A DNA stretch of 64,000 bases, from contig NC_088860.1 in the NCBI RefSeq assembly GCF_963853765.1, positions 27,032,001 to 27,096,000 on the forward strand, given 5' to 3'. The DNA comes from Magallana gigas. Its lineage: Eukaryota. The position numbers were made by a program, and so were the translations under genes. This document shows, piece after piece, positions 1-64,000 of the stretch (position 1 is its first letter; every line of letters starts with the position of its first letter). The notes under the pieces were generated by a model. That model was not told the origin of the DNA. It was given only the letters and a program-made list of their open reading frames with translations, and ran no database searches.

Positions 1-1510
1 CTAAACAGCCAGGAAAGCTGAAACTTGTGTGGAAGCATCCTCAGGTAGTGTAGATTCAAAGTTGTGAAAATCATGACCCCTGGGTGTAGGATGGGGCCAC
101 AATGGGGGGTCGAAGTTTTACATAGGAATATATAGAGTAAATCTTTAAAAATCTTCTTCTCAGAAACTAAACAGCCAGGAAAGCTGAAACTTGTGTGGAA
201 GCATCCTCAGGTAGTGTAGATTCAAAGTTGTGAAATTCATGACCCCCGGGGGTAGGGTGGGGCCACAATGGGGGTTGAAGTTTTACATAGGAATATATAG
301 AGTAAATCTTTAAAAATCTTCTTCTCAGAAACTAAACAGCCAGGAAAGCTGAAACTTGTGTGGAAGCATCCTCAGGTAGTGTAGATTCAAAGTTGTGAAA
401 ATCATGACCCCTGGGGGTAAAGTGGGGCCACAATGGGGGGTCGAAGTTTTACATAGGTATATATAGAGCAAATCTTTAAAAATCTTCTTCTCAGAAACTA
501 AACAGCCAGGAAAGCTGAAACTTGTGTGGAAGCATCCTCAGGTAGTGTAGATTCAAAGTTGTGAAAATCATGACCCCTGGGTGTAGGATGGGGCCACAAT
601 GGGGGGTCGAAGTTTTACATAGGAAAATATAGAGTAAATCTTTAAAAATCTTCTTCTCAGATACTAAACAGCCAGGAAAGCTGAAACTTGTGTGGAAGCA
701 TCCTCAGGTAGTGTAGATTCAAAGTTGTGAAATTCATGACCCACGGGGGTAGGGTGGGGCCACAATGGGGGTTGAAGTTTTACATAGGAATATATAGAGT
801 AAATCTTTAAAAATCTTCTTCTCAGAAACTAAACAACCAGGAAAGCTGAAACTTGTGTGGAAGCATCCTCAGGTACAGTAGATTCAAAGTTGTGAAAATC
901 ATGACCCCTGGGGGTAGGGTGGGGCCACAATGGGGGGTCGAAGTTTTACATAGGAAAATATAGAGTAAATCTTTAAAAATCATCTTCTCAAAAACTAATC
1001 AGCCAGGAAAGCTGAAACTTGTGTGGAAGCATCCTCAGGTAGTGTAGATTCAAAGTTGTGAATCATGATCCCTGGGGGTAGGGTGAGGCCACATTGTGGG
1101 GGGGGGGTGTTAAAATTTTACATAGAAATATATAGAGTAAATCTTTAAAAATCTTCTTCTCAGAAACTATTCAGCCAGGAAAGCTGAAACTTTTGTGGAA
1201 ACATCCTCAGGCAGTGTAGATTCAAAGTTGTGAATCATGATCCCTGGGGGTAGGGTGGGGCACAATGGGGGGGGGGGTGAAGTTTTACATAGGAATATAT
1301 AGAGTAATATTTTAAAATCTTCTTCTCAGAAACTAAACAGCCAGGAAAGCTGAAACTTGTGTGGAAGCATCTTCAGGTAGTGTAGATTCAAGTTGTGAAA
1401 ATCATGATCCCTGGGGGTAGGGTGAGGCCACATTGGGGGGGGGGGGGGGTGTTAAAGTTTTACATAGGGATATATAGAGCAAATCTTTAAAAATCTTCTT
1501 CTTAGAAACG
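1..1510 (+). repeat. Tandem array, ~9 units of 165-172 bp (Cg170-like oyster satellite)
   Basis: Unit starts (CTAAACAGCCAGGAAAGCTGAAACTTGTGTGGAAGCATCCTCAGG and close variants) at 1, 167, 332, 498, 664, 829, 995, 1167 and 1333. Family assignment is from recall of the oyster 166-bp satellite. Confidence 0.9.
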
Positions 1511-1725
1511 GATCAGCAAGATGATTCTTTATAATTGTTAAGACTTTGGCTCCAGGACAATTCTTCGGCCTCACAAGAAGGTTCAGAGTTTGATGCAGCT
1601 AAATATCCCATATATAAACAATTGAAAAGGATCTTTTAGAAAACTGCAATACTCAACATGTGATATGACTATAAAATTGAGGCAGGCAGCTATTTTTTCA
1701 TTAAAATCTTTTTGTATTACTGTAT

Positions 1726-2415
1726 TGAGTTATTGCCCTTGATTTATTGATTCTTGATTATTTTAATTAATGCATCCACTGTTAACCAATTATTGTGATG
1801 ATTATTTTTATACAATAATAAATATTCAATGTGTTTAAGTTGTTCTGCATAAGTAGTTTTGGGTTAGGCCGGATTAGTTAGTTTATTTTTGATTTCCAAT
1901 TTTTAGATACTATGAATTATTTTAGGCTGGCACATATATAGGGACAGTGTCTCTTGCATTACAATGTGCGATTGTTTGGGGTTAAACTTGAACAGTTACA
2001 GATAGATTGAGTGTGTGGACACCCATGCTCTATCTAATCTTCGTGTTTTCTAGCCTATGACACAGAGTGTGCGCTCTTTCCTGCCCTGTATCGCTTAAAT
2101 ACAAGTGTGTGGTCATACTTGCTTGTGGTGGATGTGGCGGAGCACTAGTAAATGGTCATCTCTGCTAGAGTTCTGGCCTTTCTAGCGCAAGTGTGCGGCA
2201 CTCCCTGCTTGTGTTATGTTGAGCTGTTGGCGCAAGTGTGTGGTCATTCCTGCTTGTGTTAACGTTGGTACCTGTTGAGTTGCGTAGGTGTGCGGACATC
2301 CCTGCCTGCGTAACGTTGAGTCCCTATACATGTGCAGGAGAGGTAATTAAAGTCTGCTCTTGTAAATATTGGCAGCAATCGGGGCTATCCCAGTTCCAAG
2401 GGGGAAAAATCTACA
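1726..2415 (+). mobile_element. Probable solo LTR (690 bp) nested in the HINE tail
   Basis: 5'-TG...CA-3' ends flanked by a 5-bp direct repeat TGTAT (1721-1725, 2416-2420). GC content is higher than in the flanks. It contains TATATA (1935-1940), ATTAAA (2346-2351) and degenerate internal repeats (GTGTG(C/T)GG..CCTGC). Confidence 0.55.
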
Positions 2416-2487
2416 TGTATTATTGTACATTGTCCAGATTGTTTTTATTATGACTCCATTAAGCTGACTTTATCATACCTATTGTTC

Positions 2488-2525
<38 letters not shown>

Positions 2526-2560
2526 CTAGAACTGTATCATTATAGCTCCAGTCTCTACAG

Positions 2561-5500
2561 CCCCTACTTTGGACCACACTGTATCTACGGATTATCAGAA
2601 GGTGACCTTTGATTGCTCAGTCTCGCCGACAGCAACAGGAAGTGGTGCTCAGTATGCAATCTGGTGGTATGTAGGGGAGACAATCATTAAGAGACAGGAT
2701 CTGCCAGCAGGAACCAGTCTAGGCCAGTTAGAGTCCACTGAAATGACTGACACAGCTAATGCCCTTACTACAGGAGTAAGTAATGTCATACTGGTCGCAA
2801 ATCTGTTTGATTTTGAGATTATCCCTGCAGGGCTCTCTCTTCATTTTCTCTTTTAAAATATAGCTTTCTATGTGTGGAGATTTGTACATTTAATTTTGAA
2901 GTTACAGATTGTGTAGATTGTTTTGTGTTATCTATCACTGTATTAAGTGTTTTGAGATGTTCCCTACTGTGTTTTGTGTAGGTGAGCTGTGGAGTGGTGG
3001 TGTCTTACCCCAGCACCTGTGGTAGTGTGACCAGTCCTGTGACAAAGAGCAGTGTACTCAAATACCAAGTAACGGTAGGTCAATTATTCTGGGCTTGGAT
3101 TGCTTTGCACTCTTTGGTAGATAAATTTCATGTATTCTGCAGTATTTAAGCTGTTAATTAGTTATCTTTAAAACTTTTTCTCTATCACAACTGCTATAGA
3201 ATAGAACACAAAACACTGAGTAGTTTATATAGAACTATCTCTCTGTACATTAGAAAGTTAACTTAAAAAGCATTTTGTTTTCAGATAAATGAGGCCTCAT
3301 ACATCAAGATTGTAGAAGGAGAGTCAGCTTATCCCATTCAGGTCGACCTCAGCACATCCGCTCAGTATTACTGCTCCATGAAATACAAAGCAAACTGCGA
3401 AATCCGGTTCAATGGGAAAATAGTCAAACCACAGAATCCCAAGAGATGTCCCGAGGGTGGAGAAATTCCCAATGTGGTGGTCAGGTCCTCGCTGACCAGT
3501 GCCGCCACCCCCGCTGAAGCCACCTGTGGTACAGTGGTGCAAGGAGGCACTGGAACATCCCAGATCTTTGTGAAGGCCATGATTGACAGGATGAAGTTTG
3601 GCAACAAGAACAGCACACTGAACATCGGGCAGGAGGACAAAGTGGGTCAAGAGGTCAAGGCCGAAGTCCCGCTGAAGAAAATCGAGGTCAGATATCAAAT
3701 GGTGTCCTAACTGACCATTTCATTTATGGAGAAATGTTGTACATGTATTAGTGAAGAATGCTATGCTTTCTTATTGTTTTTTGGGGTTTTTTTTTTTACA
3801 CCAATTACAATGTTTTGGGTGGGTTTTTTGTGTAGATTGAAGTTGTTGAGATGGACTCATTAGATCTTCACCACTGTCAGTCAATTAATGACCCACACAT
3901 CAGGACCTTTGATGGAGTGTGAGTAAAAATTATTTGGTCAAAAATATTGTCAGGAGATTCTGAAATATTTGCAAAAAAATCAATTTTTTTCTCACTAAAG
4001 ATTTTGAAAGTTTCGTGTCATGATGTGTCAATTATATTTTTTTGTAATTGAATTCACCTTAATTTTTAGTTACTTTGACAACTTCCAACCTGGAGAGTAT
4101 GTGCTGTACAAAAACAAGGACTATGAAGTAGAGGTAGGTCCAATTGTTAGAGCACCCCCCCCCCCCCCAAATAACAACTTTTATCATCTCCATAAAATAT
4201 AATGGTCTCTGTGATTAAGAGCTTGTTTGTGTAGAATATTCACTGTTGTGATGGGGGATTAGTTTAGGTTTTATTCAATATTATTAAAAAGCGGTATTTT
4301 AGAATTAGTTCTTATAAATATACCTATTATTATACAATTATACATTTCTGTAGGTTCGAGCTGCAATGGTTCGTTGCTCTAGAGGCACTTGTAACTGTGG
4401 CGTCTTGATCAGGTCTGGAGATGATGTCATCAGGATCGACAAATGCAAGTGGGTCAACAAGACGTCCGCAGCTTATCCAATCAATGACGAGCTCTTCACT
4501 GTCGGAGATCTGACACCAAGGACCCAGATCTTCCAGGAGAAGGACGGAAAACAATTCCAGGTGAGATAGACAAGGATGTATGACAGTCCTTCCCTAACGA
4601 TGTACTGTAAACATTATATTTGCTGTGTACGATATTTGGCAGAAATTTGCTTTTGAACAAGTTGGCATGGATATGAATTAACGTATTCCTGAATTTTCTA
4701 TTCTTATACATATATGCATGATATTTAGCAATGTACTTGATTAAGCGGAAGCCGCATTCCTCCAAAAGCACTTAATAGAATACACAGTTTTTTGTATGTT
4801 TACAGTAGGTGATGTTAGACAGCCTGATACATGTAGCTGGTATTATAATCCCTATGAAATTTGTGTCTTGCCCAGTGTAGGCATTGTCTAAATGCAGTGG
4901 GTATATAGTATACCGGTGGTAGGTACCAGTATTGATGCAGTACTGCACTTTGCCTGATTTTGGCATGTTAGGAGATAGCTTGTGGGGAAGGGAAGTTATA
5001 GACTGGTGCTCCATATAGGGTTTGGCATCACAATTAAAAAATTTGTGTAAATGCATCACAGGCATTAGGGGGAAGGAATAAGGATTTTGTTCTTGTCTGA
5101 TCCAAATTTATTGGGCAAATTTGAATTTTCCAGCTATTAGTGCACAGGGCAGAGCTGTAAAGATTTCTTGAACTGCAATCTTCTCTATTAATGTGTGTTG
5201 ATGATTTTTTTCTTACAGGTCATGCTACCGACAGGAACTAAAGTGACAGTGAAGGACTCGTACCAGGCTTTCATCAACATCTTCATCTACCCATCAGCAG
5301 CAGACTATAACAAAACAGAAGGTACTGTGCTCCGTGAAAAAAATATAAGAGCTATTGCTCAGCTAATTACCGGTACATATTTATGTACAGTACCCGCAAC
5401 ATTATTTTTTACAAGATAAACTATAGGATAGGATTAACGCACGATAGAACAGTACACACGCACGATATGATAGGATTGATACACGATAGGAAAGGATAAA

Positions 5501-8500
5501 TGATGATCATGATAAATGTATAACCGCGTTAAACGATCTTCGCGATTAACCTGATAATGGCAGAATTTGAGAAAGAACGCATAAAAATCAAGATATACTT
5601 GACATTTCTTGTTATCAACAAATGCCCAGTTGTTGTAATCGCTACATTAATTATATAATGTATTAAAATGACCAGTTAAATTTTCTTAACAAATATTATG
5701 AGCTAAAATAATCAATTATTTGTATTGTTACATTGTTTCAATACCAAACAACCCAGCTGATCACCGCGAACATTTCAGCCTGAGAGCAAATAACACAGAA
5801 AATAGCGGACTCAATGAAAATACAACTCTTGCTCTAAATAAATATAAAATCTATCATAAAAACATTTATTTCTGTATAAAAAATGATGCATTAAAAATAA
5901 ATTATATTGCACACACGTTAAAAAATATTAACACAGATACAGATTCCTCGCTAGATTTGTTGACATTGTTTTCATTGCCGCATACCCAAGCCGAGATCAA
6001 ATATAGCGGGTTCAATTAAAATAATACTTTTGTTTTAAGTAAATATTAATTATATAATAATTACTTTTGTTCCTAAAAACAATGATGCATGCAAAACGAA
6101 TTATGTTACATACAAGATAATGTTTACACAGGTATACAGTCCACGTACGATTTAATATATTCGATATACACTGTACAGGTAAATATGTTACCTTGTTCCT
6201 AAGATAGTTTACAATCATTTTTCACTTCCACTGCTTACAGTTATGATATACATGTACTACTGGTTAATTTTATCTAGAGAATTGAGAATTTAGTATCAGG
6301 ATAGAATGCTGGATAGGAATTTACATTTTTTGTTCGATAAATGTCTGTATACGGCACACTGATTGACTCCTAACTTTAAAATAACTGTACTTGCTTATGA
6401 AAAGGCATAAAACAATTAACACGATAGGATAAATGGAAAACTGTTAAAATTAAACGATAATCCTGATAGGATTAACGCACGATAGGATAGGATTAACGCA
6501 CGATAGAACAGTATACACGCACCATACGATAGGATTGATACACGATAGGATAGGATAGGATTGTAAAGAATAAAGTTGCGGGTACTGTACAACACTGTAT
6601 AGCTGTTTTCATGATTGTTTTGCTACCAAAGGTTTAGTCTTGGTCAGAAAGTACTAACTAAAGAATGAAAGCTAATGTAAGGTCACAAGTTTAAAAAATT
6701 TTAATACTTCTAAGTAATTGTTGGTGTCTTTACATGTACAGGCTAAACCATGCTGATCTGAACTTTAATTCAATATTTATCAATATTGATAAATATAAAA
6801 TACTTGTTTGGCAGGTCTCTGCGGTACTTATGATGGTAACCAGGACAACGACCTTTTAGATCCTAATGGGGTCGCCACTAAAGTTCCAGAGCCAGGCAAG
6901 CGTCCAGATAGCTACAGCGTCAAGTGGAGAGTTGATCAATCTAACTCCATATTCCGCGGCTACAGACAAACTGTTTCCATGGAGTCCCCAGTGTATTGCT
7001 CGTGCTACACTGATGGCACAAAGTCATGTGACTTCTTTGGAGATGTCAGCACTTGTGGTGTAACAAACAAAGGTTAGTGGAGAGGGGATTTACATTACTA
7101 CATTGGATATCACTTTAGCATGAATTCAGAAAAACTACATTTGTATGTTAAATATTTTTGATACTGAGTTTTCATTCCAATAAATTTTAATTACTTTATG
7201 ATGAACATGCGTGTTTGTTTAGTTACGCCAAAAAATTAGATCTTTCTTGTTCGGCATACTGGTTTTATATCTGCATGTGCTTGAGATAACAAATGTTTGC
7301 TCTCAATGTCTTTTTATTTTATTAATTATTTGATTTATAATTCTTTGTGTTAATTTTGAGGAAATGTGTGAAAGAGTTAAATATTGTAATGTGTAACTCA
7401 GGTGTGGATTTGAAACCTGACCTCCTGACCCCACAGCCTGGCCTTTTGACCCCCTCAGCTGTTGGTCGACGTAGGAAGAGGCAGACGGCAACAGACACTG
7501 TGACCTATGACCTAAACTACAACGCTCCAGCAGTAAGTGCTTCATATTTGTAGGGTATAGTATAGTTTTGATAATTCTGTTAGATAAATGATTGACAAAA
7601 CCTGTATATTTGAACATAATTACCGAAAGCTATTTGTCATTTCTTTAAAGAAGAGCTATGAGAACAAATTTCAGATATATCTTTTGAAAAAGATGTAGAA
7701 GAACCCAAGAATCAAGATCGGAAACCCTTGACTTTAATTACACTGAATCTGAAGAATTTATTTCTCAACAAATCATCTTTCAATGTTTTAATTATTGCGG
7801 TAGACACATTCACTTTCAAAGTTCACTTATTAGTTCTTTCATTATTACATGCCATTTTAAAAAGGTGCATAATGGCACATGATTGCCCCTTTCCCTAGCC
7901 CTCTTTCCTTTGACACTGAACACTAACCTACTTTCAGACCTACCTATTTTTACCATTGCATACCTGTATTGTAAATGAATTGAATTACCGGTATATTTTT
8001 TTTTCATAATGAATCAAAATGGCTTGTCCCTGGCACTTTGTCATAACCTTCTCATTTCCCTAGACACTGACCTCTGACCTACTTTTACCCTTGTAGCCTG
8101 ACGCTCCATGGCCCAGCACCCTGAATTTGACGGAGGATGAGGCAAGCAAGATGTGTGGGGACTACATTGTCCAGTCCCAGGCTGGAGTCAACTGTAAGAA
8201 CCTGTTCTCTGGGAACTACTCCAAGGACATTGACAACTGTGTACAGGACTACAAGGTAAACACTCCCTCGATAGGCTCCTTCATAAAATGTCATCAGAAA
8301 AACTGTATACTACTTCATCAGCTGTATGGTCCAAACTGCACCATATATTTGCAGCTAAACTTGAGCAGGAATAAGACTGAGTACTAGTATAAAGGATGTT
8401 CTTACGTCTGTAGATGACAGTTTGACAGTGAAAATGAGATCTATAAGCTGCATCAAATGTTTAAAAAGAATTATTTTTGAAGCTGACCAATTGACATTTG

Positions 8501-11500
8501 TCTATCACAAGATTAATACTACCTAATATACAAAGTTTATACTGGGTAAACATAGAATTACCTTTGCATTTGACAGTTGTCATTGATATTTAATCATCAG
8601 ACGTTTTGTTAGAATTTTCTCTGCAGCTGACGGGACTGACAGTTGTCAGTAATAAGATCTCAAATGTTTCATAAGATTTCACTAGTATTTGGCCACAATA
8701 TCTAGTATCATATCTATGGGTAGGTGTTTAACTACTAGAATTTTCTGTGCAGCTGACAGGACTGACAGTCTGGAAGGAGGACCACCTGGGAGGAATCCAG
8801 CAGAGTTGTTACGAGGAAGTCCTGAAGGACACAGCCCAGTGGACAGACCCGAACGGCACCCCATCGCTCCCCGCCGCCATCACAAGCGCCCTCTGCCCCC
8901 TGGACTGTAGTAGTCAGGGACAGTGTGTGGATGGTACGTCTATCTGTATAACCTATCAAAAGCATGTACTCTACACAAAAAATTACATACTACTCAAGCT
9001 ACCTCTTAAGGTGGGATAACACACCTGGAAAAAGTCACTCAAGTTAACAGTAAATTATTTGATTATGAGGAATATAGTGATAAATAAACTGTACATATGT
9101 CAATTAAGCGAAAAATTGCAGTTTGGGGATAAAAAATGAATATCTGAAAAAATTCAGTTCAGTAAGTAACAGTAAAGCCCCTGAGGGATTCAAACTCGAG
9201 ATGTATGGATCACAAACCCGATACTTTATCCACTGGGCTATGGAGAAGGGTACATGTTGCTGGCAATCAAATCCTTTCAACAAAACTAAATGTTGTTTTG
9301 ATCAGAGGTCAGCCATTTTGTGATGATGCGTTATTCCACTTTAAGATGATTGGTATCTTCAAAAAGGCTGACAAATTTAGACAACTGCGATGCATGTATA
9401 TTGTCTACCATTCACATGTAACAGTGTCTTACACATGATATTATTTACCTTCAAATTGCCTTGAATAGTCAACCAATATCTCTGATCCAGATCAAGAGTA
9501 GTCGGTGTTGAATATATAACATTTAACACTTTCAATATGCATAATTTTATATTTTAGGTGTGTGCACCTGTAACACTGGGTATGGTGGAGCGGACTGCTC
9601 TATCTCGGTGGTAACTGCACCGTTTGTTGTATTGGAGGACTCCAATGTCGCCTGCGATACCCTCAATAACAACTGTACCCTCGCTGTCATCAGAGGTGAT
9701 CGCTTCCTCAACAGCTCAACGCTTACATGTCACATGACTGAAATCGAGGTCAGTGAAAAGGATTTTTGCATTCTCTTAATGCACAGCATATTGTTTGATT
9801 AACTTTATACTTGAATTTACATCTACCCTTTGCAAATTACAGGTTTAACGTTTGTAGAGATATAAAACTTTAATCTTCTTTTTACTTCTCTGTGCTTGGA
9901 ATTAATGAAGATTTTTCATCTAGAATTTATTTTTTTCTTTTGCAGATAAATGATGCAGGCATTTCTGGGCGCCTGACACCCAGTACAAAAGACACTGCCA
10001 TCTTTAAGAGTGTGTCATCTGTGCAGTGCCCTCTACCAGCAAAGAAGAGCTATGCTATAAAGATCAGTAACGACGGAGTTCACACGAGTGCCTCGGAGTC
10101 TGTGTTTGTCCTCTATCAGTCTGACTGTTACTCCTGTGACGTGTCTGCTGATACAACACAAGCAAGCTGCTCTATGTTGGTCAGTCTCCATGTTTGATTC
10201 TTCCATCACCAAACCAGTTTTTAAAATTTTGCTGTTTTAAATTGGTGCTATTCATAAATGTGTATACATTTTGGGTATACTTTTAACCCACTTATATTCG
10301 CATGGGAGAAATTTTTGTGAGGTTTGGGACGGCCACGCCACTGCCAATATTTCCGCAAACCAATTTACCTCCTGCAAATTGTGAAATAAAAGTTGGTTTA
10401 CAATATGTACATGCTCTAATGTAATTTAGAATTTTTTTTAAGAAGGGAAAGGAAGAGGGGGTTAGAAAATTGTGCACATCAATTGCAATAAAAGAATGAT
10501 AAGGTTTTATTGTGGAATATGAAAGGATAAAAAATTTCCAAGAAATACATGTCTCTTTTTTAATTTCTGTACTTGAATGATTTGCTTCAGACAACATCTT
10601 GTTTGATTGGTGGAGTTTGTTACGCAGCAGGGACCAATAACCCCATCAACTCCTGCCAGCTCTGTACCCCGGCCTCGTCCCAGTTCTCATGGACAACTTC
10701 TACAGGTATCCACATAGACTCTCTTACTTCTCTAAACATCTGCCAAGTTCTTTTTTCATCTTGGTCTCATTTTTCTGCTGAATATTCCATTTGTATATGT
10801 CATTCTGAGATCAGGTTTGAACTTGTCTAAGTTTTATGGGCCTGGAGCATAATATATACTGGTAGTGCCCTCTAAATTTTCTTGTGAAGCAAAATCTGTT
10901 TGCTTGATTTCACATCTTCCAATCAATATCAGTAATAGTTATGTTAGCTATATACATATGTTTATCTCCCGTTCTGTGTTCTCTGTAGCGGCCGGCTGTT
11001 TCCCACCCTCCAGCACCACCCAGGCACTGCCCCCCAACAAGACGGCAGTCAGCATGAACTCCCAGACCATCGTTATCATCGCCTCAGTCACCGCCGTCAT
11101 CTTCCTCGTCATCTGCATCGTGTTAGCTGTGGTCTTTGTTGTCAGGTAAGTCGCACAGTGGCCGTATATATACCTTTATGTCTCAAAAAGTTAATGAATG
11201 AAAATTGATTTCCTTTTCTTTAATTTGTTAGTATGAAATCAATACATTGATTGTATAGGCTTTTTTCTCCATGTAAATCTATGACAATAATTTGATAAAC
11301 TGTGTCAACATATAGCTAAGCAAGGAGACATGGGGTCTAACATTGCATTGTTTGTGCCTATACCTTGTCAAGGGATCAGCAAATGTCACTCGTGGAGTAG
11401 AATGAATTCATAATACTGTTCTATTATAAAATGATAGTTTTGTATCATATCGCATGTTTTATTTAATAGTATACATGCTTTTTTTAAACATGTTTTATGA

Positions 11501-11768
11501 CATCAAGTAGTGAATGACATCACAGTGAAACAACTATAGTCTCGTTTTATTTTTTTTCATCAGATACAGGGCACAGAAAAAGAAGGAGAAATTCATGAAG
11601 CGTTATGAGACGGAACCAAGCGTGTTCAACAATGGTGCCTATGAAAAGTCAGAGTGGCGTCCAGCTTATGGTGACCCAACAGGAGCGCAGACCTATAGCT
11701 ACCAGTCCCCGGGGGGAAATGTCGCCTTCTATGACACGCGGATGGCATTAGATGATTATTTTGAATAG
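2561..11768 (+). CDS. von Willebrand factor D and EGF domain-containing (VWDE-like) type-I membrane protein, 5'-partial, 16 exons, ~930 aa in window
   Basis: Exons, all GT-AG and phase-consistent: 2561(or 2546)-2775, 2982-3074, 3285-3686, 3836-3918, 4070-4133, 4354-4560, 5219-5321, 6815-7072, 7402-7532, 8097-8255, 8753-8933, 9558-9748, 9946-10179, 10591-10705, 10989-11145, 11564-11768 (TAG). Motifs: VWD start CQSINDPHIRTFDG; CNCGVLIRSGDDVIRIDKC; VWD end GLCGTYDGNQDNDL; furin-type RRRKR; [57 protein letters not shown] followed by RYRAQKKK. Confidence 0.88.
3836..7072 (+). other. VWD domain-coding exons of the VWDE-like gene
   Basis: Runs from NDPHIRTFDG (3836-3918 exon) to GLCGTYDG (6815-7072 exon), the canonical VWD boundary motifs. 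Confidence 0.85.
5388..6587. mobile_element. Non-autonomous TIR DNA transposon (TA target, Tc1/mariner-type), 1.2 kb, intronic
   Basis: TA|CAGTACCCGCAAC...GTTGCGGGTACTG|TA, an imperfect TIR of ~27 bp. A ~65-bp GATAG-rich block is repeated directly at ~5427-5492 and ~6481-6556. No transposase ORF. Confidence 0.8.
8607..8770 (+). repeat. Duplicated splice-acceptor/exon-start segment
   Basis: TAGAATTTTCTCTGCAG|CTGACGGGACTGACAGT (AG 8625-8626) versus TAGAATTTTCTGTGCAG|CTGACAGGACTGACAGT (true acceptor, AG 8751-8752). Confidence 0.8.
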
Positions 11769-12562
11769 ATCGAGACTGAAATATTTCTTTTTGGGAAAAT
11801 GGACAATATTTGTTGATTGGAGTTTTTTCAAAGAGGACTCTATTTTTATACTTTAATAGAACATTTTTATATGTTTATCTTGATCGCATAAACCGGTTGG
11901 ATCGTTGTATATTGTGAGATATATGTATTAAATTGTGATTTCATTTGAAAAACAGATTCCTAAGGTGTGGAAATTCAATATATTTATACCCAATGTTTTC
12001 TCTTATTTTGGAGCTTTTTTGCTCACCAAAAAGTTATTTGTTTTTGTGTTTAAAAAAGATGCAGACTTCTGAAAAGTCTTAATATAAAGTTTTTTGTAGG
12101 CTGAGCAGTTATCAAGGCTCAATTTCAAGGGTAAAACTTCAAGTGGTGCTCTTTATTTTAGATGTACTTGTATATATTGCATTCTATATGAGATATCATT
12201 CTTTTGTATGATTTTTTAAATGAACGCTATTTCAGTCGTGTGTTAACTATATATACATTAAATTTAAGCTTAACTAACCAGAACAAAATGTGCCAAGACT
12301 GTTTTTCCCCCAGATTCCTTCACTTTTATTTTGATATGCCTGAATTCATGTTTATGCATAATATTTTTTTTTCATATCTTTAAGTCATTATATACCGTTA
12401 TATAATGAAGCATTTCTATGTGCCAGTTATTTTCTTTCATATGCTTTTATATTAATCTGTTGAGATTGTCCAAAGAAAAACATCAGTTTACAGGGCAGAA
12501 TAAATAATGAAAATAATTTTATCTCTACAATGTACTTGTTTTTTTTTTGTATTCCAAATACT

Positions 12563-12568
12563 GTACTA

Positions 12569-12618
<50 letters not shown>
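12563..12618. repeat. (TC)n microsatellite
   Basis: Direct reading; one interruption (TA). Confidence 0.95.
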
Positions 12619-14001
12619 TTCCACTGCATTATTTGTATAAGGGATCAGATTTCAGAAATCAACTATATAAACAATCATTTATTATTGAATATCACTCAAT
12701 ACGATCCAAACTCCTGATTCTTTTTGAAGGTGTAATATCTGAGTAATGGGCATAACAACTAGCTTTGAGCAAGGATCCAAAATTTATGTCATTCACTGGC
12801 AAATTCTGGACCAAGATCATTAAAAAAAAACATCACCTATTACTGCATGGATTGTTTTAACGTAACTATTTTCTATATAGAACATGTATGAATGGGGAGA
12901 CATCATTAGTAAATGATTTTGAGTGGAGTGGTTGAATAATAGCTACTTTATTACTTTATTTTCCATGATATGAGCGAAATAGTCCATTGTATATATATAC
13001 ATGTACCATATAACAATTACCGATAAATACAGAAATTATTGCTGACCAATGCAATGAGTTGGTGAAGCTATTAGAATCAATATTCAGACAGTTTAACAAC
13101 AGTCGCAAACGTTACAAAGAAGGATCAAGTACTCAAAACACGCACATCGAACATCCGCAGACACACAAACCTGTCTGACCAGTTCCAAATGTAGATATAA
13201 TGTGTTTACACCATATATAGACGAATACTATACAAACAATGAGAAAACAGTGAATGGTTGAATATTACATATAAAATGTATCCATAGATAAATGTGAATG
13301 AAGGGATATGTGATTTACTTCTCATTAAATTATAATTAGTTGTAGTCCTGTTATAATAGACCAGTGCATTTTAAAATAACTATGAATGAAAGTGCAAAAT
13401 TTGAAAGAAAATAGGTTCTTTCTGATTTTAACCGATCCCGATATTTAAAACCTAGCCAAGGGCCAGTGAAAATTATTTAAAATGGAAAGATAAGACAGTT
13501 TTGCAATAATTCAAGGCTGCTTAAATAACAAGCTGAAGTTATATAAGCAGCTTTAGTTTTAAACAAATTATTATTCATAGTGCAAAGAAGATTGGGGGGG
13601 GGGGGGATATAGCGCAAATGCACATTAGGTTCAGTCGTAATATACAATTTCAAATTAAATTTTTCTAATTAAATCTATTTGATAATTTTATAAATATAGT
13701 ACAAGTTTGCAAAATTAAGCACAATTTCTAACTATATTCAGTTTTGAATATTTTAACAGGATAAGAAAAAAAATATTGTATTAGTGGTATCGAGCACACA
13801 TCCTAAAAAAGTCACTAAAAATTAGAACATAGTTCTAATCTATAGGGTTACATAATGTCGTGAATAAAATGCTTTAAGCGTCTTTCGTGCAGTTGTTGGA
13901 ATACATTAAAATGATATTTTAAATGTAAAGTGGGTCATCTCTCCACGTTTTTAATGATTTATTAAGACAATGACAAAAATATGAAGCATAGACCCACTAT
14001 C

Positions 14002-14039
14002 GGAGAAAACGTACCCTAGGAAGTGGGTACGTTTTCTCC
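14002..14039. repeat. Perfect 15-bp inverted repeat (GGAGAAAACGTACCC / GGGTACGTTTTCTCC), 8-nt spacer
   Basis: Direct reading; a further partial copy GGTACGTTTTCTCC follows at ~14058-14071. Probably a repeat-element remnant. Confidence 0.75.
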
Positions 14040-14373
14040 TAGATACATTTTCTCTTAGGTACGTTTTCTCCAGCATTCCACTATATAAGATATGACATTC
14101 AAGATTTTAAAAACGACACTATTTGGAGGTTTTTATACGCATACGTCAGTTTAATTAAACCAACATATTCCAAGTATTGAACATATTAATGGGCGGCGGA
14201 AAGGGTAAACAAGACGCTAATGCAAAACAAACAACTTATTTTTAAAAACACCACTGCTCATACATAATTAAGGGTTACAAATCGATGTTATGTTAAATTA
14301 AAAAATCATCAGATTGGAAATGCATCAATATCACACTTTTAATTATAGAATAGTATATCCTATGCATCTTCAC

Positions 14374-14443
14374 AAGTCCAGGGTTTCTGATCCGCACCGC
14401 TTCTCGTTTGTGAGAAGTGGTGCGGATCAGAAACCCTTGACTT
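14374..14443. repeat. 70-nt near-perfect hairpin (32-bp arms, 6-nt loop)
   Basis: AAGTCCAGGGTTTCTGATCCGCACCGCTTCTC-GTTTGT-GAGAAGTGGTGCGGATCAGAAACCCTTGACTT, with one mismatch and one G.T pair. Confidence 0.9.
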
Positions 14444-15599
14444 GGGAAGGGATTTTCAATACTAGGTTTTCCGGCACTCATGCGCATTGGCGTTACAAAT
14501 GGCAGATTATATTAATATTCATCAGACGTGTAGCAAAGTTTAGAGACAAATAGCTAAAGAAAGAACATGTTTTACGGGGTTAGAGTTTGTGAAACATCTA
14601 ATTATAAGAAACATAATGTATATTTTTACTTAAACTCATGTCAAAAATTTTACTCCAAATACGCCACATATACCTTTAAAAACCTTGATATGGATATTTA
14701 TACCTTACTTGTTATACATTCAAATATGTTAATTCGGAAGTTTTTTAAATAAGCATTTTTTATACATTGGACATTCATTTTAATTTTGCTTAATCTACCT
14801 CGATTACAAATGAATCGTTTCTTTGGTTTGTTTATTGTTTGTTTTTTAATTAATTTGTTTTTACATACAGTTTATAATTGTTTTGATTTTTAAGAAAATG
14901 CCCATTCACAGTGTCTAACCGGATTTCCCTTTTTCGACATGCCTGACTGAGTCTTCCAGTCAAATCGGCGTATCTTTTGAGTACATTCAGTACTTTGATT
15001 TTGTACACCAATGCAACATAAGTTTATCAAAACATCATTACTGTAAATGGCTACTATATGTTATCGCTCCCAAATTGTCTACTTTGATATATTATGATAT
15101 TTTATAATATGAACACTTTTTTTTTTGTTTATAATGTATTGTTGTGACTTTTATGCCATTTTTACGGTATTTACCCCGATCATTTAAACTGGTTCTTGGC
15201 TCTTATTTAATTCGAACTTCCTCTGTTAAATAAGCAGTAGACCTACTGTGTGACGATTGAAGCGCACGGGTTTGTCACAATAATTTTACGTATTTATTCA
15301 TTGGGCTATCAAATCCTTTCTTTAGTAAGTGTGGCCAGAACATTGTAATAGCCGTATTATTATGTCAAATTATAACTTTTATCACAGAGTACAGACTTTC
15401 AGGTTTGTAGATATAGATAACCATGGATAACGCAATATCTATAATTTCTTGGATATATGTAAGCATTAAATGTATATATAATAATATATATATCTTATAA
15501 TATTACATCTAAATTATATATTTCTTTATACCCCATTTTAATCCTACGAACAGTTGATCCATCATCAGTCTTGCAGTATAGACATCAATCATAATCAGA

Positions 15600-18500
15600 A
15601 TGGATGTACTAAGGCCCCAGATAATAAGGATAGGGGACCGCTGTTACAGGAAAAACCCCACACTGGACAGAGACTTCAACGCCCTAGAGGAGGAAGAGTA
15701 TGGTACGTACATGTCTATAACGTGCAGAGTGTAGATTCTTCGGAATGTAGATTATATATTTTTAGAAAATTTATAAACTGGAATGGCAAGTACACATACA
15801 TAGAGTTATACTGTATCTCTCTGCTTATTAAACAAATAGTTAACTGGTTAAGTAATTGTATGGTGAACTGTGTTCAGCTAACAGGTATATAATCCATTGA
15901 CAAGCTAATTAAACTGTTCACGTTCCTTGCGTAAACTGATGTTTAATTATACCTGAGCTACTAGTATTTATAACGGTACATTATCTTCTGATCTATGATT
16001 GTTGTATCTCTGAAAATAATTATCAGTAATTATTTCACATTATGGGTATCGTGCAAATTGTTTCATTGTCTGAAAATTTCATTAAAATTTAAGAGTTAAA
16101 ATTTAAATATTACTGTCAATTACTTCACAGGTTCAAACAATCTTTTACTTTGACTTTGAAATATTGAAAATTTGAAATTTTGTATACTGTCATAGATTAT
16201 AATTCGCGGAAAAAACATGACGCGGAAAAAAGGGGATATACATGGTATATGGTAAGACAGGTGCAGAAAGTGACAAAACCCCTTGTGAGATTTAAAGCAG
16301 TTTAATATATTCAAAATTGAAAAAAATTAAATTATTTATTCAGAAGAATCAACAATCCAGTGTGATAGCTGGAATGATGAAACGTGCGACACATTTAACA
16401 TCGAGGAGACAGATCGTGGATATCAGACTTCTGTCAATCTACCCAGTGCCTTCTTCAAACACATCATTGGCAGAAAGGGAGAGACGAAACGTCGGCTCGA
16501 GATCGAGACTAAAACACAGATCAGAATTCCCAGGGAGGGGGTAGAAGGCGAGATAGGTTAGTATACAGGTACATATAGATTATATAAGTCATATAATGTA
16601 CATGTATTGTCACTGAAATGGTGAGATAGATCTGAATGGCTATACATGATAGCTAGGCAACTACATGTACCATGTTTCATATTGTTGCTCCACAGAATAA
16701 AGTGTTCCAATAGCTTTTTGTTTATTTTTGTTTAGTTTTTTACCTGCAAAAAAAAAATCAATTTGAATGCTATTTATTTATTAGTTTTATGATATCTATA
16801 ATCAAAAATTGAGAAAAACTTTAAACATATGGTTCATGCTGGTATATATGTACTTATTTTTAGTTAATTTACAACTTTAAATGCTTTGAGCTATCTTTAA
16901 GAAATGTCTTGAAATACTGGTAAGAATGGCTGTAACATACTGGCAGTATGTTTTATTCAGTGATCACTGGACCGGAGAGGAAGGGCGTGGTCTCAGCTAA
17001 GACGAGGATCGACGTTATCGTGGACTCTGTACGACGGAAAGAGCCCTTCACCCACTTCCTGTCTCTCCCGGTGAACTCACAGCCAATCAGAGAGAGGTTC
17101 CTGGAGTTTCAGGAGGATGTCTTAAGGAAATGTGATAGTGTAAGATAGTAATCAAATACTGTGGTTTCAGCAGTATTGTTGGGTACTAACTAGTTTTCAT
17201 GGATTTAGAAAATTTTAGTTTTAAAGATGCATAAAGGACTATATATGGTATGGGCCTAAAATGGCCTCCTAAAAGGAATATCATTATTTTATTGTAATTC
17301 TTTGTTTTCTTTGTACAGATATATATGTGATGTTTTTACTTAATGTTCATTTTGATTCAAGTGCCCACAATTTAGAAATACGGCATTGTAAAGACAACCT
17401 TTTCCCGCCATTTTTACATTTTAGCATAAAAGAGCTCGTTTTCAAGCAGTTTTTCTTTCAGGAAACATAGAGCGCTTGCTTGAACCAACAAAATATTTTA
17501 ATCAGAGATGTATCTAGCCAAGTCTAATAAGTGACAACAAATTTGTCCTGGCTCAAGCATGGGCTTTATATTTCCCATTTGTAAAAAGATGAGAAAAATG
17601 TCAATTTTTGTCTGATTTTGATTGAATTATAGAAATAGCGTCACTTCTGACGTCATATACTGCAAGTGAGTGCAAATAAATCAAAAAAATATGTGAAAAA
17701 TATATTTTATATCAACTCTTCTAAATTATAACATAACATTTTATTGTACCCGAAACACTTTAAAAAATGGGAATTATGGGGGCCAAATTTAACTCTTATC
17801 ATATATAGTTCTTTGTGGGCAGTGGTCTTGTCAGTATAATATATTATCATATACTTCTTACTTCAATGGACATTTTATTTTATGGATCAATTGAACAAAA
17901 ATTAATGAAACCAAAGCAAGAAATTACATGAAAATGTTGCCATGTTGTTAATATTTTTTGATAAACTTTATATACATGTTTGTTTGTACCTGGAGTATTT
18001 AATAGTAACCAAATCAAACTTCATAATTATTTAAATGCATTATCAATATGCAGTATGTTCTTGTAGGATAGAGGTATAGATCCAACCATATTCCAGAAGC
18101 CTGAAAAACTACACCTAACCATTGGGACGTTAGCCCTCCTCAATAAACACGAAATACAACAGGCTCTGGATACACTGGAGGACTGTAAACAGAGTCTCAT
18201 TGAGTAAGTATATTCAATTAAGAAGTACTGCGGTAGAAAGAAATTAGAGATCTCTCAATTCCTGAACACATGCATGGGGCTAATGGTACGTACTGACAAT
18301 GATATGATTCATACACCATGTGTCAAACAATTATAAAACTTCAACCAGCACAGCATCATTTATAAGAAGACCTGTTGAAAGGAGAGAGGGAAATTGGAAT
18401 TTAAATTAAATTACCGGTACTATTCTTATAATTTGATCTGCAGACCCATCCTGAGGGGTGAACCTCTGACTGTGAGGGTGCAGGGGCTGGAATACATGAA

Positions 18501-19165
18501 CGATGATCCCAGCTCAGTGGACGTCTTGTACGCAAAGATTCAGGCAGGGGAGCAGGCAGAGAGGTCAGGCCCATTCTCAAAATTTCATTATATTCCATAT
18601 ATTATTTTCCACGGTTGTAAACTTATCAGCAACTTATTTTTTTATTTCTTAGGCTTCAAATACTTGCTGATCGATTAGTTGACCGATTTTCCACCACCGG
18701 TCTAATGCAGCAGGAATACAGTCGAGTCAAGCTACACCTCACTGTAATGAATACACTGATGAGGCGTGACCCGACCTCAATACCCGGAGAAAGGCCCCCC
18801 GAGGGAAAGCGTGGTTACAAAGAGAGAGAGTCTTTTGATGCTATGAATGTGATGAAGGCGAGTTTTAGAGAATGTCTTTAATAAAAAAAATTCAATACTC
18901 AAACCCAGGTTAAACACATTTATCTATGCCTTCCATCTTGACTTGTAAAGGTAGAGGTATAAAAATGTAAAGTCACATTTGGACATTACTCATAAATGAT
19001 TGGAAAAGTATAAGTTTTAAATCTGGTGTTTTTTTCGGCTTGTTGTAGAACTTTGGGCTCTATGATTTTGGGAACTACACAGTGAATTCCCTCCATCTTT
19101 CCCAGAGACATGGAGCAGGAAAAGATGGTTACTATGTATGTGCTGGATCAGTGTCGTTACCATGA
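15600..19165 (+). CDS. ASCC1: Activating signal cointegrator 1 complex subunit 1 (KH domain + 2H-phosphoesterase/AKAP7-like domain), complete, 7 coding exons, 357 aa
   Basis: Exons 15600-15702, 16344-16556, 16961-17139, 18067-18203, 18444-18563, 18653-18857 (GC donor), 19049-19165 (TGA). N-terminus MDVLRPQIIRIGDRCYRKNP closely matches recalled vertebrate MEVLRPQLIRIDGRNYRKNP. KH motif HIIGRKG; RKEPFTHFLS; two HxT motifs (KLHLTIG, KLHLTVMNT); LEYMNDDPSSVDVLYAK; LHLSQR. Confidence 0.95.
17235..17812. mobile_element. Degenerate TIR element in ASCC1 intron 3
   Basis: AGGACTATATATGGTATGGGCCTAAAATGGCCTCC at the left versus GGGGGCCAAATTTAACTCTTATCATATATAGTTCT at the right (imperfect inverted match). 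TSD is not clean. Confidence 0.55.
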
Positions 19166-20164
19166 CTACCAGAAACCATGTGACATATTGTTGTGATCAT
19201 TAACTCCATTTTAGTTAATAAGATTTTGTTAAATATATTTCTGGGTTGTTTTCTTTTTCATAGCTACAAGTATATATACAATGTAATTACATTTAAAGCT
19301 GACATGAATTCATAAATATGCATTATTTCCCTTTTATCTCCGACTACTGCCATATTAGTTGTCGATTTTTATTGTTCTGCTCATCGCTACACACCCCCTA
19401 TATAAGGCCGATAGCACTATTCATGCTTCATCGCATTCAGGTATTTCATGCACCCGAACACGTTACCTTGGACGAAAAGAAACGTAAAAACAAGTTTTGA
19501 ACAAAAATAATATGGCAACCACTGCACGGGCAAGGAATATGCAATAGACGACGAAACAAGACAGACTGAAATTCAGGCACAGATACTTCGATTTACAAAA
19601 AATCCTTGATAATTGAAGACCGTTTTCCTGTGCATGTTATAGCATCGCACCTGCGCAAACCACACACAGGCAGATCGAGCAATGTCAATGATCGCATGGA
19701 TTTTAGAAACGGAGCATTTTTGTACAAACCGATGAAAACGATGTTACGTTGTTACTTTCTTGGATTTACCATCATTTATTTACTGTGTTGGATGTAGTGC
19801 TTCAGGGGTTTTCAAAAAGATGCAAACGCTATACACTATGTATGAATGACACACGTGTTCGATGTGCATGCGAAGTAAGGCAGCACTTTCTTTTTTAAAA
19901 GAATAAATATATTTTGTATTTTATTTCTTGTTGTTTCCTATTATATTCTTCATTACATTTTACTGCAATGTGTAGTTTGCATTTAGAAGTCCATGGAACC
20001 TGAATGTCTCGATCGGAAAGCAACCGACTGTAACTTTCTTGCCCGGTATATATACCCCAGTGGTAGTAGAGGAGCTATCTAAACTAACATGGGCGACCAA
20101 TTGCTTTATGAGTTCATTTCAGCTTAAATAAACAAGAATAAATTGATTTTTTCTCAAAATAACA

Positions 20165-20170
20165 TTTATT
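20165..20170 (-). terminator. Candidate polyadenylation signal (AATAAA) of the IP3R-like gene, implying a ~1.75 kb 3'UTR
   Basis: TTTATT on the + strand, with a T-rich tract just downstream on the - strand. One of several possible sites. Confidence 0.35.
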
Positions 20171-21912
20171 AAAGGCACAATAACAAATTATCTATAACCA
20201 CTTGCAGGATTATTATAAAACAACTGCTTGAAACAAACGTCCACATCAAAAAAAGAAAAGGTGCACAAACTTCTGAATGATTATATATTGGCATCAAAGT
20301 TAAAAGGAATTTGTGCTGAAGCTTTTTTTCCACACTGAAAAAAGGGAAAGAGAGTGAGTTTTGAATTTAGTTTCAATAATTATGCAAATTTCCAAAACTT
20401 AATATTTAATTTTCCTGCAAGAACTTTTAAATTAGTACACTTTACTATTGATTGTCATCGAAACTTAGTTTGCCTTTGTTTGGTTAAGCATTATTACTAA
20501 TTTTCTCATCATGAATCATCTTCAATAAGCCTGTGTACATGTATATGTCCCAATGGTCTATTCCAAGAGACTACATGTTTTTGTTCAAGTAAAAAAAAAT
20601 AATGGCCTGTTATTTTCATTTTAAATAGTGCAGTAAAAACTTGCATGTCAAGTATATACTTAGCCTAATACTGCCGTCATGATTGTAAACAGTACCAAGA
20701 CATAAATTTATAATATCACAGTTTTCTGTGTATAAAAACCAATCTAAACCTAGGTTTAAAAGAAGAGAAATACAGTCGCATAATAATAATTCAACAAATA
20801 AATAATAACAAAAATGTATACAACTGGATTGACTATAAATATTACATTAAATCAATTTTTTTTCAAAAATATTAATAATAAAAAAGTAAATGTAGGTTAA
20901 TTTGGAAAACGACGCCCTAAAATAAAAACTTTTTTGCTATAAAGTGTTTTGGATTTCATTTAAACCAACACAAGAATCATAAAAGGGATTAATGTCTGCA
21001 AAATGAAATAAAATAGGATAAATAATTACAATTCAAATTTATCAAATACATGCATGTACATTGAATAAAATTATGTTGTGTAAACATGTAAAAGTTATAC
21101 AGGTACAAAACATTCTGTAAAATATACAAAGTGAACATTGCAATTGTAACGAGAAAGCCACGTACACACACTGGAGGCGTAGATTTTAGGTCATATATCA
21201 ACTGTCCAAATACTCAGACACAAATCGGGCATCCTCGTTAAAGGCATCAACAGAGTATTATCTTGTCATAAAATTACAGCATATCATATATTACATATCA
21301 TCATATAAAATGTGACAAAACAAACAATAAATAATTCAAACTTGCATCAAACGGTTATTACACGCCATCTTGTGGTTTACTGAAAAAAGAAACTTTGTTG
21401 TTCATTCATGCGAGGTTCGCTACAGTAAAATAGTATACTAGCTCATAATGGATTGTGTATATGGTCAATCCTAAATTGAAATCTCTAAAAGTTTGTCTCT
21501 CTTCTAAATAATACAAAGATCAGTAAAGTCTGCAGAAGTTTTTGTTGAATTTTGTTCAGAGATGACACACAATGTGCCGTATAAGACACCATGCAATCAC
21601 AGTACATTGTATTAGGTCACATTACGCTTTAATAAGACCCAGGCGTTTGCTGAATTACCGGTACCGGTATGTGGAAAAAAAAAATCTGAATAAAAACACA
21701 CACACACAAAACCCTTTAGAATATCACATTTGATGACCACTTAAGGTACAACAGTGTCGATGAAGATCTTTTCTGCAACTGCATGAAATCCTCTGGATAT
21801 TTAACGACAATCAGAAGTCATTTTAAAAAGTTCTTTCTGATTGGCTGATGAGCTCAGCTCTCTGTGATTGATCGACTGCTGTCCAATCACTACCATTCTG
21901 AGCACTGGTTGG

Positions 21913-24900
21913 TCATTCTTTCTGCCCTGATGCCTTTCTTGATTTGTGCTGGGCCTCCCAGGCGATCTGTTTCTGTCGCTCCTTCTCTCGTTCTCTTGCA
22001 GCTTCCTGTAAAAGAAAGAAATTTGAGATTCTTTATTCCCATAACTTATTCATGGTCGACAAATCATCTTAAAAATAATTACTTTTTTATAAAATGATTT
22101 ACATTGCACATAAAAATTTTCCAGAAACATTAAACCAAGCATCATAAATTTTACAACATTAAAAGCAGCATTTGGAGAAAAATACCCAAATCAAAATTAT
22201 TACAGCTTAATTAAGGTACTGCACAAATCTGGGAGAAATTAGATTGGATGATACACGTACCTCTTCCTTCATCTTGTTGACCATGTACTCAATGTTAACG
22301 CGGAGACTCTCAAGCTTTCTCTCCTTGGTGTTCTCTTCGTTGATCAGGCTCAAAGCTCGGTTCAGCGGGAAGAAATCATACACGTTGTGCTGCAGCTGGT
22401 TAAAGACGTGAAGCTCAAGAGCGCTGTAATCGTTGGGGCGTGTCTCATCCAGGTGGAGGAAGAAAAACAGGTAGGCCCATTGGTAATGCTCTGTTCTTAC
22501 ATGTTTCTCGAATCCCTTTATTTAAAGAATAAAAATCTTTTAACTATTTGAAAACTGTACATCAAGAATCTCTCTTGTCCATGTCTCCATTTTTTTTCCC
22601 TAAAATAATATCACAATCATTTGTTACATGCTCTCTATAATTACTCTTTCTTTTAAGTTATATTAAGTAAAATTTTTACTTACCCCTCCATGTCGCTCAA
22701 AATCGTAAGACTCTCTGCTACAAATGAAGCAGTTGTTCATCATGTCCTTATCAATCTCCCACTAAAACAAATGAAGGAGCATGTCATTTTCAGATGTATA
22801 AAAACTGCTTTCTAATTTAAGTAAAATGAGTATGCTTTTTATATTCCAAGTACAAATATGGAAACTTTAAAGCATTTTCTCTCATAAATGGCCTTCATAG
22901 ACTTCTGGTAATGCAACTTATTTCAAAATGTTATGGGTCTTCTTACTATATAGCAATAAAATACTTTTCAAAAGCCATACTATTGACATCACCATTTAGT
23001 TTTATCATGCTTTGTTAACTTGCATGAAATTTTGTTTGCATAATACCAGTTATGATAATTTTCCATAAGAATAGAAATGCACACTATAACCAAATAGACT
23101 GAATTGAAATTGGCTGTTAATAGTCCTTTATCTCAATGAGAGTTGTCCCTCTTCTGAGAGGGCTAATATTAATGCACCTTAAACTGCTGGGGTACATTAC
23201 CTTGGCATCTCTGAGCTGGGAGAACGTGTCCACAATGATACCAAAGATGATGTTCAAGCCGACTGTGGTGACCAGGATGAAGAAGGTCACATCAAAAATT
23301 GTCACGTAGATGGCCTTATCGAAGTCGTTGTCCATCAAGGCCTCAAACGTCTGCTCAATTAAATCAACACAATATAGTTACATACTGTCTAGTTGTATCA
23401 AAACGTCTGCTCAAGGCTAATCAACACCATGTATAAATGCATTTAAGGTGTAATGTATCAAATTCATCTCAATGTCCACTCCTTCAATTTAATTTCTTAA
23501 TAATTTCATGCTCTACTGATCGACCTATGACCAATTCTTGCCATGTATGATTTAATTCTCACCATCCAATGTTATACGAGGGTTGTTCGGAAATTATTGA
23601 GACAAATCGATTATTTTCTTTTCTAAGTGACGAATTTTGGTGAAAATTGGCATAGACACTGATGAAACACCAACAATTAATAAAACAAAGTAATATTAAA
23701 AGAATATTTAATATTTTTGTTTAGACAGTAGATAAACAAGTCGGTGGTCGGGGTACCCGGCGCAGCCATTAACTCGGAGATAACACAACTTAAATATCTA
23801 CTTTATAAGTGTCCGTAGAATTACAGTTTATGATAAAAGAAATCAAATTAAATATGTTCATTTTGCTATTCTTTGCGACTAACTGTTGATTAAGTTTCAC
23901 TGATGTTCGAGTTGAAATACGGATATGGTACACATATATTTACCAAACAATAAAAATCTGTCAACGACTTTACATTGAATTTTGACGTCAAGGCGGCGCA
24001 ACGAAAACCATTAAACTGGTGAAAATCTCAGAAGAAGACCTTTTAAAGCCAAGCAATTGCGTAAAAAAACTATACGATGACAAGACAAGGTATAGAACTT
24101 CAGTTCATCATTTTTTTCACTGATTGTTTAACTAGAATTAGGCCAAAGGGATTAATTAACAACTTTTGACACACTAACTGTTGTCAACAGTTCCAAAATA
24201 TGTAAAAAAAAAAAAATGACTGCAGGAGACATTCACAGTAATTAGACTTTCGGGTAAAAATAACTCGATTTTTTCTCTAAAAAAAACAAGAATGAGAGAA
24301 AATGTAAATGATGACATCTTGAAATTAAAACAAAAGAGGAGAAATAAAGAATAATTCTTATTTCAGTTCGTTCGTAAGGTGTTTAAAACACGGGAGCAAT
24401 AAGAAGCGTTAAAATGACGTTGCGAAAAGTTTGCGGTTGCGCCGGGTTACAGGACGAAGGCACGTTGGTCAGCTTACTAGGAATGATCTATTCATGCCAT
24501 GAACAAAAAACTTTTCACATTGATAAACTCTATCCTGATTTACGTTTTGGTGAAATTTCAAGAGTTTATCTTTTTCACTAAAAGAATAAGAGAAAATGTC
24601 TCAATAATTTCCGAACAACCCTCGTACATGTTAAATTGTGACGTTTCATTGCAACATTGAGAAATGGTACATTGTGGGAATTGGTCCAAGGCCAGCCCAG
24701 GTTTTTATTAGGATTTTTTGTTTTCAATACATGTACATGTACAATTATTCAGAATTGGACCTCTTCTCACAAAAATCTTGGAGAACTTCTTTGGATAATC
24801 TACAAAACGTACAGTGCAATTCTGCAAAATGTGAATTTCATCAGAAATACCGTACCGTGTAAGGCGAATCGACGAACCCGTGGTGGATCATGGTGATGAA

Positions 24901-27900
24901 GCAATGGTACACCGTCCTACAGTGGCGACCGTCGTCCTCCTTCAGGAATGTTTCCCTGAAGAAGGCGAAGGAAATCAGCGAGTAACAGAAGAACACCGCC
25001 AGACCAAGTAACGCCACCATCAGCAGTGATTTTCCTGTGTGAGGAATAAATCAGTATCTAAGTCAATGTAATGTCATAAGTTTCTATAGTTGTCATACAA
25101 CAGTAAATAATTACAGTCTAAAAGAGCAGAATGCATTAGCTATATATCCCTATGATAATTTGAGACTTTCAAATTCTAAGTGCTAATAAGAATTTGTAAA
25201 TATATACAAAAATTTTAATGTTTTTCCTGATCACAACTACCTAAGGTGTTCTGTCAACAACAAAAATAATCACTGGTATCTTGCAGTTTCTTACCATTGG
25301 TGGTTACTGCAGCAATGACTCTCTTGAGTAACTGGTTTAACTCCGATATATGGAGAAGGTGGAAGGCAAAGAAGTACCCATAAAATACAGTTCCCAAGAC
25401 TGAGCATGCAAAAAATACCTGAAAAAAACCCCATCCATGCCAGAAATTTAATCAAAATCTCTAAATTAAAAAATAAAATTGGACTGAACTTTATAAAGTG
25501 ACATCACAAAAAATATCAGATAATTATCAAATGAATACACTGTTATCTTGTAATTATTGAATGTATAAAAATTAATTTAAGGTAACTTACAAAGTAATAG
25601 ATTGTTTTAAAGTTGTAGATCTCGATTTCTAAGTGCGAGCGTCCTGTTTTCTTCTCATGCCAAGATCTAAAATCATTTTCATCATCGTTTGATGACCTGT
25701 AAAATATTAATAATTGAACATGAAAAAAAAAGAAATATTTTCACACACTTGCGCACTCAAAAATATACAATTGATTCAAGTAAATGAATGATCTAATAAA
25801 AAATCAATTCGGTAATAAGTAATATGCTTTATTGGTCAGAATGCATTAGGAACTGAAATCCTCAATGCAAAAAAGATAAAGTAAATGTTCATTAAAGAAC
25901 AGAGATTTAGAAGTTTGTGTTATCTGTATATACAATATAATTAATCATTAATAAATAGCAATTAATAAATAGACTGTTGGCAATATGGCTAGAAGAATTA
26001 AAACTGAGGATTGCGAAAACTAAAATATAATGAGCAAGGTATTAATATTTCTTCTTAATAAAGAAGAATCCAAAGTTTATCAAGGCTGTTTGCATAGAAT
26101 ATTAATTATAGAGACAGTACAGCTGAAAACACATGTGTGAATAACTTCAGATTTACCCATTGTATCGTTAGGAAATAAGAAATAACGTTGATTGTAATAG
26201 TTGAAATACATAAAAATCCCTTTCACATATCTAATTAACGTAATTATGAGCTTACGGAAATTTAAGGGTTGTACAAACCGGAATAATCTTATATCGTTTA
26301 CGTGGACTTTGATTGACAGTAATTGACACGTGCTGAAAACTACCAGATCTTCGTCCGGCTACAGTCATCATGGTATACAAGGTTAAAGGGACTCTCTAAA
26401 CGGAACGCATCATCACTTTCTCGATAATTTATTGATGGTTTACCAATTTTGGTTCATTTTAACATGAACAGACATAAATATGTCAAATAACCCCTCATGG
26501 GGCCTCATTTACAAAAATGAATTGAGGTTGTAGCAACTCCTATGATAAACACGCAAAATACATGCTTACAAAATAATAATTGTGGTTATTTTTAAAACTT
26601 TGAACAATTATTACCTGGGAGAAGTAGAATGACATATTTTTATCAACAAACATGTCCAGGAGAATCTTTGCGAGCCCTGCATATGTTTTGTTTACAGTAA
26701 ATATGCATGCGTATTAGTATAGAAGGCTGAACCCCGTAACACGGTGTGAGGTAATTATATATAAATTATACGTAATTATTAATTCTAATGAAATAATTAG
26801 ATTTATTTCATGGAGAACTTTGTAATTTTCTGAAAGTTTATACATTCGTGATTGTTATACTTTCATGTTAAATACTGAAATCTGATTGGTTAAGACGCAG
26901 TTAATAATATTTACTATTACCCTCAGCGTTAGCAACGCACTTGGCAACGGGTAACATTAAAAAATGTTACATGCGCGAAAATTATGCGCGTACGGTTCGC
27001 TGTAGAATTCACGTTATTCCTATATAAAAGCAGTAAAATTTTCTTAAAAATTTTAAACAAGAGGCCAATTGGCCTTAACGGTCACCTGAGTAGCATATAT
27101 CCAAAACACAAACTTGTCATGGAGTCTCATATATGCATCTAATTAATTAGGTTTAATAATGGAGTAGAAAAATTATAAATTTGTAATGACAACCACATTT
27201 AATTCAAAAAGAACTGTGAAACCTATAATTTTGGTGAAAAACTAAAAGATCTGGTCTACAAAATAATGAATTTAGTTTTCCTTTCAGGTGTGTGGGAGTA
27301 AAGAAGATATTTTTTTAACGTTATATGCATTAGCATCTATACATCCATTTTGGCCCTGCCCTAGAGTCAAAACCCATACCCCAGGGGACATGAAAATTAA
27401 AATTTCAGTAAAGGACTTCCTGGTAAACATAATTATTAGTCGGTTTTTTTATACAGATGTGTGAGAATAGAGAAGAAGATTTTTAAACATTATATGCATT
27501 AACACTTTATTGCCATATTGCCCCCCCCTCATGTCCTGAACCCCTGACCCAGGGGCCATGAATTTCACAATTTAGGTAAAGGAGATTGTGGATATCATAA
27601 CCATGTATTCAGTTTTTTGCCCACATGTGTGGGAGTAGAGAAGAAGATTTTTTAAGATTTAAATCATTTTTACTATATGGCCATATTGGCCCCACCTAGA
27701 GCATGAACACCTAACAAAGGGGTCATGAATTTCACAATTTTAGTAGAGAGCCTCATGGACATCATAATCATGCATTTAGTTTTTAACAAATATATATGGG
27801 AGTAGAGAAGAAGATTTTCTAAGATTTAATACATTTTTACTACATGGCCATATTGGCCCCACCCTAGAGCCTGAACCCCCGACCGAGGAGTCATGAATTT

Positions 27901-28878
27901 CACAATTAAAGTAGAGGGCTCCATGGACATCATAACCATGCATTTAGTTTTTAACAAATATATATGGGAGTAGAGAAGAAGATTTTCTAAGATTTAATAC
28001 ATTTTTACTATATGGCCATATTGGCCCCACCCTAGAGCCTGAACCCCTGACCCAGGGGTCATGAATTTCACAATTAAGGTAGAGGGCTTCATGGACATCA
28101 TAATCATGCATTTAGTATTTAACAAATATATATGAGAGTAGAGAAGAAGATTTTCTAAGATTTAATACATTTTTACTACATGGCCATATTGGCCCCACCC
28201 TAAAGCCTGAACCCCTGACCGAGGGGTCATGAATTTCACAATTTAGGTTGAGGGCTTCATGGACATCATTATCATGCATTTAGTTTTTAACAAATATATA
28301 TGATAGTAGAGAAGAAGATTTTCTAAGATTTAATACATTTTTACTATTTGGCCATATTGGCCCCACCCTAGAGCATGAACACCTAACAAAGGGGTCATGA
28401 ATTTCACAATTTTAGTAGAGGGCTTCATGGACATTATAACCATGCATTTAGTTTTTAACAAATATATATGGGAGTAGAGAAGAAGATTTTCTAAGATTTA
28501 ATACATTTTTACTATATATGGCCATATTGGCCCCACCCTAGAGCCAGAACCCCTGACCCAGGGGCCATAAATTTCACAATTTTGGTAGAAGGCCTCATGG
28601 ACATCATAACCATGCATTCAGTTTTTTCCTCACTTGTGTGGAAGTAGAGAAGAAGATTTTTGAAAATTTGGCTTTTTTTGCATATTTGGCCCCGCCTGTG
28701 GCACCCCAGGGGTGGTAGAGCCATAAATTTCACAATTTAGATTCTTCTTACCATAGAGATGCTTCACACCAAAAATGGTAACGATTGGCCTGGTAGTTTT
28801 CAAGAAGAAGTTAAAAATGTAAAATTGTTAACGCACGACGCACGACGCACAACGCACGACGACGGACGAAGACCAATT

Positions 28879-28915
<37 letters not shown>

Positions 28916-31900
28916 GACATTCAGTATAACAAAATAAATAGTGCCTGTTTTGGAGGATAACAGTTGAAATTGACACCCCTCGAAAACCATTGTCAACCTC
29001 CGCTTCGCGTCGGTTGACAATGGTTTTCTCGGGGTGTCAATTTCAACTGTTACCCTCCCAAACAGGCACTATTTATATAGTAGTACAAAAATACCGCACC
29101 TGATTTTTTCAAGTCGGTTTTTTGATAAGATGCGCCGTACTGTCTCTTTAAAGAAAAGATGTTAATAAGTTGTTGGGTCTATTTGCTCAGTCTTTTTTAA
29201 AGTTGATTCCTGTCATCCTAATTATTATGATTGGTCCTCTTTCCATGACTGTATACAAACGTGAAAGCTTGATCTTCAACATGTATTTCAATGACATTTG
29301 ATGGACGTTTTCATGTCTAAGGTTCAGTGCACTTCATCAAGTAAGGGAGCAGTTAAATTATGCTTGGCATTCTTCGATACATATATAAACCGTGCATTAA
29401 AATGATGCTGAGGCATTACTGTACTCTAAATAAATAAGCTGGTTTGATCCTACATAGTTAGTAGTAGATTTCTATAAGGGATTTGGACATGGGTGTAATC
29501 ATTACTTATTATGGTAGTAGTACATATCTAATTTCCATTCACCAAAAGCACCTGTACATAAAATGGCAGATAAATAAGCTCTACAGATAAAGTGAAGGGG
29601 AAGTAACCCACCTCCTTTCACTCCTGTAAAAGAGACATATTAAATCATGCGCACTATTGGTCTCAAGGTTCAAACAAAGATAATGATATGATCAGGTGAA
29701 GTAAGATGTCCATTTCCACCAGTCATGACATTTATATTAAAAACATAGTTAGCTATACAAGCTTAATCATAATTCCTCTCCGACTCTTAGCAAAAGCAGG
29801 AGGCTAATAAACATTCTTTCAAAATCCAAAAGGGTGTTCTGTCTAGAAATCATTCAACCTTGACCATTTAAAAAAAAAAAAAAATATGCTCAGGTATTGT
29901 AGTTTAATTTCTTTGATAACTATGATGTTATAATTTCTGATATACTGAAAGATACATGCAATTGAGATATTGATGCATGGGCCTGATAAACTCAATCATA
30001 CTGTCAATCATGTATATATGCAATGCCTGAAATGCTACTGCTGCAATAGTATAATGATTCAAACTAAAATGTCTCCACTAACATGTCAACTCTCTCCTTT
30101 TGGGAAGTTTAAACCTGACTTATAAGGTGAAGGATACTTACAATTTTTTCTTGATCCAAGTGTATGGTGGGAAGGTTGGATTGTTGGATATGAGAAACGT
30201 GATGAGGATACACAAACTGAGGAGGTTATGTACGCCGCCCCAAACGTACAGGAATGGCTCGTAGTTTGACATTGTGTACTCGGGCTTGGCACTGCAAGGA
30301 AGGACAGAGTAGTTAAATAACCGCTAAGGGAAATAACTCCAGTTGTGTTACTAATTGTTATTGTATGAAGGAGAGATACAATAGGGCATTCTAAACAAAA
30401 ATAAATAAAATAATCAAGAGCCCAATCTTTTATCTTATGGAGAAAAAAATAAATTCATAGATTGATGTTACTGAACCATTTTAAAATTGCAGTTTCCTGC
30501 TTTACATTAATGGGATACAAGGGCCAGGCACAAAAATATGTCATGGCAAGGCATGAGTGCAAAATGAAAACAGTATATTACCTGTTCGTGTCAGATGTTC
30601 CATCAGCAAGTTTTGGGTCTCTCCATGTTATCATGATGATAATGCTGATTACAAAACTCAGGAACACCACAATGTAATTAATGGGGATCCTGTCAAAAGT
30701 CAACATAATTGATTACACAACTCAGGAACACCACACAATGTAATTCATGGGGATTCTGTCAAAAGTCAACATAATTGATTACAAAACTCAGGAATACCAC
30801 AATGTTATTTGAGGGGATCCTGTCAAAAGTCAACATAATTGATTACAAAACTCAGGAACACCACAGTTACTGCATGTAGATTCCTAATTTAAAGCGAGGA
30901 ATTAATATATGGGTAAAATCATGAGAAACACATCTTGTGGATTTTAAAATCTCTATTTTATTTTTCGAAAAGATGTTAACTAAATGTAACTATGATCAAA
31001 ATTCTGCGTTTGCGATTTTATATTCTCACCATTTGATGCAAAGCATTTCAAACGTGGAATTAAATTCTCGCGTAAAATAAGGAATCTAAAGTATTCATGG
31101 GATCCTGTCAAAAGCTGTCACTGTTACCATGCACTGTTTGGTAGTCCTTACCACAATTTGACTAGCATCTGGCCGACGGGGTTGGCGTGGACTTTTCGCT
31201 GGTACTTGATGTCCTGAATGATATCACTGGCCCAGTCCATAAAGTCACGGATCTTATTGCTGGGGGTCGTCCTGTCCACATCATACTTAAACTTCTCCTT
31301 AATCTCCTCTCTCAGCACATTCTACAGTGTGATAGTACAAAATGTCCTAATCTCCATTAAACAATAGTAATCACTAATGCAGTGAATGAAATACCTGCAG
31401 TCAAGCTGATTAGTACAGAAAACCTGCTCCCACCAGTTTGACTATATGTTCCATTCAGTGACCTTGGCAATCAAATATTTGAACTATCATGACCATGACT
31501 ACCATCTGAACATGACAATCTGTTCATTGCTATGACCTAGACAATCTGGGTTTTTTTCATCTCCAATTTATATCCATGATAATCTCTTGTCTGCATGGCT
31601 TTAACAATACAATCATGTGTAACATTTAAACTAGACAATTCATTTTGAATAAATCTGTTAACTTCAATGACTGGCTATCTGTTATCTGCAATGACCTTGA
31701 CACTAAATACTTACTCTGTCCTTGACCCTGTAGTAGATCTTTTGTAGAACATCATCTTTGATCACTTCAATGGACATGGTACTCGTGGCAAAGAAATCCC
31801 ACGCCATGTTTTGGTTGGGATTTTTGACCAGATCTATAATTCAAACAATCTTTTTTTTTACATCACACAGTCTAATAAATTAATCTCTTTGTTTCTCTCA

Positions 31901-34900
31901 GAGTACTAATGATACAATCTTCATAGCTTTCTGCATTTCTGATTTTCAAAACTGTTACATAAATCCAAGATTTTGAAGTTTGCATGAGGCCTACAAAAAA
32001 TTATCTTAGATAAGAGAAAATGCTCTTTAAAACTACGGTATGCAAGTCAGAAGTTAACTTTACGGCCTTAAGGCTAATGCAGAATATGTCATGTTCTATT
32101 GTTTCCCATACCACTATCTGCATAAAACTACTACTGTTAGCCAACTTTTTTTTAAAATAAAAATAACTTCGTTGTAAAAGACAAGATATGTCATCTTGAA
32201 TACAAGATTGTTTTACAGTGCCATATTTAGGTATAGAATTTGCCTCTGCAGGCAGAATTATAAATGGAAAAAAAACCTTGTTTTTGCAATATCTTTCACA
32301 AGTAATAGCCTAAAGTGTCAGCCTCTGGCTGCACACAAACTTACAGTCTCATTCTTTACACTAATAAAACACCCACTTACAGAGTCTCATTTTTTACACT
32401 AATACAAAGCACACTTACTGAGTCTCTTTACACTAATACAACGCACACTTACGGAGTCTTTTTAACACTAATAAAACACCCACTTACAGAGTCTCATTCT
32501 TTACACTAATACAACACACACTTACAGAGTCTTTTTACACTAATAAAACACCCACTTACAGAGTCTCATTCTTTACACTAATACAACGCAAACTTACTGA
32601 GTCTCTTTACACTAATACAACGCACACTTACTGAGTCTTTTTACACTAATAAAACACCCACTTACAGAGTCTCATTCTTTACACTAATACAATGCACACT
32701 TACGGAGTCTTTTTACACTAATAAAACACCCACTTACAGAGTCTCATTCTTTACACTAAAACAACGCAAACTTACTGAGTCTCTTTACACTAATACAATG
32801 CACACTTACGGAGTCTTTTTACACTAATAAAACACCCACTTACAGAGTCTCATTCTTTACACTAAAACAACGCAAACTTACTGAGTCTCTTTACACTAAT
32901 ACAACGCACACTTACGGAGTCTTTTTACACTAATAAAACACCCACTTACAGTCTCATTCTTTACACTAATACAACGCACACTTACGGAGTCTTTTTACAC
33001 TAATAAAACACCCACTTACAGAGTCTCATTCTTTACACTAATACAACGCAAACTTATGGAGTCTCTTAACATTAATACAACGAGCACTTACGTATCCTTA
33101 TGGACTCTATTTACACTAATACAATGCGCACTTATGGAGTTTCTTAATACTAATACAACGAGCACTTACGGACTCTATTTACACTTTTTCATCACACACT
33201 TACGGTGTCTCTTTACATCGTCCTCCAGGTCCAGTTTCCTACACAGGATGTGATAATACGCGTACCCTGTGTCCTGTATCAGGTTATACAGCTCGTCAAA
33301 GTCGGGGTCTCGCTTCTGTAAAACAATTCATCAAGATGTCAACTCAAAACAAGTAAGCCACTGAAATTGGCAATAGTCCTCATTAAATCAAAGGAAATGG
33401 CAACATTAAATGGTATTCAATAACAAAATATTTTGTACCAAACACATGCAATTTTATATAAAAGTTTATTTATATAATATTTTAATATTTATCATCATTG
33501 ATCAATGGAATTCGAAGTATTTTGTCAAATGATAGATTTATTATGAATGCAGATATAATCTAATTGAAAACACAAATATTTGCAAACGCTAATAGACAAT
33601 GAAGTCATACACGTACATTTCCAAAAGCTTTCACAAGCAGGGAAAGTGTAAAGCAAGACTCCATTTAGATAATACTCCAATATACAACAATGAGAGCCGA
33701 TAAAACTCAGCATCATGTCTCAATAAGACTTGAATAAAATTCAACTCCCTTTTTACGGACAGAAAAAAAAATGCTAAGTAGAAAATATTTTTCTCATCTA
33801 AAGTCTAGCTATCATCTTTATCATTATTCAAGACTTTGTATCTTTATTACTCATGAGCAAGTATCTAAGTTGACATAGGTGTTTACTGTTGCCAATGTGT
33901 TTTAAATGTAAGTCTAAGTAAGATCATTCATTAGAGCAAATCAAACTCTTACAGCAATTAACTACACTTAATCAGTCTGTATTCTTTTAAGGTAGCTCGC
34001 AAGTTTGCAGATATCGATGTCATAATAGCAAAATAACTAAGTGTAAAAAAAAATTACAGCATGTCCATTGATTTTACTTGTGTTGATCAATATTGGTGTG
34101 AATAAAATGCTATCAAAACATTACTATGCAGATGAATCACGAAAAAATTTCAGAGATAGAATTTTGAAATCATCCTAAGGGTAACTGCATGTAACTGATA
34201 ATTTCTCAGGGTTGTCTGACTTTAATGAACCTGCAAGCTACCTTAAGTTGGCTGGGTCAGCAAATTACTCATCAAATTAACCAATTTCTTTTTTTTTTAA
34301 ATATAATATTTTCAGCTATAGACTATCTTAAGGTAAAGAAAATTCCATTAATTAAATTAGCTTTAAAATTTAAATATTTTTTAAAATTTAAATATTTTCC
34401 TATATCTTTATATGCATAGCTTTTTTTTCATTTCTAAAGAAGATCGATACAGCCTTAAGATGGCCACAACTAGCCGGCCATCTTAATACAACCTGTTAGA
34501 AAACAAAACACATTCCTTGTAATCATGCAAACATTCTTTCCTTAATTAACATTCAATCAGAAATTATCACACATATTTGTTATGCAATCACAATACAGTA
34601 AAACTTGGTTATAGCGAAGTCCTAGGGACCAATTGATTTACTTCGTTATGTCCATAAATCGTTATATCCATATAACAAATTCATAATTATAATAGCTTTA
34701 GCGAATTCACTATACACATGTTTTCTTTCACCAAACTATAATTTTCACTAATTGAGGCTTAGAATAAAAATATATTACTTTAGTACCAATAATGATAGGA
34801 TTTTGAGTTGAAAAATTTATATAAATATTTTTTTTTCAAAGTATTATGTTAAATAGTAGTTCAAACTTTATTTAACTGAAAGAAATTCGTTATAAAAGTA

Positions 34901-36351
34901 TTAAATTTCGTTATTATTAACTTCTACAGGACACAAAATCAGTTTGCTATATCTGTAAATTCATTATATCCCAATTCGTTATAACCATAAAGTTTTGCAA
35001 AGGTTTGTTAGGAATTTTACCGGGGACTCAAAAAAAACTTCGCTACATCTGAGAATTTGGTATATCCGTGTTCATACTAAACAAGTTTTACTGTATCATT
35101 CTTTCATACTTATACCACAATCTAAAAATCCATTCGTTATTCCACTTAATTAAATCATAAACTTAGAAACACATAAAAACATATGTATAACACATACAAC
35201 TTGATTGTAAAAAAACCAACAATTTCAAACCATTCAATTTCATTCTCATATCATACGTTATGATATACTTACTTTTTCCTATTTATTTAAAACAAACACA
35301 TTTTACAAATTAGGCAACCGTATTTGTTCAATATTTAGTTGTTTAAAATCATTGACATCATTATAAATTTTAAGCTAAATAATTTAATTCTTCATAAACT
35401 CAAATAAATTGCCACAATGAAAGCTAAATTTCTTATTTCTAAAAATAAAAGATATAAACACATCTAAAACATCAAAAGAAAGTTTCTTGCTTGTCAAAAC
35501 AACAATTGTGGGCTAGATTGGTTAAAAAATACACTTTGTGGTTAAAAGTGATCACAAATTGATTGTACTGTTTCAGTTAAGGGTGTTTAGGACATGGGTG
35601 TGATAATTAATCATTAGATTGGGTTTTGTAAATGTAAACTCAGTGACATTAGGTATTAATAGCCTGCACTATGATTAAAAGATGAAAATCTTTCATCTAG
35701 AACCAAATTAAAAATTTTAACAAAATTTCTTTAGCAAATGTGGTGGTATAATTGGAAGACAGGTGGAAGAGGGGGTCAAATATGGAGTTAGGTAGGTACA
35801 TATAAAGGAATATTTCATTTTTATTGAGAAAGCATTGCCTAATTAGTATTGCTAGCTTGATAAAAAAAAAATTGCTAAAGCACTACACAGAAAATGATTC
35901 AATTATAATCTACAATTTATGACAAATATTAATAAAGTGAACTATGACACCAGCACTCCATTAGAATAGCAAAAAAAAAAAAAGCACAGATATATCCATT
36001 ACCTTTTTAGCAGGCGACCGATCCATTTCCTAATGGTGCAAAATATTCAGTGGTGATTGGTGAACAGATGAAAATGAAATGATATATCACAGATATAATA
36101 AGAACAAACACCCAAATGCTGCCCTCATGGATTCACTATATTGATAAACTATACAAGGATGAATATATCATTAAAAGAAGTTGTGAAGACTGAATCCTAA
36201 ATAAGTTTTAGCATCTAGGCTGATTATATACTGATTGAAATAATACAATGTAGTACAGATATACTGCTATGTATTAAATACCTTATACTTGTATTATGCC
36301 CTACATATATGTACATCTCTGTTAGTATTTTTCTAAAGAATCCAGTGATCG

Positions 36352-36402
<51 letters not shown>

Positions 36403-38038
36403 TGCTATTGAGATAAAAAGTCAATCATTATTAAATCTGAATTTTCACTGGATCCTTATCTAACCTTAAAACTACATGTCCATAACAAGGCATTAATGAG
36501 CTGGCTATAAATATATATATGATTGTAATCTACATGCACCATCAACGACTACCGTAAATATTGTAAAGACTGGTGTAAAGAATGGTGTAAATACAGTAAA
36601 GATTGGTGTAAACATTGTAAAGAACAGTGAAAATACTGTAAAGACTGATCGAAATACTGTAAATATGTGTAAATACTGTAAATAAAGGACTGTAGATCAT
36701 AGAAATGCTGTAATTTTACAGATGTATTGTTCTTTTCTTACCTGCAGCTGATTAAAAGCCTCGGTCATCGTTATGACACACAGGTCAGCATCTAGGTATT
36801 CCATTACTTCCTGTAAGACACAATGAGTTACCATGACAACATTTCATGAAAGCTGTGATATCTTTTACAATGTCATGAGATCACTTTGAATTCATAATTA
36901 TCATCCTTAAAACTTTTGCATATTTTTTAATCTTTTATAAATATAGTTGTCTCACTTAAAATTATCATCACAAATTCATTATTTAATATACATGTATATG
37001 AATCAAATTCTGATAGAAATCAAATAGAATCAAGAACATAGAAGGACAACCATCATTTCATTCCCACACAATTAATCCCTTAATATTACCCTTGAAGTTC
37101 ATTGAATTTTAAGTTAATTACATAGAAAACAGCCAAAAATTATTTTTCAATCTTTCTTTGCAATGTTTTAAGCCACAGCATACCATACAGTTCCTAGATT
37201 TATATGCAAATTATTGGGAAATCAATAATTCTTGTTTGAAAACAATATCATTTCTGCATTATTTATATTTTACATCATTATAAATCATCCAAATAATTAA
37301 AAAAACATTTCTACCATTATAGCATTTAAGCTGTAGTACAGTCTTGTTTGGGGAGAAAATGAAGGTGAAGATACATGTACAGATTTAACATGTACTTGCA
37401 TATGGGTAAAAACCAGGGATTGGGGGGGGGATCTTACCCCCTCCCCCCTCCCCCCTTTTATTTTTAATCTTAAGATATACTCTATCATTCTTTAAAAATA
37501 ATTTTTGTTTGTCAAGATTTTGGATAAGTCTAACCCTTCCATTTTCAATTTGTTTCAAACACAACTTACTTGCGTTTGGGTTTAAAATTATTAGCATAAT
37601 GTAAAATACATATTACTCAGTACTGAAACAAGCAATAAGTCACATTGCCCAAAAGCTGTCATTTCTTAGCTATATTGAATGAAAAAGCATTTATAAATAT
37701 GTGATAATCAGCAAATAAACTATATATATCCATATTTACACTACAATTATAGCATTTTAGTGCAAAAATTAATAATTAAAAAATAAAGGCAAACCACAAG
37801 TATAGAGAAGTCGTCTAGAAAAAAGAACAGGAGTAAATTAAATGACTACTGAAAAGACGATAAGCACTGGAGAATAAAGGATGTGCAGGGAAAAAAGATG
37901 TGCAACTGGAAGATGAAGGGGAGGATCGATAATTGTTAAAGAGACTAACATCAGAGAGAATCACAAGTTAAATTGGAGTGTGCAAACAGGGTGGCTATGC
38001 ATCTAGACAATGATGCTACAAAATCTAGAGCACAAAGG

Positions 38039-38109
<71 letters not shown>

Positions 38110-41100
38110 TGGAGAAAGAGAGAGAGGGAAAAAAGAGAGATAAAAGAAGGTAGAGACAAATTAAGGAGTGATCATCTTACCCTCTTAGAGCGAACCAGGA
38201 CTATGGAGTCTCGATGCGTGGATATCTAATGCAGTATACACACAAAATTGACAACAAGCATGCTTCATACATTGACAACATCGAAATCAAGAAAAAAAGC
38301 TATCTTATTTTATTTTGTTGTATTTGTAGGAGGTTGGGGAGTTGAGGGGAGTGGGTTTATTTTTTACTTGCTTTTTAAGAAAACAATGAAGGTGGGAGAC
38401 AATTTATTCTGCGTGTTTGCGTGTTTGGCGGCCAGGCATTATTTTTTTTCTTTCAATGCTTTCATGGCTGAAAGGGAGGATGTCATTTCACCTGCAGACA
38501 AAATTAAATCCACAACAACCATGCCCAATTTAATATTAAGTTTATAAAACAACAACAGCAACAACAACAACAAACAATGTCTGAGAAAAGATACAACAGG
38601 GTTCTCTCCCTTACCACACTTGCAGGTCCTTTCATTGTTTCATCCTTAACAAGTACAAAAGGGTGCCAGTTATAAATCTGTGACTTAAAATCTCTTGAAA
38701 AATCATTTTCATGAAAAAATCACAGAATCTAAAGAAATGTTTATTGTAATCAGTCTAATATGATGATGTTAAAAGAGATCAGATTTTCTTTCGTGTATCG
38801 AACCTTTAATGTTTTTTTGACAAATAATTTTAATGTAAATTACAGAGTGACTCAAAACAGTTATAAATAAACAATAAGAATAGAAGTTCACAGCTAACAG
38901 TCACTTGGTACAACACCAAAAGTTTGGGAAAGTTTACTTTAAAATAAAAAATCAAAAATCAAAATTATTTTGGAAGTCAGCAATTATTTTAATTAATAGA
39001 CTCGTTTATTGTTTACATAATTTCAGATTACAAAAAAAAAAGAAAACTATTTTACAATACATAACTCTTACATGCTTCAAAGCCATTGGAAGTTAGTTAA
39101 TGAATTTCAATCATTTTCCAAAATCATTTTCACCTAATCTTAATTTAAGTTTAACAATTAAGTTTTTAGGAAATGAACCTTTAATTTATATTACTTAAAT
39201 TAAATTAAATTAAATACTCGATTTTTTAAAAAAATGTTTTGGAAATTAATTTCTTAAAAAGTTTTATTTAATATCTATAGGTGCAATGTGCTGATCAATT
39301 CCATAACCATATCTTATATCGAATATTTGACCATCCAAGAAAGAAATCAACACAAGCAAATAAATGTAAAGAGATAATGAAAGGACACGGTCCTAACGAC
39401 TTTGTTCGTTAATTACCACAGTTACAGTGCGATCCTCCTTTTTCTCTGGCTTCACATTTAAAAAATCAAATGTTAAATTTCAAGGCATAAAAAAATTAAA
39501 TGATCTAATAAGAAGTCTCTGTGCATTAGGTTTAATTTAATTTTTCCAAAAATATAAAAATACATGCATAAAATGTTGTTTTGTGTGAGTATAAATAAGT
39601 ATGTATAAAAACTGAAATGCTACAACAAACTATATTTTTTTCAATCTTTATATTTGAAAATTTTTTAGAATTATCTAGTAAACTGAAATATATTTGTTAT
39701 TGCTGTGTAAAAAATGTATTTCAATTGTATTTTCTATTTAATATAGTGACTTATGAAGATACATATACACAGTTAGGATTTTCAGGCATGCATCAATAAA
39801 TCAATTCTGATTAAATCATCGTGTTGTACGTTATCTTTAGAATTATGTTGGGGTAGGTAGGTGTATGAATTTTCATGATTTTAGGTTTTATAGAATGTTT
39901 CCACATTAGAGAGGAGAGTTATGTACCTTGGCTAAAAGGGTATCCTCATCCTCTACGGGAGGGTTTTCCTCGGTCAGCGACCGGATCAGAGTGGCTATCG
40001 ACTTCTTCAGCACATACTCCTGAGAAAAAAAAATTCAAGAAGATAACAATCAACTTAAATCCAAAGCTTTAGTTGGGTCCCCCTTTTCATCAATCCATTA
40101 TTAATATGTCTTTTGATCTAATGCATTTATCAAGAGTACTATAGCTCCTACATGAAATCTCTTCAAAGAAAAAATTTTTTCACATCATATATGATAACCC
40201 AATGGATTGTTCAACCATATAATGCCACTTTAGAAATATATGTACTTGTTCAATGTTATTTTTTCTTCTTTATACACGATTGTGCAAAATCCTAACTCGG
40301 AGCAAAATTTGTGCAGTTAACACTTGATTGTTTTTTGGGGTTTTAAGAAAAATCAAGTCAGAAACTCTGTATTTATGAATACTTGATTTAAAATTTCGTC
40401 ACGAATTTAAGGTTGATTTATACTACCAACGGAATTAAATCCCCAACGAATAATTTTGCTTCCACAGTAGATAACATGTATTAATGATGCAACATAATGT
40501 CCCATTTACTGTTCACTCGGATAACGATCAATCTAATGCTATTTATATCACTAATATCTGAAAAGATGATAGAAAATGTAGAGGAAAAACCTTCTAAAAA
40601 TTTATTTTTACTGCTCTTCAAATGAGACTAGAAATAAAGATAAATAGACCTAAGGTATTTCCACCATAGAAAGAAGATAAGAAGACCTTTTTTAAATGAG
40701 ATGAAATAAAAGGTTGGGGTGGGGATATTTTGTTTACGGCGTCTTACAGACCTCTTTGATCCCACAGTTGTGGAAGTGACCGACCCTCAGAATGTGGTTC
40801 ATGTAATCACAGACTTTGTTGTCAAACACCATGGCCTGGTTTTTCTGGTTTCCCTGGAATCAACATACAGCAAAAGACTACTAAGTGGCATTAAAAGCAG
40901 TACTTAAACATGATACATGTTGTCAATATCATTAAATGAAACATTTTCTAAATGAACATTGTACCTTATTTTTATTCAAAGAAATGATGTTATTTTAGAA
41001 ATACCCCAATACACGTATATATAACTCAGAATACTGTATACAGGGAAGTATTTGCCACCGTTTCATTTCCCCGCTAATTGTCAGCGGGCGAATTTAATAC

Positions 41101-44100
41101 TGGACAAATTCCAATGTCTCAAATTATCACTCTTCAAACACATCTGTATATGGGCAAAATCAAGAAGGGGCAAAACCGTTTGCAAGTGTAGAAGGGCGAA
41201 AATTACACAGGCCAAAAAAACCCCTCTGTATATAGTGATTTTTTTATTTTTCATATAAATGATCAATATTCCATTAGAAAGAAGGTCGTAAACATATGAC
41301 CAAGCAGTTGTGTTCCCAACCCCCACAGCACCTCCATGTCTTGATACAAGTACTCACCGAAGTGAACTCTACCAGTGTGTCAAACAGCTGTACCACTAGC
41401 GGCATTGACTTGTCACTGATATTGGAGTATAAAATGTTCAGAAATTTGGTAGTTTCTCCAACCAAGTTCACCGATTTAATGTTGTCTGGTTGCTCTCGTA
41501 AATAGTTCTACAACAAAATGACACCATATGAGAGAGTTACTGACCATAAATTTGTCAACGCATGATTATAATTATTTGTCATCTGGGGGTTTGTTTATGA
41601 AAGTAAGTAACATGGTTTAGGAAAAGGAAAAACTATTGTACTTGAATATCATGATGCTGGTTGTCGCACATCAATCCCAGAATTCTTAGCACCAATTCGA
41701 TGTAGCCATCGTCCCTAAACTCCAGATCCCCAGACATGCTCATTGCTGCTTCCATCAGCTCCTGTAACTCCTCCTCCTCCACGTTCTGTGAGACAAAAAA
41801 ATAAACCTTGTGATATCAGGAATCTTTTTGTTATAGACAATAACACACCCTATCAGAGAAGTCAGCACAACTACTTGTTCTACTTGCTAAAACTCCATAA
41901 CAAAATCTTTTTATCAAACCCACAAGAATTTTTTTAATGATAAAACAACTGAACCAAATCAGGCAAATCTCTGCTATCATTACAGCACAACACCTACTGT
42001 TATTCATTACTGGTATTCAAATGGTAACAGGTTCATGACCGAACTGTTTATTCAGAATCAGAATTTTAATATCTGGAATCCAATGGCTGAACTCACCCCT
42101 ATGATGACCTCAGGGTTTTCCATGGGTGCAACCTTTGACTTGGGCCCGGCCAGGCCATTCAGTTGTAGACTAGATTTGTTGCCCCCGTTCATCATTACCC
42201 CCGGCAACAACATATTACTACCCAGGTTAGATTTACCCTGGCTCAGTTTGGATTGTGATCCTAGCTGAGAGCCGAGTCGGGAACGAGATCCCATTCGGGA
42301 TCCAGCATTCGATCCCACCTGAAAGAGAAAAGCTTGTTATGAGAGAGAGATTCATATATTAAATCTTCTGCAAAATAACTTCACATATGGAAAATATTGA
42401 ATATAATATATTAATCATGTAAAATACAGTTTAAACCTTTCATTTATTAATGTGTCTTAAAAATCTTGTCATATAATGAGGTTTTTTTTAGAACCTCCCA
42501 TATACCCAATGATATAATGCATTCAAAGTTGATAAAACAATATCCAATGCCTTCCGTTAACCCAGAATAAGCTGGCAATGTTCACCTTGAGGTTGGCCAT
42601 GGACCTCTTCTTGGCCATCGATAACATGGATCCTAGCTGGTTGGCTTTCATTATCTCCTGTAATAGAGAGCCACAAGTCAATTAAATTAAACACCTTTAA
42701 TTTCTTCAATAAAGAGACAGACGTATACAATAATATATACAGAGACACAGAAAATTAGTAAATAATAGTGATGGGAATCGGTGAGATTTTCATAATCTAT
42801 AAGCGGTTTCCCGCAACTAACTTATTATCGATCATAATCGGACATTTTTACATTTTATAGTGTAGTGCTAAATAAATGTAAATAAACAAGTTACAATGAA
42901 CAGACTCATTACTAGGCTTTCGTAATTTGATTTACTTAGTATTTCTAGCCATAAAAAAATTATTTTTAACAGATTTTCTTTAGTAGGCAGTCCAACATTA
43001 ATTTTCTTGAAATCAAAATGCTTCCAAATTCGAGAATGTGCTCTATTTCCCCTAGTAAGAATATGGAGCTCGTCTGACATGTCAGCCATTTTCAGACCGC
43101 AAGCCTTTTTAGGGTTTAGATAGTTCGCATCGAGAATATTCTGTTCATGATGTGCGCTCGTTGAAAGGGACAAAAACCTCAACCGATTAATCGTAATGAA
43201 ACCTTTTATGATCGAGCTCTTCGAATGCGACAACAATCGATAGATTTTCGATTATAATCGATGATTGGAACATCACTAGTAAATAAGCTTTGAAAAGTGG
43301 TTCTTTATATTTTGGCAGGTAGTTTTTGCTTAGAAAAGTTTAACAAATCAAAATCACTTAATAGGTTTAAACCAAATGCATGCAGTTGATGGAATTGAAT
43401 TATTTTTTTATGACAATGATTCTTGTACTTCTTTTTCATACGAGGAAGTGATTCAACTCTTAAGGCTAGACAAAGCAGATACTCTAAACTGATTTAATGC
43501 TGTATATGAGCTGGCACTGACCGTCTGAGCCAGTTTGCCGGTTTCCATGGCTTTCCTGAGAGCTTTGGCCTGCTGTACTGCTTCCTCCACCTTGGCTTGA
43601 TGCATGGCATGGAGAAGTCGCCTACAAACACAGAACTTAGTCAATAAAACACATAACACAAGACGTAAACTACAAAACATGAAATCAAGACTCTGACAGC
43701 GACATTAACTAACTGATCCATATATGTTAATACAGATTGAATTTTCAAGTCCGAACAGCTTTACCTCTTTTAACACTGCTAAATCCGACTTCGGTTTTAA
43801 AGCAGTGAAATTTCAAGGATGATGCCTTTTTTTTTAGATAGATTTCCAAAATATCAAAATTTGATTGGCATTGCAGGTGCCTTTTAAGGCTGATCAAAGC
43901 TCATAAATAGGCACATTACACCCTAAAGCACATCCCAAACCTGTGGTTGATGTATAGTTTTCCTTTCATTGTCTTAGATTTTTGGCATTTATATCTTGTT
44001 TTATATGCATTTCCTGTTTGTAAATAATGCTTTGACAGATAATCAAAAGTATTCCAAACTCAAGATTAGCTTCATAACAGTTTCAACAACTTTTTGCAGT

Positions 44101-47100
44101 CTTCCGTCATGTACTTTCACATTAGGTGCATAAACTATAAATAGCCAAAGTGTAAGCACATCGATCCATAGATCATCAATGTTAATACATGTACCATGAT
44201 GCAACAGTGCATCAATTTCCCTCCCTATAATGGTTAGTTACATATCTAAAGAAAAACCCTAATAAATTTCATGCGATTCCTACCTGCATATAACACAAAT
44301 GAGACAAGGTTTTTCACTAAGAATGCAAATTAATTTCTTCACGTGCAATATTTTTCCCTTATACCACACACTTACTTTTCTCTGGTTGCCAAGGCAGACA
44401 TGTGTATACGGCTCTTTATGGCAAAGAAGAACGTCTCTTCTCTCGTACCTGTGAAGTAGGCTATGAGACTGTTCTGTAAAAAAGATAAGCCATGGTTTCA
44501 TGAAATACAGATCAAATTGCTTCCATCACTTTCTTCTTGCCATTTTTTGGTATTATGAAAAAGAAAAAGTTTCTTTAATGCAATTAAACCACTGAGCTAG
44601 CCTATGCAATATGGATATTTTTTTTTTTTTTAATTCCCCTCTTTTCTCTGTGAAAAAGATGCACAAAATACATATATTGTCAAAATAAACAATAAACTGT
44701 GAAAGTATCCTTTTTAAATTTACAAGAGTTAATTGGAGAAAAAAGTTGGTGATGTTTTACTAACCTGCACATCTTCGTTGCCATTAAATAACAGGCTGGC
44801 AAGGAAGCCGAGAGTCTCCCGCACCACGCTGTCCTGCGTGCTGTTGAGATGGTCCAGGGTACTGGTGACCACATTGTAATGGTTCAGTGCATTCTGTACA
44901 TCCTCTATAGCCTTCAGCTGCCTACAATATCAAACACAGAAAAAATGATAAATTCTTTAATTACATGCTAAATGATGACATACAGCTTTTAGTTTTCAAA
45001 TACAAGTTTTTTTTTACTAGATCAGAGCTATATCATCAATTACACATAAACTTCAATATTGAGAGAGAGAGAGAGACAGAGAGAGAGAATAATGTAGAAG
45101 CAGAAATATTTGTTGAGGATTTAATTTCGTTGTCAGTATTATTCAACCAAATTAAATCCATGTCGAATTTTTAACCCAAGTATTAATGATTACCAAAAAA
45201 TTACGATATGACGAAATTAAATGCCAACGAAATTTTATTTTGTTTAAAAACAATGAAATTTTAACCCAACAAAAATATGGGCTTCTACAGTATCTCTAAT
45301 ACATTCATTGTCAAATCTTTGGTTTTCAGAGGAAAGACTACCAATTAAACCAATGAAAAGGATTCATTTGTTTGAAAGTTAAACATTTCATATATAAAAT
45401 GAAAGTGAAAATAATTTTTCTGTGCCACAAACATTCCTTTACTAAAAGTTTAAACAATTGACATGCAATTTTTTTTTTTTACAATATCGAGAATGAAATT
45501 AAATTTTTTCACTAGATTTGTTTCAAAATTTAATTTGCAATTTTACATTTACGAAGAAAATAAGTCACAATGTTGACCATTCATAACAGGAATGAAAACA
45601 TGCTAGAAGAAACATTAACTCTATAGGAATTGTGTCTTGTTTGCATTGCAAACAATTACATGTAATTCCCAAATTTGCAATGATTTGTAAATATTTTAAA
45701 GTTCCTAACAAAAGTTCCAGACAACATTGATACCACTGTGTACACTACCGTATGATCAGTTTTTCACTGAGAAGCAAAAACAGATTTATTTCACCAATTT
45801 CCTTTGTAAATACATACATGTACATTCAAGTTATTAAGAAAATAAAAAAAATTAATATTACTTGAAAGTTCACTATCATGTATTACTAAATGAAACATTT
45901 GTCTCCAGCAACTAATACAATTTATTCATTAATCATTCATGAATAAGATCTTTAGGATCCTCAATAAAAATGCATAATAATATTATCTGGCAACAGAGGG
46001 CCTTATTAGCTCAGGACTTCTCTTTTTATTTGCCTTGTTATAAAAGAAAGTTGATAATATTCAAATCATTTCAAATATATGTACATGAATAATCTAACAT
46101 ATTTTGAATGTCAAGCTGGTTGCAGAATTTAATATCCGGCTTTTTTCTAAAAAACATTAGAAGTCAAATATTTAACTTTGTCAACATACGTAATTCATTG
46201 CACTAATAGCAAAAAGGCTTTAGATATAAACTCAGAATATATGCTATCATTTAGTTTGACATTTTAAGAAATATCCTAAAATTCCTTACCTGCGATGCGA
46301 AGACGATTCTGTCTCCCACTCGTTTGGAAGCTTTACTATCTCATTGTGAATCAGACCGCGAAGAAGCTGAAGACATTTCACATCTAGGTCAACCTGCTCC
46401 AATTTCTCCTTTTCAGTCAAGTGTGACCGTGAAAGTTGCGAAGAAATTCTGCAATAAAAAAGCAATCAGGCATTTAAAGATACTCAACTTAAAAAGAAGA
46501 AAGAAATTTTGTTTGGAAAATATAATAAGCCTAAATCAAACTGTAAATGATTATGAAAAAAAATGTAGATTTTTTTTAATATATATCAAAACCTTCATTA
46601 AGAAATCACCTATAGTTCAATATGTTTCAAAAACCCATAGTAGCCAAAGTTCTACTGAATGTACCAGTATTTGTGTGACCTCATAAAACAAGGCACTTAC
46701 GAGAGTTGCTTGATGAGTTTCTCGCTCAGCTTGAACTTTTGAACGGGGTCTTTCTTACTGCTGTCGATAAAACATCGCAGGTGTTCCTGAAACTCCATCC
46801 CCAGGGGGAGCTCCTCATCCCCTCCCAGCTCTGAGTAGTCTAAAAGTCAAATATAGACAAGTTATACACAAGTTAACCCTAGCACTAGTCTAATAGTCAA
46901 ATATAGACAAGTTATACACAAGTTGACCCCAGCATTAGTCTAGAAGTTAAATATTAAAGACAAGTTATACACAAGTTAATCCTGCAGTCTACTCAACATT
47001 TAATATCAGTGGTCTAGTAGTTAATATACTACTATATGCTTATATACTGACCTAAATTGGATGGGAAGCCAATCTGAGCTTGTACAGTGTTGGGGCCACC

Positions 47101-50100
47101 ATAAGCCACCTTCATATTGCCGGCAAATACATTCAGCTGCTTGTTAATTTCCACCTCCATTTCGTAATAATCTTCATAGGTCTTAAAATGTAACATATAA
47201 ATTCAGTTTATACCAAGAAGTACTCAGCATGAAATTACATTCCGTGTAATATAATGCACAAAGAGCAGAATGACATAGCTAGTTTAGTTTTAGTTTTCTA
47301 CCTTTCTGGCATCGCTGCGGACATCTTGAGAAGCTAAACCTCCTCCATATTTTTCTTGGAATTCTTCCATATACTGTAAAAGTATTCAAAGAATGATTAC
47401 CCACCATGTGTAAGGAGATTATAACCTCTCATGATCAATTAAAAAGTGCTTTATTCACACATTAATACTTGCAAAATAATGGTGCTGTATTAAACCAATA
47501 ATATAGGTCAAAAATATTTCATGTGATATAAAGATCCAATCAAACTTCATTGGTACTGAATACATTATGAGCTAAATGTGTGGTGTTGTTATTACTGAAA
47601 TAAAATCCACCTATTCTTCTTGATTCTGAACTTTATTAGCAATTAATACAAAGAAATAAAAAACTAACTGCATGCAGTCTTGATTAAAACAGATCATTAA
47701 TGTACTGCAAATTTTGATTAGGCAATCATATGGGTTAATGTGTCAAATAGCATATACCCTGTATAAGTGATTAAACAATCAATGCGAAAGAAATTAAAAC
47801 AATGATAGCTTAAAAAACACTTTAACACTCTTTAAAAGATAAAACGACTGGTCAATATTTCAATTACAGCATGACATGAAGATCAACATTCATTGAACAC
47901 CGTCTCAATTTGAGAGCATCAAAAACAGGACAGAGAACTGGACACATAGAACAGTAATTGATACCTTTAGGATCTTAAGCTGGAATGATTGAACCGTACA
48001 AAGTCAACTCAAGAAATACAGTTTTACAATCTGTCCCAAAACAGGGGGATCCCCTCAATCCAAAATTCTGTCTTCGTAATAATTATCAAATGAATATACA
48101 GGTACTGAAGATTCTTCAGCTTTTATAATATAAAGGCCAAATATTTAGGAAACACAACATCCCTTGCCCACAAGTTCATGCCCTCAAGAATATATTACAA
48201 CCTGTTTATATAATATGCATAAAAATCTGACAAAAATTTGCCCCACCAATCATTTGTCAATCTGACTTTTAAAGTCAAGGCTACAAGTCTATTTAGGCAC
48301 CTCCTATACGCACATTTAGTCAGCATAGCAAAGTATAATATTAAATGCATGAATTCTTTTTTTTTTTATTAGCCTGAGTCACTGCCCTGACAAAAAAATG
48401 AAGAGAATATATTGTATATATCATATATTTATAAATATTATATACATGTTTGTACATGTCTAAAATATAAAGATGGTCACCCCATCCCCGTTTACATACC
48501 CGAACAGGAAGTGTGGAGGCAGACAGCAGTGATGTCATACACGAGACCAAGTTCTTCATCTGTCGCTCTATACTGATCAGTGGTGCAATCACCTCCATGA
48601 AATCCTGAAGACAAACATTGCAGATAACCAAAAATTGAATAAACCATGCAATCTAATAGATCCCCTTCCGACGTTTATTCTTCAATTTTGATTTTAAAAA
48701 AAAACATATACAGAAGAATCATCTATAGTAGTAGGTGTTTATTGAAAATACTGGCCAGGACCAGGGTCAACTTACTTTGAATGATGTGGCAAGTTTGTCC
48801 ATTTGCTCCGGCTCTTCAGGGAACATTGAGGAGTCAGGCTGGTAGAAAGACCGGCAAAAAATCTGGAAAAAAAAACCCAAAGGTTCATCAGTTTTCTCCA
48901 AGTCACATTCTACATAATTCCAGCAGTCATCTTCTGAATGTTTATTTCCCTTTGTTTGAAAAATCTTAATTTATTGGCTTTTATCAACCAACTTAATATC
49001 AGCAGTGTTATCCAATGGCAAAACTTCTCAACATGTGTAATCACATGATATTACATTACAAAGAGAATACTGGAAATTCCTAATTAAACGCGAGGAATTA
49101 AGGTAGCTCGCGGGTTTACCTGCTTGTGAGAAAACCTACCTTGAAAATTTGTCCACGTGATCCATAGGTTTTATAGTTTTATTTCTAAAATTTATTTAAG
49201 ATTCGTCTGCGCGGAAATAATGTTATCGTGTTTCAAATACAGTGTCATTAATAAAATCAAGCAACGCAATTTCAATGAAATATATAGTAAAATGCACATT
49301 TTAACCGAGAAACGCATTACAAAACTATGCTCCAAACTTTTAAACGATTCAGACGAAATTAATCATACTCAACACAAAAACAGAGGAGATAATTATGAAT
49401 CAATTCATAAAAAAATATCAGTATGTGTTCTCGGCCAATTTTTGGCAAAAAAACTTTAAAGATTTAAAAGATTTCTCAAAACCTTATATTTTCATTCCGA
49501 CGTTAGCCTGACGTCATCATTTCCTTACTTCTTAGAACACCAAAATTGAAATGCATTCATTGACAAGACTAGCTGTTTAACACATTTTAGAACATGTAAA
49601 TGCTTATTAGACATTATTGTGAATGTTATCAAATGCAATTAATGTAAGGCTGTAAAGATACAGAAAATTGCTATTCTTGTTTTTATGAAACTCTGAGTCA
49701 ATCAATGCAAAAATAAATTGCCAGGAAACCACTAACATTATAAGTAAGTAATCGAATAAAACAGTTATCTCAAGCCAAAAGAAATTTAAGAATTTAATCG
49801 GTAGTACAAATTACGGAAGTTATAATTGTAAAAAAAAAAAGCGAAGTTATTGCATACATTCTATTTTAAAACATGACTTTAAATGGAAGAGCTCTAACGC
49901 ACACTCAATCTTTATCTTTATAAAACAAAATGTGACAATGTATGTGACATCTTTAAATTTTCAGCACTTGATATTATGAATCTTTGTATAAACAGTCATA
50001 AACCGCATATAAGCTTTTTAAAATATTTTCTTTTATACTTCTAAATATCTCATTTGTCATTTTAAAATAAAATCATGAGTTTACTATGACGGTCAACTCT

Positions 50101-53100
50101 TTACGTCGATTCCTATTGTGACGTCAGCAAACCCGCGAGCTACGTTAATATCCGCGTAAAATCGCGAGAAGCCCGTCTCGCGAATTTTAAAATCTCGCTT
50201 TTAATTTTCAGACATATGTAAACTACATGAAACTATGATAAAATTTCGGCATTCGCGATTTTATGTTCTCGCGATTTGATGGAAAACCGTTGAATCGTGG
50301 AATTAAGTACTCGCGTAAAATAAGGAATCTACAGTATATTTTTAGCTCATTTCTTTAATCATAATTCTAAATTATTTGCAGAATGATGAATTTACAATTT
50401 CAATCTATAAATCAAAATCGCTGCTTTGGGAAAACATGTGTAAGTCTTCTGACAGAGATCTGGAAGGTCCCAGTGAACGTTTACCTGGAGAAAAGGCATG
50501 ACCCCCTCAAACAGGTAATGCAGGGTGCCTCTGATGGACTCCTGCTTGCTCTCACCGCGGTCACTGAAGAAAAGTAAAAACATCAATCAGACACCAAATG
50601 TCAAAATTGCTGATATATATATATATATATATATCAAAGACGAGTGTGATACTGCAACCAACAAGCATGAAAAGCAGCGAGGTAATCTTGTGTCATTCAC
50701 GTTTTTTTATTCACGTTTTTTTTGTTTGTTTTAAACTGCAAAATGCAAAGTATTAAAATAGATAACATGCATAAATGACACAAATAGATTCTCCATTTCA
50801 TTTTGACTGCAGACGATGCTTTTCATTAGGCATTCACCATTGCAAAGCAACAACACATCTATAGAAGACTGTAGTTTCAACTCTTATAGGGTTATCAAGA
50901 ATTCTATAATGCCTAATATATAGATGGTTAAGTTTCTAACTGGCAGAGAAGTTTAAGATCTCCCGGTGTGACTTGTATATAAACACAAAAAATACTTATT
51001 TCTTTTAAATATGTTAATCTAATTAATGAAGATACCATTGAAGCAAAATATTGTATATATATATTTACTGCTACAAGCTTTACACAATGTGCAATTAACT
51101 AGATCTTAGAACAATTATTGATTCCCTAGGCATTAAACGTGTACAACGGTTACTTTACATCATTTGGGTCCATTATTTTCAACAGGCTTTGATCAAGATC
51201 TTGAAACTTCAGTACCTACATGGTTCCTTCACACAAGAACCAGTTTTATCAACAGTACAGCACAAGGCTATGTAGGTAATGGTTAAACTACAATTACAGT
51301 GGATTAATTCAGCAAAAAAGAGAACATTCACAGCTAAATACAGGTTTCAACTGGATCCATTTGACAAAATGTTTATTCCAAGCGGTTACTCTTCCATTCT
51401 TAAAAATGGAATTTCTTATGATATAAAAAATTTTCAATTTTTTTCAATAAAAATTTCAATTTCAGTTTTAAAGTTCAAAGTACAAGTGTGCTGAATTTGC
51501 TTTGTTAATCTGAAGTGATAACTGGTGACAAATATGTTAGAAACAGAAATAAAACCTGGTGACTTTTGCTTTGCTATATAATATCCCTATACATACATCA
51601 AACCTGTCTCATCCATCACCCTTTTAACCTGACACCCCCAGCCATTTTCCCATCCCTCCAACTGGGCCGTTGGATGAAACAGATTTAAATTGCAAAATCA
51701 TTGAAGAGAAATGCAGCACAACAATTTATCCTACAGTTGGACCTGACTTTACATGTAATCACTGTAATTGTCATTGATACAATTCAAATTGTTCACTAAA
51801 ATTCAGAGTTAAAATAATAGGATTTTCTTGCTTAGTTCTAATAGAAAAGGAGTCGAGTCCAAGTGATTCATGAATTCTTCAATAAAATGCATGCTCAATA
51901 CTTTTGTGTAGCAATGTTTTTTTTTTCAAACCAATAGGATAAAAATATACCATGAAGTCTCGTGTAGAGTAAGCCCTTGTGTATAATATGCATCCCCGTA
52001 AGTTGGTTGAAAAATTCTTTTAATCTTGTATGAGTAATATGCATTTAAAAAAGGACAAAAAAAGATAATTTTTATGTTAAAGTAACAGATGTGCACTATG
52101 TTGATTATGTATTGCAAGCACTTATTTGGAATAACATCAGTAGACATTGTACAAATCCACATCTACATATTTGACTAACATTCACCATAAACAAGTGTTG
52201 GTCAGATATCAAATGGGACAAATTCACAAAGGTGTAAGCCTCAAACACTCTCACGAGACAGGATACTTGAAAAATTACATTTATGGTGAAAAATGGGTAA
52301 AATTTACTCTTAAACTTTGCAAACCAACTTATGAAAAAATTTTGGTTTTCAAAAAGTGTTTACCATACACAAGACTTGATGTTATAGAGAATATTCAATT
52401 CCTGCTTGACTTGTCAAACACAAAACCTGATTTTTTAATTAATTATTTCACAAAATCAAGCAGTCTAAGGAAACATTCTAAGGATAAAGAAGCAGTCCTT
52501 GTTCATTAATGCCAAATCAATTTAAAAGAAATATGTCATATTGAACACATAAACTCAAAGAAACCATGCATTTATCCCTTAACTGATTTTCCTAAACACA
52601 GAATTTATAAATAACCAAAAAAAACCCTGTGATTTTATAGTTGGAAAATAATACATGAACGATATAATTAATGAAAATTTTTAACAAACCTCGATGTACT
52701 GAAATAAAATCAAAAAATAGTTTGAGAACTCAACTAGGATTGCTATCAAAGACAACAATTATTCAAACACATACAAACATTTCAGCAAAATAATTACAAC
52801 AAAGACATCAAAACTACAATCACATATCTCACAACAAAATATTGTACAAAATGAACAATTTGCATACTTCTCTTGTAAAAATGAAAACATTTAAGGAACA
52901 ATTAAAAAAAAACCCATGAAGATGGAAGATGGAATAAAGACGGAAATTGTCCTTGAAATGTGTTTTTTTAAAGTATGAATTCCTGTCAGACATTTAAGAT
53001 CATGCAAAACTATGCAAATTAAACTATAATTGATCTGAAATGTAATGATAAAACCTAGCTAAAAGACCATAGAAAAAAAATCAATGTTCTGAAGCAAAAA

Positions 53101-56100
53101 CTTTTAGAAATTCTTTTCAAGGTTTGCTGTATGTGCGGACATTTGACAGGTTTTGTTTGCAATCTTACCTGATGGTGATGATATAGAAACGCCTTCTATC
53201 AAAATTATTTTTCAAACCAAATTATTGGAGTGAGTTGACATCATTTAATTGTTAAATCAATTAATAAATTTGAGCATGCGAGTATTTCACCAATATGTCC
53301 TAGCTTATAAGTTTCTTTCTTTCTAGGTTAACTTTGCATTTAGAGCTGAAAATAAATTCTTTCAAGAAAATTTCTGTGTGCTTGTATTCTAAAAAAATCC
53401 ATAGAGATATGGCATATTTGCTTCAAATTATTTTCTATTTGGGAATGCAATTATCCCTGAAAATTCTAGACAATCTAATACTTTTTTTTCTTCAGAAAAC
53501 ATAATAAACAACTATAAAAGTTTTCTCCTGATTCAACACAATTCTCCTAGACCAGCAAAATCAAGGTAAATCCTTCAAGCTACATGATCACCTTCCACTG
53601 TGCCTTGCTTAAACTTGCTTGGCTTCTTGTCCCTTCTAAAACACTTTAGCACTATAAAATGAACCTGCCTATTTTTGATCAAATAAAAAGACTACAAGAA
53701 TTGTATACGGACAGTCTATAGCCACACTCAATGAGCTATATAGTACAATATAGTGAATATACCTTTTGCCTGGGGGTCTCTTGAGCAGGAGCTTGGTGGA
53801 GACTGGGTCACTCCGGCCGTACTCTGCGACCTCTGTCAAGGTCTTTGTGATCTCTGCTAGGTACTGCCACATTGACCTGCAGTGAAGGTCAGTCAAAAGT
53901 CAGCAGGAATTTAGAATTAATTGCGACCTACCATCATGTCATGTGACCTACCATCAAGTCACCTACCATTGATTCTACCATATATGTTAATCAATTTGAC
54001 CAATTATCACATCATGTGACATGATTTTGATGAAATTCATCATATTCTCTGACATGGTAATCACCATGTCGCGATACATGTACTAACTTGTCATGAGGCA
54101 TGTCCCCTGCCCCACTCTCTATCATCCCTCCGGCGGTGTTGAGGTAGACCCACAAGAAAAAGCGTAGGATTGGCTGTTTGAAGTTGTTACTGATTTGGGG
54201 ATTGGTCAGCAGACGAAGGAGCTCAGGGATGCGGAAGATGGTCTGACAGATCGACTCAATGTGCCGGTTCTCTCCCTTTGCAGAAGGAACACAAAAAATA
54301 CATAAATTTACAGCAATAGAAGACCAGCTGTTTTAAAATAGGCTATTAATTGTATCAAGCATAGTAGAGGAAAGATTAAGCATAGGGATAGATTCATACA
54401 TAAATAAATGGCAGTTTTAATAGGAGTGACTGGATAATCTCAGTTTTATTTGGAAACATCAAATTCTCTTTAAAATATTTCATACATCTATTTCAAAGTT
54501 CATAAATCTAAAGGATAGGCAATCGGAATTGATTATAATTCACTATCAATCACCCGTATTCTCACAGGCTTTTTGTCTTTATTGTCCATGCACATGCAAA
54601 TATTTTTTTTTTAAATGCATGCTGATTTGAACTGATGCTGTTATACACTAGCAGGTAATTAAGACAGAATGCAATGCAAACCATTTTTTTTTCATAATTC
54701 AGACTTCTTGACTCACACATATTGAACAAAAGGGGAACATAATTATAATACCTAATAAATCTTTTAACATGCAACCACTATAACATTTATTGAATAAAAC
54801 ATTTCATATTTTCAACAGATGCTTCACATTAAAATCTATCATATCTAATAAAGAATGAATATTAGACACCCCAAATCTCAAGCAAATTTTCTGTTTTAAA
54901 TAAAAACCAATCCTTCTAAAAAAAAAAAATTTATAAATACTACGCACTGTCAAAAATAAAGTGACAACATGATCATGTAATAGTCATATGACATCATTCA
55001 TAAATCTGATTATAATGTTCAATAAATTCAAAACAAAATAATTTGTAGGGAAAATTCTTAATTGATTCATGAACCATTAATTCAATGAAATTATATTTGT
55101 TGACCATGGAGCCATTTAAACCAAAAAAAATAAAAAAAAATCCAACTTGAACCATGCAATTACAGGATTGAAGGACACAAATTAAAGGCCAACTGGCAGT
55201 CCATAACACCGACAGATGTGTACTAATAAACCATACTATGACTGCTGTGGCCTACAACGAAGGGAATGTTACTGTAATATCAACAGTGTGTTGGAAATTA
55301 CTTTTCAAATTATCAAATGAAAGCAGAAGGATTTTCTATCAATCACTTTTGTCTCTCATCTATTGAGACTATTATATTTCATGCAATATGTATAATGCAA
55401 AAGATTTATTATTTCATTGTTTAAAAAACGTCAAATTGGCCAATATACACTTCAATTATTTTAACCTTTCATCCCATTATTTCAAAGCTACAGAATTTTA
55501 AACTAAAATTGACTGACTGTGTATTAATTTTATTGAGTATGAAACTAAATTTTTTCCCTGTACTAGCTACCAACAGTTCGACAGCCCTGTCTACTGATTT
55601 CCTACCTCTGCACAAGTAGCTAACATGTCCACCATTCCTATCAGATAATGAAGCTGTTTGTTTCCCGATTCTGTCAAAATCTTCTCCCTGGAAGGAAAAA
55701 CATAAAATCTTATCGAGTGATTCATAAAATTCGAACATCATATGCAGTATGTTTACACCAATGTTTATACCCATTGTCACAATGCTTCTTACATTAAAAA
55801 ATTTGGGTTGAAATTTTGATAAAAACTTTTATTGCAAATATTTTAAATGAAATCTGTAACAGGAAATGGAGGGCAGCTTGCTGGCATCTGGGACTGAACC
55901 TGGGTTTTCAGGTATGAGGTCAGGCAACACCAAAAGATCCAAATTAGCAGAACTGGTTTGACTTCATTCCTCCATCCCTTACTCCAACACTAAGACAATA
56001 CACCTTAAAGCTGCTCACTTTCCAGTACCCTCAATGACCCCTGTGCACTCACCTGGCAGCCTCGTCCTGGTCTATCACGTTTGCGATGTCCGATCGGAAC

Positions 56101-59100
56101 TGCATGAAGTACTGCATCACAAAGCTCTGGTTCCGCTTCAACGGCAAGTCCAACTCTTCCACTTTGACCACTGCGTTTAACAAGTCCAAGAACTGGGGCA
56201 CTTTTTCTTTGTTCTTAGCCACAAGAGTCATTATTCTTTGCACTTGGTTACCACTGATTTTCATGCAGGTGTTAGAATTGCCAGTAAATACCTGGAAATC
56301 AAACACAAGATTCATTTCATTGAAGTGCATGAATGAGAAACCAGTAGTTCAATATGAATTATTTTCTCGCAAACTTTGAAAATCTACTAATATGTAGATT
56401 TTTAAAGCATTTACCGGTATATTGTGTGCATACTATACATGCTTTAAGTAATGTCTACAATATTTAATCTTATATGATCTTATCTGTTATTTAACATCCC
56501 CCCCCCCCCAGTCAGCACTCAGATCCCCCCTTACCTCTGTAATACACTCGGCCAGCTCCTCCCCTGCACCCTCTGTGGACAACAGCAGGTCAAGACGGTC
56601 AAACAAACGACCTTGAACCAACTTGTTATTCCGTGCCATCAACTTTAGCAGGGTAAAAGTTCGCTGGAACACTTTTTTCAACCCTGTGTATTGATCCTGA
56701 AATTTTGAAAACCAATCAAGTTAATTTTATTTAAGGTACTGTGGTTTCATCAATCTTCGTTAAACACCAATTTTCATGGATTTTGTTGTTCGATCCACAA
56801 AATCAAATGTTTAATGAAGTACCAAGACAATGACATATATTGTACTTAAAATATAATGAGATTTATCCATGAATTTCCATATCCTTGAAACTATGAGTTT
56901 TACTAAAAAGCAAAAAATAGATGTCGAGTCATGTCCATGAATTTGAGATTTAAAATACTAACCAACAAAGATAAGCTACTTTCTTTACATTTTATTTGCT
57001 TTTTATGTGACTTGAAAACTCAACAAAACATAAATAAACTCATTTAAAATAGATCTTCTAGTTTTTCTTTCACTACAATTTTCTCTCCCCTTCACTTACC
57101 AGCAGTTTGATATCAATCTCTTGCTGTAGAATAGTGAACATGTCTTCAATGACACCTGTAAATTGTATTGATACAACCAGATGTAAATCTCTGAATTTGA
57201 TTGAATTATCTTTGATCCTTCCCATCATTCATTCAATAAAATTTACATCTACCACGTATTTCTTACGGAAACTTATAGTTAATTCATAGCTCTAAAGAAA
57301 CAGCCAGACTGAAATCTAAAATGCCCCATTTATCGATTTGTCGAAATCTACAGCGGCTGAAACTGACAGGACTGAAATTGACATGCCCGTTTATCAATTT
57401 GTCGAAACCTACAGCCACCTTAGGAAAATCACAGACGGCACAAAATAATCATGATTATGTCAGACTTAAAGTCTCATAGAAGACGATTTGGCTGTTTTTT
57501 TTAGCTAACATACTTATGTACTTTAACAATAATTAAGTGAATTTTACTTACTTTTCATAATCAATTTATTAATTAGTTAAAAGAAAGGTGTTTATATAAA
57601 CAATAAAATGCTTTCTTTGATGATTCATTTGGGTTATGAAGGTAGCGATCATTGCAGAAAAAATTGACATTTTTGCAAATCTTTTCTTAGTGTTGCGACT
57701 TTCATATCCCGATTGAATCGCCAAAGAAAGCATTTTATTGTTTAATTGTTCCGTGTGGGGTATCAGACAGTTACCGTGGTTATACAGAATACTCTGGTTC
57801 ATCCCATGTTCCTCTTCCGGCTCTCCGTCCAAATGGCACATTCTTCAAAAATGGATATATATTCCAATAAATAAATATAATTACTATAATTATAAAACTT
57901 ATATTATTAACTCAATTACACAACTTAATTTACCATGCAAACAGTTAACTTATTAACTTTAATTAACATTATATTTTTTTCGATTGTTAAAATTATTGTG
58001 ACATTTGGAATTTCCAATAAATTCTACTTTATGTATTTATGTGCTTTGTAATTCACACAAACTAAAGAAAGCCTCGATTACTGTAAATTCCTCATTAAAC
58101 GCGAGGAATTAATATCCACGTAAAATCGCGAGAAGCATCCTTCACGGATTTTAAAATCTCACCATTATTTTCTAAGAGTTGAAAACTATAAGAAATAAGG
58201 AAAAAAGTTGAACGTTCGCGATTTCATATTCTCGTGATTTGATACAAACCAGCGGGATCGCGGAATTAAGTACTCGCGTAATATAAGGAATTTTACAGTA
58301 GGCAATAGTGTCATTGCAAACCATGAACTTCAACATCACTGGCTTGTGGAATAAAATAAAAAGGAATAAAAATTGGGGGGGGGGGGAAGTCAAGCTAGAT
58401 GAGTATGGAAAACTGATTTTCTGGTGATATAGATGCACTAGCTGTCCTTGCAGAATTTGGTACAAACATGTCCAGTCCTAGTACTCACAAAATAAGCTGA
58501 TCTAGCAGCGACACCAGTTCCTCCCCTTGCTGGTTGCTCAGTTTGGACGAGGCCAAGCGACGCAGGTGGGGTAGAATCTTTTCTAGATTGTTGAAGGCTT
58601 CCACTGATTTGTCAGTGATCAGAACCTGTGATTAACAGACCCACATATTGTTTAAACGAGAGTCACAAATTTCACAAAAATCTCCCCCCCCCCCATAAAA
58701 GTTTTTATTTTCAAATGAAATATGGCAGCACTGAGGTTTGCTAAATTATTGTGATTTCATAGTTATTTTGATTCGGTTGTTGTTCTAACCAGAAGAAAGT
58801 CAATTCTTCTGTCTTGTAATTACTAACTAAAGATTAATAATTTAACTATATCAACTGAAAAGAACACAGGAATGAACAACAGACCTGAGCCTGCACTGCA
58901 TTGCCGAACAATTCATTGTGGGCGGAGTAATAGCGGTTCAGTAGATGCATCGACATTCTAATCATGTTGTCGTAGTGGTAGGACGACAGGTCCTGTAAAA
59001 CAGATGCCAAAATTTGGCTCGCATGAAATGTTTTTTGAAATAAAAACAAAACAGAAACTTTTCTAGCCCTTACAATTGAACTTGCTTACAAATTCATACT

Positions 59101-62100
59101 AATTGAAATTAATTACTGTCTCTTTGTCAGAGTTATCTCTCCTTAATTTAAGCCGAGTAGCCAAGTCTTACCTTCAATACATCAACCAAATCGTAGGTTT
59201 TCAAATAGTTGGTGTGGTCAAAAATTTCTTTCAATTTCCTCAATGCGGTCTTTGACACCCTTTCAAAAATAAGACAAGGAGATGATCTATTAATATTTCA
59301 TTGAAATAATATCTTGAAAAGATATAAATTCCAAAACTCATAAATTCAACAAAAGACTAAAAATAATTAAAGCAAGATTCAACTCTCATTAAAATTAAAA
59401 AATAATATGTGGAAATTCACATCTAAAAGAAATTACTTTGAAAGTGAAGGTTAATTATATGTTAAAATAAATCAATTTAACTAAAATATTTAAAATAAAT
59501 TTTGAATCTTAGGTGACTGGAAATTAAACAATAAACTAAGAAATGAACTCAAACTCAATGAACATTTTAAATTTGTTGATATGTGTTCTGAATAAACTTT
59601 TAAAAAGAAATTTAGAAAATTTACTCCTAATGCTACTTCTGAAATTAATCCTTATAGTTACATGCATGCACCTGTAAGAAAGATGTGTTCATATTGTTAC
59701 GTATATATAAAATACATGTACCGGTAAATGTCATGAAATGTAGATATTTGCTGTGAAACCCCCATAAAGATACACACATGCTGCTGTTTGTCTTAAGAAA
59801 CAAGGTTCTCTACACATTTAAAGTGTTGATTACCTTGAAAATGAAAGAAATTAAAAAAAAAAAAATATTGAAGCATGCAACTGGTGAGAAAGCACTATTT
59901 AAATGAAAATGATTGCAGGTTTCTCATCAACCAGGACTGTCTTACCCTGTCCAGTAGGCTCTGATGTCAAAAAACATCCAAATTAGCTCACAAAATCCCA
60001 ATTTATCACAGACGCATAAGAGAATGCTTGCTATCTTAAAAGTTATTATTTTTCTTTACAGAAAAAAATGCCTTTAGAAATTAGGAACTCCTTGAATTTT
60101 GTATTTTAATGTTCTGTTGATTTCTACATCAAGGCGTTAAACATGTATCCACATACAAAAAAAAAAGTTTTTTTCCTTCATTACTGACAATCATATTTTA
60201 TTAATATTCTTATATCATGCAAGCTCCTTATTTTAATAATAAGAATATATTTTTTTAACCCAACAGTTTAACGTTAATATTCAGTGAGCATGAATTGATA
60301 TAATCAGATCTAATTTATTGTATCAGAAAATTAATTGCGATAAAAATTCTGGCATTCATTGTTTTAATCTAGTAAACTCAAATAGATATACCGATACATT
60401 TACAGGTTAGGTACATATGTACTGACATGACACACAAAGCTCTCTATGATGGCAAAATGTAGGACAGAAGGGTAAAGGTCAAGGGTCAATCACATCTGCA
60501 AAATTTTTGCATGAAACTATATATCACTATAATGGTTTTTTCTGTGGGTGAAAATTTTTCTTTCTGATAAAGGTTATATTTATTTTGTAAAATAAAATAT
60601 TATCTTTTGTTTCAGTCTGTATTTTTTCTGTTTTCTGACTAATTACAGACTTCAAGGACATTGGCAATTATGAATATTAACATTTTTTTCACAGCAGAGA
60701 TTTTTGCCTTAATTTAGTTTATTAAATGAAGATATGATAGATGTACAATTAAGTTAAGAAGAGAGCATCCCACACAAAAATCCAGTAATATATAGTACAG
60801 TGTCTGCATGAACGTGTAGCGGTGAGCGGGGTTTATAGGGAGGGATTGGGAAATAGCTGCTACTGGATTGGATTTTCTCTCAGAAATAAACTGAAAAACT
60901 TACAAGTCCTGCACTCTACATTAGCAAAATACAAAAAAAAAAAATGGCCAATATGTTAGTAGTTATATTATAAGGATATAGATGACAGCAAGATTTTGAT
61001 TTGCTGAAAAAAAAATGTTAGTTTGATGAACAAATTTGATTTCAAATGCAAATGAAAAAAAACACTGATGAAATATATGAAGGTTGGTGAACTACCTGAT
61101 TTCTAACAGAGTTAATTGTATACAAGTCAGTAGAAATTAGTGAAAAAATAATTAATATTCAATTAAACCAGTGGAGTGCCTCAATTGTCTCAAATAAAAG
61201 GAACTTCATCAAAAGATCAATGTCAAATCTTTACTCCAAAGTATCAATTGATCTTGGATGGGGTCAAAATATGCAAATTATTTTTTATCCGAAATTCATT
61301 GACATTATAAAACTCATTTGATTATAATCAATGCTGACATCTACTGAACAGTAAATGAAAATGCAGTTATTTTAACAGTGGCATTTCTTATCGGAGTATT
61401 TTTTTTCACTTTTTGCATGAATTCATGCCTGCTAAATCTGACACCCTAATACCAGTATGCAAAGAAAACTTAACATATAATTAAGCTTGTTCATCATTAT
61501 TAAATTAATTAATTAATTACTATGCTAAAAAGTGATACAGAAGGCTGCACTCAATTTTGAGTGGACTTTAAGAAATTCAATATTAAATTGATTTTACTTT
61601 TTCAAATTTTTTCCAAGAATCCTTCAAACCAATAGTTAATGACATTGAACTTTTGACCTCTTCCCCAATGGAAATTAATCACTATTCCAGGGTTCATTAA
61701 ATAGGATATTAAACAAAATAACTCATAAACAGATTGTCAACTGGCATACATACGTTTGCTGCCTGTTTAAGAAATCGTCATTGGAAAATGTTACATTTAT
61801 ATAAGGAAAAGAGAATAAACAAAACTCTAATAAATATGACATTACATACGGAATAAAAATACTTTTTTTTTTTTTTTTAAATAAAAATAAACTATGAATG
61901 ACTCTTAATCATGACTGTTCTGTTCCATTTTCTTTGATTTTTGAAGCAAGAGGGAAAAAATAGAGGAATGTACCCGTCAATAACAAATTTTTTTTTTAGT
62001 ACTTCAAACCTCATGCATGTGTGCTTATTTTTTGAAAGAATAATTGACACAGTGTACTTTAAATACTTATCAAGAATTTGACACATGAATTTATTTTCAA

Positions 62101-64000
62101 TTTATAAAATAAGTTCACAAGCAGGAGGCTTTTTTTCAAAATGCCATTCTCAAAGTCAGCCAATAATTGAATAAGAGAAATATTCAGAAACATGTGCTTC
62201 ACATGAATGTGATACACATACATGAAATTCATTATAAAATCTAACATTTAACATTAAATTCATGAGGTATAGTATCCACCTCTAACTCAATGTTTCCTAT
62301 GTATTATTAATATGTGTTCAGTTTATGGTTAATTATTATAACTTTATCATATGACTTGAGTCAACATAGAAATTTCTTGAATATTTCATATTGAATATTT
62401 CATGTGTGTGCTCTTTCTGCGAGAATTTCAAGATAGAAAATCCACACCAAATTCACATGAGGCACATTGCTTCTGAAAGTGTGGCCCAGTATGGCCATTC
62501 ATTAAAAAGCTGTTAGCGATTCAGATTTTTGCAATGAATTCCCAAAATGTAATGCAATCAAAACCAGAACTCTATAAAATGAAACAGAGCCTAACCAACA
62601 GACTGTCATAATAACCTCAAATATGGAATATGACAGAAATTCAAAAAGATATTTTATAAAGTTCAGTTTCTGTGGTTTCACTTTCATCATCACTTTTCAT
62701 TGAATATCAATAATATATGTGGATTTCACTGATTCTACCAACAAAATAAGATGTTCATTTAATGAGATAAGAATCATTACATTAAAGTGTATTGATAAAT
62801 CCTTTGTACAGAAATTCATATATATTATAAATTGAAATCCATGAACTTTGATGCTAATGTATATTAATGAAACCACAGTATATATACATATATGCTTATA
62901 GTGCCATAACATATACAAAAAACATGTAATGTAAAGTCTGTTCTTGTGTGATCAATAATTGATATTAACATAAAACATCATTATGGAGGAAAATCCAATG
63001 ATGATCAGAAACACCTAATTCCCTAACGCCCAATGAAGAGCCTAAATCAAAATTCTAATTTATTTAAACAAAAAATTAATTTGTCTAAATTAAATCATCT
63101 ACAAAAGAATTTGATGAAGCTATAAATACCTATTATACACCTAGTATAATAACTATTGAGAGTACATGATCTATATCTTTATCACAACTTGTACACAAGT
63201 TACCTACCCTTGATGTACAGAGAGATCGAATGCCTCGTACAGTAGGGGCCCCAGCTCCGGGGGAGGCATCTGGGGGGTGTTGGCATGGGTGTGAGTCACT
63301 TTGAACATGTTCATGAATTTCTGTCCAGGAGATAAAGAAACATCGTATTAACTTCTTACAAAGTAGTGATGCATGAAAAGTCACTCTTAGTAACCACAAA
63401 TGAGGACAGTAATCTGAGAACAGACTAAAGTCAAACATTTAACATCTGAAACAAAATATCAATTAAAGTATTATAAATACAACTAATTAATGCAATAGCT
63501 ATATAAATAACTACTTATTCTAAATTGCTAAAATTCATTTTAAAAGCTATATTGATTCAAAATGTTTCTAGGAGTTGAATTTTTTCTTATTGCCTGAAGA
63601 TGATGCTAATTATTAGAGAACTAAGTTTGATTCTTTTTAGTATAAAGGGCACATATATCTTTAACATTCTGAGTCAATTTGAAAATCACTTGAAAATTGA
63701 AAACAAAAATTTTGAAAAAAATAAAATGAGAGTTCATACCTCTAATCTCAAGTTGAAAATGTAGTTGAAAAACAGATTGAGTACTTCCAAGGCTCTGCAA
63801 GAAATTAGGACTTCAATATTTTCAGATTATGCACATTTTTTACCATTTCTTGTAATATCATGTCACACAGGAAATAGAAGGAGGAGTGTGTTGTGACACT
63901 TACTGACACTTGGCCCCGACTACTGCTGTGGTTTCCGTGCTCCTCTCAAACCTCTCCTTGGTCCGGAACACCCGCAGAATGTCATCAGCATCTTTCCCTG
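21913..64000 (-). CDS. Divergent inositol 1,4,5-trisphosphate receptor-like (IP3R/RyR superfamily) channel, 5'-partial, 42 core exons, ~1,700 aa in window
   Basis: Exons in transcript order, phase-consistent: >64000-63904, 63794-63740, 63320-63208, 59259-59172, 58992-58885, 58625-58489, 57842-57775, 57155-57100, 56696-56535, 56291-56053, 55687-55606, 54275-54088, 53876-53763, 50563-50485, 48862-48776, 48604-48500, 47373-47302, 47181-47052, 46839-46701, 46448-46290, 44921-44765, 44473-44376, 43621-43522, 42657-42586, 42318-42097, 41785-41642, 41507-41358, 40853-40752, 40019-39927, 36810-36742, 33315-33204, 31833-31715, 31321-31152, 30689-30582, 30291-30142, 25696-25591, 25418-25295, 25034-24856, 23350-23201, 22761-22684, 22515-22261, 22005-21913 (TGA). 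Family motifs: LRILGLMCDNQHHDIQNYLREQ (RIH-associated), SIEVIKDDVLQKIYY, SNKIRDF, RVIAAVTTNGKSL, GLNIIFGIIVDTFSQLR, CFIC...FEKHVRTEH..W.YL..F. Confidence 0.92.
23345..23427 (-). repeat. Duplicated acceptor of the S6 exon
   Basis: AAACGTCTGCTCAA..AATCAACAC occurs at 23345-23370 and again at ~23401-23427 (56-bp offset). Confidence 0.75.
23577..24624. mobile_element. Non-autonomous mariner-like element, 1,048 bp
   Basis: TA|CGAGGGTTGTTCGGAAATTATTGAGAC...GTCTCAATAATTTCCGAACAACCCTCG|TA, a perfect 27-bp TIR with mariner-type TACGAGG ends. No transposase ORF. Confidence 0.9.
27058..28911 (-). mobile_element. Complete non-autonomous Helentron/HINE (DINE-1-like) element
   Basis: 5' palindromic subTIR/IR TAGGTCACCTGAGT-G-ACTCAGGTGACCTA (28883-28911); (GCACGAC)n microsatellite (~28832-28873); central 168-bp repeats; 3' subTIR GGTCACCTGAG (27080-27090) and hairpin AGGCCAATTGGCCT (27062-27075). 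Inserted in a T-run on its own strand. Confidence 0.88.
27250..28760 (-). repeat. Tandem array of ~168-bp units (Cg170-related variant), ~8-9 units
   Basis: GGACAT(C/T)AT register at 27757, 27925, 28093, 28261, 28429 and 28599. Shares TTGTGAAATTCATGACCCC and AAATCTTCTTCTC with the 1-1510 array on the opposite strand. Confidence 0.9.
28934..29076. repeat. Long palindrome: 65-bp arms with 4 mismatches, 13-nt loop TCCGCTTCGCGTC
   Basis: Arms 28934-28998 and 29012-29076 read directly. Confidence 0.92.
30646..31113 (-). repeat. Four tandem 64-66 bp copies spanning the acceptor of the S1 exon; the distal copy is split by a MITE
   Basis: TGATTAC(A/AC)AAACTCAGGAA(C/T)ACCACA...GGAT(C/T)CTGTCAAAAG starts at 30646, 30710, 30776 and 30840. 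Copy 4 resumes at 31094. Confidence 0.9.
30870..31091. mobile_element. TA-target MITE (family A; same family as 49070-50334 and 58081-58298)
   Basis: TA|CTG..TAGATTCCTAATT...CTCGCGTAAAATAAGGAATCTAAAG|TA. Confidence 0.75.
32331..33216 (-). repeat. Minisatellite of ~25 units of 34/38 bp derived from an exon-intron (5' splice site) junction
   Basis: The unit on the - strand is GTAAA(A/G)AGACTC(C/A/T)|GTAAGT(G/T)...TATTAGT. The terminal unit is the real donor GTAAAGAGACACC|GTAAGTGTG at 33204/33203. Units mix 38 and 34 bp, with a partial 38-34-34 higher-order pattern. Confidence 0.92.
33991..34242. mobile_element. TTAA-flanked non-autonomous element (Kolobok-like), 252 bp
   Basis: TTAA|GGTAGCTCGCAAGTT...AACCTGCAAGCTACC|TTAA; same termini family as 49102-50144. 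Confidence 0.75.
34596..35093. mobile_element. TA-target MITE, ~500 bp
   Basis: TA|CAGTAAAACTTG...CAAGTTTTACTG|TA, with internal repeated TTCGTTAT/TTATATCC motifs. Confidence 0.8.
36354..36397. repeat. (CT)n microsatellite
   Basis: Direct reading. Confidence 0.95.
36553..36695. repeat. Degenerate ~10/21-bp minisatellite (GTAAATACTGTAAAGACTGGT-like)
   Basis: Direct reading of recurring TGTAAA. Confidence 0.7.
38044..38140. repeat. (GA)n microsatellite
   Basis: Direct reading. Confidence 0.95.
41034..41235. mobile_element. Short MITE, ~200 bp
   Basis: TA|CTGTATACAGG...CCTCTGTATATAG, imperfect inverted termini. Confidence 0.5.
42766..43278. mobile_element. Non-autonomous hAT element, 513 bp
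   Basis: TIR TAGTGATG...CATCACTA with a perfect 8-bp TSD GTAAATAA (42758-42765, 43279-43286); subterminal ATCGAT/ATAATCG motifs. Confidence 0.88.
46836..46991 (-). repeat. Three tandem ~50-bp copies (plus a remnant) spanning the acceptor of exon 46839-46701
   Basis: TAGTCTA..AGT(C/T)AAATAT..GACAAGTTATACACAAGTT starts at 46836, 46886 and 46936, with a remnant at ~46985. Confidence 0.88.
49070..50334. mobile_element. Family-A TA MITE interrupted by a Kolobok-like element
   Basis: TA|CTGGAAATTCCTAATTAAACGCGAGGAA[TTAA insertion]TATCCGCGTAAAATCGCGAG...AAGGAATCTACAG|TA. The uninterrupted copy at 58081-58298 shows the empty site. Confidence 0.85.
49102..50144. mobile_element. TTAA-flanked non-autonomous element (Kolobok-like), 1,043 bp
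   Basis: TTAA|GGTAGCTCGCGGGTTT...AAACCCGCGAGCTACG|TTAA (TSD 49098-49101, 50145-50148). Confidence 0.85.
58081..58298. mobile_element. Family-A TA MITE, intact, 218 bp
   Basis: TA|CTGTAAATTCCTCATTAAACGCGAG...CTCGCGTAATATAAGGAATTTTACAG|TA. Confidence 0.85.

What the first reader, a model, noticed from the sequence alone, without database searches (positions are those of the whole stretch)
23201..25034. IP3R/RyR-family channel lacking the GGG(V/I)GD selectivity filter
Seen: S5-pore-S6 reads ...FFRETFLKEDDGRHCRTVYHCFITMIHHGFVDSPYT|TFEALMDNDFDKAIYVTIFDVTFFILVTTVGLNIIFGIIVDTFSQLR. Established: canonical IP3Rs have HGLRSGGGVGD and RyRs GVRAGGGIGD here. The pore-helix C-x6-C...HG, the S6 motif and the C2H2 zinc site are intact. 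The HG-to-(Y/F)D spacing is 25 residues versus 26 in recalled IP3R1, so this is replacement, not a missing exon. The luminal S5-pore loop is also very short. Inference: a paralogue (possibly the non-canonical IP3R-B-like lineage) with altered ion selectivity or conductance, or a non-conducting regulatory subunit. An unbroken ~1,700-codon frame argues against a pseudogene. This is the best candidate for new biology in the window.
Basis: partly seen in the sequence, partly recalled or inferred. Interest (0 to 1): 0.78.

Follow-up and report, generated by a model that had tools for sequence, protein, structure and literature searches.

The report
Oyster IP3R-B channel without glycine filter
This is a real, expressed oyster gene of the little-studied IP3R-B branch of the IP3-receptor/ryanodine-receptor channels; its pore loop lacks the usual glycine-rich filter, a trait shared by the whole animal branch rather than peculiar to this gene, and nobody yet knows what these channels conduct.

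Summary
The minus-strand exons 25034..24856 and 23350..23201 join in phase, giving HHGFVDSPYT|TFE where IP3R and RyR have GGGxGD.

- **Transcripts:** polyA RNA reads from three runs and one assembled transcript span exactly this junction. No reading frame of the intron encodes a glycine filter. The intron holds a 1,052-bp transposon with 30-bp inverted ends.
- **Identity:** the gene is already in public databases (P0182, 2,673 aa, auto-named IP3 receptor-like).
- **Family:** the genome also holds a canonical IP3R-A (GGGIGD), a RyR (GGGIG), one close paralogue and two RYGLIGD-type genes. On a tree the window gene sits in a mollusc clade inside a strongly supported placozoan-plus-bilaterian clade. 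All 51 members lack the filter. Sponge, choanoflagellate and fungal relatives keep it. This matches the published IP3R-B lineage.
- **Constraint:** the new loop is under strong purifying selection (dN/dS about 0.04 to 0.09).
- **Retained parts:** the S6 gate, the Ca2+-sensor acids, the zinc finger and six of eleven IP3-contact residues.

Most likely it is a gated intracellular cation channel with a rebuilt filter lined by side chains. What it conducts and what ligand opens it are untested. It is a member of a known but uncharacterised kind.

The parts
21913..63998 (-). Part of the IP3R-B-type gene that lies in the window. It encodes residues 904-2673 of the public protein P0182. The N-terminal 903 residues lie beyond the right edge of the window.
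   Evidence: tblastn of P0182 onto the window gives 40 exon matches at about 100% identity. The precomputed Pfam domains of P0182 are PF08709, PF02815, PF01365, PF08454 and PF00520. The stop codon TGA is at 21915..21913.
24856..25034 (-). Exon encoding S5, the short luminal loop, the pore helix (CRTVYHCFITMIHHG) and the first part of the filter replacement (FVDSPYT).
   Evidence: Ion_trans match; alignment to IP3R3 S5 and pore helix; RNA depth and joints on both sides.
24856..24885 (-). Codons for HHGFVDSPYT (P0182 residues 2473-2482). This is where canonical channels read HGLRSGGGVGD.
   Evidence: Translation and alignment A2. H2474 and Y2481 are invariant, and D/E2478 is present in 24 of 25 mollusc orthologues.
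23351..24855 (-). GT..AG intron between the pore-helix exon and the S6 exon. It contains no hidden coding exon.
   Evidence: three-frame translation full of stops, no glycine motif. (the only joint is 23350->24856). (GT and AG).
23575..24626 (.). 1,052-bp non-autonomous DNA transposon (MITE-like) inside the intron, with perfect 30-bp terminal inverted repeats.
   Evidence: arms 23575-23604 and 24597-24626, 100% complementary. In one search, reads lie on both strands at very high depth with many mismatches, and loose ends fall exactly at 23573-23575 and 24625-24629. These reads therefore come from other copies of the element.
23201..23350 (-). Exon encoding TFE (with the invariant E2485), the acidic luminal turret (ALMDNDFDK) and the S6 helix with the gate.
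   Evidence: alignment to IP3R3 2494-2526; roles of the S6 residues in hIP3R3.
22684..22761 (-). Exon encoding the S6 extension and the first half of the zinc finger (WEIDKDMMNNCFICSRESYDFERHGG).
   Evidence: joints 22761->23201 and 22514->22683. It is identical in protein to the paralogue L002 (0 non-synonymous against 10 synonymous differences).
22261..22515 (-). Exon encoding the second half of the zinc finger (HVRTEH) and the C-terminal domain.
   Evidence: It was the query of the representative search.
21916..22005 (-). Last coding exon, encoding the coiled-coil tail.
41358..41785 (-). Two exons (41785..41642 and 41507..41358, separated by an intron) carrying the Ca2+-sensor acids: D1945 (codon 41665..41663) and E1999 (codon 41369..41367).
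   Evidence: rat IP3R1 E1978 aligns to D1945 and E2042 to E1999. One search gives the codons. One search gives the role of the equivalent hIP3R3 residues E1882 and E1946.

Best explanation
The window carries the C-terminal two thirds of an expressed gene that evolves under purifying selection. It belongs to the IP3R-B lineage, the third ancient branch of the IP3R/RyR channel superfamily, which vertebrates, flies and nematodes have lost.

Shown here:
- Its pore loop is not the glycine-rich GGGxG(D/E) filter. It is a loop two residues shorter than that of filter-keeping relatives and has no glycine (FVDSPYTTFE).
- The loss of the glycine filter is shared by every placozoan and bilaterian member sampled.
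- The mollusc clade has gone one step further. It replaced the terminal filter acid with T/N/S. It fixed H2474, Y2481 and E2485, and keeps D or E at 2478 in 24 of 25.

Inferred, not shown:
- The protein still assembles as a tetramer and works as a gated intracellular cation channel. The pore helix, the S6 pore-lining and gate residues, the S6 salt-bridge pair, the zinc-finger linker and both Ca2+-sensor carboxylates are retained.
- Ions would pass a filter lined by side chains (D2478, Y2481, T2482/T2483, E2485 and the acidic turret) rather than by glycine backbone carbonyls. Conductance and Ca2+ versus monovalent selectivity should therefore differ from IP3R-A and RyR.
- Opening is probably driven by cytosolic Ca2+ together with an anionic ligand in the N-terminal pocket. 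That pocket keeps the basic residues matching R265, K508, R511, R568 and K569 but has lost T266, T267, G268, R269 and Y567. The ligand need not be IP3.
For: Junction and expression.

Public protein and domain set.

Paralogue inventory of this genome: canonical IP3R-A with HGLRNGGGIGD (L005/L010), RyR with GVRAGGGIG (contig C6), a close paralogue with HHGFVDTPYT (L002), and two RYGLIGDMF(D/E) genes (L003, L004).

Tree (bootstrap / SH-aLRT): mollusc clade 100/99, spiralian clade 100/99, filter-less clade of 51 rows 100/98. This genome's IP3R-A and RyR fall outside the 58-row clade (100/98).

Alignment of the loop and per-column counts.

Constraint: dN/dS 0.09 over three exons. For HHGFVDSPYTTFE, pS is 0.48 against pN 0.033. 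Transcript SNPs are 8 synonymous to 1 non-synonymous.

S6: N2515, F2518, G2519, V2522, D2523, T2524, F2525 and R2529 match hIP3R3 N2510, F2513, G2514, I2517, D2518, T2519, F2520 and R2524 (roles in PMC8930994).

Ca2+ site: D1945 and E1999 (PMC8930994).

IP3 pocket.

AF2 model of the channel domain: pLDDT 81, with a pore helix followed by a short helix PYTTFE. The best structural matches are RyR1 and IP3R3 transmembrane domains.

Literature: IP3RB is ancestral to bilaterians, lost in vertebrates, fly and worm, and physiologically uncharacterised (PMC7992859).
Against: - No functional data exist for this protein or any bilaterian IP3R-B.
- In canonical IP3Rs a single glycine substitution in the filter gives a dead pore (G2498S in IP3R2, G2506R/A in IP3R1; PMC7939385). 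A loop with no glycine might therefore not conduct.
- G268D and the loss of R269, a residue required for IP3 binding, argue against IP3 as the ligand.
- From my own memory of Alzayady et al. 2015, which I could not read here, the Capsaspora IP3R-B neither bound IP3 nor released Ca2+ in response to it.
- The tetramer prediction gave no answer.
- The monomer model cannot show pore geometry.
- IP3R-A and RyR are each represented by a single long branch in the tree, so deep relations are not resolved. In particular, whether RyR is sister to this clade is open.
Confidence: 0.62

Rival explanations
1. The protein no longer conducts ions. It keeps the IP3R scaffold but acts as a ligand or Ca2+ sensor, an ER scaffold, or a dominant-negative or regulatory subunit that co-assembles with other family members.
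For: Single glycine substitutions in the canonical filter abolish channel activity (PMC7939385). Here all the glycines are gone, and in molluscs so is the acid at the end of the filter. From memory, the Capsaspora IP3R-B gave no IP3-evoked Ca2+ release (Alzayady 2015, not readable here).
Against: The pore-lining S6 residues, the hinge glycine, the hydrophobic gate and the D/R salt-bridge pair are kept. They are nearly invariant across the whole clade. The replacement loop itself is under very strong constraint with fixed polar and acidic residues. The luminal turret stays acidic. A protein that never opens would not be expected to preserve these. Five genes of the superfamily plus a RyR coexist in this genome, but nothing here speaks for hetero-oligomers.
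Confidence: 0.25
2. The missing filter is an artefact. A skipped or alternative exon, a mis-assembly or a mis-annotation hides a normal GGGxGD filter.
For: The intron between the two pore exons is 1.5 kb and is covered by RNA reads. On its face that could suggest an internal exon.
Against: No frame of the intron encodes a glycine motif. The only spliced joint is 23350->24856, seen in three raw polyA runs and in an independent transcript contig. The intron reads lie on both strands, are mismatched, and end at the inverted repeats of a transposon. The same loop is present in 25 mollusc orthologues and in the paralogue on the same chromosome.
Confidence: 0.02
3. The gene is a decaying duplicate of an IP3R whose pore is drifting. 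The intact frame is an accident of recent origin.
For: The genome has several paralogues, so redundancy is conceivable.
Against: dN/dS against the paralogue is 0.09, with synonymous sites near saturation (dS about 1.3). The loop is conserved between bivalves and gastropods. Polymorphism in transcripts is 8 synonymous to 1 non-synonymous. The mRNA is spliced and polyadenylated at moderate depth.
Confidence: 0.01
4. Despite the different loop, it is functionally an ordinary IP3-gated Ca2+ release channel. The filter sequence matters less than thought.
For: The three residues classically critical for IP3 binding (R265, K508, R511; from established knowledge) are conserved, as are R568 and K569, and R504 is replaced by K. 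The Ca2+ sensor and gate are conserved. IP3R and RyR filters are wide and only weakly selective.
Against: T266P, T267M, G268D, the loss of R269 and Y567S change the phosphate-4/5 side of the pocket. R269 substitutions cut IP3 binding in IP3R1. The genome already has a canonical IP3R-A. Long-term retention of four filter-less paralogues beside it suggests a different job.
Confidence: 0.1

Closest known systems
IP3R-B lineage (Alzayady et al. 2015, Mol Biol Evol 32:2236; leech ip3rb genes in Heath-Heckman et al. 2021, PMC7992859)
   Same: It is a third branch of the superfamily beside IP3R-A and RyR. It is present in spiralians, hemichordates and Capsaspora and absent from vertebrates, Drosophila and C. 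elegans. The window protein clusters with Capsaspora CAOG_04510, Saccoglossus and Lottia proteins. Its Lottia orthologue (LOTGIDRAFT_236387) is in the data set of the leech paper's IP3R tree. It has the full IP3R domain set and length.
   Different: This gene belongs to a mollusc subclade that has also lost the acid at the end of the former filter and fixed H2474, Y2481 and E2485. Oysters carry two copies of it. The pore loop is not mentioned in the leech paper ('pore' and 'selectivity' occur 0 times). I could not read the 2015 paper to see what it says about the pore.
Canonical IP3 receptors (IP3R-A: vertebrate IP3R1-3; this genome's orthologue at contig C4, loci L005/L010)
   Same: Same overall architecture: N-terminal beta-trefoil and ARM ligand-binding region, RIH domains, 6-TM channel, pore helix, S6 gate F/G/(I or V), Ca2+-sensor carboxylates, C2H2 zinc finger and C-terminal coiled coil.
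   Different: There is no GGGVGD filter. The S5-pore luminal loop is about 50 residues shorter. Five of eleven IP3-contact residues are replaced. Two ATP-site residues are changed (N to Y, M to Q, by alignment to the residues listed). It lies in a separate clade.
Ryanodine receptors (this genome's RyR at contig C6, about 27.23 Mb)
   Same: Short S5-pore loop, pore helix, S6, zinc finger and Ca2+ site. RyR transmembrane domains are the best structural matches of the model.
   Different: RyR keeps GGGIGD, is about twice as long, and has SPRY, RyR-repeat and RR_TM4-6 domains. P0182 has none of these.
Pore-dead filter mutants of IP3Rs (IP3R2 G2498S, IP3R1 G2506R/A)
   Same: Loss of filter glycines (PMC7939385).
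   Different: Those are single changes in an otherwise canonical loop and are harmful. Here the whole loop is rebuilt, shortened by two residues, and conserved between bivalves and gastropods.

Membership tests
IP3R/RyR channel superfamily | Domain set: Ins145_P3_rec, MIR, RIH (RYDR_ITPR), RIH_assoc and a C-terminal Ion_trans channel | tested here: met
   The precomputed Pfam domains of P0182 are PF08709, PF02815, PF01365, PF08454 and PF00520. PDB matches are to IP3R1-3 and RyR1-3 only.
IP3R/RyR channel superfamily | Glycine-rich selectivity filter GGGxG(D/E) after the pore helix | tested here: not met
   The loop reads FVDSPYTTFE. No such motif is found in any frame of the gene. RNA confirms the junction.
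IP3R/RyR channel superfamily | S6 inner helix with a hydrophobic gate and hinge glycine, followed by a C2H2 zinc finger | tested here: met
   F2518, G2519 and V2522 align to hIP3R3 F2513, G2514 and I2517. The CFIC...HxxxxH spacing is identical to IP3R3.
IP3R/RyR channel superfamily | Cytosolic Ca2+-activation site (two ARM3 glutamates) | tested here: met
   D1945 and E1999 align to rat IP3R1 E1978 and E2042. The site is defined in PMC8930994. E to D is a conservative change.
IP3R-A (canonical IP3 receptor) | The eleven IP3-coordinating residues of the binding core (R265, T266, T267, G268, R269, R504, K508, R511, Y567, R568, K569 of IP3R1; list from established knowledge, Bosanac 2002) | tested here: not met
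   Six are kept or conservatively replaced (R265, R504K, K508, R511, R568, K569). Five are replaced (T266P, T267M, G268D, R269P after a short insertion, Y567S). Pairwise and profile alignments agree. The pattern is nearly invariant in 21 mollusc orthologues.
IP3R-A (canonical IP3 receptor) | Orthology to vertebrate IP3R1-3 on a tree | tested here: not met
   This genome's IP3R-A (L010) falls outside the 58-row clade that holds the window protein (support 100/98). The IP3R-A row is one long branch.
IP3R-B | Membership of the clade with Capsaspora, spiralian and hemichordate non-A, non-RyR receptors that has no vertebrate, fly or nematode member | tested here: met
   for the tree. for taxa: no vertebrate, insect or nematode among the 120 proteins listed. 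One search gives the published definition as restated in PMC7992859. The founding paper could not be read.
IP3R-B | No IP3 binding and no IP3-evoked Ca2+ release (reported for the Capsaspora member; from memory) | not testable with these tools
   Needs binding and flux assays. The sequence gives a mixed picture.
Ryanodine receptor | About 5,000 residues with SPRY, RyR-repeat and RR_TM4-6 domains, and a GGGIGD filter | tested here: not met
   P0182 is 2,673 aa without those domains. The only strong RR_TM4-6 matches in the genome are on contig C6, a different gene that has GVRAGGGIG.

The most novel reading that the evidence does not exclude
Placozoan and bilaterian IP3R-B proteins, this oyster gene included, may be a functionally distinct class of intracellular channels. 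Their rebuilt, glycine-free filter would give a different ion preference, for example monovalent cations (a counter-ion or leak pathway of the ER) or a low-conductance Ca2+ path. They would be opened by Ca2+ and by an anionic ligand other than IP3. In molluscs the acid ring of the pore would have moved one helical turn, from position 2482 to E2485.
Probability: 0.3. Interest if true: 0.75.

Novelty: new member of a known kind. Interest (0 to 1): 0.45.

Why it matters
IP3R-B is one of three ancient branches of the main intracellular Ca2+-release channel family, and it has no physiological characterisation. It is missing from vertebrates, flies and nematodes, the animals in which these channels were studied.

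This work shows that the entire placozoan-plus-bilaterian branch lacks the filter that defines the family. The replacement is tightly conserved, and the gate and Ca2+ sensor are intact. That turns a vague label ('non-canonical receptor') into a concrete question with named residues to mutate: what passes through this pore, and what opens it?

Oysters keep four such genes beside one canonical IP3R and one RyR. These genes may therefore be a sizeable part of mollusc ER signalling.

For this particular window the result is more modest. The gene is ordinary for its lineage and already annotated.

Tried and rejected
- **Hidden exon:** rejected. A six-frame motif scan of the window and the intron found nothing, and no RNA joints lead into the intron.
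- **Intron RNA coverage as an exon:** rejected. The reads lie on both strands, are mismatched, and are bounded by the 30-bp inverted repeats of a transposon.
- **Raw-read joint 25029->25290 (TT..TT):** this looked like an odd splice. It is the normal 25034/25295 intron mis-placed by 4 nt, because these samples carry the synonymous SNP at 25030.
- **Tetramer prediction:** four copies of residues 2375-2575 gave 'no answer' (score 0.01, partner pLDDT 45). This is no evidence either way.
- **Foldseek on the monomer model:** it finds RyR and IP3R transmembrane domains at E about 1e-10 but with TM only 0.25-0.28. It confirms the fold family and nothing about the filter.
- **Founding IP3R-B paper:** Alzayady 2015 could not be read by DOI or by PMC id.
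- **Literature searches on the IP3R-B pore:** nothing found.
- **Earlier notes of this scan:** nothing relevant found by words.
- **More IP3R-A and RyR sequences for the tree:** none could be fetched as files, so each is represented only by this genome's gene spliced by hand from exon translations.
- **First PDB search of the ARM3 region:** it returned nothing at E 1e-10 and was repeated at a looser threshold.

Full report
**What is in the sequence.** The finding lies on the minus strand.
- The exon 25034..24856 is preceded by ...acag, is in frame from 25032, and encodes KSLLMVALLGLAVFFCYSLISFAFFRETFLKEDDGRHCRTVYHCFITMIHHGFVDSPYT. It is followed by GTACGG.
- The next exon, 23350..23201, is preceded by ...ttgagcAG. 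It encodes TFEALMDNDFDKAIYVTIFDVTFFILVTTVGLNIIFGIIVDTFSQLRDAK and is followed by GTAATG.
- Both boundaries are in phase 0.
- Pfam's Ion_trans model matches both exons.
- Against solved structures, the first exon aligns to S5 and the pore helix of human IP3R3 (2367-2400 and 2450-2470). The second aligns to S6 (2494-2526).
- Between the HG that ends the pore helix and the (Y/F)D of S6 there are 25 residues, against 26 in IP3R3.
- A scan of all six frames of the window found no GGGxG, GGxG(D/E) or G(V/I/L)GD motif in the intron or anywhere in this gene.

**Transcript evidence.** Three polyA RNA-seq runs (raw reads) and one assembled metatranscriptome run from another study were laid on 21850-25750.
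- The joint 23350->24856 (skips 1,505 bases; CT..AC on the plus strand, which is GT..AG on the minus strand) is carried by 8, 18 and 3 reads with 7, 16 and 3 distinct starts.
- The same joint is in one 1,352-nt contig whose laid pieces include the last coding exon, the C-terminal-domain exon, the S6 exon, the S5-pore exon and the exon upstream of it.
- All exon reads have their first mate on the plus strand, which in a stranded library fits an RNA from the minus strand.
- No joint enters the intron.
- The heavy intron coverage (23553-24731) is on both strands, full of mismatches, and stops at 23573-23575 and 24625-24629. Those are the ends of a 1,052-bp element with perfect 30-bp terminal inverted repeats. 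These reads come from other copies of a MITE-like transposon, not from an exon.

**The gene and its public record.** A search of 1.84 billion representative proteins with the 85-aa C-terminal exon, and then a search with the best full-length hit, returned P0182 (2,673 aa, a cluster of 94 sequences).
- P0182 is shown without source or name, which is how the tool marks the window's own protein.
- tblastn maps its residues 904-2673 onto 40 exons between 63998 and 21916, at about 100% identity.
- The public model uses exactly the 24856|23350 junction.
- Its Pfam domains are the full IP3R set.
- Its nearest named neighbours are oyster proteins (Crassostrea virginica, Ostrea edulis, Saccostrea), auto-named 'inositol 1,4,5-trisphosphate receptor type 1/2/3-like'.
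- The RNA runs are labelled oyster, and the close paralogue's pore region is identical to proteins named Magallana gigas and Crassostrea angulata. The genome is therefore an ostreid oyster.

**Paralogues in the same genome.** Searching the whole assembly with the S6 exon gave five loci:

| Locus | Position | Pore loop |
|---|---|---|
| Window gene | this window (contig C8) | HHGFVDSPYT |
| L002 | same chromosome, 16.5 Mb away | HHGFVDTPYT |
| L003 | contig C3 | RYGLIGDMFD |
| L004 | contig C3 | RYGLIGDMFE |
| L005/L010 | contig C4 | canonical HGLRNGGGIGD, with the typical DWFPRMRAMSL tail |

The RyR was found through Pfam RR_TM4-6 on contig C6 and reads GVRAGGGIG|DE. The oyster therefore has one IP3R-A, one RyR and four filter-less genes.

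**Phylogeny.** The channel domains of 61 database proteins, plus this genome's IP3R-A and RyR (spliced by hand from exon translations), were aligned and analysed with IQ-TREE (LG+C20+F+G4; a quick version is). Support is ultrafast bootstrap / SH-aLRT.
- The window protein is nearest to C. virginica (94% identity).
- It lies in a mollusc clade of 23 rows (100/99).
- That clade lies in a spiralian clade with nemertean, flatworm, annelid and brachiopod proteins (28 rows, 100/99).
- That in turn lies in a clade of 51 rows (100/98), which also holds the RYGLIGD group, the hemichordates, an acoel and Trichoplax.
- Homoscleromorph sponges, choanoflagellates and Capsaspora CAOG_04510 come next (57 rows, 99/92), then Corallochytrium (58 rows, 100/98).
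- This genome's IP3R-A and RyR fall outside, each on a very long branch, so their mutual position is not to be trusted.
- The taxon pattern (spiralians, hemichordates and Capsaspora present; no vertebrate, insect or nematode among the 120 listed proteins) is that of the IP3R-B lineage as restated in PMC7992859.
- The Lottia orthologue of the window gene is in that paper's IP3R data set.

**How the pore loop changed.** In alignment A2, the sponge, choanoflagellate, ichthyosporean and fungal relatives read G-L-(L/R)-S-G-G-G-(L/I)-G-(E/D).
- All 51 placozoan and bilaterian proteins are two residues shorter there and have lost the glycine run.
- Most of them still carry D or E at the column of the last filter residue: 14 of 14 RYGLIGD-type, 5 of 7 hemichordate/acoel/placozoan, and 4 of 5 non-mollusc spiralians.
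- All 25 mollusc proteins have T, N or S there (T2482 in the window protein).
- Instead, the molluscs have invariant H2474, Y2481 and E2485, and D or E at 2478 in 24 of 25.
- On the tree the presence or absence of GGGxG(D/E) needs only two changes.
- The window gene is thus the most derived state of a lineage-wide trait, not a private oddity.

**Constraint.**
- Against the paralogue L002, the three exons covering S5 to the zinc finger give dN/dS 0.09, with dS about 1.3.
- The 13 codons HHGFVDSPYTTFE give pS 0.48 against pN 0.033.
- The luminal turret is looser.
- In the RNA reads, nine coding SNPs were seen in the last six exons. Eight are synonymous, including all four in the two pore exons. 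The one replacement (R to T in the tail) matches the database allele.

**What is retained.**
- **S6:** N2515, F2518, G2519, V2522, D2523, T2524, F2525 and R2529 align to hIP3R3 N2510, F2513, G2514, I2517, D2518, T2519, F2520 and R2524. In hIP3R3 these are the pore-facing asparagine, the two hydrophobic gate layers, the hinge glycine, the D/R salt bridge and the contacts to the S4-S5 linker (PMC8930994).
- **Ca2+-activation site:** it is kept as D1945 and E1999 (site defined).
- **Zinc finger:** the spacing is the same as in IP3R3.
- **IP3 pocket:** pairwise and profile alignments to mouse IP3R1 agree. R265, K508, R511, R568 and K569 are kept, and R504 becomes K. T266, T267, G268, R269 and Y567 become P, M, D, P (after a short insertion) and S. 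The pattern is nearly invariant among 21 mollusc orthologues. R269 is required for IP3 binding in IP3R1 (PMC7939385), and an aspartate in place of G268 would face the phosphates. A basic pocket survives, but IP3 as its ligand is doubtful.
- The N-terminal 903 residues lie outside the window.

**Structure.** An AlphaFold2 model of residues 2263-2660, built with the 58-row alignment, has mean pLDDT 81.
- It shows S5, a pore helix (2464-2476), three loop residues (VDS), a short helix PYTTFE (2480-2485), the acidic turret and a long S6.
- Its best structural matches are RyR1 and IP3R3 transmembrane domains (E about 1e-10).
- If the PYTTFE turn is real, E2485 sits one turn after T2482. That would put a carboxylate ring close to where the canonical D/E ring lies. 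This is inference from a monomer model.
- The tetramer job gave no answer.

**Most likely mechanism and rivals.** I put about 0.6 on a conducting, Ca2+-regulated intracellular cation channel with a filter lined by side chains, altered permeation and an uncertain ligand.
- The main rival (about 0.25) is a non-conducting sensor, scaffold or regulatory subunit. It draws on the fact that single glycine changes kill canonical pores.
- Against that rival stands the near-invariance of pore-lining and gate residues across the clade, and the strong constraint on the new loop.
- An ordinary IP3-gated Ca2+ channel gets about 0.1.
- Artefact and pseudogene readings are rejected by direct tests.

**Novelty.**
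- The lineage is named in the literature and described as understudied and physiologically uncharacterised.
- The protein is in public databases.
- I found no accessible paper that describes the pore loop of IP3R-B. The leech paper never mentions pore or selectivity, and four other full-text searches found nothing. I could not read the founding paper.
- I therefore rate this as a new member of a known kind. The family-wide filter loss and the mollusc-specific shift of the acid are worthwhile, testable observations.

Noticed in passing
window 23575-24626: A 1,052-bp MITE-like DNA transposon with perfect 30-bp terminal inverted repeats (TACGAGGGTTGTTCGGAAATTATTGAGACA) sits in the pore intron. 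Other copies are abundantly represented in RNA on both strands (contig depth 300-840 in run X1).
   Followed up: partly
L002 (G000:C8:43612076-43615225), L003 (C3:13671833-13674958), L004 (C3:29914509-29917631), L005/L010 (C4:9784000-9792500), L006/L009/L011 (C6:27222000-27237055): The genome's inventory of the superfamily is one canonical IP3R-A, one RyR, two RYGLIGD-type genes and two HHGFVD(S/T)PYT-type genes. The two genes of the last pair lie 16.5 Mb apart on one chromosome. Pinctada and Pecten also have two copies of this type.
   Followed up: partly
window 25029-25034 and 25290-25295: Raw reads report the upstream intron as 25029->25290 with TT..TT ends, while the contig gives 25033->25294 with CT..AC. 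The 4-nt shift is an alignment effect of the synonymous SNP at 25030 (T>C) in those samples, not a non-canonical splice.
   Followed up: yes
window 23405-23425 versus 23345-23365: The acceptor region ...ttgagcagACGTTT of the S6 exon is duplicated about 60 bp upstream within the intron (...ccttgagcagacgtttt...). No reads use the upstream copy.
   Followed up: partly
window 2500-11800 (+ strand): A run of plus-strand open exons encodes cysteine-rich, EGF-like stretches and one transmembrane segment. This is a separate gene downstream of the receptor gene.
   Followed up: no
window 16300-18900 (+ strand): Plus-strand exons encode a KH-like motif (ETKTQIRIPREG...) and a downstream conserved domain. 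This is another neighbouring gene, not examined.
   Followed up: no
window 32331-33216: A tandem array inside an intron of the receptor gene (repeated FTLIQRTLTESFYTNKTPTYRVS-like frames). I did not examine it.
   Followed up: no
P0263, P0264 (Oscarella, Corticium) versus the rest of alignment A2: Homoscleromorph sponge members of the IP3R-B-type clade still carry GLLSGGGLGE. This dates the filter loss to after the split from these sponges. Capsaspora lost it as well (GLENGLAS), possibly independently.
   Followed up: partly
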